Origin: Candidatus Omnitrophota bacterium
GTDB taxonomy: Bacteria > Omnitrophota > Gorgyraeia > Pluralincolimonadales > Pluralincolimonadaceae
Length of the DNA: 64,000 bases
NCBI GenBank assembly: GCA_003141835.1
Contig: PLNR01000007.1
Coordinates: 3,639-67,638 of the forward strand
Direction: 5' to 3'
Shown: positions 1 to 64,000 of the stretch, piece after piece
Layout of the letters: the number at the start of each line of letters is the position of its first letter
Position numbering within the stretch: the stretch's first letter is position 1
The notes under the pieces: model-generated
The model's input: the letters and a program-made list of their open reading frames with translations, nothing else
Told to the model about the DNA's origin: nothing
Databases searched by the model: none
Program-made: the position numbers and the translations under genes

Positions 1-360
1 ATAATCCCGGATTCGTGCATCCTCCTGGATTATATGCTGAACCTCGCAACGGATGTCGCCATGCACATGGCCGTCTATCCGGAACGTATGATAGAGAACC
101 TTAACAGGATGAAGGGCCTTGTATTCTCGCAGAGGGTGCTTTTGGCGCTGATCGGCAAGGGGATAACAAGGAACGAGGCGTATGACATGGTCCAGAAATG
201 CGCGATGCGCGCCTGGAAGGAGAATGTCGAATTCAAGTCGATACTCATGGACGATATCGATGTCACGAAGTACCTGCCGCACGAGGAGATAGAGGCCTGT
301 TTTGACCTGGGCTATTATACCAAGAATGTCGACAGGATCTATAAAAGGTTAGGATTATGA
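1..360 (+). CDS. purB: adenylosuccinate lyase, C-terminal fragment (gene begins upstream of window)
   Basis: The reading frame is open from nt 1. The translation (...VYPERMIENLNRMKGLVFSQRVLLALIGKGITRNEAYDMV...) is a typical PurB C-terminus. It is directly followed by purC. Confidence 0.8.
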   Translation: MIPDSCILLDYMLNLATDVAMHMAVYPERMIENLNRMKGLVFSQRVLLALIGKGITRNEAYDMVQKCAMRAWKENVEFKSILMDDIDVTKYLPHEEIEACFDLGYYTKNVDRIYKRLGL

Positions 361-1262
361 CGGAAAAAGTGAAAGAAGAGGTCTTACTCGCCACCGAGAA
401 CATCCCGCTCAAATTCTTCAAGCGCGGGAAGGTCCGGGACATCTACGAGCTCGACGGCAAATTGCTCATCGTCGCGACCGACAGGATATCGTGTTTCGAC
501 GTGGTCCTGTCCGAAGGCGTCCCGTATAAAGGGAAAGTCCTCACCCAGATATCGAAGTTCTGGTTCGAATACCTGAAAGACCTGAGCGAGAACCACGCGG
601 TGACGTTTGACGTTGAATCGCTGCGCGATAAGCTCGGCGGCGCGGCGGATATATTAAAAGACCGCTCGATGCTGGTAAAGAGGACCCGGCCGCTCGCGAT
701 AGAGTGCGTGGTCAGGGGATACCTGGCCGGTTCCGGATGGAAGGAATACAAAGAGACCGGCGAGATATGCTCCATCAAGTTGCCGAAGGGCCTCAAAGAA
801 TCCGACAAACTGCCCGAGCCGTTATTTACCCCCTCGACGAAGGAGGATATCGGCCACGACTTGAATATCACGGAGTTCGGCGCGAGGAAAAAACTCGGCG
901 ACAGGCTTTACGACCTCGTAAAGAGCAAGACGATAGCGATTTACAACAAGGCCGCGGAATACGCGGATTCGAAGGGGATAATAATCGCCGACACAAAGTT
1001 CGAGTTCGGCGTTACCGAAGAGGGCAAGACGATACTTATCGACGAGGTGCTGACCCCGGATTCATCGAGGTTCTGGCCTAAGGAGAAGTACAAGCCGGGC
1101 GGGCCGCAGGTAAGCTTCGATAAGCAGTTCGTGAGGGATTATCTCGAAGGCCTGGACTGGAACAAGACACCACCGGCCCCGCACCTGCCCGAGGATATCA
1201 TCAAGAAGACGAGCAAGAAGTATCTGGAGGCCTTAAGGAAGTTAACCGACAAGGAGCTCTAA
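357..1262 (+). CDS. purC: phosphoribosylaminoimidazole-succinocarboxamide synthase (long-form SAICAR synthetase)
   Basis: 301-aa ORF with ATGA overlap onto purB. The SAICAR synthetase family pattern is recognisable (KVRDIYE..., IIADTKFEFG). It sits inside the pur cluster. Confidence 0.9.
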   Translation: MTEKVKEEVLLATENIPLKFFKRGKVRDIYELDGKLLIVATDRISCFDVVLSEGVPYKGKVLTQISKFWFEYLKDLSENHAVTFDVESLRDKLGGAADILKDRSMLVKRTRPLAIECVVRGYLAGSGWKEYKETGEICSIKLPKGLKESDKLPEPLFTPSTKEDIGHDLNITEFGARKKLGDRLYDLVKSKTIAIYNKAAEYADSKGIIIADTKFEFGVTEEGKTILIDEVLTPDSSRFWPKEKYKPGGPQVSFDKQFVRDYLEGLDWNKTPPAPHLPEDIIKKTSKKYLEALRKLTDKEL

Positions 1263-4157
1263 GTGCTGTGGCGCGTTGAAGTATTCGATAAGGATCATGG
1301 CTTCGACTCCGGCGTCAAGAGGGATATAGAGGACCTGGGCATCAAAGGCGCCGAGTCGGTCGAGGTCGCGCAGGTATATATAATCAAGGGCAGCATCTCC
1401 CGGCCGGGGATAAAAAGGATCGCTGGGGAGTTGCTCACCGATCCCGTTACCCAGGCCTATTCATACAGGTCGAGCCCTATAACAGACAAAAACGCCCGCG
1501 CGAAAAATAAGGCCGTTGTAGAAGTGACCTATAACGCCGGCGTGATGGACCCTGTCGAGGAGAGCGTGAAGAAAGGCATCCTCGATCTCGGCGTAAAAGG
1601 CGTCGAGTCGGTCAAGACCGCGAAAAAATATATCATAAGCGGAAAGATATCAACGGGGCAGCTTAAGACGATAAGCGAAAAGCTCCTCTTCAATAAAGTC
1701 ATCCAGCATGTCGTCACCGGCCCGGATTCCTATAACTTCAAAAACCCTCCGCAATACCATTTTAAACTTATAACGGTGGATATCCCCGGGTCATCCGATA
1801 AGGACCTCGAGGAGATAAGCAAAAAAGGCCAATTATTCCTGAGCCTCGCCGAGATGCGCAGGATAAGGGAATACTTCAGGACGCTCAGGCGCGAACCTAC
1901 GGATGTCGAGCTCGAGACGCTCGCGCAGACGTGGTCCGAGCATTGCGGCCACAAGACATTCCGCGGGATGATAGATTACGAGTCCGGAGGGAAGAGGCGC
2001 CGCATAAATAATCTCCTTAAAGAGACGATAATGAAGGCGACCGCCGAACTTAATAAGCCGTGGTGCGTTTCGGTATTCAAGGATAATTCCGGCGTCATAA
2101 GGTTCGACGGGAAATATAACGTCTGCTTCAAGGCCGAGACGCATAACCATCCGTCGGCCATCGAACCGTACGGCGGCGCGAATACCGGGCTCGGCGGCGT
2201 TATTCGCGATCCGCTCGGCACCGGCCTCGGCGCGAAGCCGATATTGAATACCGACGTCTTCTGTTTCGGCGAGCCGGATTACGCTTTCAACCGCCTGCCG
2301 AAAGGCGTCCTCCACCCGAAGAGGGTCATGAAAGGCGTCGTCGCAGGCGTGCGCGATTACGGCAATAAGATGGGCATACCGACGGTCAACGGCGCCGTGC
2401 TCTTCGACAACAGGTATATCGGGAATCCCCTGGTCTATTGCGGGAATGTCGGCATTATGCCGAAAGATAAATCTTTCAAGGAGGTCGAGAGCGGGGACCT
2501 GGTCGTCCTCGTAGGCGGAAAGACCGGCCGCGACGGGATACACGGCGCGACTTTTTCTTCCGGCGAGTTGACATCGGAATCGGAGCAGGTCTCGGCGCAG
2601 GCCGTCCAGATCGGGAACCCTATCGAAGAGAAGAAGGTGGCCGACTGCATCCTGAAAGCCCGCGACTTAAACCTGTATGACGCGATAACGGATTGCGGCG
2701 GCGGCGGATTATCGAGCGCCGGAGGCGAGATGGGCGAGAAGACAGGCGTCAGGATAGACCTCGATAAGATACCACTCAAATACGAAGGGCTGACCTATAC
2801 CGAGATATGGATATCGGAGGCGCAGGAGAGGATGGTCCTCTCGGTGCCCAAAAATAAAGTAAAAAAACTGCTCGAGGTCTTCGAAAAAGAGGATGTCGAG
2901 GCGACGGTGATCGGCGAGTTCACGCGCACAAAAAAACTGGAACTTTTTTACAAAGGGAAGAAGGTCTGCGACCTCGACATGAAATTCCTGCACGACGGCC
3001 TGCCGAGGATCGTCAGGAAGGCGAGATGGACGAGGCCCAAACGCGTCGAGCCGCGGTTCGCGTGCCCGAAAAACCTGACGCCGTCGCTCTTGAAGATATT
3101 GTCGGACTGGAACGTGTGCAGCAAGGAATGGATAATCAGGCAATACGACCATGAGGTCCAGGCCGCCTCCGTCATAAAACCGCTCACCGGCGCGGATAAC
3201 GACGGGCCGTCAGACGCGGCCGTCGCCAGGCCGGTATTAAATTCGGACAGGGGCGTAATAATATCGAACGGGATAAACCCGAGGTACGGGGAGATCGACC
3301 CGTACTGGATGGCGGCGTCGAATATCGACGAGGCGATGAGGCAGATAATTGCGGTGGGAGGCGACCTCAAAGAAGTGGCGCTGCTGGACAATTTTTGCTG
3401 GGGCGACACTGACCAGCCGTCGCAATTAGGAAGCCTCGTAAGGGCGGCCGAGGGTTGTTATGACATGTCGAAGGGTTTCCAGGCGCCTTTCATTTCGGGC
3501 AAGGACAGCCTCCATAACGAATATATCGTCGGCAAGAAACGCGTATCGATCCCGGGAACCCTGCTCGTCTCGGCTATCAGCGTGGCCGATAACGTAAAAA
3601 AATGCATCACTATGGATTTTAAGGAAGCCGGCGACCTCATATATGTTGTTGGCATGACCTATGACGAGCTCGGCGGTTCATATTATTATAAGTCGCGGGG
3701 CGCGGCGGCAGGGAATTCCGTGCCGACCGTGGACGCGAAACGCGGCCGCGCGCTGATGGAAAAATTGAGCCGCGCGATAAAAGGCGGACTCGTGAACGCA
3801 TGCCATGATTGCTCGGAGGGCGGTATAGGGGTCGCGGCGGCAGAGATGGCGTTCGCCGGAGGGTTCGGTGCAGAGATAAAACTGGAAAAGGTGCCTTTCA
3901 AGGCAAAATATGATAAGCGCGGGAAGAAACGCGATGATGTCACTCTCTTCTCGGAGTCTAACACCCGCTTCATTGTCGGGGTAAGCCCGGAAAAACAGAG
4001 GGGGTTTGATAAGGCGATGAGGGGCGCCCCAGTCGGGTTAATAGGCGGCGTCCTCGATGAAAAATATTTTGCGGTCTATGGCCTGGGCGGAGACATCGTC
4101 GTCAGGACCGACTATAAAGAATTAAAGGAGGCCTGGCAGGCGCCGTTAAGATGGTAG
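1263..4157 (+). CDS. purL: FGAM synthase large subunit PurL with two N-terminal PurS-like domains (PurS-PurS-PurL fusion)
   Basis: 964-aa ORF starting at GTG right after the purC stop. The first ~170 aa form two similar ~80-aa PurS-like modules (VEVFDKDHGFDSGVKRDIEDLGIKGAESVEVAQVYII / VEVTYNAGVMDPVEESVKKGILDLGVKGVESVKTAKKYII). The remainder is PurL (AIR-synthase-related folds, GKDSL motif). Confidence 0.85.
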   Translation: MLWRVEVFDKDHGFDSGVKRDIEDLGIKGAESVEVAQVYIIKGSISRPGIKRIAGELLTDPVTQAYSYRSSPITDKNARAKNKAVVEVTYNAGVMDPVEESVKKGILDLGVKGVESVKTAKKYIISGKISTGQLKTISEKLLFNKVIQHVVTGPDSYNFKNPPQYHFKLITVDIPGSSDKDLEEISKKGQLFLSLAEMRRIREYFRTLRREPTDVELETLAQTWSEHCGHKTFRGMIDYESGGKRRRINNLLKETIMKATAELNKPWCVSVFKDNSGVIRFDGKYNVCFKAETHNHPSAIEPYGGANTGLGGVIRDPLGTGLGAKPILNTDVFCFGEPDYAFNRLPKGVLHPKRVMKGVVAGVRDYGNKMGIPTVNGAVLFDNRYIGNPLVYCGNVGIMPKDKSFKEVESGDLVVLVGGKTGRDGIHGATFSSGELTSESEQVSAQAVQIGNPIEEKKVADCILKARDLNLYDAITDCGGGGLSSAGGEMGEKTGVRIDLDKIPLKYEGLTYTEIWISEAQERMVLSVPKNKVKKLLEVFEKEDVEATVIGEFTRTKKLELFYKGKKVCDLDMKFLHDGLPRIVRKARWTRPKRVEPRFACPKNLTPSLLKILSDWNVCSKEWIIRQYDHEVQAASVIKPLTGADNDGPSDAAVARPVLNSDRGVIISNGINPRYGEIDPYWMAASNIDEAMRQIIAVGGDLKEVALLDNFCWGDTDQPSQLGSLVRAAEGCYDMSKGFQAPFISGKDSLHNEYIVGKKRVSIPGTLLVSAISVADNVKKCITMDFKEAGDLIYVVGMTYDELGGSYYYKSRGAAAGNSVPTVDAKRGRALMEKLSRAIKGGLVNACHDCSEGGIGVAAAEMAFAGGFGAEIKLEKVPFKAKYDKRGKKRDDVTLFSESNTRFIVGVSPEKQRGFDKAMRGAPVGLIGGVLDEKYFAVYGLGGDIVVRTDYKELKEAWQAPLRW

Positions 4158-4960
4158 CGCTAAAGGGCAGGCCGAAGGTAGTGGTGCTGCGCGCGGCAGG
4201 GACGAATTGCGATATGGAGACGGCTTTCGCGTTCGAGCACGCCGGCGCTATACCGGAAGCGGTCCATATAAACCAGCTTGTCAGCGGCGAGAAGAAGCTG
4301 CGCGATTACCATATCCTGGCGGTACCCGGCGGTTTTACTTACGGCGACGACGTCGGTTCCGGAAAGATATTGGCGAATGAATTAAAATATAAATTGGCCG
4401 GCGACCTCGAAAAATTCGTCGGCGCGGGAAAGCTCATTATCGGGATATGCAACGGTTTCCAGGTCCTCGTCAAGGCGGGCCTGCTGCCGGGCAAGGGAAC
4501 GGACGGCGAGCAGCTCGAAGCGACGCTTACGACGAACGACACGGCGCGCTATGAAGACAGGTGGGTGCACCTGAAACCCGCCAAAGGCTTGAATATCGGA
4601 TTTAAGAGCAAGTGCGTCTGGACAAAAGGCATTGAGCGGATGATATATATACCTGCAGCCCACGGCGAAGGGAAATTCATCCCGAAGGACGACGAGGTCT
4701 TGGGGAAATTGTGGGCGAACGGGCAGGTTGTTTTCAGGTACGTCGACCCGTACGGCAAACTCGCCGGGTTCCCGTGGAACCCTAACGGGTCGGTCGATAA
4801 TATCGCCGGAGTATGCGACATAACCGGGAGGATATTTGGGCTTATGCCGCATCCGGAGAGGCATCTATTCGCTTCCCAGCATCCGCGATGGACGCGCGGA
4901 GAGGCGCAGGGAGAAGGGGACGGAGTCAGTATCTTCAGAAACGGGGTCAAGAGTGTATAA
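4151..4960 (+). CDS. purQ: FGAM synthase glutamine amidotransferase subunit
   Basis: 269-aa ORF overlapping the purL end. Class I GATase motifs are present (GICNGFQ, HPE). Confidence 0.9.
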   Translation: MVALKGRPKVVVLRAAGTNCDMETAFAFEHAGAIPEAVHINQLVSGEKKLRDYHILAVPGGFTYGDDVGSGKILANELKYKLAGDLEKFVGAGKLIIGICNGFQVLVKAGLLPGKGTDGEQLEATLTTNDTARYEDRWVHLKPAKGLNIGFKSKCVWTKGIERMIYIPAAHGEGKFIPKDDEVLGKLWANGQVVFRYVDPYGKLAGFPWNPNGSVDNIAGVCDITGRIFGLMPHPERHLFASQHPRWTRGEAQGEGDGVSIFRNGVKSV

Positions 4961-4972
4961 TCGAGGTGCAAA

Positions 4973-6373
4973 ATGGGCAAGGATATAAAAGAATACTGCG
5001 GACTATTCGGTGTCTACGGCCACAAGGATGCGGCGCGCCTTACGTATCTCGGTCTTTATGCGCTCCAGCACAGGGGAGAGGAGTCGGCCGGTATAGTCTC
5101 TTACGACGGGGAGACTAATCACATCCACAAAGGGATGGGGCTGGTGGCGGACGTTTTCAAAGAGGAAAATTTGAACAGCCTTAAAGGCGAGACCGCCATA
5201 GGGCATGTCAGGTATTCCACGACCGGTTCGACGACGCTGAAGAACGCGCAGCCCGTAGTGACGGATTATTCGCGCGGGACTATTGCGATCGGGCATAACG
5301 GCAACCTCGTGAACGGGGCGGACCTCCGAGATGAGCTTGAGGCGCGCGGTTCGATATTCCAGACAACGCTCGATTCCGAGATAATAGTGCATCTTATGGC
5401 GCGCCCGGAACACAAAAATTTCGAGGAAGGCCTCGCGTACGCGCTTAAGCAGATCAAGGGGGCTTTTTCCCTCATCATAATGAAAGAGGATATGCTCGTC
5501 GGGGTGCGCGACCCGCACGGATGGAAACCCCTGTGCCTTGGCAAGCTTGACGGAGCATATGTCCTGGCGAGCGAGACTACGGCATTGGACCTGATCGAAG
5601 CGGAGTTCATCCGCGAACTGGAGCCGGGAGAGGTCCTGTATATCACCAAGAAAGGCTTACGCTCGACCAAGCCGCAGGTGGAAAGTAAGAGGTTGGCCCA
5701 TTGCATATTTGAACTTGTATATTTTGCCAGGCCGGATTCATTTATCTTCGGGGAATCCGTCCATCTGGTGAGGCAGAGGCTCGGACACAGGCTTGCGCAG
5801 GAGCATCCGGTCGACGCGGACCTTGTCATCCCGGTGCCTGATTCCGGAACGCCTGCCGCGCTCGGCCTCTCGCATGAATCCGGGATAGAGCTCGAGATGG
5901 GCATAATAAGGAACCATTACATCGGCAGGACATTCATCCAGCCGCTGCAGCATATACGGGATTTCAGCGTGAAGATAAAGTTGAACCCGATCAAGGAACT
6001 GCTGAAGGACAAGAGGATAATCGTCGTAGATGATTCGATCGTCCGCGGGACGACCTCGCGCACCAGGATAAAGAAGCTTTACGATGCCGGGGCCAAGGAA
6101 GTCCACATGAGGATATCGTGCCCGCCCATAAAGTATCCGTGCTTTTACGGGATAGATTTCCCGACGAAGAAAGAATTGATCGCGGCGACGCATTCTATCG
6201 AAGAGATAAGGAAGTTCCTGGGCGTCACCACGCTCGGTTATCTTTCGATCGAGGGACTGTTAAGCTGCGTCTCGTGCCCTAAGGATTACTGCACCGCATG
6301 TTATACCGGGGATTATCCGGTGCCGTTCGGCGGCCAGGCGAATAAGTTCGCGACAGAATACAAAGGATATTAA
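4973..6373 (+). CDS. purF: amidophosphoribosyltransferase (B. subtilis-type, with propeptide and C-terminal 4Fe-4S cysteine ligands)
   Basis: An N-terminal propeptide (MGKDIKEY) precedes the catalytic Cys (CGLFGVYG). PRTase motif (IIVVDDSIVRGTT). A C-terminal Cys cluster (CPPIKYPC, CVSCPKDYCTAC) is present. Confidence 0.9.
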   Translation: MGKDIKEYCGLFGVYGHKDAARLTYLGLYALQHRGEESAGIVSYDGETNHIHKGMGLVADVFKEENLNSLKGETAIGHVRYSTTGSTTLKNAQPVVTDYSRGTIAIGHNGNLVNGADLRDELEARGSIFQTTLDSEIIVHLMARPEHKNFEEGLAYALKQIKGAFSLIIMKEDMLVGVRDPHGWKPLCLGKLDGAYVLASETTALDLIEAEFIRELEPGEVLYITKKGLRSTKPQVESKRLAHCIFELVYFARPDSFIFGESVHLVRQRLGHRLAQEHPVDADLVIPVPDSGTPAALGLSHESGIELEMGIIRNHYIGRTFIQPLQHIRDFSVKIKLNPIKELLKDKRIIVVDDSIVRGTTSRTRIKKLYDAGAKEVHMRISCPPIKYPCFYGIDFPTKKELIAATHSIEEIRKFLGVTTLGYLSIEGLLSCVSCPKDYCTACYTGDYPVPFGGQANKFATEYKGY

Positions 6374-6374
6374 G

Positions 6375-7379
6375 ATGGGGCTTACTTACAAGAAAGCGGG
6401 AGTGGACATCCTGAAGGCTACCCGTTTCGTAGATGCCATAAAAAAGCATACGAGGGCGACGGCGCGCAAGGGCGCGGACTGCAGGCTCGGAGGGTTCGGC
6501 GGGCTCTTCGACCTTAAGGCGGCCGGGTACAAAGACCCGGTGCTCGTTTCGTCTACCGACGGGGTCGGCACGAAATTAAAGATCGCGTTCCTGGCGGATA
6601 AGCACGACACCGTAGGCATAGACATGGTAGCGATGAACGTCAACGACATATTGACATCGGGCGCCGAACCGCTATTCTTCTTCGATTATATTGCGACCGG
6701 AAAGATAGACAAGAAGGTACTGGTCGATGTAGTGGAGGGGATCGCCGAGGGATGCAGGCAAGCGGGCTGCGCGCTGATAGGCGGCGAGACCGCAGAGATG
6801 CCGTCGTTCTATAAAGAAGGCGAATATGACCTCGCCGGTTTTTGCGTCGGGGCGGTCGAGAGGAGCAAGATAGTCGACAGCTCTAAAATGAAGGCGGGCG
6901 ACATCGCCGTAGGCCTCGCTTCGAACGGCCTGCACTCGAACGGGTATTCGCTGGTCAGGAAAGTATTTTCACGGGCCGAGCAGAAGGCGCTTTCGAAAGA
7001 ACTTCTGCGCCCGACGAGGATCTACGTAAAGCCCGTACTGGAACTAAAGAAGAAGGCGGAGATAAAAGGCATCGCCCACATAACCGGCGGCGCCTATTTC
7101 GAGAAGCTGCCGCGCATCGTCCCCGGAGATAAAGACCTTATCATCGAAAAGGGGGCGTGGATAGTCCCGGAAATATTCAAGAGGATCCAGCGCAAGGGAA
7201 AGATCGAAGAGATAGAGATGTTCCGGACATTCAATATGGGCCTCGGGATGGTGATAGTCATATCGCCGGAAGATTACCCCGCGGCAAAAAAAATATTCGA
7301 CAAATGGAAGATGGATTCGTGGATCGTCGGTTCGGTGGATAAAGGGAAGGGCAAAGTAAGGATAATATGCGGGTTCTGA
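6375..7379 (+). CDS. purM: phosphoribosylformylglycinamidine cyclo-ligase (AIR synthase)
   Basis: 334-aa ORF with the PurM family pattern (YKKAGVDI, GGFGGLFDL, DGVGTK). Confidence 0.9.
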   Translation: MGLTYKKAGVDILKATRFVDAIKKHTRATARKGADCRLGGFGGLFDLKAAGYKDPVLVSSTDGVGTKLKIAFLADKHDTVGIDMVAMNVNDILTSGAEPLFFFDYIATGKIDKKVLVDVVEGIAEGCRQAGCALIGGETAEMPSFYKEGEYDLAGFCVGAVERSKIVDSSKMKAGDIAVGLASNGLHSNGYSLVRKVFSRAEQKALSKELLRPTRIYVKPVLELKKKAEIKGIAHITGGAYFEKLPRIVPGDKDLIIEKGAWIVPEIFKRIQRKGKIEEIEMFRTFNMGLGMVIVISPEDYPAAKKIFDKWKMDSWIVGSVDKGKGKVRIICGF

Positions 7380-8641
7380 TAGTGGGTTCGGGCGGGAGGG
7401 AACACGCGCTCGCCTGGAAGATAAGGCAGTCGCCGCTGGTCGATAAGGTATTCTGCGCGCCGGGGAACGGCGGAATATCGCAGATCGCCGAATGCGTCGA
7501 CATAAAAGCCGATGACATAGCCGCCCTGACCGCTTTTGCCTCGAGGAACAGGATAGACCTTACGGTCGTCGGGCCTGAGGCGCCCCTCTCAGGGGGGATA
7601 ACGGATAAATTCTGCGCGAACGGCCTCAGGGTATTCGGGCCGTCCAAAGAAGCCGCGCGGCTCGAGTCGAGCAAGGTCTTCATGAAAGAACTCGCGAAGA
7701 AATACGGGATCCCGACCGCGGGATTTGAGGTCTTCACCGACAGCGCCGCCGCAAAAAAATATATAAACGGGTCCAAGGGAAAATTTGTCGTGAAAGCGGA
7801 CGGGCTGGCCGCGGGAAAAGGCGTGGTCGTCTGCTCCTCGAAAGAGGAAGGCCTTGAGGCGGTAGAAGCGATGATGGAAAAGAAGATATTCAAGGACGCC
7901 GGCAAAAAAGTGATAATCGAAGAATGCCTTGAAGGCGAAGAGGCGTCGATCATCGTCGTGACCGACGGGAAAGACGCGGTCCCTCTCGCCTCGGCCCAGG
8001 ACCACAAGAGGATCCTGGACGGGGATAAGGGCCCGAATACCGGCGGGATGGGCGCGTATTCGCCCGCGCCTGTCGTTTCTGAAGCGATGATGAATACCGT
8101 AATGAAGGATATAATCAGGCCGGCGATAGACGGGTTGAACAAAGAGGGTATAAAATATACCGGCGCCCTGTATGCCGGGCTGATGATAGACGGCTCCGGC
8201 CCGAAACTGCTCGAGTTCAACTGCAGGTTCGGCGATCCCGAGACTCAGGCGATATTGCCGCGCTTAAAGAGCGATTTCGTGGAACTGGTCGAGGCTTCGG
8301 TGGACGATGAGATAGATATAGTTTCGCTCGAGTGGGACGCCAGGCCGTGCGTTTCGGTCGTGGTCTCCTCCGGCGGGTATCCCGGGGAATATAAGACGGG
8401 TTTTGAGATCGACGGGCTCGATGCCCTGGAAAAAATGAAAGATGTCCATGTCTTCCATGCCGGGACGAGGTTATCCGGCGAAAAGACGGTGACTGCGGGC
8501 GGGCGGGTCCTGAACGTGACCGCGCTCGGCTCGGACATAAAAGACGCGATAGACAGGTGCTATAACGCCGTAAACCTCATAGAGTTCGAGGGGATGCATT
8601 TCAGGAGAGATATAGGTTACAGGGCGCTAAACAGGAGATGA
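7367..8641 (+). CDS. purD: phosphoribosylamine-glycine ligase
   Basis: 424-aa ORF starting MRVLIVGSGGREHALAWK, an ATP-grasp PurD pattern. Confidence 0.9.
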   Translation: MRVLIVGSGGREHALAWKIRQSPLVDKVFCAPGNGGISQIAECVDIKADDIAALTAFASRNRIDLTVVGPEAPLSGGITDKFCANGLRVFGPSKEAARLESSKVFMKELAKKYGIPTAGFEVFTDSAAAKKYINGSKGKFVVKADGLAAGKGVVVCSSKEEGLEAVEAMMEKKIFKDAGKKVIIEECLEGEEASIIVVTDGKDAVPLASAQDHKRILDGDKGPNTGGMGAYSPAPVVSEAMMNTVMKDIIRPAIDGLNKEGIKYTGALYAGLMIDGSGPKLLEFNCRFGDPETQAILPRLKSDFVELVEASVDDEIDIVSLEWDARPCVSVVVSSGGYPGEYKTGFEIDGLDALEKMKDVHVFHAGTRLSGEKTVTAGGRVLNVTALGSDIKDAIDRCYNAVNLIEFEGMHFRRDIGYRALNRR

Positions 8642-9141
8642 CAAAAATGGCAAAGCCAAGGATCGCGGTCATATTAGGTTCCGATTCGGACCTTCCGGCG
8701 ATGGAGGAAGGGCTTAAGGTATTGAAGGATTTCAAGGTGCCCTTCCATCTCAAGATAATGTCCGCCCACAGGAGCCCGGCCCTGGTGCATGATTTTGCGA
8801 AGTCGGCTGAGAAGAACGGGATAAAGGTCGTGATAGCTGCCGCGGGCGGCGCCGCCCACCTGGCAGGCGTCATCGCGTCCATGACCAAACTGCCGGTCAT
8901 CGGCGTCCCGATGGAAACGCGCAGCCTTAACGGCATGGATTCGCTCTTCTCGACCGTGCAGATGCCTTACGGCGTCCCGGTCGCGACTATGGCCATAGGA
9001 AAATCCGGCGCCAGGAACGCCTCGATATTCGCGCTGCAGATACTCGGCCTGACCGACACTAAGATTGCGGGAGAGCTCAACGCTTTCAAAAAGAGGCTCG
9101 AGGCGGACGTGATAGCGAAGAACAAAAAACTGAAATTATGA
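8638..9141 (+). CDS. purE: 5-(carboxyamino)imidazole ribonucleotide mutase / AIR carboxylase catalytic subunit
   Basis: 167-aa ORF with the PurE pattern (IAVILGSDSDL, AAGGAAHLAGV). No purK is present in the window. Confidence 0.9.
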   Translation: MTKMAKPRIAVILGSDSDLPAMEEGLKVLKDFKVPFHLKIMSAHRSPALVHDFAKSAEKNGIKVVIAAAGGAAHLAGVIASMTKLPVIGVPMETRSLNGMDSLFSTVQMPYGVPVATMAIGKSGARNASIFALQILGLTDTKIAGELNAFKKRLEADVIAKNKKLKL

Positions 9142-9740
9142 CGGAAGTCATCCGCATAAGCGCTTCGAGGCCCAGCGCGGCTGCCGTAAAAAAGGCAGCC
9201 TCGGTCCTAAAAAAAGGGGGACTAGTGGCTTTCCCGACCGAGACGGTCTACGGCCTCGGCGCGAACCTCCTCGATAAAAAAGCGGTAGGGAAGGTGTACG
9301 AAATAAAAAAACGCCCGAGGAACAAGCCGCTTACGGTGCATGTTGCCGATACGGCCTCGGTAAGGAAGATAACGGGGAATATCCCTCTCCGCGCCGCGAA
9401 GCTTATAAAGAAGTATTGGCCGGGCCCGTTGACGGTCATATTGAAGGATAGGCGCGGGAAAAAGACCGGCTTCAGGATGCCGGACAATAAGATAGCTTTC
9501 GGCCTGATAAAAAAAGCCGGCGTCCCGGTCGTGGCGCCGAGTGCTAATATCTCTGGTAATAAACCGCCGACGGACGCCAAAGGGGTATTGCGCGACCTCG
9601 ACGGGAAGATCGACATTGTGATCGACGGCGGAAAGACGGTGATCGGCATCGAATCTACGGTAGTCGATATGACCGGACGGACGCCTAAGATATTGCGCGA
9701 AGGCGCGATATCAAAAGCGGAGATCGAGAAGATATGGTAA
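9138..9740 (+). CDS. tsaC: L-threonylcarbamoyladenylate synthase (YrdC/Sua5 family)
   Basis: 200-aa ORF with YrdC motifs (AFPTETVYGLGA, KKRPRNKPLTVHV). Confidence 0.85.
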   Translation: MTEVIRISASRPSAAAVKKAASVLKKGGLVAFPTETVYGLGANLLDKKAVGKVYEIKKRPRNKPLTVHVADTASVRKITGNIPLRAAKLIKKYWPGPLTVILKDRRGKKTGFRMPDNKIAFGLIKKAGVPVVAPSANISGNKPPTDAKGVLRDLDGKIDIVIDGGKTVIGIESTVVDMTGRTPKILREGAISKAEIEKIW

Positions 9741-10204
9741 AGTCGGTATTGATGGTATGCACCGGCAACTCATGCCGCAGCGTAATGGCCGAAGGGCTTT
9801 TGAAAAAATGGCTCAAAGACAACGGATGCGGCGATGTCAGGGTCGCCTCGGCCGGGATAGCGACCATCCCGGGCATGATGGCCAGCTCGAACGCGATAGA
9901 CGTGATGAAGAGGGAGCATGTCGACATTTCAAGCCACCGGGCCCAGGCCGTTTCCGAAAGATTAATAAATGAGTACGATCTCATACTTTGCATGGAGCCG
10001 GTGCACGTAGCGACGATAACCGGGATTTTACCCGGCGCGGAGCGGAAAACCTACTTACTTTTGGATTACGCCTATGACGGCGATGAAAAACCCAAGAATT
10101 TGCGGATCACCGACCCTATCGGGAAACCGAAAGAGGTCTATGAATCAGTGCTTATAACCTTAAAAGACGCGATAGAAAAGTTAGGGAGGAAGATATGCGG
10201 ATAG
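9734..10204 (+). CDS. low-molecular-weight protein-tyrosine/arginine phosphatase (YwlE-like)
   Basis: CX5R P-loop (CTGNSCRS) near the N-terminus and a DP loop (ITDPIGKP). It lacks the Cys82/Cys89 pair of LMW-PTP-type ArsC. Confidence 0.75.
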   Translation: MVKSVLMVCTGNSCRSVMAEGLLKKWLKDNGCGDVRVASAGIATIPGMMASSNAIDVMKREHVDISSHRAQAVSERLINEYDLILCMEPVHVATITGILPGAERKTYLLLDYAYDGDEKPKNLRITDPIGKPKEVYESVLITLKDAIEKLGRKICG

Positions 10205-10638
10205 CTATCGGCGCCGACCACGGCGGTTTCGATCTCAAGAGTAAGGTCATAAAATACCTCAAGTCGAAAGGCTATGAGATAAAGGATTTCGGGTGCTATG
10301 CGCCGGAGCCATGCGATTATCCCAAATACGGGTTCCTCGTCGCGGAAGCGGTCGGGAAGAAGAAATTCGCGCGCGGCATATTGATATGCAAAAGCGGCAT
10401 AGGGATGTCGATAGTCGCCAATAAGGCCCGCGGCGTGAGGGCAGCCCTCGTCTACAATATCGAGGACGCGCGCTTATCCCGCGAACACAACGACGCGAAC
10501 GTCGTGGTCTTCGGCTCGAGATCTATGAACACTTATAAGGTGAAGAAGATACTGGACGTGTGGCTTTCGACGAGGAGGCTCGGCGGGAGGCACTTAAGGA
10601 GAGTAAAGCAAATATCCGACCTGGAGGCGAGCCGATGA
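10195..10638 (+). CDS. rpiB: ribose-5-phosphate isomerase B
   Basis: 147-aa ORF with the RpiB/LacAB pattern ([33 protein letters not shown]). Confidence 0.85.
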
Positions 10639-11891
10639 ATAATCTTAAGAGGGTGGATCCGGAGATCTACGAGGCGATCGTAAACGAGACGCGCCGCGAG
10701 GAGGAGAATATAGAGCTCATTGCGAGCGAGAATTTCGTGAGCCGCGCGGTACTCGAGGCGCAGGGCTCGGTCCTTACGAATAAATATGCCGAGGGTTATC
10801 CGGCGGCGCGGTGGTACGGCGGGTGCGAGCACATAGATGTCGCGGAAAAACTGGCCATTGAGCGCGCGAAGGAGTTGTTTAAGGCCGATCACGCCAACGT
10901 CCAGCCGCACTGCGGTTCGTCTGCTAACATGGCGGTATATTTCTCGGCGCTAAACATGGGCGACACGGTCATGGCGCTCGACCTGGCGTGCGGCGGCCAC
11001 CTCACCCACGGCCACAAGGCCAATTTCTCGGGAAAATATTTCAACATCGTCCCTTACATGGTCGACCGCAAGACCGAGATGCTCGATTACGACGAAATAG
11101 AAAAGACAGCCCTGCAATGCAAACCGAAGATGATACTTGCCGGCGCGTCTAATTATTCACGGGCGATAGATTTTCGAAGGTTCCGCCAGATATGCGACAA
11201 AGTCGGGGCGTATCTCATGGTCGATATGGCGCATTTCGCCGGGCTTGTCGCAGCCGGGATACATCCGGACCCGGTCCCTTACGCGGAATTCGTCACGACC
11301 ACGACGCATAAGACGCTTCGCGGGCCGCGCGGCGGCATGATATTATGTAAAAAAGAGTTCGCAAGGAAGATAGATTCGATGGTATTCCCGGGCATCCAGG
11401 GCGGTCCGTTGATGCACGTTATAGCCGCGAAAGCCGTGTCATTCAAAGAAGCGCTCAAGCCCGAATTCAAGGAATACCAGAACCAGATATTGAAAAATGC
11501 GCGTGCCCTAGCAGGGGCATTCCAGAAACGCGGCTACAGAGTCGTCTCAGGCGGGACAGATAACCACCTCTTCTCGCTCGACCTCAATACCAGCAAGGGC
11601 ATAAGCGGCAAGGACGCGCAGGAAGCCCTCGACAAGGCCGGGATAACCGTAAATAAAAACACGATCCCGTACGATCCGAACCCTCCGGCGAAGCCGAGCG
11701 GGATAAGGATAGGCGTTCCGGCGGTGACTACGCGGGGCATGAAAGAAAAAGATATGGAAGAGATAGCCGGCCTCATCGACGAAGTTTTAAGCAATATTAC
11801 CGACGCGGCCGTCGCAGGACGCGTAAAGGAAAAAGTGCGCGCGGTGGTAAAGAAGTTCCCGCTCTATCGCGACCTTTTGAGCGAGGCTTAA
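10635..11891 (+). CDS. glyA: serine hydroxymethyltransferase
   Basis: Start chosen at the internal ATG 10635, which is preceded by GGAGG. The track ORF's upstream extension lies inside rpiB. SHMT motifs are present ([20 protein letters not shown]). Confidence 0.9.
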
Positions 11892-11892
11892 T

Positions 11893-12375
11893 ATGGTTAA
11901 AAAGAACGAGGTAAAAAGGAAGCGCCCGGACTGGGACGAATATTTCCTGGGAATAGCGGACCTGATATCCGAGCGTTCGACATGCCTGAGGCGGCAGGTC
12001 GGCGCGCTGATCGTAAAGAATAAAAGGATACTTACCACCGGCTATAACGGCACGCCGAGCGGCATTACGCACTGCGAGGTCACGGGCTGCTTAAGGGATA
12101 AGCTCAAGGTCCCGTCCGGCGAGAGGCATGAGCTCTGCCGCGGGCTGCACGCGGAGCAGAACGCCATAATCCAGGCCGCGCTCCACGGCGTCGATATCCA
12201 CGGCGCCGTTCTGTATTGCACTAACCAGCCGTGCTCTATCTGCGCGAAGATGCTCATAAACGCCGGCATAAAAGAGATAGTGATGCAAGCGGGCTATCCC
12301 GACGAGATGGCGAAAGAATTTTTTGAGGAGGCGGGCGTGGAGGTAAGGATGGCTAAGTCAGGAAAGAAGGTGTAG
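11893..12375 (+). CDS. deoxycytidylate (dCMP) deaminase, ComEB-like
   Basis: 160-aa ORF with cytidine/deoxycytidylate deaminase zinc motifs ([15 protein letters not shown]). Confidence 0.8.
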
Positions 12376-12376
12376 G

Positions 12377-12859
12377 GTGAAATGCCCATTTTGCGGTAAC
12401 GTAGAAGATAAAGTCATAGATTCCCGCATTTCGGCCGAGGGCGGCTCTATCAGGCGCAGGCGCGAGTGCCTCAAGTGCCAGAAAAGGTTCACGACATACG
12501 AGCGCCTCGAGGAACACCCCCTGATGGTGATAAAGAAGGACGGGCGGCGCGAACCGTTCGACCGCAAGAAACTGCTTTCAGGCATACTCAAGGCCTGCGA
12601 GAAACGCCCGGTACCGATGGACAGGGTCGAAGGGATGGTAGACGAGGTCGAGAGGATCATCCAGCGCAATTACGAGAAGGAAGTCTCCTCGACGGCGATA
12701 GGCGAATTCGTAATGAAAGAGCTGCATGACCTCGATGAGGTCGCCTACGTTAGGTTCGCATCGGTCTACCGCCAGTTCAAGGACATAAACCAGTTCATGA
12801 AGGAGTTGTCGTCACTTCTGAAAGAGGGGCAAAAGCCCGACGAGAAGAACAGATTTTAA
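12377..12859 (+). CDS. nrdR: transcriptional repressor NrdR
   Basis: GTG start. N-terminal zinc ribbon (CPFCG...CLKC) followed by an ATP-cone. Confidence 0.85.
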
Positions 12860-13704
12860 AGGAAGCGCTTTACTGGGAAAAGTCGGACGGGGCGGTCCAC
12901 TGCCTGCTATGCCCGCACGATTGCAAGATCGTTAACGGCGTCACCGGCGTCTGCGGCGTGCGGCGGAATATCGGCGGAAAGTTATACTCCCTCGTTTACG
13001 GGGAGACGACGTCGGTATCGCTCGACCCGGTCGAGAAGAAGCCCCTATACCATTTCCACCCCGGCGAAAATATACTCTCCCTCGGCACTAAAGGCTGCAA
13101 TTTCAAATGCCCGTTCTGCCAGAACTGGGCGATATCCCAGGACCTCGAAGTCCAGACCCGGAAGATAACGCCGCAATGGGTCGTCGATAAGGCCGGGGAA
13201 TGCAAGTCGTTCGGCATCGCCTACACGTATAACGAGCCGTTCATATGGTACGAGTTCGTCCTCGACACCGCGAAGCTCGCGAAAAAGAACGGGCTCGAGA
13301 ACGTCCTGGTCACGAATGGTTATGTGAACCCAAAACCGCTGGAAGAGATGCTCCCGTTCATCGGCGCGATGAACATAGACCTTAAATCCATCGACGACGA
13401 ATTTTACAGGAAATACTGCAAGGGCAGCCTCGATCCGGTCCTTTATACAATAAAAACGTCGGTCAAGGCGTGCCATGTGGAATTGACCAACCTGGTCATA
13501 CCCGGCTTGAACGATTCCGAGGAGGATTTCAAGCGCCTCGTCGATTGGATATACGATAATGCCGGCGCGGACGTGCCGCTCCATTTTTCGAGGTATTTCC
13601 CGTGCTATAAGCTCGACTTGCCTATCACCTCGAAGGAGACCCTCGAGAAGGCCTATAAAATAGCGAAGAAGAAATTAAGGAACGTCTATCTCGGGAATGT
13701 TTAA
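12853..13704 (+). CDS. AmmeMemoRadiSam-system-type radical SAM enzyme (AmrS-like); 5' boundary uncertain
   Basis: [11 protein letters not shown] radical SAM motif. The conserved N-terminal Cys-rich segment ([23 protein letters not shown]...) is in frame upstream of the track's GTG at 12958. No ATG/GTG/TTG exists between the in-frame stop at 12751 and that segment. ATT at 12853 is the only plausible initiator. Confidence 0.65.
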
Positions 13705-13724
13705 CGGCTTCCCGGATAACTTCC

Positions 13725-13754
13725 TTGACAATGTAACCGATATTTTGGTATTCT
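13725..13754 (+). promoter_or_regulatory. possible sigma70-type promoter for gdhA (TTGACA -35, weak -10 TATTCT)
   Basis: TTGACA at 13725-13730, then an 18-nt spacer, then TATTCT. It sits in the 190-bp gap before gdhA. Confidence 0.25.
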
Positions 13755-13894
13755 TATTGCACCTGCGATACAAAGCCGTATCGGAAGTTTTCCTGCAATA
13801 AAAACAGCGAGGCACATCTAGACAAAGACGTCTTCTGTTACATCCTATTATGCGTTGGGGGACGCATCCATTTTTTAAAAAAGGAGCCAGCCAA

Positions 13895-15235
13895 ATGCCA
13901 GCAAAGAAGATCGAAGATTTCATGGCGAAAGTCATGGAGAGAGACCCTGCCCAGCCCGAATTTTACCAGGCGGTGCAGGAAGTCGCGGAGTCCGTATGGG
14001 ATCATATAAGTGACAATCCCAAGTACCAGGAAGAGAAGATACTCGAAAGGATGGTCGAGCCCGAAAGGGTCTTCATGTTCAGGGTTCCCTGGACAGACGA
14101 CAAGGGCAACATCCAGATAAACCGCGGTTTTCGCATCCAGATGAACAGCGCGATAGGCCCGTATAAAGGCGGCCTTCGCTTCCACCCCAGCGTCAACCTC
14201 GGCATACTCAAATTCCTCGCTTTCGAACAGGTATTCAAGAACGCGCTTACGACGCTTCCCATGGGCGGCGGAAAAGGCGGCTCGGATTTTGACCCTAAGG
14301 GAAAGTCCGACTCCGAGGTCATGAGGTTCTGCCAGAGTTTTATGACGGAGCTCCAGAGGCATATCGGCCCGGACACAGACGTACCTGCCGGCGATATAGG
14401 CGTCGGCGGCCGCGAGATAGGGTTTTTGTTCGGCCAGTATAAGAGATTACGCAACGAGTTCACCGGAGTCTTGACCGGCAAGGGCCTGAAATGGGGCGGA
14501 AGCCTCATAAGGCCGGAAGCGACCGGTTACGGCTGCGTATATTTCGTAGAAGAGATGATGAAGACGAAGGGCCAGAGCCTCAAGGGCAAGACCTGCGCGG
14601 TATCCGGCGCCGGTAACGTCGCCCAGTATACCGTCGAGAAGCTCATCGATCTCGGCGCGAAAGTAGTCACGCTTTCCGACTCGAACGGCTTCATATATGA
14701 CGAGGGCGGCATCGACAATAAAGAATTGAGCTGCGTCCTCGAGCTTAAGAACGTCCGCCGCGGAAGGATCAAGGAATGCGCGAAAGAGTTCAAGTGCAAG
14801 TATTTCGATAACCAGCGCCCGTGGGGCATCAAGTGCGATGTCGCTTTCCCGAGCGCCACGCAGAACGAGATATCCGGCGAAGACGCGAAGATGCTGGTCA
14901 AGAACGGGTGCATCGCCATAGGCGAAGGCGCGAACATGCCTACGACGCCCGAAGGCATCAAGGTCTTCCAGAAGGCGAAAGTCCTTTATGCGCCGGGAAA
15001 GGCCTCGAACGCCGGCGGTGTCGCAACCTCGGGCCTCGAGATGTCCCAGAACAGTATGAGGCTATCATGGTCGCGCGCTGAGGTCGACAGCAAGCTGCAT
15101 GATATAATGATCGCGATACACGAGCAGTGCGTCAAGTACGGCAAAGAAGGCAATTACATAAACTACGTCAAGGGCGCTAACATAGCCGGCTTCGTAAAAG
15201 TAGCCGACGCTATGATAGACCAGGGCCTGGTCTAA
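13895..15235 (+). CDS. gdhA: NADP-specific glutamate dehydrogenase
   Basis: Start at the internal ATG 13895, preceded by AAAGGAG. GDH motifs are present (GGGKGG, GAGNVA). Confidence 0.9.
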
Positions 15236-15254
15236 CCGCCGAAGATAAGGCAGG

Positions 15255-15288
15255 CAAGGGCGTCCCTAAAGGGCGCCCTTGTTTTTTA
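15255..15288 (+). terminator. rho-independent terminator after gdhA
   Basis: Stem CAAGGGCG/CGCCCTTG (extendable, imperfect) followed by TTTTTT, 20 nt after the gdhA stop. Confidence 0.6.
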
Positions 15289-15297
15289 GGAGAGGAT

Positions 15298-17871
15298 ATG
15301 GTCAGCACCGGCTTTAAGGGCCTCGATAAGGTAATAACCGGATTAAGGGTGGGCGATAACGTCGTCTGGCAGATCGACGATATCAGGAATTACCAGGATT
15401 TCCTCGGTCCGTTCGTCAAGAAGGCCCTAGAAGAGAAGAAGGAAGTCGTATATATAAGGTTCGCGGACCATAAGCCCCTCATTGAGGCGGGAAAGGGCGT
15501 AAAGATATACAAGCTTGACGCCCACGAAGGGTTCGAATCGTTCTCCACCCAGCTTAACAGCATCATAAAGGAACACGGGGAAGGCGTCTATTACGTATTC
15601 GATTGCCTCTCCGACCTGCTCTCGGCGTGGGCGAACGACCTCATGATAGGCAATTTCTTCAAGATAACATGCCCGTACCTCTACGAGCTCAATACCATAG
15701 CCTACTTTTCAATACTGCGCAACAGGCACTCCTTTAAGACCATCGCCCGTATCCGCGAGATAACGCAGCTCCTGATAGACGTCTACGAATACGAGGGCAG
15801 GTACTATGTCCACCCTCTCAAGGTCTGGAACAGGTATTCGCCGACGATGTTCCTGCCTCACCTGATGAACAAGGACCGCTTTGTGCCGATAGCGAACAGC
15901 GTCGATACGGCGCGCCTCTTCTCTAATGTCCTCAAGAAAGGCACAAAGAGCACCCGCAGGATACTCGATTACTGGGACCGCCTATTCATAAAAGTGGAGG
16001 ACCTCGCCTCAAAGGCGGGCTCGCAGGACGAGAAGAAGGACATGATAAAGCAGCTCTGCAGGATAATGATCGCGCGCGAGGAAAAACTCCTTTCGCTGGT
16101 CGAAGAATATTACTCCCTCGAGGACCTGCTGGGCATCAAGTCAAAGATGATAGGCACGGGGTTCATCGGCGGCAAGGCCGTCGGCATGCTGCTCGCGAGG
16201 AAGATGCTCCTTAAGGAGCGTTCGCTGGGCATGGAGAAATATTTCGAGCCGCACGATTCGTTCTATGTGGGTTCCGACGTCTTCTACACTTATATAGTCG
16301 AGAACGGGTGGTGGAAACTCAGGATGGAGCAGAAGACGAAGGAGGGATATTTTTCCGTAGCCGAGGCGCTCCGCGAAAAGATGATGGGGGGGATCTTCCC
16401 GGAAGAGATAAAGGAGCAGTTCCGGCAGATGGTAGAATATTTCGGGCAGTCGCCCATAATCGTGCGTTCCAGCAGCCTGCTGGAAGACAGTTTCGGCAAC
16501 GCCTTTGCCGGGAAATACGAGAGCATATTCCTGGTGAACCAGGGTTCGCCGGAGGAGCGGTACAATAAATTCGTGGAGGCGGTGAGGCGTATCTACGCGA
16601 GCGCCATGAACAAGGACGCGCTGGCATACCGACTGCAGCGCGGCCTCGACCGGGCCGATGAACAGATGGCCCTGCTGGTCCAGAGGGTCTCGGGCGCGTA
16701 CCATTCGGATTATTTCTTCCCGGATATCGCGGGAGTGGGGATATCGTATAACACATACGTTTGGAACAAGGATATGGACCCCAAGGCCGGGATGCTAAGG
16801 ATAGTGGCGGGCCTGGGGACGCGTGCCGTCAACCGCGTAGAGGGCGACTATCCCAGGATAGTGGCCCTCGACATGCCCCTGGTCAAACCGCTGGCCGGCG
16901 CAAAAGATATGCAGAGGTTCTCCCAGCACGACCTTGATGTCCTTAACATTAAAGAGAACAGGCTCGAGGCAGTGCCGCTGAGGAAGTTATTGGCCGATAA
17001 GGTGGAGATCAGCCTTGAATATACCGGCGCCAGGGATTACGAGGCGGACCGCCGCACGGAAGAGGCGGGAAAAGCCGCCGAAGAGCACTGGATACTGACT
17101 TTCGACAAGCTTTTCTCCGGGACGTCATTCGGCGAGATGATGCAGAAGATACTCAAGCTCCTCGAAAAGCGTTACGGATACCCGCTCGACATCGAGTTCA
17201 CCGTGAATTTCAAGAAAGACGGGACATTCCAGATAAACCTGCTGCAATGCCGTCCGCTGCAGACGAAGGGCCTCGGAAAAAAGGTGGAGTTCCCGGAGGA
17301 TATCAAGAACGAAGATATCATCTTCCGTTCAAAGGGTTCTTTTTTGGGAGGGAATATATCACAGCCGATAAAGAGGCTGATATTCATCGACCCGCAAAAA
17401 TACAGCGCGCTGCCGATCTCTTCAAAGTACGATATCGCCCGCGCGGTGGGGGAGCTCAACAAGCTTATCAGTGACAGGGAAGCCCTGCCGTGTTTCCTTA
17501 TGGGCCCGGGCAGGTGGGGCACGACGACGCCGTCGCTCGGGGTCCCGGTCTCATTCTCCGAGATAAATAATATGGCAGTCCTGGGAGAGCTCGGGTTTTC
17601 CGGGGCCAATTTAACTCCCGAGCTTTCGTTCGGCACGCACTTTTTCCAGGACCTGGTGGAGACGAGCATATTCTATGTTGCGCTCTTCCCCGAGAGCGGG
17701 CAGACCCTCTTCAACCGCGGAATGATCGATTCCTGCCGGAACCTGTTAAAGAAACTGGCGCCTTCATATGGGAAATATGAGGACGTCATAAAGGTCTGCG
17801 AGCCTGCCAACAGGCAGATGCGCCTTGTCGCTGACATCGTCTCCCAGGATATCCTGATGTTCTTCCGATAA
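15298..17871 (+). CDS. multidomain protein: N-terminal KaiC/RecA-like domain lacking a P-loop + PEP synthase/PPDK-type ATP-grasp nucleotide-binding domain + degenerate His-less swivel-like C-terminus
   Basis: The N-terminal ~280 aa resemble KaiC-like ATPases (GFKGLDKVITGL, DxLS-like VFDCLSDLL), but the Walker A is replaced by GLRVGDNVVW. Residues ~285-620 carry PPDK_N/PEP-synthase ATP-binding signatures (IGGKAVGM, IIVRSSSLLEDSFGNAFAGKYES). The C-terminus has GPGRWGTTTPSLGVPV where a GGRTSHAAI phosphohistidine motif would be. Confidence 0.6.
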   Translation: MVSTGFKGLDKVITGLRVGDNVVWQIDDIRNYQDFLGPFVKKALEEKKEVVYIRFADHKPLIEAGKGVKIYKLDAHEGFESFSTQLNSIIKEHGEGVYYVFDCLSDLLSAWANDLMIGNFFKITCPYLYELNTIAYFSILRNRHSFKTIARIREITQLLIDVYEYEGRYYVHPLKVWNRYSPTMFLPHLMNKDRFVPIANSVDTARLFSNVLKKGTKSTRRILDYWDRLFIKVEDLASKAGSQDEKKDMIKQLCRIMIAREEKLLSLVEEYYSLEDLLGIKSKMIGTGFIGGKAVGMLLARKMLLKERSLGMEKYFEPHDSFYVGSDVFYTYIVENGWWKLRMEQKTKEGYFSVAEALREKMMGGIFPEEIKEQFRQMVEYFGQSPIIVRSSSLLEDSFGNAFAGKYESIFLVNQGSPEERYNKFVEAVRRIYASAMNKDALAYRLQRGLDRADEQMALLVQRVSGAYHSDYFFPDIAGVGISYNTYVWNKDMDPKAGMLRIVAGLGTRAVNRVEGDYPRIVALDMPLVKPLAGAKDMQRFSQHDLDVLNIKENRLEAVPLRKLLADKVEISLEYTGARDYEADRRTEEAGKAAEEHWILTFDKLFSGTSFGEMMQKILKLLEKRYGYPLDIEFTVNFKKDGTFQINLLQCRPLQTKGLGKKVEFPEDIKNEDIIFRSKGSFLGGNISQPIKRLIFIDPQKYSALPISSKYDIARAVGELNKLISDREALPCFLMGPGRWGTTTPSLGVPVSFSEINNMAVLGELGFSGANLTPELSFGTHFFQDLVETSIFYVALFPESGQTLFNRGMIDSCRNLLKKLAPSYGKYEDVIKVCEPANRQMRLVADIVSQDILMFFR

Positions 17872-17923
17872 AGGTCGACAAACCCGTTTTTTAGTAGTAA
17901 AATAACCGTCAAAACGATATCAG

Positions 17924-19210
17924 ATGAATATAAACGTACCCTATGGAAAAAAACAAGTAAGCGTATCTATCCACGAGAAGAACCTCTTGGGAGTCCTCTA
18001 CCCGAAGAGGTCCCATAGCAAGAAACCCGAATCCCGCATAATAAAAGAAGCTATCCTCAACCCGATGGGCTGTTGCCGGCTCAGGGACCTCGTCTCGCCC
18101 AAAGAGACGATCGCCATAGTCGTTCCGGACCTCGCAAGGGTATGCCCCCGTAAGCTCATACTTCCCATATTACTTGATGAGCTGAAAAAGGGCGGGATAA
18201 AGTACAAGGATGTGACGATCTTCATGGCGGTCGGGATGCTCACGCCCCCGACAAGGCAGGAGATCGAAGAAGCTTTCGGCAAAAAGATCGTCAAGCGGAT
18301 AAAAGTAAAGATCCACGACCCCTCGGATAGCTCAAACCTGACCAACCTGGGATATGTCGCCAACGGCGTCCCTGTAATAGTCAACAAAGAGATGCTTTAT
18401 AACGACCATGTCATTTCGATCGGCGTCATCGAGCCGCACCTGCACGCCGGTTTTTCGGGCGGGCCAGAGACGCTGAGCATAGGCATGGCAGGGGAAGAGA
18501 CGATAAGGTTCACCCATTCGCCGAAATTCATCGATAGGCCGGGCGCGAAACCCGGTGTTATCAAGGATAACCCCTTCCACCGCTGGATCATGGAATTCGC
18601 GTGCATAGCCAAGCTGAAATTCATAATAAACGTCGTGAATGACGACCTGGGGTGCACGATATTCGCGACCGCGGGAGAGCCACAGCTGGCTTTTTACAGG
18701 GGGATAGAACACGCGATGCTCCATTACAGGGTGAAGGTGGATGAGCCGGCCGATATAATCATCTGCGGAGTGGGCTGGCCTAAAGATGTCAACCTCTACC
18801 AGGCATCACGCGCCCTGACCTACCTGACCAACACGCAGAAACCCATCGTCAAAAGGGGAGGGCTTATACTCATCTCCGCGCGATGCGAAGACGGCATAGG
18901 TAAGGGGCTGGGGGAACGCAGGTTCTATGAAGCTATGGTCAGGGCGAAGAGCCCCGCCGAGATCGTAAAGAAGATGAAGAACAAGGCTTGTCTTGCCGGA
19001 GAACAGAGGGCGTATGCCGTGGCGAAATCCCTTCTTTTTGCCGATTGCGCGTTCGTCGGGACAAAATTCCCCGATATGGCAAAGAAGATGAAGATGTTGT
19101 CTTTTAAGGATATGGATGAGGCGCTGGAATATGCTTTTGCCACCCGCGGAAAGGACGCGAAGGTCTATGTCGTCCCGCACGCGCTCGTAACCCTGCCAAT
19201 ATCGCGATGA
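17924..19210 (+). CDS. larA: LarA-family nickel-pincer-dependent 2-hydroxyacid (lactate) racemase/epimerase
   Basis: 428-aa ORF. Strong colinear similarity to LarA is seen by eye (VPYGK, IEPHLHAGFSGG, GEETIRFTH, NLYQASRAL, CEDGIG). Confidence 0.8.
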   Translation: MNINVPYGKKQVSVSIHEKNLLGVLYPKRSHSKKPESRIIKEAILNPMGCCRLRDLVSPKETIAIVVPDLARVCPRKLILPILLDELKKGGIKYKDVTIFMAVGMLTPPTRQEIEEAFGKKIVKRIKVKIHDPSDSSNLTNLGYVANGVPVIVNKEMLYNDHVISIGVIEPHLHAGFSGGPETLSIGMAGEETIRFTHSPKFIDRPGAKPGVIKDNPFHRWIMEFACIAKLKFIINVVNDDLGCTIFATAGEPQLAFYRGIEHAMLHYRVKVDEPADIIICGVGWPKDVNLYQASRALTYLTNTQKPIVKRGGLILISARCEDGIGKGLGERRFYEAMVRAKSPAEIVKKMKNKACLAGEQRAYAVAKSLLFADCAFVGTKFPDMAKKMKMLSFKDMDEALEYAFATRGKDAKVYVVPHALVTLPISR

Positions 19211-21987
19211 CCCAGCCGGAGAAAGAATTAAAAAAGATCATCAAAGGCGACGTCCTCTTTGATGATATGGCCCGCTATGTCTATTCGTTCGGCGCCTCGA
19301 TCTATAAGATAAAACCAAAAGGCGTCGTCATACCTAAAGACAAAAATGATGTCGTCGAGCTCGTCAAATACGCTTCGCGCAACAATATCCCGCTTACCGC
19401 GCGCGGCGCGTGCACAAGCCTCGCCGGACAGGCGGTCGGCAACGGCATAATAATCGATTTCACAAAATACATGAACAAGGCCGTCGACTATAAAGGCGGC
19501 GATACGGTCACGGTCCAGCCCGGCATAGTCTACGGCGAATTGAATAAATTAACGGCCAAATACGGGAAATTTTTCCCGCCGGACCCGTCGAGCGGCGCTT
19601 ATTGCACGATAGGCGGGATGATCGCCGATAATTCCGGCGGCCCGCATTCGATAAAATACGGCACCGCAGCGGATTGGATCCTCGAGCTCGAGGTCGTCCT
19701 CGCTAATGGTGACAGGGTAACCCTGCTACCGCGCGCGAAGATAAAAAATATTTCGGCCCCGCTCGCGGAATTGCTTAAAGGGAACGAAGAGACCATAAAA
19801 AAGTACGCTCCCAAGGTCATGAGGAGCTCGAGCGGATACAATGTATACGATATCCTTAAGGGCGACATCGTAGACCTGGTGAAATTAATGGCCGGGTCCG
19901 AGGGGACGCTTGCGGTCATAACGGAAGCGAAGTTGAAATTGGCGCCGCTGCCGGGGTTCCGCGCCACGCTTTTACTTTCCCTGAAAGACCTCCGGTCGCT
20001 GGGCGATGCCGTAGCGGAATTGCGCAAGCTATCGCCGTCCGCTGTAGAGTTCATGGACGAAACTTTCATTAAACTTGCCGTCGAGGCGGAACCGAAGCTT
20101 ACAGACCTGCTCCGGAGCGCGTCAAAGGGAGTATTGCTCGTCGAACTGGAAGAGGCAAGCACGCCCGCCCTTGACGAGAAGATAGCTGCGGTAAAGGAAC
20201 GGCTCCTCGGAGAGGGGAAGTTTATATCCGGGATAAATGCCGCGAAGGATGCGGACGAGCAGGACCGCATCTGGGGAGTCAGGCGCGCGGCGGTCCCGAT
20301 CACTAACAGGATAAAAGGAAAGAAACGCCCGATACCGTTCATCGAGGACGCGATAGTCCCGCCGGAGAACCTCGGCGATTTTTTAATAGGCGCTTACGCG
20401 ATATTCGAGAAATACGGCGTAGAGGCGTGCGTCTACGGGCATGCCGGCGACGGCAACATGCATATACGGCCGCTCCTCGACATGAAGGACAAGGCCGACC
20501 TCGCAAAGATCGACAGCATAGCCGACGATTTTTACAGGATGGTCATCTCCCTCGGCGGCTCGACGACGGCCGAACACGGCGATGGAATCCTAAGGATTCC
20601 ATACCTCAAGAAACAGTTCGGCCCGCTTTACGATGTTTTCGTAAAGATAAAGGATATATTCGACCCGAAGGGCATTTTAAATCCCGGGAAAAAGATAGGG
20701 AAAGACGCCGGCATCACCCATGACCTCATCTATGACCCCGATATAAAATACGTCAGCACCAAGACGGTATTCGATTCCGGGAAGATAAGGGAGGAGATAG
20801 AGAGGTGCCACGCCTGCGGCCTTTGCAGGAACGTCTGCCCGGTGAATGTTAACCTGCCGCAGGAACTCGCTTCGCCGCGCGCGAAGGCGGCGATACTCAA
20901 GGCCATCATCACCGGAGAGCTGGACAAAAAAATTCTCCTCAGCCCCGCCATCAAGGAAGTCCTCGACCTTTGCATCAATTGCAAGTCCTGCCGCGTCGAA
21001 TGCCCGACAGGCGCCGACGTCTCAGGGCTTTGCGCCATGGCGAAAGAGATATATGTCAGGGAATGGGGAATTCCTTTCTCCCAGTCGATCCTCGAGAATA
21101 TGAGGCTCCTCGGGTCGGCCTCGGCCGAATTGACGTCCCTCGCCGATATCCTAATGTGTACCGCGTTCGGCAGGAGCCTGATGGAAGCATTCCTAGGCCT
21201 GGACAAGAGGCGAATCCTTCCCAGGCCGAGCGTGCCGCCGTTTGAAAAAAGAAAATTAAGCGGGAAGGGCGGCAGGAGGAAGGTCGCGTATTTTTATGGT
21301 TGCTATGTGAATTTCTTCAATGCGGAAGGCGAAGGCGCGGCCGTGCTTAAGGTGTTCGAGAAAAATGATATAGATGTCATCATCCCGCGCCAGAGATGCT
21401 GCGGTATCCCGAGCATCTCATCGGGCAACGCGGACGCGGTCAAGGCGGATATTGCCTATAACCTCAAATACCTCAATGAAGCTGTCAAGTCGGGATGCGA
21501 TATTGTGACCGGATGCCCGAGCTGCGGGCTCGCGATCAAGGAAGATTACCCGAGGATACTGTCTACACCCACGGCGCTCCTCGTCTCGCAGAAGACCTTT
21601 GATATCCATGAATACCTGTGGCTCTTGTTCAACGAGGGCGAGATGAACACCGATTTCAAATCCTCGCAGAAGACCGTCGTATTCCATGTGCCCTGCCACC
21701 TGAAGGCGCAGGAGATCGGCGACCTGCAGGAGTGCCTGGTCGAGCTGATCCCGGGGATACTGATAAAGAAGATCGCGGATTCCTGCTGCGGCATGGGCGG
21801 GACGTTCGGGCTCAAAAAGAAGAACTACGACTTATCGCTCGCCATCGGGGAAAGATTGTTCGACGCGATAAAAGAAGCGAAGGCCGACTACGTAGTCACA
21901 AGCTGCGGAGCGTGCAAGGCCCAGATATTCCAGGCCACTTCAGCGAAGGTCATCCATCCTATCGAGCTCCTCGCCGAATCTTATTGA
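19207..21987 (+). CDS. FAD-binding oxidase fused to 4Fe-4S dicluster + CCG domains (Dld-II / GlcD-GlcF fusion type D-lactate dehydrogenase-like)
   Basis: 926-aa ORF. The N-terminal half is an FAD-linked oxidase (GlcD-like). It contains CHACGLCRNVCP and CINCKSCRVECP clusters plus two CCG motifs (CCGIPS, SCCGMGG). ATGA overlap with larA. Confidence 0.8.
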   Translation: MTQPEKELKKIIKGDVLFDDMARYVYSFGASIYKIKPKGVVIPKDKNDVVELVKYASRNNIPLTARGACTSLAGQAVGNGIIIDFTKYMNKAVDYKGGDTVTVQPGIVYGELNKLTAKYGKFFPPDPSSGAYCTIGGMIADNSGGPHSIKYGTAADWILELEVVLANGDRVTLLPRAKIKNISAPLAELLKGNEETIKKYAPKVMRSSSGYNVYDILKGDIVDLVKLMAGSEGTLAVITEAKLKLAPLPGFRATLLLSLKDLRSLGDAVAELRKLSPSAVEFMDETFIKLAVEAEPKLTDLLRSASKGVLLVELEEASTPALDEKIAAVKERLLGEGKFISGINAAKDADEQDRIWGVRRAAVPITNRIKGKKRPIPFIEDAIVPPENLGDFLIGAYAIFEKYGVEACVYGHAGDGNMHIRPLLDMKDKADLAKIDSIADDFYRMVISLGGSTTAEHGDGILRIPYLKKQFGPLYDVFVKIKDIFDPKGILNPGKKIGKDAGITHDLIYDPDIKYVSTKTVFDSGKIREEIERCHACGLCRNVCPVNVNLPQELASPRAKAAILKAIITGELDKKILLSPAIKEVLDLCINCKSCRVECPTGADVSGLCAMAKEIYVREWGIPFSQSILENMRLLGSASAELTSLADILMCTAFGRSLMEAFLGLDKRRILPRPSVPPFEKRKLSGKGGRRKVAYFYGCYVNFFNAEGEGAAVLKVFEKNDIDVIIPRQRCCGIPSISSGNADAVKADIAYNLKYLNEAVKSGCDIVTGCPSCGLAIKEDYPRILSTPTALLVSQKTFDIHEYLWLLFNEGEMNTDFKSSQKTVVFHVPCHLKAQEIGDLQECLVELIPGILIKKIADSCCGMGGTFGLKKKNYDLSLAIGERLFDAIKEAKADYVVTSCGACKAQIFQATSAKVIHPIELLAESY

Positions 21988-23104
21988 GGATTATTTCCGC
22001 GGCGCGACTGCTCGCGCCCGGCCCGCCCAATCCTGACCTTACCGCGGCAAGGCGCGTCCTCATCGCTTCCATTTTTTCGGGGGAGGATAAGAGCGAGGAG
22101 GCCTCGGAGGTTATCTTTGAAGGCGTGGCGTCGAATTGCACCAGCTCCGGCACTATCTTTTCCCCGGCGATGATATTCACCAGCCCGATATTCGGTATCC
22201 TTACCAGCATTTTTCCAATAAGCCATGTAAGCAAAGAGACCTTGTAAATTATCAGCATCGGCTTATCGAGTATCATCGTCTCTACCGTCGCCGTCCCTGA
22301 GGCGACCAGCACAAGTTCCGCGGCATTTATACAATCATACGGGTAACCTTCCGCGACCACCGGCTTAAGAGGCGCCCTCTTCAATATTTTTTCGTATACG
22401 GAAGAGCTTATCTCCGCCGGCTTGGCCAGTATGAACTGCGAATCCCCGAACCTGTCCTTTATCCTCTTGGCAGCCTTTAACATTATGGGGAGATTTCTTT
22501 CTATCTCCGTGAGGCGCGAGCCGGGGAGGAGGGCGATCGTCTTAAAGGCCGGTTCAAGCCCGTATTTTTTCATGAACTCCTCTTTTTTAAACGACGGCCT
22601 TACCGAATCGAGCAGGGGATGGCCCACGAATTCCACGTCGACGCCTTCTTCCGCATAGAAATCCTTTTCAAAACCCAGGATGACGATCATCTTGTCGACG
22701 TATTCCTTGATGATATTTACGCGTTCCTTGCGCCAGGCCCATATCTGCGGGCTGATGTAATATATGACCGGGATGCCGCGCTTCTTCGCCTCTTTCGCGA
22801 ATCGCAGGTTGAATTCCGGGTAATCTATGAGGACGACGCAATCAGGTTTTTCGGAATCGAGTTTTCCTGCGAGGAGGTTGAAGGCGGCCTTGAATTTCCC
22901 GAGGCTGCTCAATATCTCGATGAGGCCAATGACCGAAAGGTCTTTTATGTCCTGGAATGACTGCAGGCCGGCCTTTACCATCTTCTCGCCGCCCATCCCG
23001 ATGAGTTTTACGTCCGGTTCCAGCTCTTTTAACGCGAGAGCGAGGCTTGAGCCGTGCAGGTCGCCCGAAGCCTCGCCAGCTATTATCATTATCTTTTTAG
23101 GCAT
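21959..23104 (-). CDS. lpxB: lipid-A-disaccharide synthase
   Basis: 381-aa minus-strand ORF (MPKKIMIIAGEASGDLHGS...), GT19 LpxB pattern. Its 3' end overlaps the 3' end of the convergent oxidase gene by 29 nt. Confidence 0.85.
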   Translation of the reverse strand: MPKKIMIIAGEASGDLHGSSLALALKELEPDVKLIGMGGEKMVKAGLQSFQDIKDLSVIGLIEILSSLGKFKAAFNLLAGKLDSEKPDCVVLIDYPEFNLRFAKEAKKRGIPVIYYISPQIWAWRKERVNIIKEYVDKMIVILGFEKDFYAEEGVDVEFVGHPLLDSVRPSFKKEEFMKKYGLEPAFKTIALLPGSRLTEIERNLPIMLKAAKRIKDRFGDSQFILAKPAEISSSVYEKILKRAPLKPVVAEGYPYDCINAAELVLVASGTATVETMILDKPMLIIYKVSLLTWLIGKMLVRIPNIGLVNIIAGEKIVPELVQFDATPSKITSEASSLLSSPEKMEAMRTRLAAVRSGLGGPGASSRAAEIILNKIRRGAR

Positions 23105-24029
23105 TATTCTTTAAATTTTCTTTTATAGCGTCCTCTATTTGCAGGGCTATCTTCAGCGCGTCGCGCCCTTCCTCGCCGGAGACGAGCGGCCGCTCGCCGG
23201 TCCTGATGCAGTTGACGAACGCCTCGAGCTCCTTTTTCAGGGGTTCCTCTTTTTTGATATTGATGAGCTTGCCGGTTATCCTGTTGTTTATCTTCCTGTA
23301 AAGGACGGCGTCTTGCTTTATGTAATCGAGCGATATATAACAGTCGTCTTTGAAGAGGCGAATCTTGCGCATCTCGGCTTTCGTGACGCGGCTTGCGGTC
23401 AGGTTCGCGACAGCCCCGTTCTTGAATCTTATCCTGACGTTGGCGAGGTCCTCGTGGTCGGTCAGGATATTTACGCCGACCGCGTCTATCGAGACGACCT
23501 CGGATTTGACGAGGCCGAGGATTATGTCTATGTCGTGTATCATCAGGTCGAGGACCACTCCGACGTCGAGGGCTCGTTTCTTGAAAGGCCCGAGGCGGTG
23601 GCATTCGATGAACCTGACGTTGCCCGGGATCTCGTCGAGGGCGCGGACCGCGGCGTTGAACCTTTCTATGTGCCCGACCTGGATTATTAGGTTGCGGTCC
23701 CTGGCGATGTTCAAGAGGTCATCGGCCTCGCCGACGAATTTTGTCACCGGTTTCTCGATAAGGACCGATACACCGTTTAAGAGGCAATCTTTAGCTACAT
23801 TATAGTGGAGTTCGGTCGGGACGACGACCGAGGCGCAGTTCACCACGCCGAACATCTGCCTGTAATCGGTAAATGTGCTGGTCCTGTATTTCCTGGCGAA
23901 TTTCTTCGCGCGCCGGATATCAGTATCGCATATCCCGGCTAGCTCGACGCCATCCATGCCCGCGTATATGCGCGCGTGGTGCTGACCGAGATGGCCTACG
24001 CCTATTACCCCTACCTTTATCTTGTCCAT
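23097..24029 (-). CDS. Gfo/Idh/MocA-family NAD(P)-dependent oxidoreductase (possible UDP-GlcNAc 3-dehydrogenase GnnA-like, given lpxB linkage)
   Basis: N-terminal Rossmann motif (KVGVIGVGHLGQHHARIY) and EKP motif (VLIEKPV). The ORF overlaps the lpxB start. Confidence 0.75.
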   Translation of the reverse strand: MDKIKVGVIGVGHLGQHHARIYAGMDGVELAGICDTDIRRAKKFARKYRTSTFTDYRQMFGVVNCASVVVPTELHYNVAKDCLLNGVSVLIEKPVTKFVGEADDLLNIARDRNLIIQVGHIERFNAAVRALDEIPGNVRFIECHRLGPFKKRALDVGVVLDLMIHDIDIILGLVKSEVVSIDAVGVNILTDHEDLANVRIRFKNGAVANLTASRVTKAEMRKIRLFKDDCYISLDYIKQDAVLYRKINNRITGKLINIKKEEPLKKELEAFVNCIRTGERPLVSGEEGRDALKIALQIEDAIKENLKNNA

Positions 24030-24171
24030 GGTTTATTAAGCAGTATTTTATCAAGTCGCACTGCGATTAACAACATTTATTCTGCGGGGGGATTAATTAT
24101 TTGTTTGTCTTGACGCGAGAATACATATATAATATGCCAAAGTAGGCAGAAAAGGGGAGGAGGGTTTTATC

Positions 24172-27100
24172 ATGAGCCTTAAAAAGGAAACTTGCGTTCA
24201 TCGTAAAATAATTACGCTTTTGATTGTATCCGTAATAGCGGTGTTCGCGTTCATTAAGCCGGCCGGCGCGGCGACAGTTAACGTAACGAATACAAATGAC
24301 AGCGGGCTGGGCTCGCTCAGGCAGGCGATAACAGACCTGAACGCGACCGGAGCCGACGGCGATATCATCCAATTTACCGTGGCAGGCACTATCACTTTGG
24401 CCACCGGCCTTCCTCTTCTCACCCACGAGACGAAATTCGATCCCAACGGCAACGACGTCACATTGACGGGCAAAAACGGCGGAACGGACGCGGGTAAATG
24501 GTTTAAAGTCGAAGGCGCGAGCACAAACACCGTTACTTTCGGGACCGGCACGACGTGGTCGGTTGCCGGCGGGCTGGTCGTCGGAGATAACGCTAAAGGC
24601 TCGATGACCATTTCAGGCGGCGGTTCGGTGACCAACGCCGATAAAGCATATGTCGGTGGAGGCGCAGGCTCAAACGGTGCCATAACTGTTAACGGAGCAG
24701 GTTCCACCTGGACCAATGCCCAGGATATATTTGTCGGCCACCTTGGCACCGGTACCCTGACCATCTCCAACGGCGGTACTGTAAGCGATACCTACGGCAA
24801 TATCGGAAGTAATGTAGGCGGAATCGGCACCGTAACGGTTGACGGGGCGGCCGGCGCCACGCACTCCACTTGGACCAATAACACGGGGCTTATCGTCGGC
24901 AATACCGGCACCGGCACATTGAATATCACCAACGGCGGCCACGTCACCAACGTCTGGGACTCATTTCTCGGCGTCGGGGCGGGATCTTCCGGCACCGTTA
25001 ATGTCGACGGCGCAGGTTCAACGTGGACCAATACCGCAAAGATGTATGTCGGATCCGACCGCACCGGCATATTAACCATTTCCAGCGGCGGTTCGGTAAG
25101 CGATGCCCATGGTTATATCGGCGGTTTCGCGGGCTCAGACGGTACCGTGACCGTCAAAAATGCGGGTTCCTCTTGGGTCAATGTTGCCGGAGGGGGCAAC
25201 GATGGCGGTCTCAGTATCGGCGACATCGGCACCGGCACGCTGCATATCCAGAGCGGCGGCGCTGTGACCAGCGATTACGTAGATCTTGGCATTAACAATA
25301 CCGGCACCATAACCGTTGACGGTGCCGGTTCTACCTTGACCAGCAATGGTGACCTTAATGTCGGCAAAGCCGTCACTGGTATAAAAACCGGAACATTGAC
25401 CGTCACTAACGGCGGCGCGGTAAGCAGCGTTCACGGTTATATAGGCAAGGACGCCGGTTCAAACGGTAATGCCACGGTTAGCGGTGCAGGTTCCACATGG
25501 ACCAATACCACCGATCTGTATGTCGGTTCCAGCGGTAACGGTGACCTGACGATATCAGGCGGAGGCACCGTAACGGTCGCGGGCGGGGCAGGAACGGTTA
25601 CCGTCGGAAATATTGCGGGTTCCGACGGCGTACTTTTCATAGGCAACGCCGGGGCAGCCGGTACTTTAAATGCCACGGAGGTTACCGGAGGCCTGGGCAC
25701 CGCGACACTGGCCTTCAACCATACCGATGCAGCCTATACTTTTGCGCCCCTGATCTCCGGCAGTTTGAGCGTTGAGCAGGATGGCGCCGGCACCACGGCC
25801 CCCACAGCCGCCAACACCTACACCGGCGTAACGACGTTAAATGCCGGAACTTTAGGCATTGCCACGATCAGTAACGGTGGTACGGCAAGTAACCTTGGTG
25901 CCGCTACGAGCGCCGCGGCCAATCTCGTTTTCGCGGGCGGCACGCTGAAATATACCGGCGCCGACGCAGCCACCGACCGGAATTTTACTATCGCTGCAAA
26001 TAAGGCAGCCGTCATAGAGGTGACCGTAAATACCCTGACAATGAACGGAGCAAGTACCGGAGTGACGAACGGCGGATTGACCAAGACCGGCAACGGCACT
26101 CTTGTCCTGGCGGGAGCCAGCGCTTACACGGGAGCCACTGCGATAAATGCCGGCAGGTTAGCGGCCAGGAACGCCAACGCCCTAGGCAACGGATCGGCGG
26201 TTACTGTCGCGAACGGCGCTACACTTGACGTCGGGACTACCAATGTCACGGTTAATAATACCTATACCCAGGATGCCGGCTCGACCCTGGCCCTTACCGT
26301 CTCAGGGCCGTCATCGTCGGGCAAGATAACATCCGACCACGCTGCGGCCGTATCTGCAGGGAGCAATGTCAATGTTACGGTCCCAGGCAGTATCTATATT
26401 CCTAATAACGCCACATTCACGGTAATAGACGCTGCGGCAGGCGCCGGAGTAAACGCCCCCGGCACTATCACGTCAAGCGATCCCCGCCTGACGTTCTCGG
26501 CTATAAGCTCAAACGGCAGCCTTATACTTATGGTAAACCGTTCCGCGACCGGTTTCTCCAGCATAGCCACAAATTCCAATTCCGCCGCCGTAGGCGCGGT
26601 CCTCGATAACATAACAAACCCGACAGCCGATATGACGACCGTCTTGAATACGCTCGAGGGTTTGAGCGCTTCACAGGCAGCTTCAGCCCTTGATACCATT
26701 GTCCCGACCATGGATAGCGGAGTGGTCACAACCAGCACCACCTCACTTAACGGGTTCACCGGGGTAACGATCGAAAGGCTCGGAGAGCTTTTTGCCCAAG
26801 CCCGCGACGCCGAGACCGGCGTGTCTACGGGAAGCGAGGGATCTAAGGGCATTGAGGCCTGGGGCCGCGGCTTCGGTGAATATGTGCACCAGAGTCCTCG
26901 CGGGACAAGCAACGGCTATTTCGCGACGGTCTGGGGTACGGCCATCGGCGGCGATATCCCGGTATTTGATGACAGGGTCCGTGTGGGTTTGAGCGGAGGA
27001 TATGCGAGGAGCGATATCAATTCCAAAGATAACAGCGGCAGGACGGATATCAACAGCTACCAGGGCACATTATACGGCGGTTACATAGACGGCAATAATC

Positions 27101-27684
27101 CCTACTACATAAACGGCGCTTTCTCCTTCGTGTATAACCAGTACAAGGGCTTAAGGAATATATCCGTCGGTACTATCCAAAGGACTGCCGACGCCGATTA
27201 CGACGGCCAACAGTATTCTATATTATTAGACGGGGGCTATACCTTCAAGGCCGGCGACCTGCGGATAACCCCGCTGGCGTCATTGCAATATCTCCGCCTG
27301 CACCTCCAGAGCTATACCGAAAGCGGGGCGGATGCGCTTGATCTAAATGTGAAGAGCCAGAATTACGATATGCTCCAGTCGGGTGTGGGCCTGAGGTTAG
27401 AGCGGCCCTTCGAAGTCGAATACGGCATACTTACGCCCGAGGTCCACGCCAAATGGCTCTACGATTTCATAGGTGACAAACAGGAGACGACTTCTACGTT
27501 CTCCGGCGGCGGCGGCTCGTTCGCCACGCAGGGATTCAAACCCGCGCAAAACGCGTTAAATGCCGGGGCGAAGCTTACGTATAACATTAAAGATAACTGG
27601 TCCATCGACGCTAATTATGATTTTGAATATAAAGAAGACTTCGTTGCCCACACAGGTTGGATCGATCTGGGATACAGGTTCTAG
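24172..27684 (+). CDS. type Va autotransporter with PATR (autotransporter-associated beta-strand) repeat passenger and C-terminal beta-barrel
   Basis: Strong RBS (GGGGAGGAGGG) and a signal peptide. It has more than 10 degenerate ~45-50-aa repeats (GAGSTWTN...YVG..GTGTLTISNGGTVS). The ~280-aa C-terminus is an autotransporter beta-domain ending ...GWIDLGYRF. Confidence 0.8.
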   Translation: MSLKKETCVHRKIITLLIVSVIAVFAFIKPAGAATVNVTNTNDSGLGSLRQAITDLNATGADGDIIQFTVAGTITLATGLPLLTHETKFDPNGNDVTLTGKNGGTDAGKWFKVEGASTNTVTFGTGTTWSVAGGLVVGDNAKGSMTISGGGSVTNADKAYVGGGAGSNGAITVNGAGSTWTNAQDIFVGHLGTGTLTISNGGTVSDTYGNIGSNVGGIGTVTVDGAAGATHSTWTNNTGLIVGNTGTGTLNITNGGHVTNVWDSFLGVGAGSSGTVNVDGAGSTWTNTAKMYVGSDRTGILTISSGGSVSDAHGYIGGFAGSDGTVTVKNAGSSWVNVAGGGNDGGLSIGDIGTGTLHIQSGGAVTSDYVDLGINNTGTITVDGAGSTLTSNGDLNVGKAVTGIKTGTLTVTNGGAVSSVHGYIGKDAGSNGNATVSGAGSTWTNTTDLYVGSSGNGDLTISGGGTVTVAGGAGTVTVGNIAGSDGVLFIGNAGAAGTLNATEVTGGLGTATLAFNHTDAAYTFAPLISGSLSVEQDGAGTTAPTAANTYTGVTTLNAGTLGIATISNGGTASNLGAATSAAANLVFAGGTLKYTGADAATDRNFTIAANKAAVIEVTVNTLTMNGASTGVTNGGLTKTGNGTLVLAGASAYTGATAINAGRLAARNANALGNGSAVTVANGATLDVGTTNVTVNNTYTQDAGSTLALTVSGPSSSGKITSDHAAAVSAGSNVNVTVPGSIYIPNNATFTVIDAAAGAGVNAPGTITSSDPRLTFSAISSNGSLILMVNRSATGFSSIATNSNSAAVGAVLDNITNPTADMTTVLNTLEGLSASQAASALDTIVPTMDSGVVTTSTTSLNGFTGVTIERLGELFAQARDAETGVSTGSEGSKGIEAWGRGFGEYVHQSPRGTSNGYFATVWGTAIGGDIPVFDDRVRVGLSGGYARSDINSKDNSGRTDINSYQGTLYGGYIDGNNPYYINGAFSFVYNQYKGLRNISVGTIQRTADADYDGQQYSILLDGGYTFKAGDLRITPLASLQYLRLHLQSYTESGADALDLNVKSQNYDMLQSGVGLRLERPFEVEYGILTPEVHAKWLYDFIGDKQETTSTFSGGGGSFATQGFKPAQNALNAGAKLTYNIKDNWSIDANYDFEYKEDFVAHTGWIDLGYRF
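26270..27684 (+). repeat. autochaperone + beta-barrel-encoding segment; dispersed paralogous copy of 47730-49141
   Basis: The C-terminal ~470 aa of the two autotransporters align colinearly. Long identical runs include LQYLRLHLQSYTE, GADAL.LNVKSQNYDMLQS, LTPEVHA.WLYDFI and TTSTF.GGGGSFATQGF. Confidence 0.6.
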
Positions 27685-27687
27685 GCT

Positions 27688-29520
27688 TTGAAGCTCTACC
27701 TGCGGCTCCTGAAGTTTTTAAATCCCCACATCCGGTTATTGTCACTGGCCACGTTTTTTATGCTCTTGAACAGCGTGGCGACCAACGGCGTTTCTGTCTC
27801 GATGGTAATCCCGCTTGTGGACAAGATAATCGGCGGAAAACAGATAGTACTTCCGACGAAAGTTCCGGATTTTATACAGAATATCGTAAATAGCATAAAC
27901 GTCATGTCGACGGCAGACCTCTTTAAGTGGCTGATATGGTTCCTCCTTGTGGCGTTTCTCCTGAAGGAAATATTCACTTTTTTACAATCGTACCTTATGA
28001 CCGATGTAAGCACGCGTGTCCTGACAGACCTGCGCAACAAGGTTTACAACAAGCTTCTTGATTTCTCACTAGACTTCTATACTAAAGAACATGCCGGAAA
28101 CCTCGTATCCCGAATCACTTACGACACAAGCATAATACAGAATTCAATAACCGAAGGATTGACCACTCTCGTCTCCCAGAGCTTCCAGGTAGTCGTATGC
28201 CTGGTCATGGTTTTTTCAGTACGGGCGATATACAAAATAGATTGGATGCTCCTTATCCTTAGCATGCTGGTCCTGCCTACGCTGGTTTATCCCATAGTGA
28301 GGATAGGCAAGAAGCTCAAGAAGATCTCGACTAGCACGCAGGAACAAATGGGAGCGGTAACAACGACGCTTTTTGAGACGATCTCGGGAATACGTGTTGT
28401 AAAAGCCTTCGGAATGGAGGAATACGAACGTAATAAATTTGCCAAACAGAATCACGGCCTTTACAGGTTATTCATGAAGTCGGCAAAGAGAGAGCAGCTT
28501 ATAGGCCCCATAACCGAATATATAGGCGTTGTGTGCGCGGCTCTCGTACTTTGGTTGGGAGGCAGCAAGGTCGTGTCCGGCGAGCTGAGCGCCGGCGCTT
28601 TTATAGCTTTTTTGGTATCATTGATGCTTATGGTAAGGCCGTTCAACCAGCTCAGCCGGGTCTACTCGATAATCCAGAAGGCGCTTGCCGCGGCAGAACG
28701 GATATATAATATAATGGATACCGAAGCCACCATAAAAGACATGCCGAATGCCGTTGCGATACCTGTCCTTAAGGACAGGATAACATTCAAAAACATCAAT
28801 TTTGGATACGATTCGGTCCCCGTCCTCAAGGATATTGGTCTTGAAGTGAAAAAAGGCGAAGTGGTCGCCATAGTCGGCCCTAGCGGGTGCGGCAAATCTA
28901 CGTTAGTCAACCTGATCCCGAGGTTTTATGACCCGACCAGGGGGGAGGTCCTTATAGATGGCCGTGACATAAAAAGCGCTACACTTGAATCGTTGCGCGG
29001 CCAAGTAGGCATCGTTACCCAGGAGACGATACTCTTCCACGACACGATAAGGGCTAATATCGCCTACGGCGGGCAGGTTGCCTCAGACGAGGAGATCGCG
29101 AATGCCGCCAAAATAGCCAATGCCCACGACTTCATCTCGAAACTGCCGGAGGGCTATAATACGATTGTCGGGGAGAGGGGCCACAGGATATCGGGCGGCG
29201 AAAGGCAGAGGATAGCCATAGCCCGCGCCGTGCTCAGGAATGAGTCTATTTTGATATTAGATGAGGCGACCTCCCAACTCGACATGGAGTCGGAGAAGCT
29301 TGTCCAGGATGCCCTGGAGAAGCTGATGAAGGGCAGGACCGTCTTTGTCATCGCCCACAGGCTCTCAACCGTCAAATTTGCCACCAAGATCATCGTTTTG
29401 GACAAGGGAAGGATAGTTGAGACAGGCACCCACGAGGAATTACTCCGCAAGAACGGCCTCTACAAGCGTCTCTACGACCTACAGTTCCTTGAGGAAGAGA
29501 CAAGGTCCTCTGAAGCGTAG
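27688..29520 (+). CDS. msbA: ABC transporter permease/ATPase fusion, MsbA-like lipid A/lipid exporter
   Basis: 610-aa ORF with a TTG start 3 nt after the autotransporter stop. Six-TM N-terminal half, then Walker A (GPSGCGKST), signature (ISGGERQR) and Walker B (ILILDEATS). Confidence 0.8.
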   Translation: MKLYLRLLKFLNPHIRLLSLATFFMLLNSVATNGVSVSMVIPLVDKIIGGKQIVLPTKVPDFIQNIVNSINVMSTADLFKWLIWFLLVAFLLKEIFTFLQSYLMTDVSTRVLTDLRNKVYNKLLDFSLDFYTKEHAGNLVSRITYDTSIIQNSITEGLTTLVSQSFQVVVCLVMVFSVRAIYKIDWMLLILSMLVLPTLVYPIVRIGKKLKKISTSTQEQMGAVTTTLFETISGIRVVKAFGMEEYERNKFAKQNHGLYRLFMKSAKREQLIGPITEYIGVVCAALVLWLGGSKVVSGELSAGAFIAFLVSLMLMVRPFNQLSRVYSIIQKALAAAERIYNIMDTEATIKDMPNAVAIPVLKDRITFKNINFGYDSVPVLKDIGLEVKKGEVVAIVGPSGCGKSTLVNLIPRFYDPTRGEVLIDGRDIKSATLESLRGQVGIVTQETILFHDTIRANIAYGGQVASDEEIANAAKIANAHDFISKLPEGYNTIVGERGHRISGGERQRIAIARAVLRNESILILDEATSQLDMESEKLVQDALEKLMKGRTVFVIAHRLSTVKFATKIIVLDKGRIVETGTHEELLRKNGLYKRLYDLQFLEEETRSSEA

Positions 29521-29540
29521 CGAAAGAGGATAGAAAAGGC

Positions 29541-29569
29541 TTGAAATAACCCTCTGGTTGTGCTAAAAT
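29541..29569 (+). promoter_or_regulatory. sigma70-type promoter of rpsB-tsf-pyrH-frr operon
   Basis: TTGAAA, then a 17-nt spacer, then TAAAAT. It lies about 35 nt upstream of the AGGAGG RBS. Confidence 0.5.
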
Positions 29570-29604
29570 TTTCCCCTTAACCATAATAAAAGGAGGAAGT
29601 TGAA

Positions 29605-30465
29605 TTGGCAGCTACACAGACAATAAAACAGTTACTTGAAGCGGGAGTCCACTTCGGCCACCAGAAGAAGCGCTGGAACCCCAAGATGAAGAAGTTCATC
29701 TTCGGAGAGAAGAATGGGATCTACATAATCGACCTGGAGAAGACCGAAAAGGCGCTGGAGAAGGCGCTCGGATTTTTGAGGGATATAGCCTCAAAAGGCG
29801 ATATAGTCCTGTTCGTGGGGACGAAGAAACAGGCGAAAGACGTCATGAAGGAAGAAGCGCTGCGCAGCGGCATGTTCTACGTGACCGAGCGCTGGCTGGG
29901 CGGGATGCTCACCAACTTCGCGACCTTAAAAAAATCGATAAAAAGGCATAAAGATATCACCCGCATGAGGGAAGACGGCACCATGGAGAAGCTTTCCAAG
30001 AAAGAAGTGGCAAAGCTTACTAAGGAGCAGGCGAAACTCAACCGAAACCTCGAGGGCGTGCTCGATATGGGCAAGGTTCCGGCCGCCATCTTCATAGTCG
30101 ACTCGAAGAAAGAGGAGATAGCCGTCGCCGAAGCAAACAAACTCGGACTTGCGATAATCGGGCTCATAGATACCAACTGCGACCCGGACAAGATAGATTA
30201 CCCGATACCGGGCAACGACGACGCCATACGCTCGATAAAGCTTATTTCGGGCATGGTATCGGACGCGATCATGCAAGGCAGGAAGGCTTTTCTTGACGGC
30301 AAAGCCGCGGAAGAAGCAAGGGCCGCAGCCGAAGCCGGCGAAGAAGAGAAGGTAGTCGTGGATGAAGACGCGGTAGAGGAACTCAAGAAGAAGGTCCTTA
30401 AAGGCAAGAAGACCGCTGAAGAAGAAGCAGTAGCGAAGAAAACCAAAAAAACAACGAAAGTCTAG
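29605..30465 (+). CDS. rpsB: 30S ribosomal protein S2
   Basis: TTG start 8 nt after AGGAGG. S2 pattern ([14 protein letters not shown]) and a lysine-rich C-terminal tail. Confidence 0.9.
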
Positions 30466-30469
30466 ATAA

Positions 30470-31715
<1,246 letters not shown>

Positions 31716-31733
31716 AAAGGAGGCGAGGACCGG

Positions 31734-32309
31734 ATGGATTTCGAAGGCCATACCATTAAAGAGATCCTTATCGACGCGGAAGCGAGGATGAGGAAGAGCG
31801 CGGAAGTGCTGGCGCATGAATTTTCTACCGTGCGCACCGGCCGCGCGACACCATCGCTCGTCGACGGAATAAAGGTGGATTATTTTGGTGTCCCGACACC
31901 GCTGAAATCGCTGGCCGCGATATCGACGCCGGACGCAAAACTTATAGTCATCCAGCCGTGGGACGCGTCGATCTGCGGCGAGATCGAGAAAGCTATCCAG
32001 AAATCGGACCTCGGCATCACGCCGGTAAACGACGGCAAGCTCGTGCGCCTGCAGATACCCGACCTTTCGAAAGAGCGCCGCAACGAGCTGGCAAAAGTGG
32101 TCAAAAAGATGACCGAGGACGGCAGGATATCGGTCAGGAACATCCGCCACGCCGCGATAGAGCATATCAAGAAGATCGAAAAAGACAAAGTCATCACCGA
32201 AGACGAGAAGTTCACCGGCCAGGACGCCATCCAGAAGCTGACCGACAAGTATATCGCCAAAGTCGAAGAACTCTTGGCGGCCAAAGATAAAGAGATAACA
32301 GAGATTTAA
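31734..32309 (+). CDS. frr: ribosome recycling factor
   Basis: 191-aa ORF with the RRF pattern (RTGRATPSLVDGIKVDYFG, IPDLSKERR). Confidence 0.9.
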   Translation: MDFEGHTIKEILIDAEARMRKSAEVLAHEFSTVRTGRATPSLVDGIKVDYFGVPTPLKSLAAISTPDAKLIVIQPWDASICGEIEKAIQKSDLGITPVNDGKLVRLQIPDLSKERRNELAKVVKKMTEDGRISVRNIRHAAIEHIKKIEKDKVITEDEKFTGQDAIQKLTDKYIAKVEELLAAKDKEITEI

Positions 32310-32313
32310 AAGT

Positions 32314-32389
32314 GAGCCGCTAGCTCATCCGGTAGAGCAACGGCCTTTTAAGCCGTGGGTGCTGAGTTCAAGTCTCAGGCGGCTCACCA
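32314..32389 (+). tRNA. tRNA-Lys (anticodon UUU)
   Basis: Cloverleaf read by eye. Acceptor GAGCCGC/GCGGCTC, anticodon stem ACGGC/GCCGT with loop CTTTTAA, T-arm GTTCAAGTC, 3' ACCA. The track's serS extension overlaps it. Confidence 0.8.
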
Positions 32390-32402
32390 TTTATTTAATA
32401 CG

Positions 32403-33686
32403 ATGCTCGACCTAAAATTCATAAGAGATAACCCAGAAAAGGTAAAGAAAGCCTGCGAGAACCGCGGCAAACCCGCGGATATCGACGGCCTGCTTGCGCT
32501 TGACGAAAAACGCCGCAGATCCCTCAAGGAGACCGAGGATATAAAACGCAGCAAGAATATCGCCTCCGACGAGATCGCGAAGCTCATGCGCGAGAAGAAG
32601 GATGCTAAAGGCAAGATCGCCGAGATGAAGGCGATATCCGAAAAAGAGAAATCTCTCGACGAGGAGATAAGGGCGGTAGAGAAAGAGATCCAGGCGGCGT
32701 TATATAATATCCCGAACATCCCGCACGAGTCTGTGCCTGTCGGCAAGGACGCCTCTGCAAATAAGATCGTAAAGACGTGGGGCAAGGAGAAAAAACTCGA
32801 TTTTAAGCCGCTAACGCATATCGAGATCGGCGAATATCTCGATATCCTGGATTTCCCGCGCGCCGCGAAGATATCAGGGAGCAATTTCCCGCTTTTTAAA
32901 GGCGACGGCGCGAAACTTGAGCGTTCTTTGATAAATTTTATGCTGGACCTCCACACGAAGGAGCACGGGTACAGGGAGATATTCCCGCCATTTTTGGTCA
33001 ACCGCGCCGCGATGACCGGCACCGGACAGCTCCCGAAATTCGAGGAGGATATGTACCGGCTGAAAGACGAGGACCTCTTTCTTGTCCCGACCGCCGAGGT
33101 GCCCCTAACGAACCTCCATATGAACGAGATACTCGACGGGGAAACCCTCCCGGTCTATTACACGGGCTATACGGCGTGTTTCAGGCGCGAGGCCGGCTCT
33201 TACGGCAAGGATACCAAGGGCTTGATGCGCGTCCACCAATTCGACAAGGTCGAGCTGGTGAAATTCGTGAAACCCGGCACATCCTATGATGAGCTCGAAA
33301 AACTCGTCGGGAACGCCGAAAAGGTCCTCCAGAAACTCGACCTGCAATACAGGATCGTCGCGTTATCTACCGGCGACTTAAGCTTCTCGGCCGCGAAATG
33401 CTATGATTTTGAGGCGTACGCGCCCGGTGTCAACGCCTGGCTTGAAGTCTCGAGCTGCTCCAATTTCGAGGATTTCCAGGCGAGGCGCGCCAACATAAAA
33501 TTCCGCTCCAAGGATACGGGTAAGTCTGAATATGTCCATACGTTGAACGGCTCGGGCGTGGCAATGGCGCGCACGGTCATCGCAATACTCGAGAATTACC
33601 AGAACAAGGACGGCAGCGTGACTATCCCGGAAGTTCTCCGCCCGTATATGGACGGAAGAGACAAAATAGTCCCGCCGAAAAAATAA
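32403..33686 (+). CDS. serS: seryl-tRNA synthetase
   Basis: Start at the internal ATG 32403, just after tRNA-Lys. N-terminal coiled coil plus class II aaRS core (FRREAGS, GSGVAMARTV). Confidence 0.9.
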   Translation: MLDLKFIRDNPEKVKKACENRGKPADIDGLLALDEKRRRSLKETEDIKRSKNIASDEIAKLMREKKDAKGKIAEMKAISEKEKSLDEEIRAVEKEIQAALYNIPNIPHESVPVGKDASANKIVKTWGKEKKLDFKPLTHIEIGEYLDILDFPRAAKISGSNFPLFKGDGAKLERSLINFMLDLHTKEHGYREIFPPFLVNRAAMTGTGQLPKFEEDMYRLKDEDLFLVPTAEVPLTNLHMNEILDGETLPVYYTGYTACFRREAGSYGKDTKGLMRVHQFDKVELVKFVKPGTSYDELEKLVGNAEKVLQKLDLQYRIVALSTGDLSFSAAKCYDFEAYAPGVNAWLEVSSCSNFEDFQARRANIKFRSKDTGKSEYVHTLNGSGVAMARTVIAILENYQNKDGSVTIPEVLRPYMDGRDKIVPPKK

Positions 33687-34357
33687 TGGGCCGCATCACA
33701 AAATTCATCGTCGCGATCCTGGCCATACCTTTCGTAATCTCCGCCTCTTATTCGCTTTACCACGAGATAGGGAAGATCTATTCCGTCGACAACAACCAGT
33801 GGTATTTCCTCCTCGGCATAGTCGTCTACCTGATAATTCACACCGTGCTTTTCAAGCCGAATATCGTCTATATCTTCGGCCACGAGCTGACGCACGCGCT
33901 GGCGATGTTCCTCTCGGCCGGCAAGGTCAAGAGTTTCAAGGTCTCGAAGAAGGGCGGGGAGGTGAAGGGGACGAAGGCCAACCTGTTCATCAGCCTGGCT
34001 CCGTATTTCTTCCCCACGTATACCCTGGTGATCATCCTCATCTGGCACATCGCCAGGCAGATCTGGGACATAAAGGATTTTATCGGAGTATTCCTCTTCG
34101 CGGTCGGGCTGACGCTGACTTTCCATTTCGTCATGACCGTAGAGTTCCTGAAGACAAAACAACCCGACCTGGTCAAGAGCGGTTATCTTTTTTCGATAGT
34201 CCTGATATACCTGATAAATTTGAGCATCGCGGCGCTGATACTGAATTTTGTATTTTTCGATTTCTCGTTCAAGAATTATGCGATAAACGCTTACGAGGTG
34301 GCGAGGGATATCTACCTCTGGCTCTTCCGGCAGATGTTTTCCTTGAGGCGAGCGTAA
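33686..34357 (+). CDS. polytopic membrane protein with HExxH zincin-like motif (DUF3267-like putative membrane metallopeptidase)
   Basis: 223-aa hydrophobic ORF with FGHELTHAL between TM helices. ATG overlaps the serS stop. Confidence 0.5.
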   Translation: MGRITKFIVAILAIPFVISASYSLYHEIGKIYSVDNNQWYFLLGIVVYLIIHTVLFKPNIVYIFGHELTHALAMFLSAGKVKSFKVSKKGGEVKGTKANLFISLAPYFFPTYTLVIILIWHIARQIWDIKDFIGVFLFAVGLTLTFHFVMTVEFLKTKQPDLVKSGYLFSIVLIYLINLSIAALILNFVFFDFSFKNYAINAYEVARDIYLWLFRQMFSLRRA

Positions 34358-34392
34358 GCTATATGATATAGTTGGATAGATCGAACGAGATC

Positions 34393-34472
34393 CCACGGGA
34401 TATGCCCGTGGAAAGCGTGAGATACTTTTGGATATGCCCGAGCATCTATCCCGCGGGATATACCCGCGGGAT
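34393..34472. repeat. cluster of three GGGATAT(G/A)CCCG units forming two GC-rich hairpins (34393-34411 and 34448-34472)
   Basis: Hairpin 1: CCACGGG-atatg-CCCGTGG. Hairpin 2: ATCCCGCGGG-atata-CCCGCGGGAT. A third GGATATGCCCG lies between them. No U-tract follows. Confidence 0.5.
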
Positions 34473-34502
34473 CCTGCTCGCTACCACCAAAATAGAGCGA
34501 GC

Positions 34503-34593
34503 GGAGAGGTGGCTGAGCGGTTGAAAGCGGCAGTCTTGAAAACTGTTGAGGGTGTTATGCCCTCCCCGAGTTCGAATCTCGGCCTCTCCGCCA
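34503..34593 (+). tRNA. tRNA-Ser (anticodon UGA), long variable arm
   Basis: Acceptor GGAGAGG/CCTCTCC, anticodon loop CTTGAAA, long variable arm, T-arm GTTCGAATC, 3' GCCA. Confidence 0.85.
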
Positions 34594-34624
34594 TTTATTA
34601 CTTTAAATATAGGACAGTAACGAG

Positions 34625-35830
34625 ATGAAAAATCTAAATTGTGCAGGGGTTTTGGTCGCGGGAGTGGTCGTTGCCGCCCTGTTTATCGGCGGATGCGGTC
34701 CCGGCCCGTCCCTTTCGAAGACCCTGGAAACCGGATGGCAGGCGTATAAAAGTGATAAGCCTAATTTTAACGGCGGGCTTGCCATGCAGATACTTTCGCC
34801 TAAGAGAAACTATTTTATATCGACAGGCATGGGCGATGTCACTAACGCCTGCCATTTCCGCATAGCGAGCGTCACCAAAACATTTACCGCCGCCGGGATC
34901 ATGCTGCTTAACCAAAAGGGATTGCTTAACATCAACGATAAGATAACGGATAATATCCCGGGCACGAACATCCCTTATTTGCCCGATGCTGCTGCGTATG
35001 ACGTCCCTTATAAAAAAGATATTACGATCAGGATGCTCCTTATGCACCGCGCCGGCATATTCGATATAACCAATAATGATATACCTGATAATAAGTTCTC
35101 CCGCGGCCGTCCGTATGCAGGCAAGGATTATCTCGGCTATATGCTGGGCATAGACGAAAGGCACACTTTTACATTTGACGAATTAGTCGGTATTGATGCC
35201 AAAAACCAATTATCTTTTTTTGAGCCGGGTTCGGCTTACCACTATTCCGATACGGGATATTCGATGCTCGGCAAGATCATCGAGAGGGTCTCCGGAAAGA
35301 CATATGCCGATTTCGTCAAAGAAGAGCTTTTGGTCCCGAATGGCCTTAATGATACCAGCGTCCCGTGGGAAGGTTCGGACCGGGCATTGCCCAAGCCTTT
35401 TGTAAAAGGGTATGTATGGATTAACAGCGCCGTCAAAGACGTCACCGAATCGAATATGTCGCCGCACGTAGCCGAGGGGAACATAACCTCGACTCCCATC
35501 GACCTCGCCAACTGGGGCAAGAAATTGCTGAAGGGAGAGGCCGGTCTCACAAAAACGACCGTTGAGATGATGAAGGCGGAAACGGGCAGGGGGAGCGCAA
35601 AGGCCTCCAGCTACGGCCTCGGGATTTTTTATATTCCCGGGTTCGGCTACGGCCACAACGGCGCCCATGAAGGATATTTGACATATATGGCCTATAATCC
35701 CAAGACGGATGTCGCGATTGTCATGTTCACTAATGCGTGGGACCTGCACAAGGGCTTGGAATCGATAAAGGCCGAATTGGACGTCATGACAAAGATAGCC
35801 GGCGACGTCATGAAAAAGATAGGCTATTGA
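34625..35830 (+). CDS. lipoprotein, beta-lactamase/transpeptidase-fold serine hydrolase (class C beta-lactamase / esterase family)
   Basis: Lipobox (LFIGGCG) and SxxK motif (ASVTKTF). 401 aa. Flanked on both sides by tRNA-Ser genes. Confidence 0.7.
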   Translation: MKNLNCAGVLVAGVVVAALFIGGCGPGPSLSKTLETGWQAYKSDKPNFNGGLAMQILSPKRNYFISTGMGDVTNACHFRIASVTKTFTAAGIMLLNQKGLLNINDKITDNIPGTNIPYLPDAAAYDVPYKKDITIRMLLMHRAGIFDITNNDIPDNKFSRGRPYAGKDYLGYMLGIDERHTFTFDELVGIDAKNQLSFFEPGSAYHYSDTGYSMLGKIIERVSGKTYADFVKEELLVPNGLNDTSVPWEGSDRALPKPFVKGYVWINSAVKDVTESNMSPHVAEGNITSTPIDLANWGKKLLKGEAGLTKTTVEMMKAETGRGSAKASSYGLGIFYIPGFGYGHNGAHEGYLTYMAYNPKTDVAIVMFTNAWDLHKGLESIKAELDVMTKIAGDVMKKIGY

Positions 35831-35842
35831 AATAGAGCGAGC

Positions 35843-35932
35843 GGAGAGTTGGCAGAGCGGTCGAATGCGGCGGTCTCGAAAACCGTTGTCGACGTAAGTC
35901 GACCGGAGGTTCGAATCCTCCACTCTCCGCCA
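35843..35932 (+). tRNA. tRNA-Ser (anticodon CGA), long variable arm
   Basis: Acceptor GGAGAGT/ACTCTCC, anticodon loop CTCGAAA, 3' GCCA. It shares the 14-nt upstream leader AAATAGAGCGAGC with tRNA-Ser(UGA). Confidence 0.85.
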
Positions 35933-36025
35933 TTTTTTCACGACAAGTGAAAAAATGGCGGATGCTGCAACGAGCGTAGCGAGGCGACAAGCCGAGCAGC
36001 GAGTACGGCGCCGCCCCCAAGATTT

Positions 36026-36068
36026 AACGCAACTTATTGAGGGATCGGTAAGTTGCGTTTGTTTTTAT
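36026..36068 (+). terminator. rho-independent terminator downstream of tRNA-Ser(CGA)
   Basis: 10-bp perfect stem AACGCAACTT/AAGTTGCGTT with a 14-nt loop, followed by TGTTTTTAT. Confidence 0.5.
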
Positions 36069-36116
36069 ATGTAGGCGCTTGCTTCCATTTGCTGTTAGTA
36101 GCGCCTAATAATTTAC

Positions 36117-36145
36117 TTGACAAGAAAGAAGCCGCAATATATAAT
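36117..36145 (+). promoter_or_regulatory. consensus sigma70 promoter (TTGACA-N17-TATAAT) for the DUF134 operon
   Basis: Perfect hexamers at 36117-36122 and 36140-36145 with an exact 17-nt spacer. ATG follows at 36177 with an AGAGGAG RBS. Confidence 0.6.
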
Positions 36146-36159
36146 TGGCATATGCCAAT
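36144..36159. promoter_or_regulatory. 16-bp perfect palindrome ATTGGCATATGCCAAT overlapping -10/TSS (candidate operator)
   Basis: It is exactly self-complementary. It lies at the predicted transcription start of the promoter above. Confidence 0.4.
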
Positions 36160-36176
36160 AACTAAAGAGGAGATAT

Positions 36177-36473
36177 ATGACTAGGCCATGCAGATGCAGG
36201 AAAATAAGATGCAGCCCGGGTACGAATTACTTCAAGCCTCGAGGCATCCCTCTGGATATGTTAGAAGAGGTGAACCTTACTTTGGATGAGTTGGAAGCGG
36301 TAAGGCTCGCGGATATGGAAGGGCTGTACCAGGAAGATGCAGCGAAGAAGATGGATGTCTCCCGGCAGACCTTCGGCAATATCATTAATTTAGCCCATAA
36401 AAAAATAGCGGACGCTCTTTTAAATGCCAAGGCGTTGAAGATCGAAGGCGGAACAGTGAGAAAGGTACGTTAA
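36177..36473 (+). CDS. DUF134 (UPF0251) family predicted DNA-binding protein
   Basis: 98-aa ORF with the family-typical pattern (RPCRCRKI..SPGTNYFKPRGIP...LTLDELEAVRLAD.EGL.QEDAAKKM.VSRQTF). Confidence 0.75.
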   Translation: MTRPCRCRKIRCSPGTNYFKPRGIPLDMLEEVNLTLDELEAVRLADMEGLYQEDAAKKMDVSRQTFGNIINLAHKKIADALLNAKALKIEGGTVRKVR

Positions 36474-37070
36474 ATGGAAGGCTTGACAAAACAGGACCGG
36501 GACAGATTGAAACTGTTCAAGAAATACGGCTATGACATCCCGAAAGCAAGGGGTTTTATCCTCAGGAAGGCCGGGTTAGACAAAGGCAGTATTTTAGAGA
36601 TCGGCACCGGAAGGGGGCATATGGCCATTGCCTTAGCGAAAAAGGGCTTTAGGGTGGTATCAATAGACCTGGATAATGATGCGCAAAAGGCTGCCGGATC
36701 AAATCTCAAGGCTCTCGGGCTTGATAAGCTAGTGACCCTGAAAATAATGGATGCCGGAGTCTTGAAATTTAAAGACAGTTCTTTTGAAAATGCGATCTCG
36801 GTCAATTTTCTTCATCACGCGAAAGCCCCGGTCAAATGCCTTAAAGAGATGGCCAGGGTATCTGGAAATAAGCTGGTAATCGCGGATTTCAACCGGAAGG
36901 GTGAACGGATAGCGGAAAAGATACACGGGATGGAAGGCCATACACATCCGCGCTCTAGATTGTCTCCGGGTTCAATAGCGGCATTATTAAGGAAGTTGGG
37001 CATGAATGTAATTAAACACAATGACAGCTGTCAGTATGTTCTGATAGCAACGAAAGGAGAAACAAAATGA
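36474..37070 (+). CDS. class I SAM-dependent methyltransferase
   Basis: SAM-binding motif I (ILEIGTGRGHMA) and an acidic motif II (VVSIDLD). 198 aa. Confidence 0.7.
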   Translation: MEGLTKQDRDRLKLFKKYGYDIPKARGFILRKAGLDKGSILEIGTGRGHMAIALAKKGFRVVSIDLDNDAQKAAGSNLKALGLDKLVTLKIMDAGVLKFKDSSFENAISVNFLHHAKAPVKCLKEMARVSGNKLVIADFNRKGERIAEKIHGMEGHTHPRSRLSPGSIAALLRKLGMNVIKHNDSCQYVLIATKGETK

Positions 37071-37432
37071 GGATATGCATACCTACGGAAACAAATGAAG
37101 GTAAAACCGCAAAGACGTTCGGTCATTTCGGCAGCGCGCCGTATTTTACCATCGTTGATACGGAGAAAGATACCGTAGAGATCATTGACAATGAAAATCA
37201 GCACCATGCGCACGGTATGTGCCAGCCAATGAATGCTTTAATTGGTAAGAAGATTGACGCAGTGGTTACCGGCGGAATGGGCGGCCGTGTGGTTCAAAAG
37301 CTAAACGAGGGCGGGATCAAGGCTTATCGGGCTATTCAGGGAACAGTCGCAGATATTGTCAGCCAGTTCGCCAAAGGCGGGCTCGAGGAGATAACTGTTC
37401 AGAATGCCTGCGCGCAGCACGGGTGCCATTAA
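37067..37432 (+). CDS. dinitrogenase FeMo-cofactor-binding domain protein (NifX/NafY/NifB-C-terminal-like)
   Basis: 121-aa ORF with FGHFGSAPYFTIVD and GGMGGRVVQKL motifs typical of the Nitro_FeMo-Co family. Confidence 0.75.
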   Translation: MRICIPTETNEGKTAKTFGHFGSAPYFTIVDTEKDTVEIIDNENQHHAHGMCQPMNALIGKKIDAVVTGGMGGRVVQKLNEGGIKAYRAIQGTVADIVSQFAKGGLEEITVQNACAQHGCH

Positions 37433-37623
37433 AGATGAATAAAATTGTCATCATTGATGAGGAAAAATGTATTGGTTGCGGCGCATGCGTTAAATTGTGT
37501 CCGAGGAAAATTTTGTTTATTGACGGCTCAAGTAACAAGTGTGGGGTGAGCGATGAATCAAAATGCGATCGCCGTCGCGGGTGCGAGAAAGTTTGTCCGG
37601 TGGAAGCTATAAAGATTAGCTGA
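37423..37623 (+). CDS. small 4Fe-4S ferredoxin-type protein
   Basis: CIGCGACVKLCP motif plus a second, atypical Cys cluster. The start may instead be the ATG at 37435. Confidence 0.65.
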   Translation: MPLKMNKIVIIDEEKCIGCGACVKLCPRKILFIDGSSNKCGVSDESKCDRRRGCEKVCPVEAIKIS

Positions 37624-37624
37624 C

Positions 37625-37649
37625 AAAACTGTACGATTCCTGTATAGCG
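37625..37649 (+). repeat. intergenic motif AAAACTGTACGATTCCTGTATAGCG (copy A; copy B at 44892-44916)
   Basis: 24 of 25 nt are identical to 44892-44916. Both copies begin a few nt after a stop codon. A truncated relative (AAAACTGTATAG) is at 39574-39585. Confidence 0.5.
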
Positions 37650-37709
37650 AGCAGCTTGTATTAACGTAATTTATTTATTATAATGACGTTGGAAGCGGAG
37701 ATGTTCTGC

Positions 37710-37726
37710 TCCTCCACTCTCCGCCA
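37710..37726 (+). repeat. 17-nt direct repeat of the tRNA-Ser(CGA) 3' end (att-like)
   Basis: TCCTCCACTCTCCGCCA is identical to 35916-35932. Confidence 0.55.
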
Positions 37727-37761
37727 GAGATTCGTTACTATAAAGAGAACCCATTCCTATA

Positions 37762-39507
37762 ATGCAGCCCAATCCACAAAAACCATCCCATAGGCAACTC
37801 ATCTTTAATATATCTGCGGTAATTATCCTCTGTTGCGTGGGCACTATCATCTACTCCAACACCTTCCACAGCCCGTTTCAATTTGACGACACCCCTTCAA
37901 TCGTGGATAATTACGTCATAAGAAATATCTTGAATCTGCAAGCTATCTGGAAATGCTGGGCCAGTCGTTTTATAACTTTTTTTACCTTCGCTCTTAATTA
38001 TCATTTTGACGGGCTTCACGTATTCAGTTACCATCTGGTCAACCTTATCATCCATTTAATTTCAGGCCTAACGGCCTTCTGGCTTATAACCCTTCTTCTC
38101 TCCACGCCGGAGATGAAAAAGGATAAGATCACCAAGCATGCAAACCTGATAGCCTTCCTCGCGGCTTTGATATTCTTAAGCCATCCCATTCAGACCGAGT
38201 CCGTCACATATATATTCCAGAGGTCAAGTTCTCTTGCCGGATTTTTTTATCTATTTTGCCTTTGTATATATACCAAGTCGAGGCAACTGAGAGCAGATGG
38301 CAATCCGTTATCAAGGTGGGGCTTTTTGTATTTATTCTCCTGGTTCTTAGGGATATTCGCCATGTTAACAAAAGAGAATACGTCTACCCTCCCTTTGATG
38401 GTTATCTTATTGGAGATCTATTTTTTTAAGGCGGATAAACCCATAAGATGGAAGTACATCTTTCCACTTTTGATTTTATTGCCGCTTGTGCCTCTATTGT
38501 TGCTCTATACCAGGCCGGTCACCTTTTCCGATGTGCAGACACTGATGAACTCGCCCTTAGACAAAGGGATAAGTTATCTCTTAACCCAGCCCAGAGTCCT
38601 GCTAACCTATATAAGGCTTCTGCTTATTCCCGTTAATCAAAATCTCGATTACGACTACCCTATTACGAAGAGCTTGTTGGAATTGCCCAGCCTATTAAGC
38701 ATTTTAGTCTTAGCTTTTATTCTGATAAGCGCGGTCAAGCTATTTCGCCGGCAACGGCTTATCTCCTTTGGTGTCGCTTGGTTCTTCTTGACCCTTCTGC
38801 CCGAATCGAGCATTATCCCGCTTAATGACGTAATCTTCGAGCACAGGCTATACTTGCCGCTTTTTGGTTATAGCCTTTTTCTTGTGAGCATTGCCTATTA
38901 CCTCTTCGGGAAGGAGTTCTTCAAGGTGATGGTTTCAATGCTGCTTGTGATAGTAGCCTGTTATTCGATTTTGGCCTACAACAGGAACCTCGCCTGGAAA
39001 GACGAGCTTACTTTATGGAACGATGCGGTTCTTAAATCCCCCCAAAAAGCAAGACCTTACAACAACCGCGGGCTTGCCTATTTCGATAAAGGCAACCTTG
39101 GCCAGGCCATCTCTGACTACAACAAAGCCATAGGGATTGATCCCAACCATGCTTTGGCCTACATCAACCGTGGCAATGCCTATTCCAACGAAGGCAACCT
39201 TGGCCAGGCCATCTCTGACTACAACAAAGCCATAGAGATCAACCCTAACCTTGCAGAGGCCTACTACAACCGTGGCAATGCCTATTCCAACAAAGGCAAC
39301 CTTGGCCAGGCCATCTCCGACTACAACAAAGCCATAGAGATCAACCCTAACCTTGCTTTGGCCTATAACAACCGCGGGCTTGCCTATTTTAACAAGAAGG
39401 ACTATGATAAAACTTGGAAAGACGTGCATAAAGCCGAAGGACTAGGATACAAGGTTAATCCCCAATTTCTTGCTGAACTAAAGAAGGTCTCAGGAAGAGA
39501 AAAGTAA
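37762..39507 (+). CDS. TMTC/PMT-like polytopic membrane glycosyltransferase-fold protein (DUF1736-type) with C-terminal TPR repeats
   Basis: 581-aa ORF. N-terminal FQFDDTPSIVDNYVIRN motif, many TM helices, and at least 4 C-terminal 34-aa TPRs. Confidence 0.65.
   Translation: MQPNPQKPSHRQLIFNISAVIILCCVGTIIYSNTFHSPFQFDDTPSIVDNYVIRNILNLQAIWKCWASRFITFFTFALNYHFDGLHVFSYHLVNLIIHLISGLTAFWLITLLLSTPEMKKDKITKHANLIAFLAALIFLSHPIQTESVTYIFQRSSSLAGFFYLFCLCIYTKSRQLRADGNPLSRWGFLYLFSWFLGIFAMLTKENTSTLPLMVILLEIYFFKADKPIRWKYIFPLLILLPLVPLLLLYTRPVTFSDVQTLMNSPLDKGISYLLTQPRVLLTYIRLLLIPVNQNLDYDYPITKSLLELPSLLSILVLAFILISAVKLFRRQRLISFGVAWFFLTLLPESSIIPLNDVIFEHRLYLPLFGYSLFLVSIAYYLFGKEFFKVMVSMLLVIVACYSILAYNRNLAWKDELTLWNDAVLKSPQKARPYNNRGLAYFDKGNLGQAISDYNKAIGIDPNHALAYINRGNAYSNEGNLGQAISDYNKAIEINPNLAEAYYNRGNAYSNKGNLGQAISDYNKAIEINPNLALAYNNRGLAYFNKKDYDKTWKDVHKAEGLGYKVNPQFLAELKKVSGREK
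39055..39400 (+). repeat. 3.4 tandem copies of a 102-bp repeat (TPR coding units), copies 2 and 3 near-identical
   Basis: GGCAACCTTGGCCAGGCCATCTC(T/C)GACTACAACAAAGCCATAG recurs at 39091, 39193 and 39295. The minus-strand track ORF here is a repeat artefact. Confidence 0.7.
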
Positions 39508-39591
39508 AATATTCTTGTGCCCAAACAGTGCCCGCCTAAAGCGAAAACGCATCATAATGCATCACAATAGACGAAAACTGTATAGTTGAAA

Positions 39592-39628
39592 AAAGTCTAT
39601 TTGATGGATATTTGGTAGTATAATTAAA
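39592..39628 (+). promoter_or_regulatory. promoter-like conserved element (…TTTGGTAGTATAATTAAA) upstream of DUF1266-TPR gene; paralogous copy at 42303-42338
   Basis: About 30 of 36 nt are identical between the two copies. Each contains a TATAAT hexamer 10-55 nt upstream of the start codon. Confidence 0.4.
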
Positions 39629-39683
39629 CAAATGAATTGCCACCGCCGCTGAGTTCAACGTCGGGCAGTCAAAGAGAGGAACG

Positions 39684-41288
39684 ATGGCTGAAACAGATAC
39701 CAAGATCCAGGGGTTGGCAATTGCCAGTTTGTCGTTGGCGATATTGGCATATATGTCGGCATGGCTCATAATCGGCCTGCTTTTCGCGATCCCGTCGGTC
39801 ATTTGCGGACACCTGGCCTTGGCTCGCGCCAAGGGAGTACAGGGCGCAGCAGCCGGAAAACCCTTGGCGATCATCGGCCTGGTCGTCGGATATATCTCTA
39901 TAGTCTTGAGTATCCTCGTTGCTGCCGCGCTGGCCCTGGCCCTGTTCCTTACCTATCAACATTCACAAGAGGCAGTAGAGTTAGCCAGAAGAGAGGCAAA
40001 AATCACAGCAATTAATGTTTCTTATCTCACACACGACCAGAAGATGTGGATCTGGGCGACCTGCGCTCTGCTTACAGAGTCGAACGGGAAACGCCATGAC
40101 GTATTTGGCGGCGCCGTGCCGACGCCGGAAGAGATTGCGCAAGAAAAGCAATTATTGCGGGAGTGGTGGGACGTGTACGACAGAGAAAGCATGCTGAGTA
40201 CCCTTGATTGGTTGTGGCAAGGGGGCCACAGGGACGATTTTGAGAAACTGAGTTTACGCGTACAGTCGCTTGATCCCGGGAAATTGCAGGCCATGAAAGA
40301 CATGGCAAAAGACAACCCGGAGCTGCTTCACAGGATAACCGTGGTAGAAAAATACTACAAGGACGTTGGGCCAAAGGGTATCTGCGGATGGGACTATTCC
40401 CGGTATGTAGCCCTCTGTGGCTGGGGATATCTCGCCGGCTACTTGAGCGAAAAGGAAGCGTGGCAGCACGCATTACCGGCAGCGCTGATCCTGCAGGCAA
40501 GGTTTGATTCCTGGGATGACCTGGGAAAGAATTACCTGATCGGCCGTGAGTTCTGGTCCCTGGAAGATACCCGGAAGACCGGAGCCCGCTTCCGCCGGTC
40601 ATATATCAGGCTAACCATAGATCCAACCAGCCCCTGGAGAGAGTATCCTTGGAATCTTGATCTTGAAAACCGGAAAATAACAAAGTCCAATCAAATCAAA
40701 AGCACGGCAAACAACCCTAGAAAGCCAGAAGGTCTGGATGATCTCAGCCATAACTATTATGACAAGGACAACTTCGACCGATCCATTTCTGACTGCACTA
40801 AGGCTATAGAAATTAACCCTAAAGATGCAGTCGCCTATATTAACCGTGGTATCGCATACAAAAAGGAAGGCGACTACGATAAGGCGATCTCGGATTACAA
40901 TAGGGCGTTGGAGATCGATCCAATGTATGCCGCCGCTTACTCCAACCTGGGAAGCATCTATTGCGACAAAAAGAAAGAATACGACCGCGCCGTATCATAT
41001 TTTAGTAAGGCGATAGAAATTAATCCTGGTTTCGCCGCCGCGTATTACAACAGGGGAAATGCCTATAAGAATAAAAATAACAATGACCTGGCGATTTCTA
41101 ATTATAATCTGGCAATACAAATAAACCCGAAATACGCCAATGCCTATTACAACCGGGCGCATAGTTATTATAATAAACATGAATACGAAAAAGCGAGGGA
41201 AGATGTTAATAAGGCGGAATCGTTAGGGCAAGTGGCGGATCTCGAATTCCTCGAAGACCTTAAAAAAGCCTCAGGTAGAGATGATTAA
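39684..41288 (+). CDS. membrane-anchored DUF4190/DUF1266-like protein with C-terminal TPR repeats
   Basis: N-terminal TM hairpin, then a GWDYSRYVALCGWGYLAGYLSEKEAW motif (DUF1266-like), then 4 TPRs. The C-terminal tail (...LEFLEDLKKASGRDD) is homologous to the tail of the preceding TPR protein. Confidence 0.55.
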   Translation: MAETDTKIQGLAIASLSLAILAYMSAWLIIGLLFAIPSVICGHLALARAKGVQGAAAGKPLAIIGLVVGYISIVLSILVAAALALALFLTYQHSQEAVELARREAKITAINVSYLTHDQKMWIWATCALLTESNGKRHDVFGGAVPTPEEIAQEKQLLREWWDVYDRESMLSTLDWLWQGGHRDDFEKLSLRVQSLDPGKLQAMKDMAKDNPELLHRITVVEKYYKDVGPKGICGWDYSRYVALCGWGYLAGYLSEKEAWQHALPAALILQARFDSWDDLGKNYLIGREFWSLEDTRKTGARFRRSYIRLTIDPTSPWREYPWNLDLENRKITKSNQIKSTANNPRKPEGLDDLSHNYYDKDNFDRSISDCTKAIEINPKDAVAYINRGIAYKKEGDYDKAISDYNRALEIDPMYAAAYSNLGSIYCDKKKEYDRAVSYFSKAIEINPGFAAAYYNRGNAYKNKNNNDLAISNYNLAIQINPKYANAYYNRAHSYYNKHEYEKAREDVNKAESLGQVADLEFLEDLKKASGRDD

Positions 41289-42276
41289 ACGGATAGCGGC
41301 TGTTTTTTTATTTGTCGCGATAGCAGAGGGTGTATCTTTTGCCGACGTCATACACCTTAAATCCGGCGCTTCAGTCGAATGTATGATCAAGGTAGAAACG
41401 GACGACGCGGTAGTCGTCACGGTAAGCATCGGGGAAATGACGTATCCAAGGGACCTCATTGAATCGGTCTCGAAAGCCGGCGACGAAGAGAATACTAAGT
41501 TAAAAAAGAAATGGGAAGACCAGAAAAAACAGCGCGAGGCCGAGCAGGAACAGCAGAGGAAGCTCGCCGCAGAGCAGGAGAAATCAGCCCCGCCGAAAGC
41601 CCCGGAAAAGAAAGAGACCGCAAAAGAAAAGCCCCAGGAACAAAATCCGCCGGCAGAAAAACCAAAAGAGGAAAAACCCCTTAAATCTGTCGATACTATA
41701 AATTTCTACGATAAGTTTACATACAGATATGCCGTCCGCCTTCCGCCTAACTATAATATGAAGACCAAATATCCCGTCCTCTTCTGTTTTGACCCGGGGG
41801 CGAACGGAGACGATGCCGCCAAAAGATTCGCTTACGCCGCCGATAAACTAAACTGGATCATAGTCGGTTCGTTGGATGCGCACAACGGCCCTTGGCCTCC
41901 CATAAAAAGGGCGCAAGAGGCGATGCTAAAAGACATCCCGAAGCGATTCAGCGTGGATGAGAAACGGTTTTATGCGGCAGGCCTTTCAGGCGGGGCCAGA
42001 ATGTCGTTCTGTATAGCGCGTAACCATCCGGATCAATTCAAGGGCGTGATTGCCTGTGGCGCAGGACTTGATGATGCAAAAGAGGGCGTAATTAGAAATG
42101 TTGCCGTGTATCTTTGTGTCGGTAAGAATGATTCTAATCTGGGGGAGATGCAGGAGCTTTATAAAAAATTAGACATAGCCCATGTAAAAGCTTATAAGAA
42201 TGAATTTGAGGGAGGGCACGAATGGCCTTCTTCGGAGATCATTTCGCAGGCCCTGGACTGGATGACAAAACAGTGA
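41281..42276 (+). CDS. secreted alpha/beta-hydrolase esterase with K/E/P/Q-rich linker
   Basis: Signal peptide, a low-complexity charged region (residues ~70-130) and a GLSGG nucleophile elbow in the C-terminal hydrolase domain. Confidence 0.6.
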   Translation: MIKRIAAVFLFVAIAEGVSFADVIHLKSGASVECMIKVETDDAVVVTVSIGEMTYPRDLIESVSKAGDEENTKLKKKWEDQKKQREAEQEQQRKLAAEQEKSAPPKAPEKKETAKEKPQEQNPPAEKPKEEKPLKSVDTINFYDKFTYRYAVRLPPNYNMKTKYPVLFCFDPGANGDDAAKRFAYAADKLNWIIVGSLDAHNGPWPPIKRAQEAMLKDIPKRFSVDEKRFYAAGLSGGARMSFCIARNHPDQFKGVIACGAGLDDAKEGVIRNVAVYLCVGKNDSNLGEMQELYKKLDIAHVKAYKNEFEGGHEWPSSEIISQALDWMTKQ

Positions 42277-42302
42277 TTTAACACTTGCTACGTTTAGCTG
42301 AA

Positions 42303-42338
42303 AAGTCTATTTAAAGAATATTTGGTGGTATAATTAAA
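42303..42338 (+). promoter_or_regulatory. promoter-like conserved element (…TTTGGTGGTATAATTAAA), paralog of 39592-39628
   Basis: TGGTATAAT extended -10 at 42326-42334. It lies 17 nt upstream of the NHL gene ATG. Confidence 0.4.
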
Positions 42339-42350
42339 GAAAAAGAGAAT

Positions 42351-43496
42351 ATGACTAAAAAGAGATCAGGGGGAGTATGCACCTTATTTATCTTTCTCCT
42401 TGTTATATTCAACCCCACCTCCGGTTTTTCGGAAGAACAATATAATCCTCCGGCACCCGAACTGCAAATTCATCCTTTTTGTAAGCTTGGAACAGGCAGG
42501 GCAGATGCTTCATCACCCGCCATCAATCCGCCCGACGGTTTGGCGTTTACCGAGGACGGATTGTTGCTGGCCACGGATGCGATGAATCACAGAGTACAGA
42601 TTTTCGATCCCTATTCCGGCGAACATCTGGGGTCGATCGGCAATCCCGGTCTTTTTAAGGGTGAAATCGTATGTATTATTGTCTTACCTGACCAGGGATT
42701 GCTGATAAGCGATGAAAAGGCTAATCAGGTTTACCGGTTCAAACGGACCGCGGTTTCACCGGCGGCATTTCAATCAATGTCCCAGCCTCTCTTAAGCGGC
42801 GAAGGGTACAAAAAACTCTGCGGGATGGCGCGTGATTCAAAGGGGCGGATATATGTCGTCGACGGGATTACAGGGCACGTATGCCGGTATCTTCCGGACT
42901 TTAAACCGGACTCCAGTTGGAAATTTCAATCAAGACGTCCGGACAATGGGCTTATCCTCAATAAGGCCGAAGGGATCGCGATCGACGAGTCAAGAGGAAT
43001 GCTGTTTTTATCCAGCGAGTGGGACGGCATGATCCATGCATTTAATCTTGAAACAGGAGAATGGACAGGCAAATCAATCGGCCGGGGGACGGATGCTTTG
43101 ACCGGTAAACCGCTTGGTCAATCAGTGTTTTTCAGGTCTGTAGAAGGGCTTGCCATAATAGATAACTATCTTTTGGCAGTTGATGAGGGCGAAATCTCCA
43201 AATTAAAAAATTGTCACGGGCATCTGTTGGTTTTCGATCTGCGCAGTCCCGTGCTGTATGAAACGGATGCGGAGAAATGCCGGAAGAGAATGGCTGATGG
43301 ATTCTCAGATGGATTAGTAGGATGGTTTGGATCCTACGCGTCGCCTGATTCAGTCGCAATTTTCCCCGGCAGCACGGAACATCCGGAACCGCTGATAGCA
43401 GTTGCGGACCAAGGCTCGTACCTGGTCCAGGTTTATAGGTGGAAAGAAATCCAGGATGCGCTTCAGAAACTTAGAAAAGAAGAATTCCGTGATTAA
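42351..43496 (+). CDS. secreted NHL-repeat beta-propeller protein
   Basis: Signal peptide plus repeated NHL-like units (NHRVQIFD, YVVD, and others). Confidence 0.6.
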   Translation: MTKKRSGGVCTLFIFLLVIFNPTSGFSEEQYNPPAPELQIHPFCKLGTGRADASSPAINPPDGLAFTEDGLLLATDAMNHRVQIFDPYSGEHLGSIGNPGLFKGEIVCIIVLPDQGLLISDEKANQVYRFKRTAVSPAAFQSMSQPLLSGEGYKKLCGMARDSKGRIYVVDGITGHVCRYLPDFKPDSSWKFQSRRPDNGLILNKAEGIAIDESRGMLFLSSEWDGMIHAFNLETGEWTGKSIGRGTDALTGKPLGQSVFFRSVEGLAIIDNYLLAVDEGEISKLKNCHGHLLVFDLRSPVLYETDAEKCRKRMADGFSDGLVGWFGSYASPDSVAIFPGSTEHPEPLIAVADQGSYLVQVYRWKEIQDALQKLRKEEFRD

Positions 43497-44874
43497 ACGA
43501 TTACTGGCTAAATGGTACGGGGATTTTACGCGCGAAGAATTTATCAGAGTCTTGCTGCTAGGGACAGCGTTTGCTTTACTAATCGGTACTTACTGGACAT
43601 TGAGGCCGTTAAAGGACGCGTTATTCAAGGCATTTATAATTGGAGACGGTCTTCATAAAGATGCTTCGCCTCTGGCATGGGCCAAAATACTCTCTGTTTG
43701 CGCGTTGATCCCTTTGGTAATGTTTTATAGCCGTCTTGTGGACCGATTCAAAAGGCAGTCGCTCTTTTATGTGATAGGCGGATTTATGGCATGCGTGTTG
43801 GTTATTTTCAGCTTTTTATTTGTCCATCCGACGCTTGGATTGGCTAACAAGGTAGCTAGTCCGGAACGGTGGATTGGCTGGTTGTGGTATGTCTTTGTCG
43901 AGGCTTATGGTTCGTTGATGGTTGCGCTGTTTTGGGCGTATACTTCGGATTCGATTGACGCCGAATGTGCAAAAAAATCATTCCCGATGATCGTCATGTT
44001 TGGACAAGTGGGAGGGATTTTAGGCCCGCAGTCGACGCATTTACCGGCATTGCTGGGTTTTCGCAGCTGTGCGCCTTTGGTGGCGGCATGCGCTGTCAGC
44101 ACGGTGGTTATAGTGATGATAATTCGCCAGTTTGCCATAAGAGTGGCACGGCAGGCTGTTGCAATACCCGTCAAAGAGGTATGTTTGCCTCGTCCCAAGG
44201 AAGAAGGAGCCGGTTTTATTGAAGGGCTTCGGCTGTTAGTCAAAGACCGCTATTTGCTCGGCATATTCCTAGTCGTGGCTTTTTACGAAGTGGTCGTTAC
44301 AATTTTTGATTTCAATTTCAAGCGGCTCGTGTTTCAAAATGCCGTCGGGCACCAGGCTACGGCATCGTTGCTTGGTAATTACGGCACGGCGGTAAATACG
44401 GTTTCATTCCTATGCCTTGCATTGGGTATCGGTAATGTGCAGCGCCGGCTGGGAATGAAGACAGCCTTGTGCGCAATGCCATTCATAATCGGGATAATGG
44501 TAATAGGTTTCAAATTGGCTCCTTCGCTCGCCCCGCTTTTTTGGATTATGGTGGCCGCCAAGGCGCTCAATTACGCCCTTAACTCGCCCTCCTTAAAACA
44601 ACTCTATATCCCCACTTCGACGGCCGCTAAGTACAAAGCCCAGGCGTGGATCGAAATGTTCGGCGCTCGCAGCGCCAAGGCGGGCGGCTCAGGCATCAAC
44701 ACTTTGCTGAAAGTTTTCCAGACACGGGCCGGCGATGTTGCCGTTGGTTTTGCTTTATATGTTACTTTCGCAAGTTTATTTTCCGGGGTGATCCTTGTAT
44801 GCTGGTTCTTCGTCGCGCTTTTCCTTTCAAGGGAATATGATCGCCGGGTAAATTGCATTAAAGACAGCCGGTAA
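43456..44874 (+). CDS. TLC-family nucleotide (ATP/ADP) translocase-like transporter
   Basis: About 12 TM helices. The N-terminal region aligns by eye with Npt1-type translocases (YWTLRPLKDALF ~ NYTILRDTKDTL; AWAKI...LFYVI; HP; WYVFVEAYGSLMVALFWAY). The start could be ATG 43456 or GTG 43489, overlapping the NHL stop. Confidence 0.6.
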   Translation: MRFRNLEKKNSVIKRLLAKWYGDFTREEFIRVLLLGTAFALLIGTYWTLRPLKDALFKAFIIGDGLHKDASPLAWAKILSVCALIPLVMFYSRLVDRFKRQSLFYVIGGFMACVLVIFSFLFVHPTLGLANKVASPERWIGWLWYVFVEAYGSLMVALFWAYTSDSIDAECAKKSFPMIVMFGQVGGILGPQSTHLPALLGFRSCAPLVAACAVSTVVIVMIIRQFAIRVARQAVAIPVKEVCLPRPKEEGAGFIEGLRLLVKDRYLLGIFLVVAFYEVVVTIFDFNFKRLVFQNAVGHQATASLLGNYGTAVNTVSFLCLALGIGNVQRRLGMKTALCAMPFIIGIMVIGFKLAPSLAPLFWIMVAAKALNYALNSPSLKQLYIPTSTAAKYKAQAWIEMFGARSAKAGGSGINTLLKVFQTRAGDVAVGFALYVTFASLFSGVILVCWFFVALFLSREYDRRVNCIKDSR

Positions 44875-44891
44875 ATGATGCGTCCCATTCA

Positions 44892-44916
44892 AAAACTGTA
44901 CGTTTCCTGTATAGCG
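44892..44916 (+). repeat. intergenic motif AAAACTGTACGTTTCCTGTATAGCG (copy B)
   Basis: See 37625-37649. Confidence 0.5.
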
Positions 44917-44952
44917 CAACCTTTTTGGCTAAGAGAGGTTGCGTTTGTTTTT
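44914..44952 (+). terminator. rho-independent terminator after TLC transporter gene
   Basis: Stem GCGCAACC/GGTTGCGT followed by TTGTTTTTAT. Confidence 0.5.
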
Positions 44953-45022
44953 ATATTGCTTTTACGCTGTTTTAATGGTAAAAAGTACCAAACAACGTAC
45001 ACCCAGTTCAGCGTATATTAAA

Positions 45023-48000
45023 ATGAAAACGGAGGGCGCAGTGAAAAAGATTAACGCATTAATATTTACCGGATTTTTTATATTTATTGCGGCCACTTTA
45101 AACTCGACGACAGTTTTTGCGGCTCCTAAAATTTGGACTGGCAACAATTCATCTGCGTGGTCGGATCCTTTAAACTGGGGTGGCTCAGCCCCCGGCTCCG
45201 GCGATTCATTAACTTTCACGGGAACAAATACGACAAACTCGAATGATTTTACCGGTTATTCTTTTAGCGGCATTACTTTGAGTAGCGCTACCAATTCCTT
45301 TAATCTTGGCGGCAATCCCATAACTCTTACCGGAGATATCGTTGATACCGCCCCTTCGGCTCAAGGTGTTAATTTAAATATTACGCTGGGTAGCCCCGTT
45401 ACCTTCCGAACCACTGTCGGGACATTATTTATAAATACCGGATATACCGTAGATAATAACGGGAAACTGCTTACGGTCGATGCCGGCTATTGGGTTATTT
45501 TTGACTCTAACCTGATCGGAAGCGGCGGATTGACCAAGACCGGTAGTAGTACACTTGCATTAAGGGGGACTAACACCTACAGTGGCGCAACAAGGGTTAG
45601 TGCAGGGCTCTTGGAACTGGACAACGGCTTTGCCATTGGAGATAATTCGGCTGTCACACTGGATAATACAGCAGGGGTCTCGCTAAAACTTAACAATGCC
45701 AACGAGGCCATCGGCTCTCTTGCAGGGGGCGGCACCACCGGAGGCAATGTTGACCTGCAGACATTTACCCTATCAACCGGCGGCGATAACACTTCCACGG
45801 CATATGCCGGAGTAATGAGCGGGACCGGCGGCCTGACCAAAACCGGCAATGGCACCCTTACCCTCACCGGCATCAACACCTACACAGGACTCACAACGGT
45901 AACTGCCGGAGAGTTGGATTTGAACACAGTCGGTACCTCGATTGCCGGTAACCTCACGGTAAGCGGGGGAACCGCGAAGCTCCTCGCGGCAAGCCAAATC
46001 GCGGCTACCAAGAACCTGGTCGTTTCTGGCGGCACGTTCAATATTCAAGGTTTCAATCAAACGCTGGCAGGCGTGCAGATGACAAGCGGCAGCATCAGCG
46101 GATCGGGTGGTATCCTCACAAACAACACGACCGCCTACGATATGCAGTCAGGTGCAGTTTCCGCCATTCTTGCCGGCACGGCTGCTCTGAATAAGACTAC
46201 GGCCGGGACAGTGACCCTCTCAGGCGCCAACACCTACTCAGGCGCGACCACACTGACGGACGGCACACTGAGCGTCGGCGCGGCCGGGAACCTCGGCGCG
46301 GCGGCTTCTAACCTCGTGTTCGATGGCGGTACGCTGCAGATCACCGGTACGGCTTTAACCAGTATCTCGGGCATCGGACACACCGTCATTACCAATGCGG
46401 ACAAGACCGTCGGCCTGGATATCGACAATGCGGCCAACACATTCACATTTGATCGAGTCCTGAACCAGGCGACCGGAGGCCTGGTTAAATCGGGCGCGGG
46501 TACCTTAGTCCTCAATCAAGCCAACACCTACACAGGCGGGACGACTCTTAATGCGGGCAAACTGACCCTTGGCAACAATGAAGCTCTCGGTACGGGAAGA
46601 TTCACCATAAACGGCGGCACGCTCGACGTCACCGGCGTCACCTATCTGAATAATAATAACCCCCAGACCTGGGGCGGCGACTTTACCTTCGCCGGTTCCA
46701 ACATCCTGAATCTCGGCAATGGCGCGGTTACGATGGCAGCTGACCGGAAGATTACGGTCGACGGAAGCTGGATGGTTGTTGCCGGCAAGATCAGCGGCGC
46801 AGGAAAATTGACCAAGGACGGTGCAGGTATGCTTTATTTAACCGGCGCGAACGATTACTCAGGCGGAACGACTCTTAATGCGGGCGCACTGAGACTCGGC
46901 AACAATACTGCTCTCGGTACGGGGATATTCACCATAAACGGCGGCACGCTCGACTCCAACGGCATCACTCTGACTAATAACAATCTTCAAACCTGGGGCG
47001 GAGACTTTGGCTTTACCGGTACCAACGACCTAAATCTCGGCACTGGCGCGGTTACGCTTACCGCTACTCCTACGGTTACAGTGGATGCCAACACGCTGAC
47101 CGAAGGCGGTGCCATTGGCGGGGCGTTTGGCTTGACGAAAGACGGCGCAGGAACCCTTATTTTGACAGGCAACAACGGCTACACAGGCGTGACCGGGATT
47201 GCCAACGGAGTGCTTAACATCCAAAACGCCGGCGCGTTGGGAACCGTCGGTAATGGTACAAATGTCGGCATTGGCGGGGCACTCCAGATCCAGGGCGGTA
47301 TTACTACCCTGGCCGAACCCTTACACATCGCCGGCACAGGTATTTTACTGGATGGAGCATTGCGTAATATCCAAGACAATAACGAATACACCGGAGCTAT
47401 AACGCTCGACGTTAACTCGCGGATCAATTCCGATGCCGGCACATTGACGCTCAGCGGAGGCATAACAGGCGGGGGCAACGCTCTTACGGTAGGCGGCGCA
47501 GGTAACACGACCATCAACAGCGTCATTGGGGGCGCAGCTAGCGCACTAACCAAAGACGGCGCGGGCATCCTTATGCTTTCCGGAGCGAACACCTATACCG
47601 GACTTACTACGATAGGTGGCGGCACTCTTCAGGTCTCCAATGCTAACGCTGTCGGTACCGGAGCCCTTACCAACAACGCCACCTTGAGCGTGGGCACAAC
47701 GGCTCTGTCTGTTCCCGGCATATATACCCAGAACGCCGGTTCAGCTTTAACACTTACCGCCAATTCCACGTCCAACTTCGGTAATATTATCTCTCCCGCT
47801 AATGCCGTAGTGGATGCAGGAAGCACTGTTGCTGTCAACGTCGGCGGTTATATGCCCAATAACGCGACCCTTAAGGTGATCGCCGGCGGAGGAGGAGCCG
47901 GAGTAGCCGTCCCGACGACGATTACATCCAGCAATCCTAAATATACGTTTACGGGTTTGAGCTCAAACGGTAACCTCATTCTTACCGTAAACCGTTCAGC

Positions 48001-49141
48001 AAACGGCTTCGAACCTGATGGCCGTGATCCTAACGGCAAGAAGGTAGGCAAGGTCTTAGACGATGTCGTTGATCCCACTCCCGATATGAGAGGCATCCTG
48101 GATACCATGGACGCGATGAGCAATACCAACGTAGGCCAGGCGCTTTCAACCCTTAGCCCGGTCGTCGACAGCGGGGTTACTAATGTAAGTAACACCGCCA
48201 TAGTGCAGTTTGTCGGCGCTTCAGAGGACAGGCTGGTCAACCTCTATGCCCAGGCGCATAATGAGGAGACCGGCGTCTCTACCGGAAGCAAGGAAAAAAG
48301 CGGCTTCGAGGCATGGGGCAGGGGATTCGGCCAGGCCGCCCACCAGGATGCCAGGGGTAACAGTAACGGCTACTCCGCCACCATCTGGGGCACGGCCTTA
48401 GGCGGCGATATCCCCGCATTCCACGAGAAGGTTCGCTTCGGCGCAAGCGGCGGCTACGCCTCATCCAACGTAAACTCCAAAGACAACAGCGGAAAAACCT
48501 ACATCAACAGCTACCAGTCAACCCTCTACGGCGGCTACATTGACCCGGCGAAGCCCTACTACATAAACGGCGCCTTCGCCTTCGCATATAACACATACAA
48601 GTCAAAAAGGGATATCGTAATAGGCAATACTATCCAAAGAAGAGCCAACTCAAGCTATAGAGGCCAGCAGTACTCTGTTCTTTTAGACGGCGGCTACACA
48701 TTTAAGACCAAGAATGTAAATATAACACCCATAGCTTCACTCCAATACCTCCACCTGCACCTCCAGAGCTATACCGAAACCGGAGCAGATGCCCTCAACT
48801 TAACCGTCAAGAGCCAGGACTATGACATGCTCCAGTCAGCCCTTGGCGCAAAACTAGACCATCCCTTTGAGTTAAGCTACGGCACATTAACCCCGGAGGT
48901 CCACGCAAGGTGGCTCTACGACTTCATAAACGATAACCAGGATACGACATCTACCTTCGCAGGCGGCGGCGGCTCATTCGCCACCCAGGGCTTTACTCCC
49001 GCGCGTAACGCCTTAAACGTCGGCGGACGCCTTGCCTTGGCCACGAAAGGCAACTGGAGCGTCGATGCCAACTACGACTTCGAATACAAGCAGGACTACA
49101 CCTCACATACGGGTTGGGCTGATATTAGATATAAGTTCTAA
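45023..49141 (+). CDS. type Va autotransporter (PATR-repeat passenger), paralog of 24172-27684
   Basis: Signal peptide (the alternative GTG at 45041 sits 5 nt after GGAGGG). Passenger with NTYTGGTT.NAG.L-type PATR repeats. C-terminal beta-domain ending ...GWADIRYKF. Confidence 0.8.
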   Translation: MKTEGAVKKINALIFTGFFIFIAATLNSTTVFAAPKIWTGNNSSAWSDPLNWGGSAPGSGDSLTFTGTNTTNSNDFTGYSFSGITLSSATNSFNLGGNPITLTGDIVDTAPSAQGVNLNITLGSPVTFRTTVGTLFINTGYTVDNNGKLLTVDAGYWVIFDSNLIGSGGLTKTGSSTLALRGTNTYSGATRVSAGLLELDNGFAIGDNSAVTLDNTAGVSLKLNNANEAIGSLAGGGTTGGNVDLQTFTLSTGGDNTSTAYAGVMSGTGGLTKTGNGTLTLTGINTYTGLTTVTAGELDLNTVGTSIAGNLTVSGGTAKLLAASQIAATKNLVVSGGTFNIQGFNQTLAGVQMTSGSISGSGGILTNNTTAYDMQSGAVSAILAGTAALNKTTAGTVTLSGANTYSGATTLTDGTLSVGAAGNLGAAASNLVFDGGTLQITGTALTSISGIGHTVITNADKTVGLDIDNAANTFTFDRVLNQATGGLVKSGAGTLVLNQANTYTGGTTLNAGKLTLGNNEALGTGRFTINGGTLDVTGVTYLNNNNPQTWGGDFTFAGSNILNLGNGAVTMAADRKITVDGSWMVVAGKISGAGKLTKDGAGMLYLTGANDYSGGTTLNAGALRLGNNTALGTGIFTINGGTLDSNGITLTNNNLQTWGGDFGFTGTNDLNLGTGAVTLTATPTVTVDANTLTEGGAIGGAFGLTKDGAGTLILTGNNGYTGVTGIANGVLNIQNAGALGTVGNGTNVGIGGALQIQGGITTLAEPLHIAGTGILLDGALRNIQDNNEYTGAITLDVNSRINSDAGTLTLSGGITGGGNALTVGGAGNTTINSVIGGAASALTKDGAGILMLSGANTYTGLTTIGGGTLQVSNANAVGTGALTNNATLSVGTTALSVPGIYTQNAGSALTLTANSTSNFGNIISPANAVVDAGSTVAVNVGGYMPNNATLKVIAGGGGAGVAVPTTITSSNPKYTFTGLSSNGNLILTVNRSANGFEPDGRDPNGKKVGKVLDDVVDPTPDMRGILDTMDAMSNTNVGQALSTLSPVVDSGVTNVSNTAIVQFVGASEDRLVNLYAQAHNEETGVSTGSKEKSGFEAWGRGFGQAAHQDARGNSNGYSATIWGTALGGDIPAFHEKVRFGASGGYASSNVNSKDNSGKTYINSYQSTLYGGYIDPAKPYYINGAFAFAYNTYKSKRDIVIGNTIQRRANSSYRGQQYSVLLDGGYTFKTKNVNITPIASLQYLHLHLQSYTETGADALNLTVKSQDYDMLQSALGAKLDHPFELSYGTLTPEVHARWLYDFINDNQDTTSTFAGGGGSFATQGFTPARNALNVGGRLALATKGNWSVDANYDFEYKQDYTSHTGWADIRYKF
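47730..49141 (+). repeat. autochaperone + beta-barrel-encoding segment; dispersed paralogous copy of 26270-27684
   Basis: See 26270-27684. Confidence 0.6.
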
Positions 49142-49292
49142 CCCTAAAAATTTACCTATAAAAAGCAATTTAATTTCCTTGATAAAGCCTGCCTACATGG
49201 TAGAATCACTTCTATAGGTTAAGATATAACTCGGAGTGACATATGTTATTCTTTTTTTCCTCAGGAGTGCCCTTGTGGGCAAAATCACCGAA

Positions 49293-49967
49293 ATGAAAAA
49301 AGCATTCTTCCTAGGATTAGTTGTCGGGTTAATTTTCTTCTTAACATCTCCGGCGTACGCCGCCAATTTGTTGGCCAATCCCGATTTTGAGATGTGGGGG
49401 CCATGGGGTCCTGGCGGTGCCGAGGTTCCCGCAGATTGGTGGAGTATGTTCAATGACCCAAGCGTGATCGGAGCAAAGGAATCCGCTATAAAATGGAGCG
49501 GATCTTATTCCGCAAAGGCAGAGTTTGCGGGTACTGCCGCCGGATGGGGCGGATGGGGCCAGAGGATACCTTTTACGGCCGGAAACACATTGTACGTCCG
49601 CCAGCCTATGAATATGCCGGCGGCTTTGGGAGGCAACCATTCGCTGGCGACCCTGGAAATAGCGTTTGAAAGCGCGCCTGACGTTACCATAGGCTCTCCG
49701 GTTAAGGGATCGGTATCTGAGGCATACGGAAGCGAGTGGGGCGCCTGGCGGTGGGAGGCAGTTGCGCCGGCAGGCACGACTTCTATCAGGTATGCCGTCC
49801 TTTTGGAGACATGGGGGAGCGGCAGCGGCACTGCATATTTTGACGATTGTTATGCCGGTGATACTCCATGGGTGCCAATTCCGGAACCGGCGAGCATGTT
49901 ATTGTTAAGCTCCGGCTTACTCGGGCTGTTTGGTATCGCAAGAAGGAAGGATAATAGCAATAAATAG
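49293..49967 (+). CDS. PEP-CTERM sorting-domain secreted protein
   Basis: Start at the internal ATG 49293 with a signal peptide. C-terminus VPIPEPASMLLLSSGLLGLFGIARRK matches PEP motif + TM + basic tail. Confidence 0.75.
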   Translation: MKKAFFLGLVVGLIFFLTSPAYAANLLANPDFEMWGPWGPGGAEVPADWWSMFNDPSVIGAKESAIKWSGSYSAKAEFAGTAAGWGGWGQRIPFTAGNTLYVRQPMNMPAALGGNHSLATLEIAFESAPDVTIGSPVKGSVSEAYGSEWGAWRWEAVAPAGTTSIRYAVLLETWGSGSGTAYFDDCYAGDTPWVPIPEPASMLLLSSGLLGLFGIARRKDNSNK

Positions 49968-50084
49968 GCCCGTCTATTTTCAGTATCCTCGCCATTTCTC
50001 TTCTTCTTCCTTTACTTCTTATCTTTCACAGAGTTATAATGGCCCCAAGACATCGCGATCTTTATTATTTAAAGGAGAATATCG

Positions 50085-51377
50085 ATGACTGAATTTACGT
50101 TGGCGGCGCCCGCCGCACTCTTCGGAAAAGGTTTTGATTGCAGGATCAGGGGGTTTATTGGCAGGATAACCAGAAGGTTATCTTTGCATATCTCGAAGGC
50201 CATTTCATCGAACAATTTCCGGCTTTCTGTCATTGCGACGATGTTCCTGTCCCTTATTTTGGCAAGGGTAGCGGTACACTCTTTCGGCGTATCCCTGGGC
50301 TATCTCTATTTGGTCGTGATATCACTTGCTGGCATCTGGTTCGGAATTATGGGAGGGCTGCTTGCGGCGGCGGCCTCTGTCCTGATATTCTCCGCAGAGA
50401 TAATCGTTTTAAGGGACTGGCCTTTTAGGGACCTTGTCCTGAATGGGGCGCCTTTCAGGCTGCTAGCTTTTTCCCTCGGAGGGATCATAGTAGGTTATAT
50501 TTCTGAAGCGGAGAGAAGGCTGAAAGAAAGATTAAGGGAATTAGCCTACAAGGATGAACTTACCGGTTGTGTAAATTACAGATGGGCAATGCAAATACTC
50601 GAGAACGAGATTGAACGCAGCGAACGTTATCAAAAGGAGACAGCAGTAATAATAATCGACATTGACCACTTTAAGGATATCAATGACGCATACGGCCATC
50701 TGGCCGGAAACGACGTCTTGAAGACTTTTGTTGATGTGCTCAAAAACAACATAAGGACTATCGATACCGTAGGCAGGTATGGAGGCGAGGAGTTCATTAT
50801 AATCTTCCCCGAAAAGAATTCCGAAGAGGCGCTCGTGGCCGTGGACAGGATCAGGGAACGGCTCTCCGAGCTTCATATGGCGGGCAGGCACTTCAAGCAT
50901 GGCTTGGATATCCGGTTGACGTTCAGCGCCGGCGTCGTATCTTTCCCCTTAAACGGCAAGGACCTCGATGTCTTAATAGATACAGCCGATAAAGCGCTTT
51001 ACAGGGCTAAGAATGACGGCCGCAACCGGACGACTATCGAAAAAAGGAAATGGGCGAGATTCGATCCGGGCCGTAATATTAAGATCAATATCCTCGAACC
51101 ATCGGGCAAAGATTGCCTGCAACCGCTAAAAATAAAAGATGTTTCTCAAAAAGGTATGCTGCTTGTCTTTCCAAAGGATATTTCCTCGGGGGAATTACTG
51201 CTGAGGATCCATTTTCCCGAAGAAAAGTTCGTTTCGGAGTTCAGGGGCAAAGTTATCCATAAGAGGAATGAAAAAGGGCTTTGTTACGCCGGCATTTATT
51301 TTGTTGATATACCGGTAGACATAGAAAAGAAGATAATGAATGTGATCGTGAGCGAAAACCAAAACATTCCCAGCTAA
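50085..51377 (+). CDS. membrane-anchored diguanylate cyclase (GGDEF) fused to C-terminal PilZ domain
   Basis: AAAGGAG RBS. About 4 TM helices. GGDEF domain with an intact RYGGEEF motif. C-terminal RxxxR ... D.S.KG PilZ-like motifs. Confidence 0.75.
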   Translation: MTEFTLAAPAALFGKGFDCRIRGFIGRITRRLSLHISKAISSNNFRLSVIATMFLSLILARVAVHSFGVSLGYLYLVVISLAGIWFGIMGGLLAAAASVLIFSAEIIVLRDWPFRDLVLNGAPFRLLAFSLGGIIVGYISEAERRLKERLRELAYKDELTGCVNYRWAMQILENEIERSERYQKETAVIIIDIDHFKDINDAYGHLAGNDVLKTFVDVLKNNIRTIDTVGRYGGEEFIIIFPEKNSEEALVAVDRIRERLSELHMAGRHFKHGLDIRLTFSAGVVSFPLNGKDLDVLIDTADKALYRAKNDGRNRTTIEKRKWARFDPGRNIKINILEPSGKDCLQPLKIKDVSQKGMLLVFPKDISSGELLLRIHFPEEKFVSEFRGKVIHKRNEKGLCYAGIYFVDIPVDIEKKIMNVIVSENQNIPS

Positions 51378-51461
51378 ATGGACAGTAAAACGGGCTTGAC
51401 AGGAATAAAAGCGCATGATGTAGTTCTATCACTATGAAACTATCAGATGCTAAAACCTGAT

Positions 51462-51500
51462 ATGCTGGGGGGATATGCGCATATTCCCCCAGCATTTTTG
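51462..51500 (+). terminator. 35-nt perfect palindrome (17-bp stem) + T-tract: strong intrinsic terminator
   Basis: ATGCTGGGGGGATATGCGCATATCCCCCCAGCAT followed by TTTT. It lies 85 nt after the GGDEF stop. Confidence 0.7.
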
Positions 51501-51504
51501 TTGT

Positions 51505-51513
51505 GGTATAATT
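51505..51513 (+). promoter_or_regulatory. extended -10 element TGGTATAAT upstream of ACR3 gene
   Basis: TGnTATAAT sits 33 nt before the ATG. It shares GTATAATTAA with elements at 39615 and 42325. Confidence 0.3.
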
Positions 51514-51545
51514 AACACAAAGGCCAACGAGAAAGAAAAGCTATC

Positions 51546-52586
51546 ATGCCTGAGAGTATCACTAAAAAGCTGTCATTTTTGGACAGGTTCTTGACCCTGT
51601 GGATCTTTATGGCCATGGCCATAGGCGTACTGTCCGGATATTTCTTTTCGGGTATTGTGGGATTTTGGAATAGGTTCCAGGTAGGGACGACCAATATACC
51701 GATCGCTATCGGCCTTATTCTTATGATGTATCCGCCCTTGGCAAAGGTTAAATATGAAGAAATGGGCGGGGTTTTTAAGGACGTCAAAGTGCTAATCCTG
51801 TCGCTCGTCCAGAACTGGATCATCGGCCCTGTTTTTATGTTTTTATTGGCGGTGATATTTTTAAGGAATTATCCGGAATATATGGTCGGGCTGATCATGA
51901 TCGGGCTTGCCAGGTGCATCGCGATGGTCATCGTCTGGAACGAGTTAGCCAAAGGCGATACCGAATATTGCGCGGGCCTCGTGGCTTTTAATTCACTGTT
52001 CCAGGTCATATTTTTTTCGGCATATGCGTGGTTTTTTATCACAGTGCTGCCTCCGTATTTCGGGATAAAGGGGACTCAAGTTAATATAAGCATTTCCCAG
52101 ATCGCGAACAGCGTCTTTATTTATCTCGGCATCCCGTTCCTGGCGGGCATTATTACGAGGATCACATTGCTGAGGTTAAAAAGCAGGAAATGGTATGAAG
52201 AAAAATTCATACCTAAGATCAGTCCCATTACCCTTGCATCCCTGTTGTTCACTATCATCGTTATGTTTTCGCTCAAGGGCGAATATATAGTTAAAATTCC
52301 CATGGATGTCCTGCGGATCGCCGTGCCGCTCTTGATCTATTTCGTGCTGATGTTTTTTATATCTTTCTATATGGGTATGAGGATCAACGCGGGATATGCG
52401 AAAACCGCGACTTTGTCATTTACCGCGGCCAGCAACAATTTCGAGCTGGCGATCGCGGTAGCAGTGGCTGTTTTCGGGATAAATTCAGGAGTTGCTTTTG
52501 CTGCGGTCATCGGGCCGTTAGTAGAGGTGCCGGCGCTTATAATCCTAGTCAACGTCGCATTGCGGTTAAAAAAGGGGATAAGATGA
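51546..52586 (+). CDS. arsB: ACR3-family arsenite efflux transporter
   Basis: 346-aa, 10-TM ORF with Acr3 signatures ([21 protein letters not shown]). Confidence 0.85.
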
Positions 52587-54607
52587 AAAGGCCAATGGTT
52601 ATTGCCAGTGTTTTAGTTTTGGTTTTAGCGTGCGGGATAATTTACAAAATAACCACAGCCGGGCTCCCCATCGATAATGTACTTCCGGGCGGAGCAATGG
52701 GGTATATCCGTATTTCGGACGTGGAAAAGCAGGTAAATGACTTCAAGGCCACGCGGCTTTGGAAGAACGTCAAAAAGATCAACATAGAATTGTTGATGGA
52801 AAAAAGCGGCGCGAGCAAGAAGGATATAGAAGGATACCAGGACACGAAGAAATGGTTTTCAAGCGCCTTCGGCGGCTCGGTGATGAGGGAATTGTTCGGG
52901 AAGGAGATGGCGTTCGCGGTATATCCCGGCAATATCAAGGAAGCGACCCCCGCAGCTATAGATGAAACCGTGTCGAATTTATTCCTGGTGACGAGGGTCA
53001 AGCCCGGGGCCGATTTCATCGAATTCGCATCAAAGATCATAAACAAGGCCGGTCAAAAAGCCGACGTATCCGAGGAGACCTATAAGGGGAGGAAGATCAC
53101 GATCATCAAGATCGGCGGCGATGTCAATATCGCCTATACCAAGATAAAGGACTTGCTGGTGGTCGGCTTAGGCAAGAAGGCCGCTTCTTCCTGTATTGAT
53201 GTCATTAACAGGGATAAACCTTCTCTTTCCAGGGACAAAGACTACGTCACTACCATGTCAAAGTTCCCGAAAAACGCAAGCACCGTTGCCTTTATAAATG
53301 TCGAATCATTTATCCCTGCCTTCAAGCAGCCTGTTGCGGCAAACCAGCAGATGAGCAAGACGTTCGACAAGCTCCTCAGTTTGTACCCGGGATTCAAGAC
53401 GATGGGTTATGCCTATTTCGCCAAGACCAATGAATTAAAGACGGTATTCTTTTATGATAAAGAGAAGATGATCCCGCTTTATGCGAAATTATATTCTTTT
53501 GCGCCCCGGAAGAACGAGACCATCAAGTTCGCGCCTGAAAATGTCATCAGCTATCAATGGGGGACTTTCGACTTTAAGTCGTACTGGGGATACCTCAGGT
53601 CCGAAATGGAGCAGCCTTCCGCCCGGGCCGGCCAAACCGGTAACGTGTCCCCGATAAAAGGCCTCGTCTCCGGATTGGAAAGCAAGATCGGGATGAGTAT
53701 TGATAATGAACTGATCCCGGCGCTGGGTGATGAATCCGCTTTTATCCTTACGGACATCAACGTAGAAGGCCTGTTCCCCATGCCGGAATTTGTCGTTTGT
53801 TTAAAAGTGAAAGATAAGGCGACTATCGACAAGGCGCTAAACTCCTTGTTGAAAGGCGGAGATATATCATTCCAGCCGGAAGGATATAAAGGCATCGACC
53901 TGAAATATATCGCTTTACCGTTCGGCGCGAACCTGCAGCCGTCATACTGCTATGCGGGGGATTATCTGCTTGTATCATTGGGGCGCAAATCCTTAAAACA
54001 GTCGATAGACTCTTCTAAAGGCGCCGCAAAGTCCCTCCTGGAGAACGAGGATTTCAAGGCCGTTAACCGCGACCTCACCGGCGAGTCCAACGCCGTATAT
54101 TTCCTTAAGGCTGATGTCTTGATGCAAAGAGCCAAAAGCGTGTGCGAATGGCTCTACGGGTGGATGGGGATCATGGATAAACAGGCCGAGAAATACAAGG
54201 AGATGGCGAAGATCAGGGCTGACGCCCTTGCGGCCGGTATAGCCAAGGATGAGACGGCTCTTGAAGAATCCAAAGCGGCCCTCCTGTTACTTGAAAATGA
54301 GATCGAAGGTCTTAAGGCGCAAGCGGCAGATACCGCTGCGAAGCAGGCCGAATCGGATAAGCTGAAAGACGATATCGCATTAAAGCAGGGGATGCTCGAT
54401 AAGGAGAAGAAGGACCTTGAACAGGCGAAGGCAATGGCCGGCCGAGAGCCTGCAAAAAAGACGGATCTTACGCTGGTAAAGCTTTATCTGGATAATCTGG
54501 TTTATCCCGTTTTGGACGGTTTCCAACCCCTGAAGGCCGTTGGATCAAAGGTTACCTTCGGAGATAATATGACGCATTCGGAGACATTTTTTAAGGTTGC
54601 GGAATGA
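52583..54607 (+). CDS. uncharacterised signal-anchored/exported 674-aa protein with coiled-coil C-terminal region
   Basis: N-terminal TM/signal anchor. No recognisable catalytic motif. A Q/K/E/A-rich coiled coil at residues ~520-610. ATGA overlap with the ACR3 stop. Confidence 0.5.
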
Positions 54608-54667
54608 TGGATAAAATAAAATACTTAATTGATTTCCCGTCGGGAATAATGTAATATAGTGCCTCAC

Positions 54668-54757
54668 GGAGAGGTGTGAGAGCGGTTGAATCAGCACGCT
54701 TGGAAGGCGTGTAGGTCCGTAAGGGCCTCCAGGGTTCAAATCCCTGCCTCTCCGCCA
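54668..54757 (+). tRNA. tRNA-Ser (anticodon GGA), long variable arm
   Basis: Acceptor GGAGAGG/CCTCTCC, anticodon loop TTGGAAG, T-arm GTTCAAATC, 3' GCCA. Confidence 0.85.
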
Positions 54758-54792
54758 TTTATTTTATAGCATATCGCGAAAAGGGCTTCCCT

Positions 54793-56211
54793 ATGAAGAG
54801 AGTCCTGCTGGTCAATCCTCCCGAAAGCGGCATGGGAGAGCATTCTTCCGCCCCCGCAGGCCTTTTGTATATCGCGGGGGTATTGCAAAAACATGATATC
54901 CCGGTAAAGGTCGTCGACGGATTTTTAGAAGGATGGAAAGGCGTAGAGGAAACGATCAGGGATTACCGGCCCGATATCATAGGTATCACCTGCCATACTT
55001 ATGCCAGGGCCAGGGCGTTAAAGATCGCCAAACTGGCGAAAGATATCCTCCCCGAAGCAACGGTAGTTGTCGGCGGGGCGCATCCTACGGTAATGCCCAG
55101 GCAGATGCTCGAGAATTACCCCTTCATAGACATAGCGGCTATAGGAGAAGCGGATTATGTCCTGCGGGATGTATGCGAAAATAAAAGCTATTCGGCTATC
55201 CCCGGGATAGCGTACCGCGAGAACGGCAGCGTTGTCATAAATCCGAGGCGGGACGTTATCGCGGACCTGGACACCCTGCCGTTCCCGGCTTGGAACCTCC
55301 TCGACCTGAAACGCTACCCTCCGGACGGCCAAGGCGTCTACCGCGGCATAGACCTCGCTAAAGAGCCGCGCATCTCCGTGGTATTTTCAAGAGGATGCGT
55401 AGGCGACTGCAATTTTTGCTCCAACAGGCTGATGTGGAAAAGATGGAGGCACCGTTCCCCGGAAAACATGCTCGGGGAGTTGGAGCTTTTAAACAAGACC
55501 TTCGGCATAAAGCACATCCATTTCAATGACGACTGCTTTTCAGTGGATAAGAAAGCGGCTATAGGCTTGTGCCGCGGCATCGCGGACAGGAAATTGGATA
55601 TCGTCTTTGACATCGTTACGCGCACGGATTGTGTCGATGCCGAAATATTACAGGCGTTGAAAGACGCCGGATGCTATAGTATCAGTTACGGCGTGGAGAC
55701 GGCCTCTCCGATCCTGCTTAAGATCATGGGAAAACCGATAAATACAAAAAAACAGGAAGAGGCCATAAAATTAACAAATTCGTTCGGGATAAGGACCTTG
55801 GTCCTCCTCATTGCCGGCTGCGTCGGAGAGACGTGGGAGACGATCAACGAGACCGTGGATTCCATGGACCGGGCGCAGCCCTCGGCGGTCGGCATAGCTA
55901 ACGGACTGATGATATTCCCCGGCACAAAGGTCTACGAGATAGCCAAGAAGAACGGCGTGATCGATGACAGTTTTTGGCTGACAGATTATGCCTGGAAGAT
56001 GTATACTTTTGAAAACTCCCCTTTATGGCTGGATATCTTCAGCCGCGCGCTTGAGACGAGGCGGAGGTTGTCCCGGTCCCGGATCGTTAATTTGATCAGG
56101 AACCACAGGTTCGTCTCGCGCCGGATCGGGCGCAGGATAAAGGACCTTCTTATGGGATTCGGACTGGCGAAACAGGGAACGGCAGGCGGCAAATACAAGG
56201 TGGTCCGGTAG
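54793..56211 (+). CDS. B12-binding-domain radical SAM protein (class B)
   Basis: N-terminal cobalamin-binding-like Rossmann region, then a CVGDCNFC cluster motif. 472 aa. Confidence 0.75.
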   Translation: MKRVLLVNPPESGMGEHSSAPAGLLYIAGVLQKHDIPVKVVDGFLEGWKGVEETIRDYRPDIIGITCHTYARARALKIAKLAKDILPEATVVVGGAHPTVMPRQMLENYPFIDIAAIGEADYVLRDVCENKSYSAIPGIAYRENGSVVINPRRDVIADLDTLPFPAWNLLDLKRYPPDGQGVYRGIDLAKEPRISVVFSRGCVGDCNFCSNRLMWKRWRHRSPENMLGELELLNKTFGIKHIHFNDDCFSVDKKAAIGLCRGIADRKLDIVFDIVTRTDCVDAEILQALKDAGCYSISYGVETASPILLKIMGKPINTKKQEEAIKLTNSFGIRTLVLLIAGCVGETWETINETVDSMDRAQPSAVGIANGLMIFPGTKVYEIAKKNGVIDDSFWLTDYAWKMYTFENSPLWLDIFSRALETRRRLSRSRIVNLIRNHRFVSRRIGRRIKDLLMGFGLAKQGTAGGKYKVVR

Positions 56212-56243
56212 AAGCCGCCAATCGCTTACTAAACGGAGGATAC

Positions 56244-57233
56244 ATGAGATATATCAAGGTCGTGATGGTTTTCCTGGCGATAACGGTCCTGGCGGCAAAT
56301 ATCTCTTATGCCGCGGGCGCAAATAAAAAAATAAAAGTGGGCGTGAGCGTCGCCACGATGAAAGAGGCGGTATATTCTTTCATGAAAAAGGCGATGATGG
56401 ATAATAAGGACGAATATAACGCGGAGATCTACTGGGTCGCGGCAAATAACGACGAAATGGCCCAAGTCGCAAACGTCGAAGACCTCCTGGCCCAGGGCAT
56501 CGACGTCCTTATCCTGCACCCGGTAAATACGGTCGCGGCCGGAAGCCTCGTCGAAAAGGCGAGGAAGGAGAACGTCCCCGTCATCTCGATGGACAGGCTG
56601 CCGGTCAACGCCAACGTCAATTGCCACGTCACCGCCAACAGCTTCCTCGTCGGGCAGACGCAAGCCAAATACCTCGCTGAGAAACTTAACGGCAAGGGGA
56701 ACGTCGTCATCCTCGAAGGCGAGTCCGGAAACGATGTTGCGAAGGAGATAACGGCCGGCAATAAAGATATCCTGAAGAATTATCCAGGCATGAAGATAGT
56801 CGTGGACCAGACGCATAAATCGTGGTCGAGAGACCTGGCGATGGCCACCACAGAGAACGCGCTGACGAATTACAAGAATGACATCCAGGGCATAGCGGCC
56901 AATAACAGCGGCATGATAATGGGCGCGGTCCAGGCAATACTAGCAGAGGGACTGAAAGGCAAGATAATCACGGTCGGCTCTGACGCGGACAAGGACAGCT
57001 GCCAGGCGATAATCGACGGCACGAACAGCGCCGATGTCGATAAGGAGCCGTACCAGCTGGGCTTGATAAGTTTCGAGACTGCGGTCAAGATCGCCAGGGG
57101 CGAGAAAGTCGAAACGGACACGACGGTACAGAACGGGAAATATAAAGTGCCGGTGAAATTCACCCCGGTCCGCCTCATCACGAAAGAGAACGTCAAAGAT
57201 ATGAAGGACCGCTGGCCCGAACTGAAATTCTAA
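56244..57233 (+). CDS. sugar ABC transporter periplasmic substrate-binding protein (RbsB/PBP1 type)
   Basis: Signal peptide and a type-1 periplasmic binding fold pattern. Confidence 0.8.
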   Translation: MRYIKVVMVFLAITVLAANISYAAGANKKIKVGVSVATMKEAVYSFMKKAMMDNKDEYNAEIYWVAANNDEMAQVANVEDLLAQGIDVLILHPVNTVAAGSLVEKARKENVPVISMDRLPVNANVNCHVTANSFLVGQTQAKYLAEKLNGKGNVVILEGESGNDVAKEITAGNKDILKNYPGMKIVVDQTHKSWSRDLAMATTENALTNYKNDIQGIAANNSGMIMGAVQAILAEGLKGKIITVGSDADKDSCQAIIDGTNSADVDKEPYQLGLISFETAVKIARGEKVETDTTVQNGKYKVPVKFTPVRLITKENVKDMKDRWPELKF

Positions 57234-57234
57234 G

Positions 57235-58770
57235 GTGATCCCATTGGAAAACCCAGTTATTTTAGAGACTAAGAACATAACGAAAGATTTCCCCGGCGTC
57301 CGCGCCTTGGACAGCGTCTCTTTCCAGCTTAAAAAAGGCGAAGTCCTGGGATTGGTCGGCGAGAACGGCGCAGGGAAATCGACCCTGATGAAGATATTCA
57401 GCGGCGCCTATCCCGCCAATACTTACGACGGCGAGATCTCCATAGAGGGCAAGCGCTGCATCTTCAACAGCCCGAAAGATTCCCAAAAGGCCGGCATAGC
57501 CATCATCTACCAGGAATTGAACCTTATTCCCGAACTTACGGTCGCGGAAAATATATTTTTAGCCCGCGAACCCACGGTGGGAAAAACCGGCGTCATTGAC
57601 CGTAAAAAACTTTTCATCCAGACCAAAGACCTACTCGACCGGATAAATATCCCCATATCCTCCCAAGAGCAGATAAAAAATTTAAGCATCGGCAAACAGC
57701 AGATGGTCGAGATAGCCAAAGCCCTTTCTTACAACGCCAAGATCCTTATCCTCGACGAGCCTACGAGCGCCCTCACTGAACAGGAAGTCGAAGTCCTCTT
57801 AAAGATGATAGATTCGCTGCGCGCGCGCGGCGTAAGCATGATATACATTTCGCATAAGCTCGATGAGATCTTCAAGATCACCGACAGCGTGACCGTGATG
57901 CGCGACGGAAAGACAGTCTCCTCAAGGCGCACCCCGGAACTGGGCCGGCAGGAGATGGTCGCGCTCATGGTAGGCCGCAACATAGAAGATATGTATCCAA
58001 AGAAGGAGGCCGGGATAAGCGACGTGATCCTTGAGGTGAGGGGCCTGTTCGTGGACCATCCCTTTCTCGCCGGGGAAAAAGTGGTCAAAGATGTCAGTTT
58101 TAAAGTAAGGAGAGGGGAGATCGTCGGAATATCCGGCCTGATGGGGTCGGGCAGGTCGGAATTGGTCACCTCTATCTTCGGAGCTTTTCCCGCCCATTCT
58201 TCAGGAGAAATATATATTGGCGGCAAGCGCGTGAAAATAAGCTGCCCGCATGAGGCGATAAATTACGGCCTCGGGCTGGTGACCGAAGACCGCAAGTTAT
58301 TCGGCCTTGTGCTCGGCATGGAGGTGGGGGAGAATATCACGCTATCATGCCTGGAAAAATTAAGCTGGCACCAGATAATAATACGGCGCCGGGAGGGCGA
58401 ATTGGTAAACAAATATATGAGCGCGTTGAGGGTAAAGGCCCGCAGTTCGGAGACGGTAGTCAATACGTTGAGCGGCGGCAACCAGCAAAAAGTCGTCATC
58501 GCCAAATGGCTTGCCACGAACCCCAAAGTGCTTTTGCTGGACGAGCCGACGCGCGGCGTCGATGTCGCCGCGAAAGCCGAGATATACCAATTGATGACCA
58601 ATCTTGCCGGCGAAGGGATAGGCATAGTGATGGTCTCATCCGACCTTCCCGAAGTAGTGAGCATGAGCGACAGGATCCTGATAATGCACGAGGGCAGCAT
58701 GGTAAAGGAACTGCAAAAAAATGAAGCCACGCAGGAGAAGATAATGTTTTACGCGACGGGGGGCAAATGA
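57235..58770 (+). CDS. sugar ABC transporter ATP-binding protein (tandem ABC domains)
   Basis: Two Walker A motifs (GENGAGKST; GLMGSGRSE) and two LSGG-type signature motifs (LSIGKQQ, LSGGNQQK). Confidence 0.85.
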   Translation: MIPLENPVILETKNITKDFPGVRALDSVSFQLKKGEVLGLVGENGAGKSTLMKIFSGAYPANTYDGEISIEGKRCIFNSPKDSQKAGIAIIYQELNLIPELTVAENIFLAREPTVGKTGVIDRKKLFIQTKDLLDRINIPISSQEQIKNLSIGKQQMVEIAKALSYNAKILILDEPTSALTEQEVEVLLKMIDSLRARGVSMIYISHKLDEIFKITDSVTVMRDGKTVSSRRTPELGRQEMVALMVGRNIEDMYPKKEAGISDVILEVRGLFVDHPFLAGEKVVKDVSFKVRRGEIVGISGLMGSGRSELVTSIFGAFPAHSSGEIYIGGKRVKISCPHEAINYGLGLVTEDRKLFGLVLGMEVGENITLSCLEKLSWHQIIIRRREGELVNKYMSALRVKARSSETVVNTLSGGNQQKVVIAKWLATNPKVLLLDEPTRGVDVAAKAEIYQLMTNLAGEGIGIVMVSSDLPEVVSMSDRILIMHEGSMVKELQKNEATQEKIMFYATGGK

Positions 58771-59888
58771 AAAACCAGGGTAAAAGCAGCCTCGGCCGGA
58801 TGATCATCGGGAAATACGGGAACCTGATAGGCCTTGTCGTCCTGATAGCCCTGACGACGATATTGACGAACGGCATGTTCTTTACCCAGAGGAACCTTAT
58901 AAATGTCCTGCGCCAGGTATCGGTAAACGGCATACTCGCCGTCGGAATGACGCTGGTCATCATCACCGGCGGCATCGACCTCTCGGTCGGTTCCGTGGTA
59001 GCCCTGACCGGCATCATCGCGGCGCTGCTGCAGCCTCAAGGGACTGTCGCGGCGATCGCGCTTACCATGGTGGCAGGGGCGGTGATCGGCGGATGTAACG
59101 GCTTCTTCGTAACGAAATTCAGGATACCCTCATTTATAATCACCCTGGGCATGATGACGATCGCCAGGGGGCTTGCTTTGGTATTTTCAAAGGGAGAGGC
59201 GATATCGGGGCTCAATGACAACTTTTTAGCCATAAGCGAAAGTTATATCTCCCCGTTTATTTCCCTTACGGTTTTTGGTTTTATATGCTTTCTCGCCGTA
59301 TTCATCTATTTTAAAGAAAGAAAAAGCTCCGGATACGAAAGAAAATTAATCACCTTCAATTTTATCGGTGTGCTGAACATCCTGTTTATTGCGGCTGCCG
59401 CAGCGGTCCTGGTGTGGCTGATAGGATTCCGCGGGATGCCCGCCGGAGTGGCGGTGTTCTTGGGCATCGCATTCCTGGGCGCTTATACGCTTAACCAGAC
59501 GAGATTCGGCCGTTATGTATACGCTATCGGAGGCAACGAAGAGGCGTCGCGGCTCTCCGGCATAAATGTCAAAGCGGTCAAGCTCCTGGTCTTCCTCATC
59601 ATGGGCGTTTTGGCCGCGGTCTCAGGGATGGTCCTGGCCGCGCGGCTTAATTCCGGCGTGCCGACTTCCGGCGTGATGTTCGAGCTGGACGCTATCGCGT
59701 CGGTCGTCATAGGCGGGACCAGCCTTTCGGGCGGCTACGGCAGCGTCGGCGGCTCGATAATAGGAGCTTTCATAATCGGGACATTGAATAACGGGATGCA
59801 GTTATTGCACATAGATCCCTTTTACCAGGAGATAGCCAAAGGCGTCATAATCATCGGCGCGGTCTTGATGGACAGGAAGAAAAAATAA
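58767..59888 (+). CDS. sugar ABC transporter permease
   Basis: 373-aa polytopic ORF with ATGA overlap onto the ATPase gene. RbsC/XylH-like. Confidence 0.8.
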   Translation: MKNQGKSSLGRMIIGKYGNLIGLVVLIALTTILTNGMFFTQRNLINVLRQVSVNGILAVGMTLVIITGGIDLSVGSVVALTGIIAALLQPQGTVAAIALTMVAGAVIGGCNGFFVTKFRIPSFIITLGMMTIARGLALVFSKGEAISGLNDNFLAISESYISPFISLTVFGFICFLAVFIYFKERKSSGYERKLITFNFIGVLNILFIAAAAAVLVWLIGFRGMPAGVAVFLGIAFLGAYTLNQTRFGRYVYAIGGNEEASRLSGINVKAVKLLVFLIMGVLAAVSGMVLAARLNSGVPTSGVMFELDAIASVVIGGTSLSGGYGSVGGSIIGAFIIGTLNNGMQLLHIDPFYQEIAKGVIIIGAVLMDRKKK

Positions 59889-60020
59889 CCAAAGATTAAG
59901 CCGTGAACCTTCCGCCTCGCGCGGCAGAGCGGGAGAAGCCGCCGTTAAGAAAAACATATATAATTCTACAAAGGGCCGGATCTAACCCTCCGCCCCTTTT
60001 TGTTAAATGCCATAAAAAAC

Positions 60021-60049
60021 TGGATATAGTGGGAAAAATAAGGTATAAT
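60021..60049 (+). promoter_or_regulatory. possible promoter (TGGATA-N17-TATAAT) for ZIP transporter gene
   Basis: Read directly from the sequence. It lies 28 nt upstream of the ATG. Confidence 0.3.
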
Positions 60050-60077
60050 CTGTGCTCTTCTAGCCAAAGGTGAGCCT

Positions 60078-60821
60078 ATGGGAATTTTACCCAACATACT
60101 AATAAGTGTCCTTATCGTAAGCTCAATATCGCTTATCGGTATAGTCACTGTTTTATTTAGGATCAAATCGATGGACAAGCTGTTTTTCGTGCTTGTCAGT
60201 TTTGCGGTCGGCGCGCTGCTCGGAGCGGCGTTCCTGGACCTTCTGCCCGAATCTATAAAGGCAGGCGAACCGTTCTGGGTGTTCGTCTGCGTTCTGGTAG
60301 GGATACTCTTTTTCCTGTTGATGGAAAGTTTTTTGTACTGGTACCATTGCCATGACCGCGAATGCAAGGTACATGAGTTTAATTACCTGTGTTTAATGGG
60401 CGCTTCTATACATAATTTTTTCGACGGCGTCATAATCGCTGCGACTTACATGAGCGGGGCGTCGATCGGTTTCATAGCTACTATCGCGATAATATTCCAT
60501 GAGATACCCCGCGAGCTGGGGGATTATGGCATCCTGGTTTTCGGCGGTTTCAGCAAAAGGAAGGCGCTCTTCTATAATTTTTTAACGGCGATCACCGCTT
60601 TTGCCGGGGCGCTATGCGCGTATTTTTTCCTCGATAAGTTCAGGACGTACATACCTTATCTGGTGAGCATCGCGGCAGGGGGATTTATTTATATTTCACT
60701 TACGGACTTGATACCGGAGTTGGGTAAGAAGAAGATGCTTTCAAGGTCCATCGCCCAATTTGCGTTGATATCGCTTGGCATAGGGGTGATCCTGGCTGGT
60801 AAGATATTCTTCAAAGAATAG
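60078..60821 (+). CDS. ZIP-family divalent metal (zinc) transporter, ZupT-like
   Basis: 8-TM ORF with a [13 protein letters not shown] motif. Confidence 0.8.
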
Positions 60822-60848
60822 CCCGCCTTAAACCACAATAAGAAAAAT

Positions 60849-62675
60849 ATGATAAAACAAGAGAAGATACGGAACATAGCCATCATTGCGCACGTCGACC
60901 ACGGCAAGACCACGCTCGTCGACGCAATATTGAGGCAGACGCATGTCCACCGCAACATCGAGGAGATGGGCGAGTGCATCATGGACTCGATGGACCTCGA
61001 GCGCGAGCGCGGCATAACCATACGTGCCAAGAACGTGAGCGTCAACTACAAGGGCATAAAGATAAACGTCGTCGACACGCCGGGCCACGCGGATTTCGGA
61101 GGCGAGGTCGAGAGGATAATGCGCATGGTCGATGGCGTACTGCTTTTGGTCGACGCGAAGGACGGCCCTATGCCGCAGACGCGTTTCGTCCTGCGCAAGG
61201 CGCTCGAACTCGGGCTCAAGGCGATAGTCGTCATCAATAAGATAGACGTGGCCGACGCGCAGGTCGATGAAGTCGTGAACAGGACGTTCGACCTTTTCGT
61301 GGAGCTCAACGCCAGCGATAAACAGCTGGATTTCCCCATAATCTACGCTTCCGCGTTAAAAGGCACGGCGACGGTGGATATGAGGCTTCCCTCGGATAAT
61401 ATACTCCCGCTGCTTGACGCGATAATAAAGCACGTGGAACCTCCGACCGTAGATCCGCAGGCGCCTTTGCAGATACTGATCCTTGCGCTGCTGGGAGATT
61501 ACTATAAGGGAAAGATGGGGATCGGAAAGATAACCGGCGGTTCACTGAAAGTCGGCGACAACGCCCTCCTCGCAAAGAAAGACGGGACGAAAGAGATTTC
61601 TAAGATCGCGGCCATCCTTACATACGAGGGCCTGGAGCGCACCGAACGCGAGAGCGCCGTCGCCGGAGAGATAGTGGCGGTCGCTGGTTTTGATGATATC
61701 GGGATAGGCGATACAGTGACCGACCCGGTCAACCCGACACCGCTTACGCCGCCGGAAATAGATGAACCGACGGTCCAGATGACATTCGGAGTGAACAAAA
61801 GCCCGTTCGCGGGCCGCGAAGGCAAATATGTCACGTCGCGCAACATCCGCGACAGGCTTTTTAAGGAGACCGAAACGAACGTCTCGCTGCGTATTAACGA
61901 GACCGAGGCCGCGGATACTTTCCTGGTGTCGGGCCGCGGCGAATTGCACCTGGCCATTTTAGTCGAGCAGATGCGCCGCGAGGGTTTCGAACTCCAGGTA
62001 TCGCAGCCCGAGGTCATTTACCACGAAAAAAACGGCGTAAGGCAGGAACCTTTCGAATTTTTAACGATAGAGATCCCGGCGGAATACCAGGGTTCGGTCA
62101 TAGAAGAGGTCGGCCGCAGGAAAGGGAAGCTGAAGCACGTCTCCCAGAGCGCGACCGGTTCGCTCCATCTCGAATACCAGATATCGACGCGCGGCATAAT
62201 CGGACTCAAAGGCGCGCTGATGACCAAGACGCGCGGAATGGCCGTAATAAACCACGTCTTCGACGAATATAAACCCGTGGAAGAGGGCGCGTTCAATACC
62301 GGCTCGCGCGGCTCGCTGGTCGCTATCGAACCGGGCACGTCCACGGCATATGCCCTGGAGAACGCGCAGCAGCGCGGAGAATTATTCATCGGGCCCAATG
62401 TCGAGGTATATGAGGGGATGATAGTTGGCGAGAACCCGCGCGGAGAGGACATGCCGCTCAGCCCCTGCAAAATGAAGAAGCTTACAAACATGAGGTCTTC
62501 CACCTCCGATATCGCGGTAGTGCTTACGCCGCCGAGGGAATTGTCCCTTGAGCTGTCTATAGAGTATATCGGGCCAGATGAACTTGTTGAAGTCACGCCG
62601 AAAAGCATACGCCTGCGCAAGAAGATACTGGATACGCTGGCCAGGAAACGCGCCGGCAGGGATAACAAGGAGTAA
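60849..62675 (+). CDS. typA: translational GTPase TypA/BipA
   Basis: 608-aa ORF with GTPase motifs ([18 protein letters not shown]) and a BipA C-terminal region. Confidence 0.9.
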
Positions 62676-62679
62676 GGAG

Positions 62680-63177
62680 ATGGCCGCGAGTTTTTCTTTC
62701 GATATCGTCTCGGAGATCGACCTGCAGGAGGTCGATAACGCCGTAAACCAGGCAAAGAAGGAACTCTCCCAGAGGTTCGATTTCAGGGGCAGCAAGTCCT
62801 CCATAGATTATAACCGCGAAGAGAAGAAGATAACCCTTATCGCGGACGACGACTTTAAACTGCGCTCCCTCCAGGATATACTTAACGGCAGGATGATAAA
62901 ACGCAATATCTCGATCAAGGCCCTTACGTATAAGGAGCCGGAGAAGGCGTTCGAGGGGACGTTCCGCCAGGTGATCGAGCTTGTGAGCGGGCTGGAGCGC
63001 GAGAAACAGAAGGAACTTGTGAAAATAATCAGGGACATCAGCCCCAAGATACAGACCCAGGTAGAAGGCGAAAAGATAAAGGTCTCTTCCCCGAAAAAGG
63101 ATGACCTCCAGACCGTGATAAATCACCTGCGGAGCATAGAATTCCCCGTCGCACTGCAATTTACTAATTACAGGTAG
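62680..63177 (+). CDS. yajQ: YajQ-family (UPF0234) nucleotide/c-di-GMP-binding protein
   Basis: Start at the internal ATG 62680, preceded by AAGGAG. The track's upstream extension overlaps the typA end. Confidence 0.8.
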   Translation: MAASFSFDIVSEIDLQEVDNAVNQAKKELSQRFDFRGSKSSIDYNREEKKITLIADDDFKLRSLQDILNGRMIKRNISIKALTYKEPEKAFEGTFRQVIELVSGLEREKQKELVKIIRDISPKIQTQVEGEKIKVSSPKKDDLQTVINHLRSIEFPVALQFTNYR

Positions 63178-63197
63178 TATGATATAATTTTTTCGAC

Positions 63198-63274
63198 GCG
63201 CCCGTAGCTCAACTGGATAGAGCGTTGGTCTACGGAACCAAAGGTTGGGCGTTCGATCCGCCCCGGGCGCGCCA
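63198..63274 (+). tRNA. tRNA-Arg (anticodon ACG)
   Basis: Acceptor GCGCCCG/CGGGCGC, anticodon loop CTACGGA, T-arm GTTCGATCC, 3' GCCA. Confidence 0.85.
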
Positions 63275-63287
63275 TCCTTATTTAAAA

Positions 63288-63755
63288 ATGAGCAAGATAG
63301 ACGAAATATACATGTCCGAAGCCCTCAAGCAGGCCTACGAGGCGTTCGAGGCCGACGAAGTGCCTGTCGGCGCCGTCATAGTCCACGAGGGCCGGATAAT
63401 CGCGCGCGCCCATAACCAGATAGAGATGCTTAAGGATCCCACCGCGCACGCCGAGATGATAGCCATCACGCAGGCGGCCGCGTACCTTAAAAGCGAGCGA
63501 TTGCCCGGCTGTTCCATATATGCTACAATTGAACCGTGTTCGATGTGCGCCGGGGCTCTCGTCCTCGCCCGCGTAAAACATATATATTACGGCGCGAAGG
63601 ACCCGAAGACCGGGGCATGCGGCTCGGTATTCGACATCGCGAACAGCAAGAAACTGAACCACAGGATAAAGGTCACCGGCGGGGTCTTGGCCGATGACTG
63701 CGGGTCGCTTATATCAGAGTTTTTTAAGAAGCAAAGGAAAAAAGGGAAGAAGTAG
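63288..63755 (+). CDS. tadA: tRNA-specific adenosine-34 deaminase
   Basis: Start at the internal ATG 63288. The track's extension overlaps tRNA-Arg. CDA-fold zinc motifs are present (HAEMIAI, PCSMCAGAL). Confidence 0.85.
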   Translation: MSKIDEIYMSEALKQAYEAFEADEVPVGAVIVHEGRIIARAHNQIEMLKDPTAHAEMIAITQAAAYLKSERLPGCSIYATIEPCSMCAGALVLARVKHIYYGAKDPKTGACGSVFDIANSKKLNHRIKVTGGVLADDCGSLISEFFKKQRKKGKK

Positions 63756-63815
63756 CTTGCGGTCCCGCAGAATATATCCGCGGGATCCGCTGCGCTTCTT
63801 CCAAATAGAGTTTGC

Positions 63816-63907
63816 GGAGAGGTGGCTGAGTGGCCGAAAGCAGTCGCCTGCTAAGCGATTGACCCGCGAAAGCGGGTCCCTGGGTTCGAATCCCAGCCTC
63901 TCCGCCA
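63816..63907 (+). tRNA. tRNA-Ser (anticodon GCU), long variable arm
   Basis: Acceptor GGAGAGG/CCTCTCC, anticodon loop CTGCTAA, T-arm GTTCGAATC, 3' GCCA. Confidence 0.85.
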
Positions 63908-63925
63908 GTGTTTTTTAGGAGTTGA

Positions 63926-64000
63926 ATGATGCAAAACTACGGATTCTGCAATACCTGCAAAGAGATAGTCCCCGCGACGCATCTCGAGAAAGACGGCAAA
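63926..64000 (+). CDS. 5' end of an unidentified CDS (runs off window)
   Basis: AGGAG RBS, then ATGATG. The frame is open to the window edge (MMQNYGFCNTCKEIVPATHLEKDGK), with a CxxC at the N-terminus. Confidence 0.3.
   Translation, partial: MMQNYGFCNTCKEIVPATHLEKDGK

What the first reader, a model, noticed from the sequence alone, without database searches (positions are those of the whole stretch)
43456..44874. TLC-family ATP/ADP-translocase-like nucleotide transporter encoded in a low-GC accessory stretch of a genome with a complete de novo purine operon
Seen in sequence: a 12-TM protein whose N-terminal third aligns motif-for-motif with Npt1-type nucleotide translocases (LRxxKDxL, K.W..P......LY..L....K..LFY, HP, W..VF.E.WGS.M..L.FW).

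Established knowledge: TLC transporters import host ATP or nucleotides in Chlamydiae, Rickettsiales and some other host-associated or predatory bacteria, and in plastids.

Inference: this organism may scavenge nucleotides or energy from a partner cell even though it retains purBCSLQFMDE. The gene sits beside secreted NHL/esterase proteins and two giant autotransporters, which fits a surface-interaction lifestyle. Its start codon overlaps the NHL gene stop.
Basis: partly seen in the sequence, partly recalled or inferred. Interest (0 to 1): 0.7.

Follow-up and report, generated by a model that had tools for sequence, protein, structure and literature searches.

The report
Divergent nucleotide-transporter gene paired with propeller gene
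The gene really does encode a transporter of the family that intracellular bacteria use to take nucleotides from a host, but it belongs to a distant, uncharacterised branch, such genes are already reported in this phylum (Omnitrophota), and the new detail is that it always sits directly behind an exported propeller-protein gene.

Summary
The ORF ending at 44874 matches Pfam TLC (PF03219) at 67.8 bits against a cut-off of 21. Its model has 12 helices, and its best structural matches are the solved ATP/ADP translocators AtNTT1 and C. pneumoniae NTT1.

It is not Npt1-type. It scores 71 bits on TIGR00769 (cut-off 387; AtNTT1 and CpNTT1 score 814-830) and is 21-23% identical to them. It belongs to an uncharacterised subfamily shared with Dependentiae and environmental Chlamydiae. 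The Omnitrophota copies form one clade, sister to a gene in Dependentiae-type synteny, which suggests horizontal acquisition. The five residues reported as important for transport in canonical translocases are kept (one E to D).

The likely start is GTG 43489, not ATG 43456. It overlaps the stop of the upstream NHL gene.

That NHL/TLC pair, with overlapping or closely abutting genes, was present in every assessable Omnitrophota-type locus (11 found from the TLC side, 17 of 17 from the NHL side; the two sets share some contigs). It was absent from all Dependentiae and Chlamydiae loci.

Translocase genes in otherwise biosynthetically complete Omnitrophota were published in 2023, so the main inference is not new. 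The fixed NHL partner and the Dependentiae affinity appear to be new. Substrate and direction of transport are untested.

The parts
42301..42342 (+). Promoter-like 42-nt element with a perfect TATAAT (42330-42335), ending 9 nt before the NHL ATG. A second copy lies at 39591-39632.
   Evidence: the repeat finder family D8, 88% identity. The 21-nt core ATATTTGGTRGTATAATTAAA occurs exactly twice in the window, against 0 expected in 100 shuffles. Sequences read. Promoter function is inferred, not shown.
42351..43496 (+). Gene for an exported six-bladed NHL-repeat beta-propeller (381 aa). It has an N-terminal hydrophobic signal or anchor segment and a C-terminal helix at residues 364-380.
43489..44874 (+). 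Gene for a divergent TLC/NTT-family 12-TM carrier (461 aa from GTG 43489; 472 aa if ATG 43456 is used). The start overlaps the NHL stop (GTGATTAA).
   Evidence: PF03219 67.8 bits. TIGR00769 71 bits, below the 387.2 cut-off. A family profile matches AtNTT1 at E 3e-25 and CpNTT1 at 3.5e-23 over the full length. AF2 and Foldseek results. Start codon comparison with relatives. Key residues R50, K77, E149, D285 and K408.
44896..44956 (+). Intrinsic-terminator-like double hairpin followed by a U-run, 22 nt after the TLC stop. It closes the two-gene unit.
   Evidence: The terminator scan finds a 14-pair stem at 44913-44945 plus a T-run. RNA fold gives -22.2 kcal/mol, z -2.88, with 0 of 200 shuffles folding as well.
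39591..39632 (+). Second copy of the promoter-like element, 52 nt before the DUF4190/DUF1266/TPR gene (39684-41288). That gene overlaps the esterase gene (41281-42276).
   Evidence: Gene content. This suggests that the two neighbouring units are co-regulated (inference).

Best explanation
Window 42301-44956 is a two-gene transcription unit in a genome whose closest relatives are labelled Candidatus Omnitrophota. It consists of a promoter-like element, a gene for an exported NHL beta-propeller, a start-stop overlapping gene for a 12-TM carrier of the TLC/NTT superfamily, and a terminator.

The carrier belongs to an uncharacterised NTT subfamily that is otherwise found in Dependentiae (TM6) and environmental Chlamydiae, both obligate intracellular symbionts of protists. 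The Omnitrophota copies form a single clade that is sister to a gene in Dependentiae-type synteny. This points to one horizontal acquisition followed by vertical descent together with the NHL gene.

The carrier keeps the MFS-like NTT fold. [quoted passage not shown] I therefore judge the most likely function to be uptake of nucleotides (ATP/ADP exchange, or NTP or dinucleotide import) from the periplasm across the inner membrane. This would be useful when the cell is attached to, or inside, a host or prey cell that supplies nucleotides.

The NHL protein is most likely a periplasm-facing accessory partner rather than an enzyme. Its role might be docking, substrate capture or stabilisation.

Shown: family membership, fold, residue conservation, gene order, overlap and phylogenetic position. 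Inferred: substrate, direction of transport, the HGT direction beyond the sister relationship, and any physical NHL-carrier interaction.
For: Family and fold:
- PF03219 67.8 bits.
- A profile of 32 relatives matches AtNTT1 and CpNTT1 end to end.
- Foldseek puts the five NTT structures first by about five orders of magnitude.

Key residues: R46 (R. prowazekii Tlc1) and K155, E245, E385 and K527 (AtNTT1) are named as key residues in PMC4776705. They align to R50, K77, E149, D285 and K408, each at least 95% conserved in 87 subfamily members.

Taxonomy: hits of 63-85% identity carry Omnitrophota titles; hits of 40-55% are Babeliales or Dependentiae and Chlamydiae.

Phylogeny: in an NJ tree of 133 sequences, Omnitrophota are monophyletic (100/100). 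They are sister to L011 (100/100), which has the Dependentiae synteny recJ-cmk-lon|TLC-TLC. The subfamily is separate from paralog B plus the references (97/100).

Operon:
- NHL lies directly upstream in the 11 assessable distinct Omnitrophota-type loci and in none of about 70 Dependentiae or Chlamydiae loci.
- Starting from NHL, 17 of 17 loci with at least 56% identity and room downstream carry the TLC gene. None of the 35-42% identity NHL relatives does.
- The outer flanks differ between loci.
- Starts are TTG, GTG or ATG. They overlap the NHL stop (TTGA or ATGA) in seven of the relatives read and lie a few bases after it in L004 and L018.

Boundaries: promoter-like element and terminator.

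Published context: translocases in Omnitrophota that have complete biosynthesis.
Against: - No member of this subfamily has been assayed, as far as I could find.
- It scores 71 bits on TIGR00769 while AtNTT1 and CpNTT1 score 814-830, and identity to them is only 21-23%.
- A non-canonical chlamydial NTT (SnNTT4) showed no nucleotide transport, and PamNTT4 carries NAD+. Substrate can therefore drift outside the canonical clade.
- I could not obtain the PamNTT1-5, SnNTT1-4 or Tlc1-5 sequences. The subfamily is therefore not placed relative to them.
- The tree is neighbour-joining with only two canonical outgroups.
- The genome has LPS synthesis (lpxB) and outer-membrane autotransporters. Nucleotides would therefore have to cross an outer membrane first, and no route for that is identified.
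- No riboswitch or other nucleotide-linked regulatory signal was found near the operon.
- The conserved residues of the NHL protein are mostly the repeat signature itself. Its role rests on gene order alone.
Confidence: 0.55

Rival explanations
1. It is a classical energy parasite's ATP/ADP antiporter, functionally equivalent to Npt1/Tlc1/NTT1. The cell would swap its ADP for host ATP, which would explain why purine synthesis can be retained.
For: - All five key residues of ATP/ADP translocases are retained.
- The closest structural matches are ATP/ADP translocators.
- Relatives occur in Dependentiae, which are described as relying on such translocases for ATP.
- A retained pur operon suggests the benefit would be energy rather than building blocks.
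Against: - It fails the TIGR00769 cut-off by a wide margin, while the true ATP/ADP translocators score 814-830.
- The key residues are said to affect substrate specificity, but they stay conserved here in subfamily A, and mostly in paralog B, as in AtNTT1 and CpNTT1. They therefore mark the family and do not identify the substrate.
- Dependentiae carry this gene in tandem with a second divergent paralog, which suggests a division of substrates between the two.
Confidence: 0.25
2. It imports another nucleotide-type compound, for example NAD+ (as PamNTT4 does) or other NTPs by proton symport. It would serve salvage from lysed or attached cells rather than energy theft.
For: - Non-canonical NTT clades include an NAD+ carrier and a purine nucleotide carrier.
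- The subfamily is highly conserved in environmental Chlamydiae (at least 78% identity across the 120 listed clusters). This is what an essential cofactor or nucleotide supply route would look like.
- Tandem paralogs in Dependentiae.
Against: No residue-level evidence discriminates between substrates. Whether the subfamily is related to PamNTT4 could not be tested, because no reference sequence was available.
Confidence: 0.25
3. The carrier has left nucleotide transport altogether. It would move an unrelated anionic solute that the NHL propeller binds or produces in the periplasm (for example a phosphorylated compound), and the TLC resemblance would be only ancestral.
For: - SnNTT4 transported no nucleotide in assays.
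- The strict coupling to a propeller is specific to this clade.
Against: - The full set of charged residues used by nucleotide-transporting NTTs is kept under strong conservation.
Confidence: 0.12
4. The NHL-TLC adjacency is only inherited gene order in a young clade, with no functional link between the two proteins.
For: - All carriers of the pair form one clade, so a single ancestral arrangement could explain the pattern.
- No fusion protein was seen among the hits.
Against: - The pair persists while TLC identity falls to 63% and NHL identity to 50%, and while both flanks are replaced.
- In most of these loci the stop and start codons still overlap, and several starts are weak TTG or GTG codons. 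This is what translational coupling looks like.
- Close NHL homologues were never found without the TLC gene when the contig allowed a test.
Confidence: 0.3

Closest known systems
Solved ATP/ADP translocators AtNTT1 (PDB 9j3j/l/m) and Chlamydia pneumoniae NTT1 (9j3n/o)
   Same: Same superfamily (PF03219) and the same 12-TM MFS-like fold (TM-score up to 0.77). Full-length profile alignment. Conserved R/K/E/E(D)/K charged set and the shared Y..LR..KD and E.(W/Y)GS...L.FW motifs.
   Different: Only 21-23% identity. About 30-40 residues shorter in the loops. 71 bits on TIGR00769 against 814-830. Paired with an NHL gene. No transport data.
Translocase paralogs of Dependentiae / TM6 (Yeoh et al. 2016, PMC4776705)
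   Same: These are the nearest relatives outside Omnitrophota (40-55% identity). They belong to the same subfamily in the NJ tree, and one gene in Dependentiae-type synteny is sister to the Omnitrophota clade.
   Different: In Dependentiae the gene lies in a conserved lon | TLC-A TLC-B | rpsB arrangement with no NHL gene. Those genomes are described as lacking complete nucleotide synthesis. This window carries most of a purine operon.
ATP/ADP translocase (K03301) homologues already reported in Omnitrophota (Seymour et al. 2023, PMC10066038)
   Same: Same phylum and the same idea: a translocase as a symbiosis factor in cells with otherwise complete biosynthesis. That paper mentions one homologue (P. 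frigidipaludosa) related to a Babela massiliensis protein, which fits the affinity seen here.
   Different: The main clade in that paper is related to Flavobacteriaceae translocases, and its Babela-like type was a single genome. Here the Dependentiae-like type is found in 9 species-level loci of the genome collection and about 35 protein clusters of 62% identity or more. I found no mention of an NHL partner in the passages of that paper that I read.
Non-canonical NTTs: PamNTT4 (NAD+), SnNTT4 (no substrate found), PtNTT5 (purine nucleotides), as summarised by Major et al. 2017 (PMC5381601)
   Same: These are also PF03219 proteins that lie outside the clade of classical transporters, and some come from environmental Chlamydiae.
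   Different: Whether this subfamily coincides with any of them could not be tested. Their sequences were not retrievable with the tools, and the afdb50 library was not available.
NTT-HEAT and NTT-HEAT + cNBD modules of Cyanobacteria and others (Major et al. 2017)
   Same: A precedent for an NTT domain that is permanently associated with a non-transporter partner, either fused or in the same operon.
   Different: There the partner is a cytoplasmic C-terminal HEAT or cNMP-binding domain. Here it is a separate, exported NHL propeller encoded upstream. The carrier has no matched domain beyond TLC and only a short tail after TM12.

Membership tests
TLC / NTT superfamily (Pfam PF03219; TCDB 2.A.12 AAA family) | Significant match to the family profile above its curated threshold | tested here: met
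   PF03219 E 1.1e-18, 67.8 bits against GA 21. A profile of 32 relatives matches AtNTT1 at E 2.9e-25 and CpNTT1 at 3.5e-23 over the full length.
TLC / NTT superfamily (Pfam PF03219; TCDB 2.A.12 AAA family) | 12-TM MFS-like fold most similar to the solved NTT structures | tested here: met
   AF2 pLDDT 89.9, with a helix pattern read as 12 TM helices. The top five Foldseek PDB hits are AtNTT1 and CpNTT1 (E 2e-13 to 5e-12). The next hits are generic MFS proteins at about 1e-7.
TLC / NTT superfamily (Pfam PF03219; TCDB 2.A.12 AAA family) | Charged residues reported as key for transport: R46 (RpTlc1) and K155, E245, E385, K527 (AtNTT1) | tested here: met
   They align to R50, K77, E149, D285 (a conservative E to D change) and K408, and are 95-100% conserved in 87 subfamily members. 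The residue list comes from PMC4776705.
TLC / NTT superfamily (Pfam PF03219; TCDB 2.A.12 AAA family) | Transport of nucleotides across a membrane | not testable with these tools
   Needs uptake assays in E. coli or proteoliposomes.
Canonical NTP/NDP exchange transporters (NCBIfam TIGR00769; Npt1/Npt2, Tlc1-5, plastid NTT1/2) | Score at or above the curated TIGR00769 cut-off (387.2 bits) | tested here: not met
   Window protein 70.8-71 bits. Chlamydial orthologue 73.5. Babeliales 88.5-106. Positive controls AtNTT1 829.5 and CpNTT1 814.
Canonical NTP/NDP exchange transporters (NCBIfam TIGR00769; Npt1/Npt2, Tlc1-5, plastid NTT1/2) | Phylogenetic placement inside the clade of characterised transporters | tested here: inconclusive
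   The NJ tree separates the subfamily (87 sequences) from paralog B plus AtNTT1 and CpNTT1 with 97/100 bootstraps. Only two canonical sequences were available, and the method is distance-based.
Canonical NTP/NDP exchange transporters (NCBIfam TIGR00769; Npt1/Npt2, Tlc1-5, plastid NTT1/2) | ATP/ADP counter-exchange | not testable with these tools
   Biochemical assay required.
NTT-HEAT fusion proteins | C-terminal HEAT-repeat (with or without cNMP-binding) domain fused to the NTT domain | tested here: not met
   The protein has only a short tail after the last TM helix, and its only significant Pfam hit is TLC.
NHL-repeat beta-propellers (Pfam PF01436), for the partner protein | NHL repeat signature and a six-bladed propeller fold | tested here: met
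Beta-propeller hydrolases (phytase-like PF13449, SGL/lactonase PF08450, PAL) | Family-level profile match and catalytic or metal-binding residues | tested here: inconclusive

The most novel reading that the evidence does not exclude
The exported NHL propeller is an obligatory partner of the carrier. It would be a periplasmic or surface module that captures, or docks the source of, the transported nucleotide. That would make this the first NTT/TLC transporter that works as a two-component device.

Its arrival from Dependentiae, together with a type III secretion cluster next to the pair in one relative, would mark this Omnitrophota clade as associated with protists or other cells, and as sharing a host niche with Dependentiae and Chlamydiae.
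Probability: 0.15. Interest if true: 0.65.

Novelty: new variant of a known kind. Interest (0 to 1): 0.42.

Why it matters
Nucleotide transporters of this family are treated as a hallmark of dependence on a host cell. Omnitrophota are uncultured nanobacteria whose lifestyle is still debated.

Three results sharpen the published idea that some Omnitrophota feed on a partner cell:
- One Omnitrophota clade carries a transporter whose nearest relatives are in obligate protist symbionts.
- That transporter keeps the transport-critical residues.
- It is locked to an exported propeller protein.

Together these give a concrete, clonable two-gene unit to test. The results also caution against annotating such genes as 'ATP/ADP antiporter', because the whole subfamily (Omnitrophota, Dependentiae, environmental Chlamydiae) lies far outside the clade in which substrates are known.

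Tried and rejected
The only such hit scores 18.5 bits against a 395 cut-off, and Foldseek places MFS proteins about five orders of magnitude behind the NTT structures.
- ATG 43456 as the start: rejected in favour of GTG 43489, after comparison with ten relatives.
- Esterase, TPR and autotransporter genes as parts of the system: rejected. They are absent from the neighbourhoods in L003, L004 and L005.
- NHL-TLC pairing outside Omnitrophota: looked for and not found. It is absent from about 70 Dependentiae and Chlamydiae loci and from the contexts of the 35-42% identity NHL relatives.
- Riboswitch or other known RNA element near the operon: none. Rfam was run on the window at gathering threshold and on four related loci at E up to 0.1; it found only tRNAs and a group II intron elsewhere.
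- Low GC as a signature of transfer of this particular pair: not supported. In other Omnitrophota loci the pair is not consistently lower in GC than its flanks. The low-GC stretch here is a wider accessory region.
- Linking the subfamily to a named, characterised paralog (PamNTT4, SnNTT4): failed. The third homology search and the cluster look-ups returned no informative names. The afdb50 fold library was unavailable. The paper describing the NTT structures is not in the library.
- Omnitrophota-specific changes in periplasmic loops as a hint of NHL docking: there is a roughly 4-residue insertion in loop 1 and three changes in loop 6. This is too weak to count as evidence.
Full report
**1. What is at the coordinates**

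An ORF ends at 44874 on the + strand, with possible starts at TTG 43402, ATG 43456 and GTG 43489. In NCBIfam it matches TIGR00769 'NTP/NDP exchange transporter' at only 70.8 bits, against a curated cut-off of 387.2. The sole generic MFS-type hit scores 18.5 bits against 395.

A profile built from 32 relatives (alignment A1) aligns end to end with the two NTTs that have solved structures. These are Arabidopsis NTT1 (E 2.9e-25) and Chlamydia pneumoniae NTT1 (E 3.5e-23). An AlphaFold2 model (pLDDT 89.9, pTM 0.89) has a helix pattern that I read as twelve TM helices. Its five best Foldseek matches in the PDB are those same NTT structures (E 2e-13 to 5e-12, TM up to 0.77). Generic MFS transporters follow at about 1e-7.

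**2. Corrections to the description**

*Start codon.* In ten related loci the protein begins M-I-K-R-[F/L]-L-x-K-W-Y-G or a close variant of it. The start is a TTG or an ATG. In seven of the relatives read it overlaps the stop of the upstream gene as TTGA or ATGA. In L004 and L018 it follows that stop by a few bases. Five of these relatives have no in-frame start further upstream. In the window the homologous codon is GTG 43489, within cGTGATTAA, which overlaps the NHL stop at 43494-43496. ATG 43456 has no counterpart in the relatives. The protein is therefore probably 461 aa, the length range of its close relatives.

*Similarity to Npt1.* 'Npt1-type' is too strong. Identity to AtNTT1 and CpNTT1 is 21-23%. 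As positive controls, those two score 829.5 and 814 bits on TIGR00769, where the window protein scores 71.

*Purine genes.* The window carries a PurB C-terminus (recognised by eye), then purC, a purS-purL fusion, purQ, purF, purM, purD and purE. It does not carry purN, purH or purK, so completeness is not shown.

*Composition and neighbours.* The low-GC context is real. GC3 is 0.49 for NHL and 0.54 for TLC, against 0.69-0.77 for the pur genes. Two PATR autotransporters exist, at 24172-27684 and about 44975-49141.

**3. Whose gene is it**

The identical protein is already in public assemblies (P0001, on a contig of 90 kb). Proteins 72-85% identical carry names such as 'MAG: Npt1/Npt2 family nucleotide transporter [Candidatus Omnitrophota bacterium]'.

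A scan of one genome per GTDB species found 452 relatives. The best nine (63-84% identity) are mostly from MAGs labelled Omnitrophota. The next group (40-47%) is Babeliales and Dependentiae. After that come environmental Chlamydiae at 42-44%.

All of these score far below the TIGR00769 cut-off: chlamydial orthologue 73.5 bits, Babeliales 88.5-106, and the second Dependentiae paralog 60.8. The gene therefore belongs to a distinct, uncharacterised NTT subfamily.

In Dependentiae this subfamily sits in a conserved arrangement, lon | TLC-A TLC-B | rpsB. In Chlamydiae the orthologue is very strongly conserved, at 78% identity or more across the 120 listed clusters.

**4. Phylogeny**

I built a neighbour-joining tree from 133 non-redundant sequences and 444 columns, using Kimura distances and 100 bootstraps. 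It was rooted on AtNTT1 and CpNTT1, whose sequences I reconstructed from the hmmsearch alignments. The results were:
- The Omnitrophota sequences are monophyletic (100/100).
- They are sister to L011 (100/100), a contig with Dependentiae synteny and 37% GC.
- The next more inclusive group holds sequences with Babeliales titles.
- The subfamily as a whole is separated from paralog B plus the references (97/100).

This is what a single transfer from a Dependentiae-like donor into an Omnitrophota ancestor would give. The method and the outgroup sampling are modest. The sister relationship is shown; the direction of transfer is an inference.

**5. Residues**

Yeoh et al. (PMC4776705, Fig. [quoted passage not shown] They are R46 of R. 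prowazekii Tlc1, and K155, E245, E385 and K527 of AtNTT1. In my alignment these correspond to R50, K77, E149, D285 and K408 in the numbering of the 472-aa translation. Each is 95-100% conserved among the 87 subfamily members, with E385 replaced conservatively by D. A further 26 positions are identical in AtNTT1, CpNTT1 and at least 90% of the subfamily.

This argues that the transport machinery is intact. However, these residues stay conserved in subfamily A, and mostly in paralog B, as well as in AtNTT1 and CpNTT1. They therefore mark the family and cannot by themselves identify the substrate.

**6. The invariant partner**

Its close homologues (46-100% identity, about 45 clusters) come from contigs whose lengths match those of the TLC homologues.

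Direct tests of the linkage gave these results:
- NHL lies immediately upstream of the TLC gene in the 11 distinct Omnitrophota-type loci where the upstream DNA is present. It lies upstream in none of about 70 Dependentiae or Chlamydiae loci.
- Starting from the NHL side in JGI metagenomes, all 17 loci with NHL at 56% identity or more and room downstream carry the TLC gene. No locus with a 35-42% identity NHL relative does. Some of these 17 contigs are also in the first set.
- The flanks outside the pair differ from locus to locus. They include an esterase and autotransporter; patatin and dCMP deaminase; Sel1 and Ni-SOD; and type III secretion genes with a transposase-like gene.
- The two proteins diverge in parallel. 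TLC identity falls from 84 to 63% while NHL identity falls from 77 to 50%.

In the window, the unit is preceded by a 42-nt promoter-like element with a perfect TATAAT, and it is closed by a strong hairpin plus U-run.

The thing to explain is therefore a two-gene, probably translationally coupled unit, not a lone transporter. The conserved residues of the NHL family are mostly the NHL repeat signature, and no histidine is among the invariant columns. From memory, histidines form PAL's zinc site. I therefore favour a binding or scaffolding role over catalysis, but only gene order supports any role at all.

**7. Mechanism proposed**

- Shown: an NTT-fold carrier with an intact charged-residue set, and an exported propeller made from the same message.
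- Inferred: the carrier takes nucleotides from the periplasm into the cytoplasm, by ATP/ADP exchange or by net NTP or dinucleotide import. This would happen when the cell has access to another cell's nucleotide pool. The propeller would assist on the periplasmic side.

The organism makes lipid A (lpxB) and autotransporters, so it has an outer membrane. How nucleotides would cross that membrane is unknown.

The rivals are a classical ATP/ADP antiporter, an NAD+ or other nucleotide importer, a carrier that has left nucleotide transport, and a functionally meaningless adjacency. They are listed with their tests in the rival explanations.

**8. Comparison with what is known, and novelty**

Seymour et al. 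2023 (PMC10066038) reported K03301 translocase homologues in Omnitrophota. They found them in 11 of 31 Aquiviventia genomes, 20 of 36 Omnitrophia genomes, and one Gorgyraia genome whose copy is related to a Babela massiliensis protein. They interpreted these as symbiosis factors in cells with otherwise complete biosynthesis.

Major et al. 2017 (PMC5381601) showed that NTTs are widespread, that most lie outside the characterised clade, and that some are fused or linked to HEAT or cNMP-binding partners.

Three things appear to be new:
- The Dependentiae-like type is a recurrent Omnitrophota clade rather than a single case.
- Its sister is a gene in Dependentiae-type synteny.
- It is strictly coupled to an exported NHL propeller. 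Among the papers returned by a full-text search of the library for the NHL repeat together with translocase or nucleotide-transporter terms, none contained 'NHL repeat'.

I rate it a new variant of a known kind, of moderate interest.

**9. Limits**

- No transport data exist for any member of this subfamily, as far as I could find.
- The sequences of PamNTT1-5, SnNTT1-4 and Tlc1-5 could not be retrieved. The afdb50 library was unavailable. The paper describing the NTT structures is not in the library. I therefore could not map the ATP-contacting residues or place the subfamily among the characterised paralogs.
- The phylum assignment rests on the record titles of relatives, not on marker genes of this window.

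Noticed in passing
L005 1-6693 (ENA ERZ21831017 contig_85), upstream of its NHL-TLC pair at 6832-9383: Genes typical of a non-flagellar type III secretion system (SctN-like ATPase with T3SS_ATPase_C, YscO, HpaP, SctQ/FliMN_C) lie directly upstream of the NHL-TLC pair in this 64%-identical relative. A group II intron lies at 11062-11684.
   Followed up: no
window 39591-39632 and 42301-42342: A 42-nt element (88% identical copies; the 21-nt core is exact apart from one R position) with a perfect TATAAT precedes both the DUF4190/DUF1266/TPR-esterase unit and the NHL-TLC unit. None is expected by chance. This suggests a shared promoter or operator.
   Followed up: partly
window 35843-35932, 37702-37732, 54668-54757: The low-GC, low-GC3 accessory stretch (about 36-54.7 kb) lies between tRNA-Ser(cga) and tRNA-Ser(gga). 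A partial copy of the tRNA-Ser 3' end (17 nt exact) at 37702-37732 looks like an att-site remnant of an integration event.
   Followed up: partly
window 36052-36070 / 44938-44956 and 37625-37649 / 44892-44916: Pieces of the terminator region after the TLC gene recur 7-9 kb upstream: a 19-nt exact copy and a 25-nt copy at 96%. They may belong to a family of intergenic terminator or repeat modules.
   Followed up: no
L006, L007, L008, L011 and many of L021-L069: In Dependentiae/Babeliales the subfamily gene is the first of a tandem pair of divergent TLC genes (paralogs about 28-35% identical to each other). They sit in a conserved recJ-cmk-...-lon | TLC TLC | rpsB neighbourhood, and ankyrin-repeat genes lie nearby in two of the loci (L006, L008).
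   Followed up: partly
L084 and proteins P0185-P0304: The chlamydial orthologue of this subfamily (468 aa) is unusually conserved, at 78% identity or more across the 120 listed clusters from Parachlamydiaceae and other environmental Chlamydiae. Even so, it scores only 73.5 bits on TIGR00769.
   Followed up: partly
window 1263-4157: A single 964-aa ORF carries a PurS domain (residues 83-149) in front of the FGAM synthase linker and AIRS domains. It is an apparent purS-purL fusion with a GTG start.
   Followed up: no
window 24172-27684, 44975-49141, 49236-49967: There are two PATR-repeat autotransporters (1170 and about 1390 aa) and a PEP-CTERM sorting-signal protein. These indicate an outer membrane with exposed surface proteins and an exosortase system.
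   Followed up: no
window 43672-43683 (TLC residues 62-65 in 472-aa numbering): Omnitrophota copies carry a short insertion (I-G-x-G) in the first predicted periplasmic loop, which 93% of the Dependentiae and Chlamydiae members lack. There are also three clade-specific substitutions in the last periplasmic loop.
   Followed up: partly
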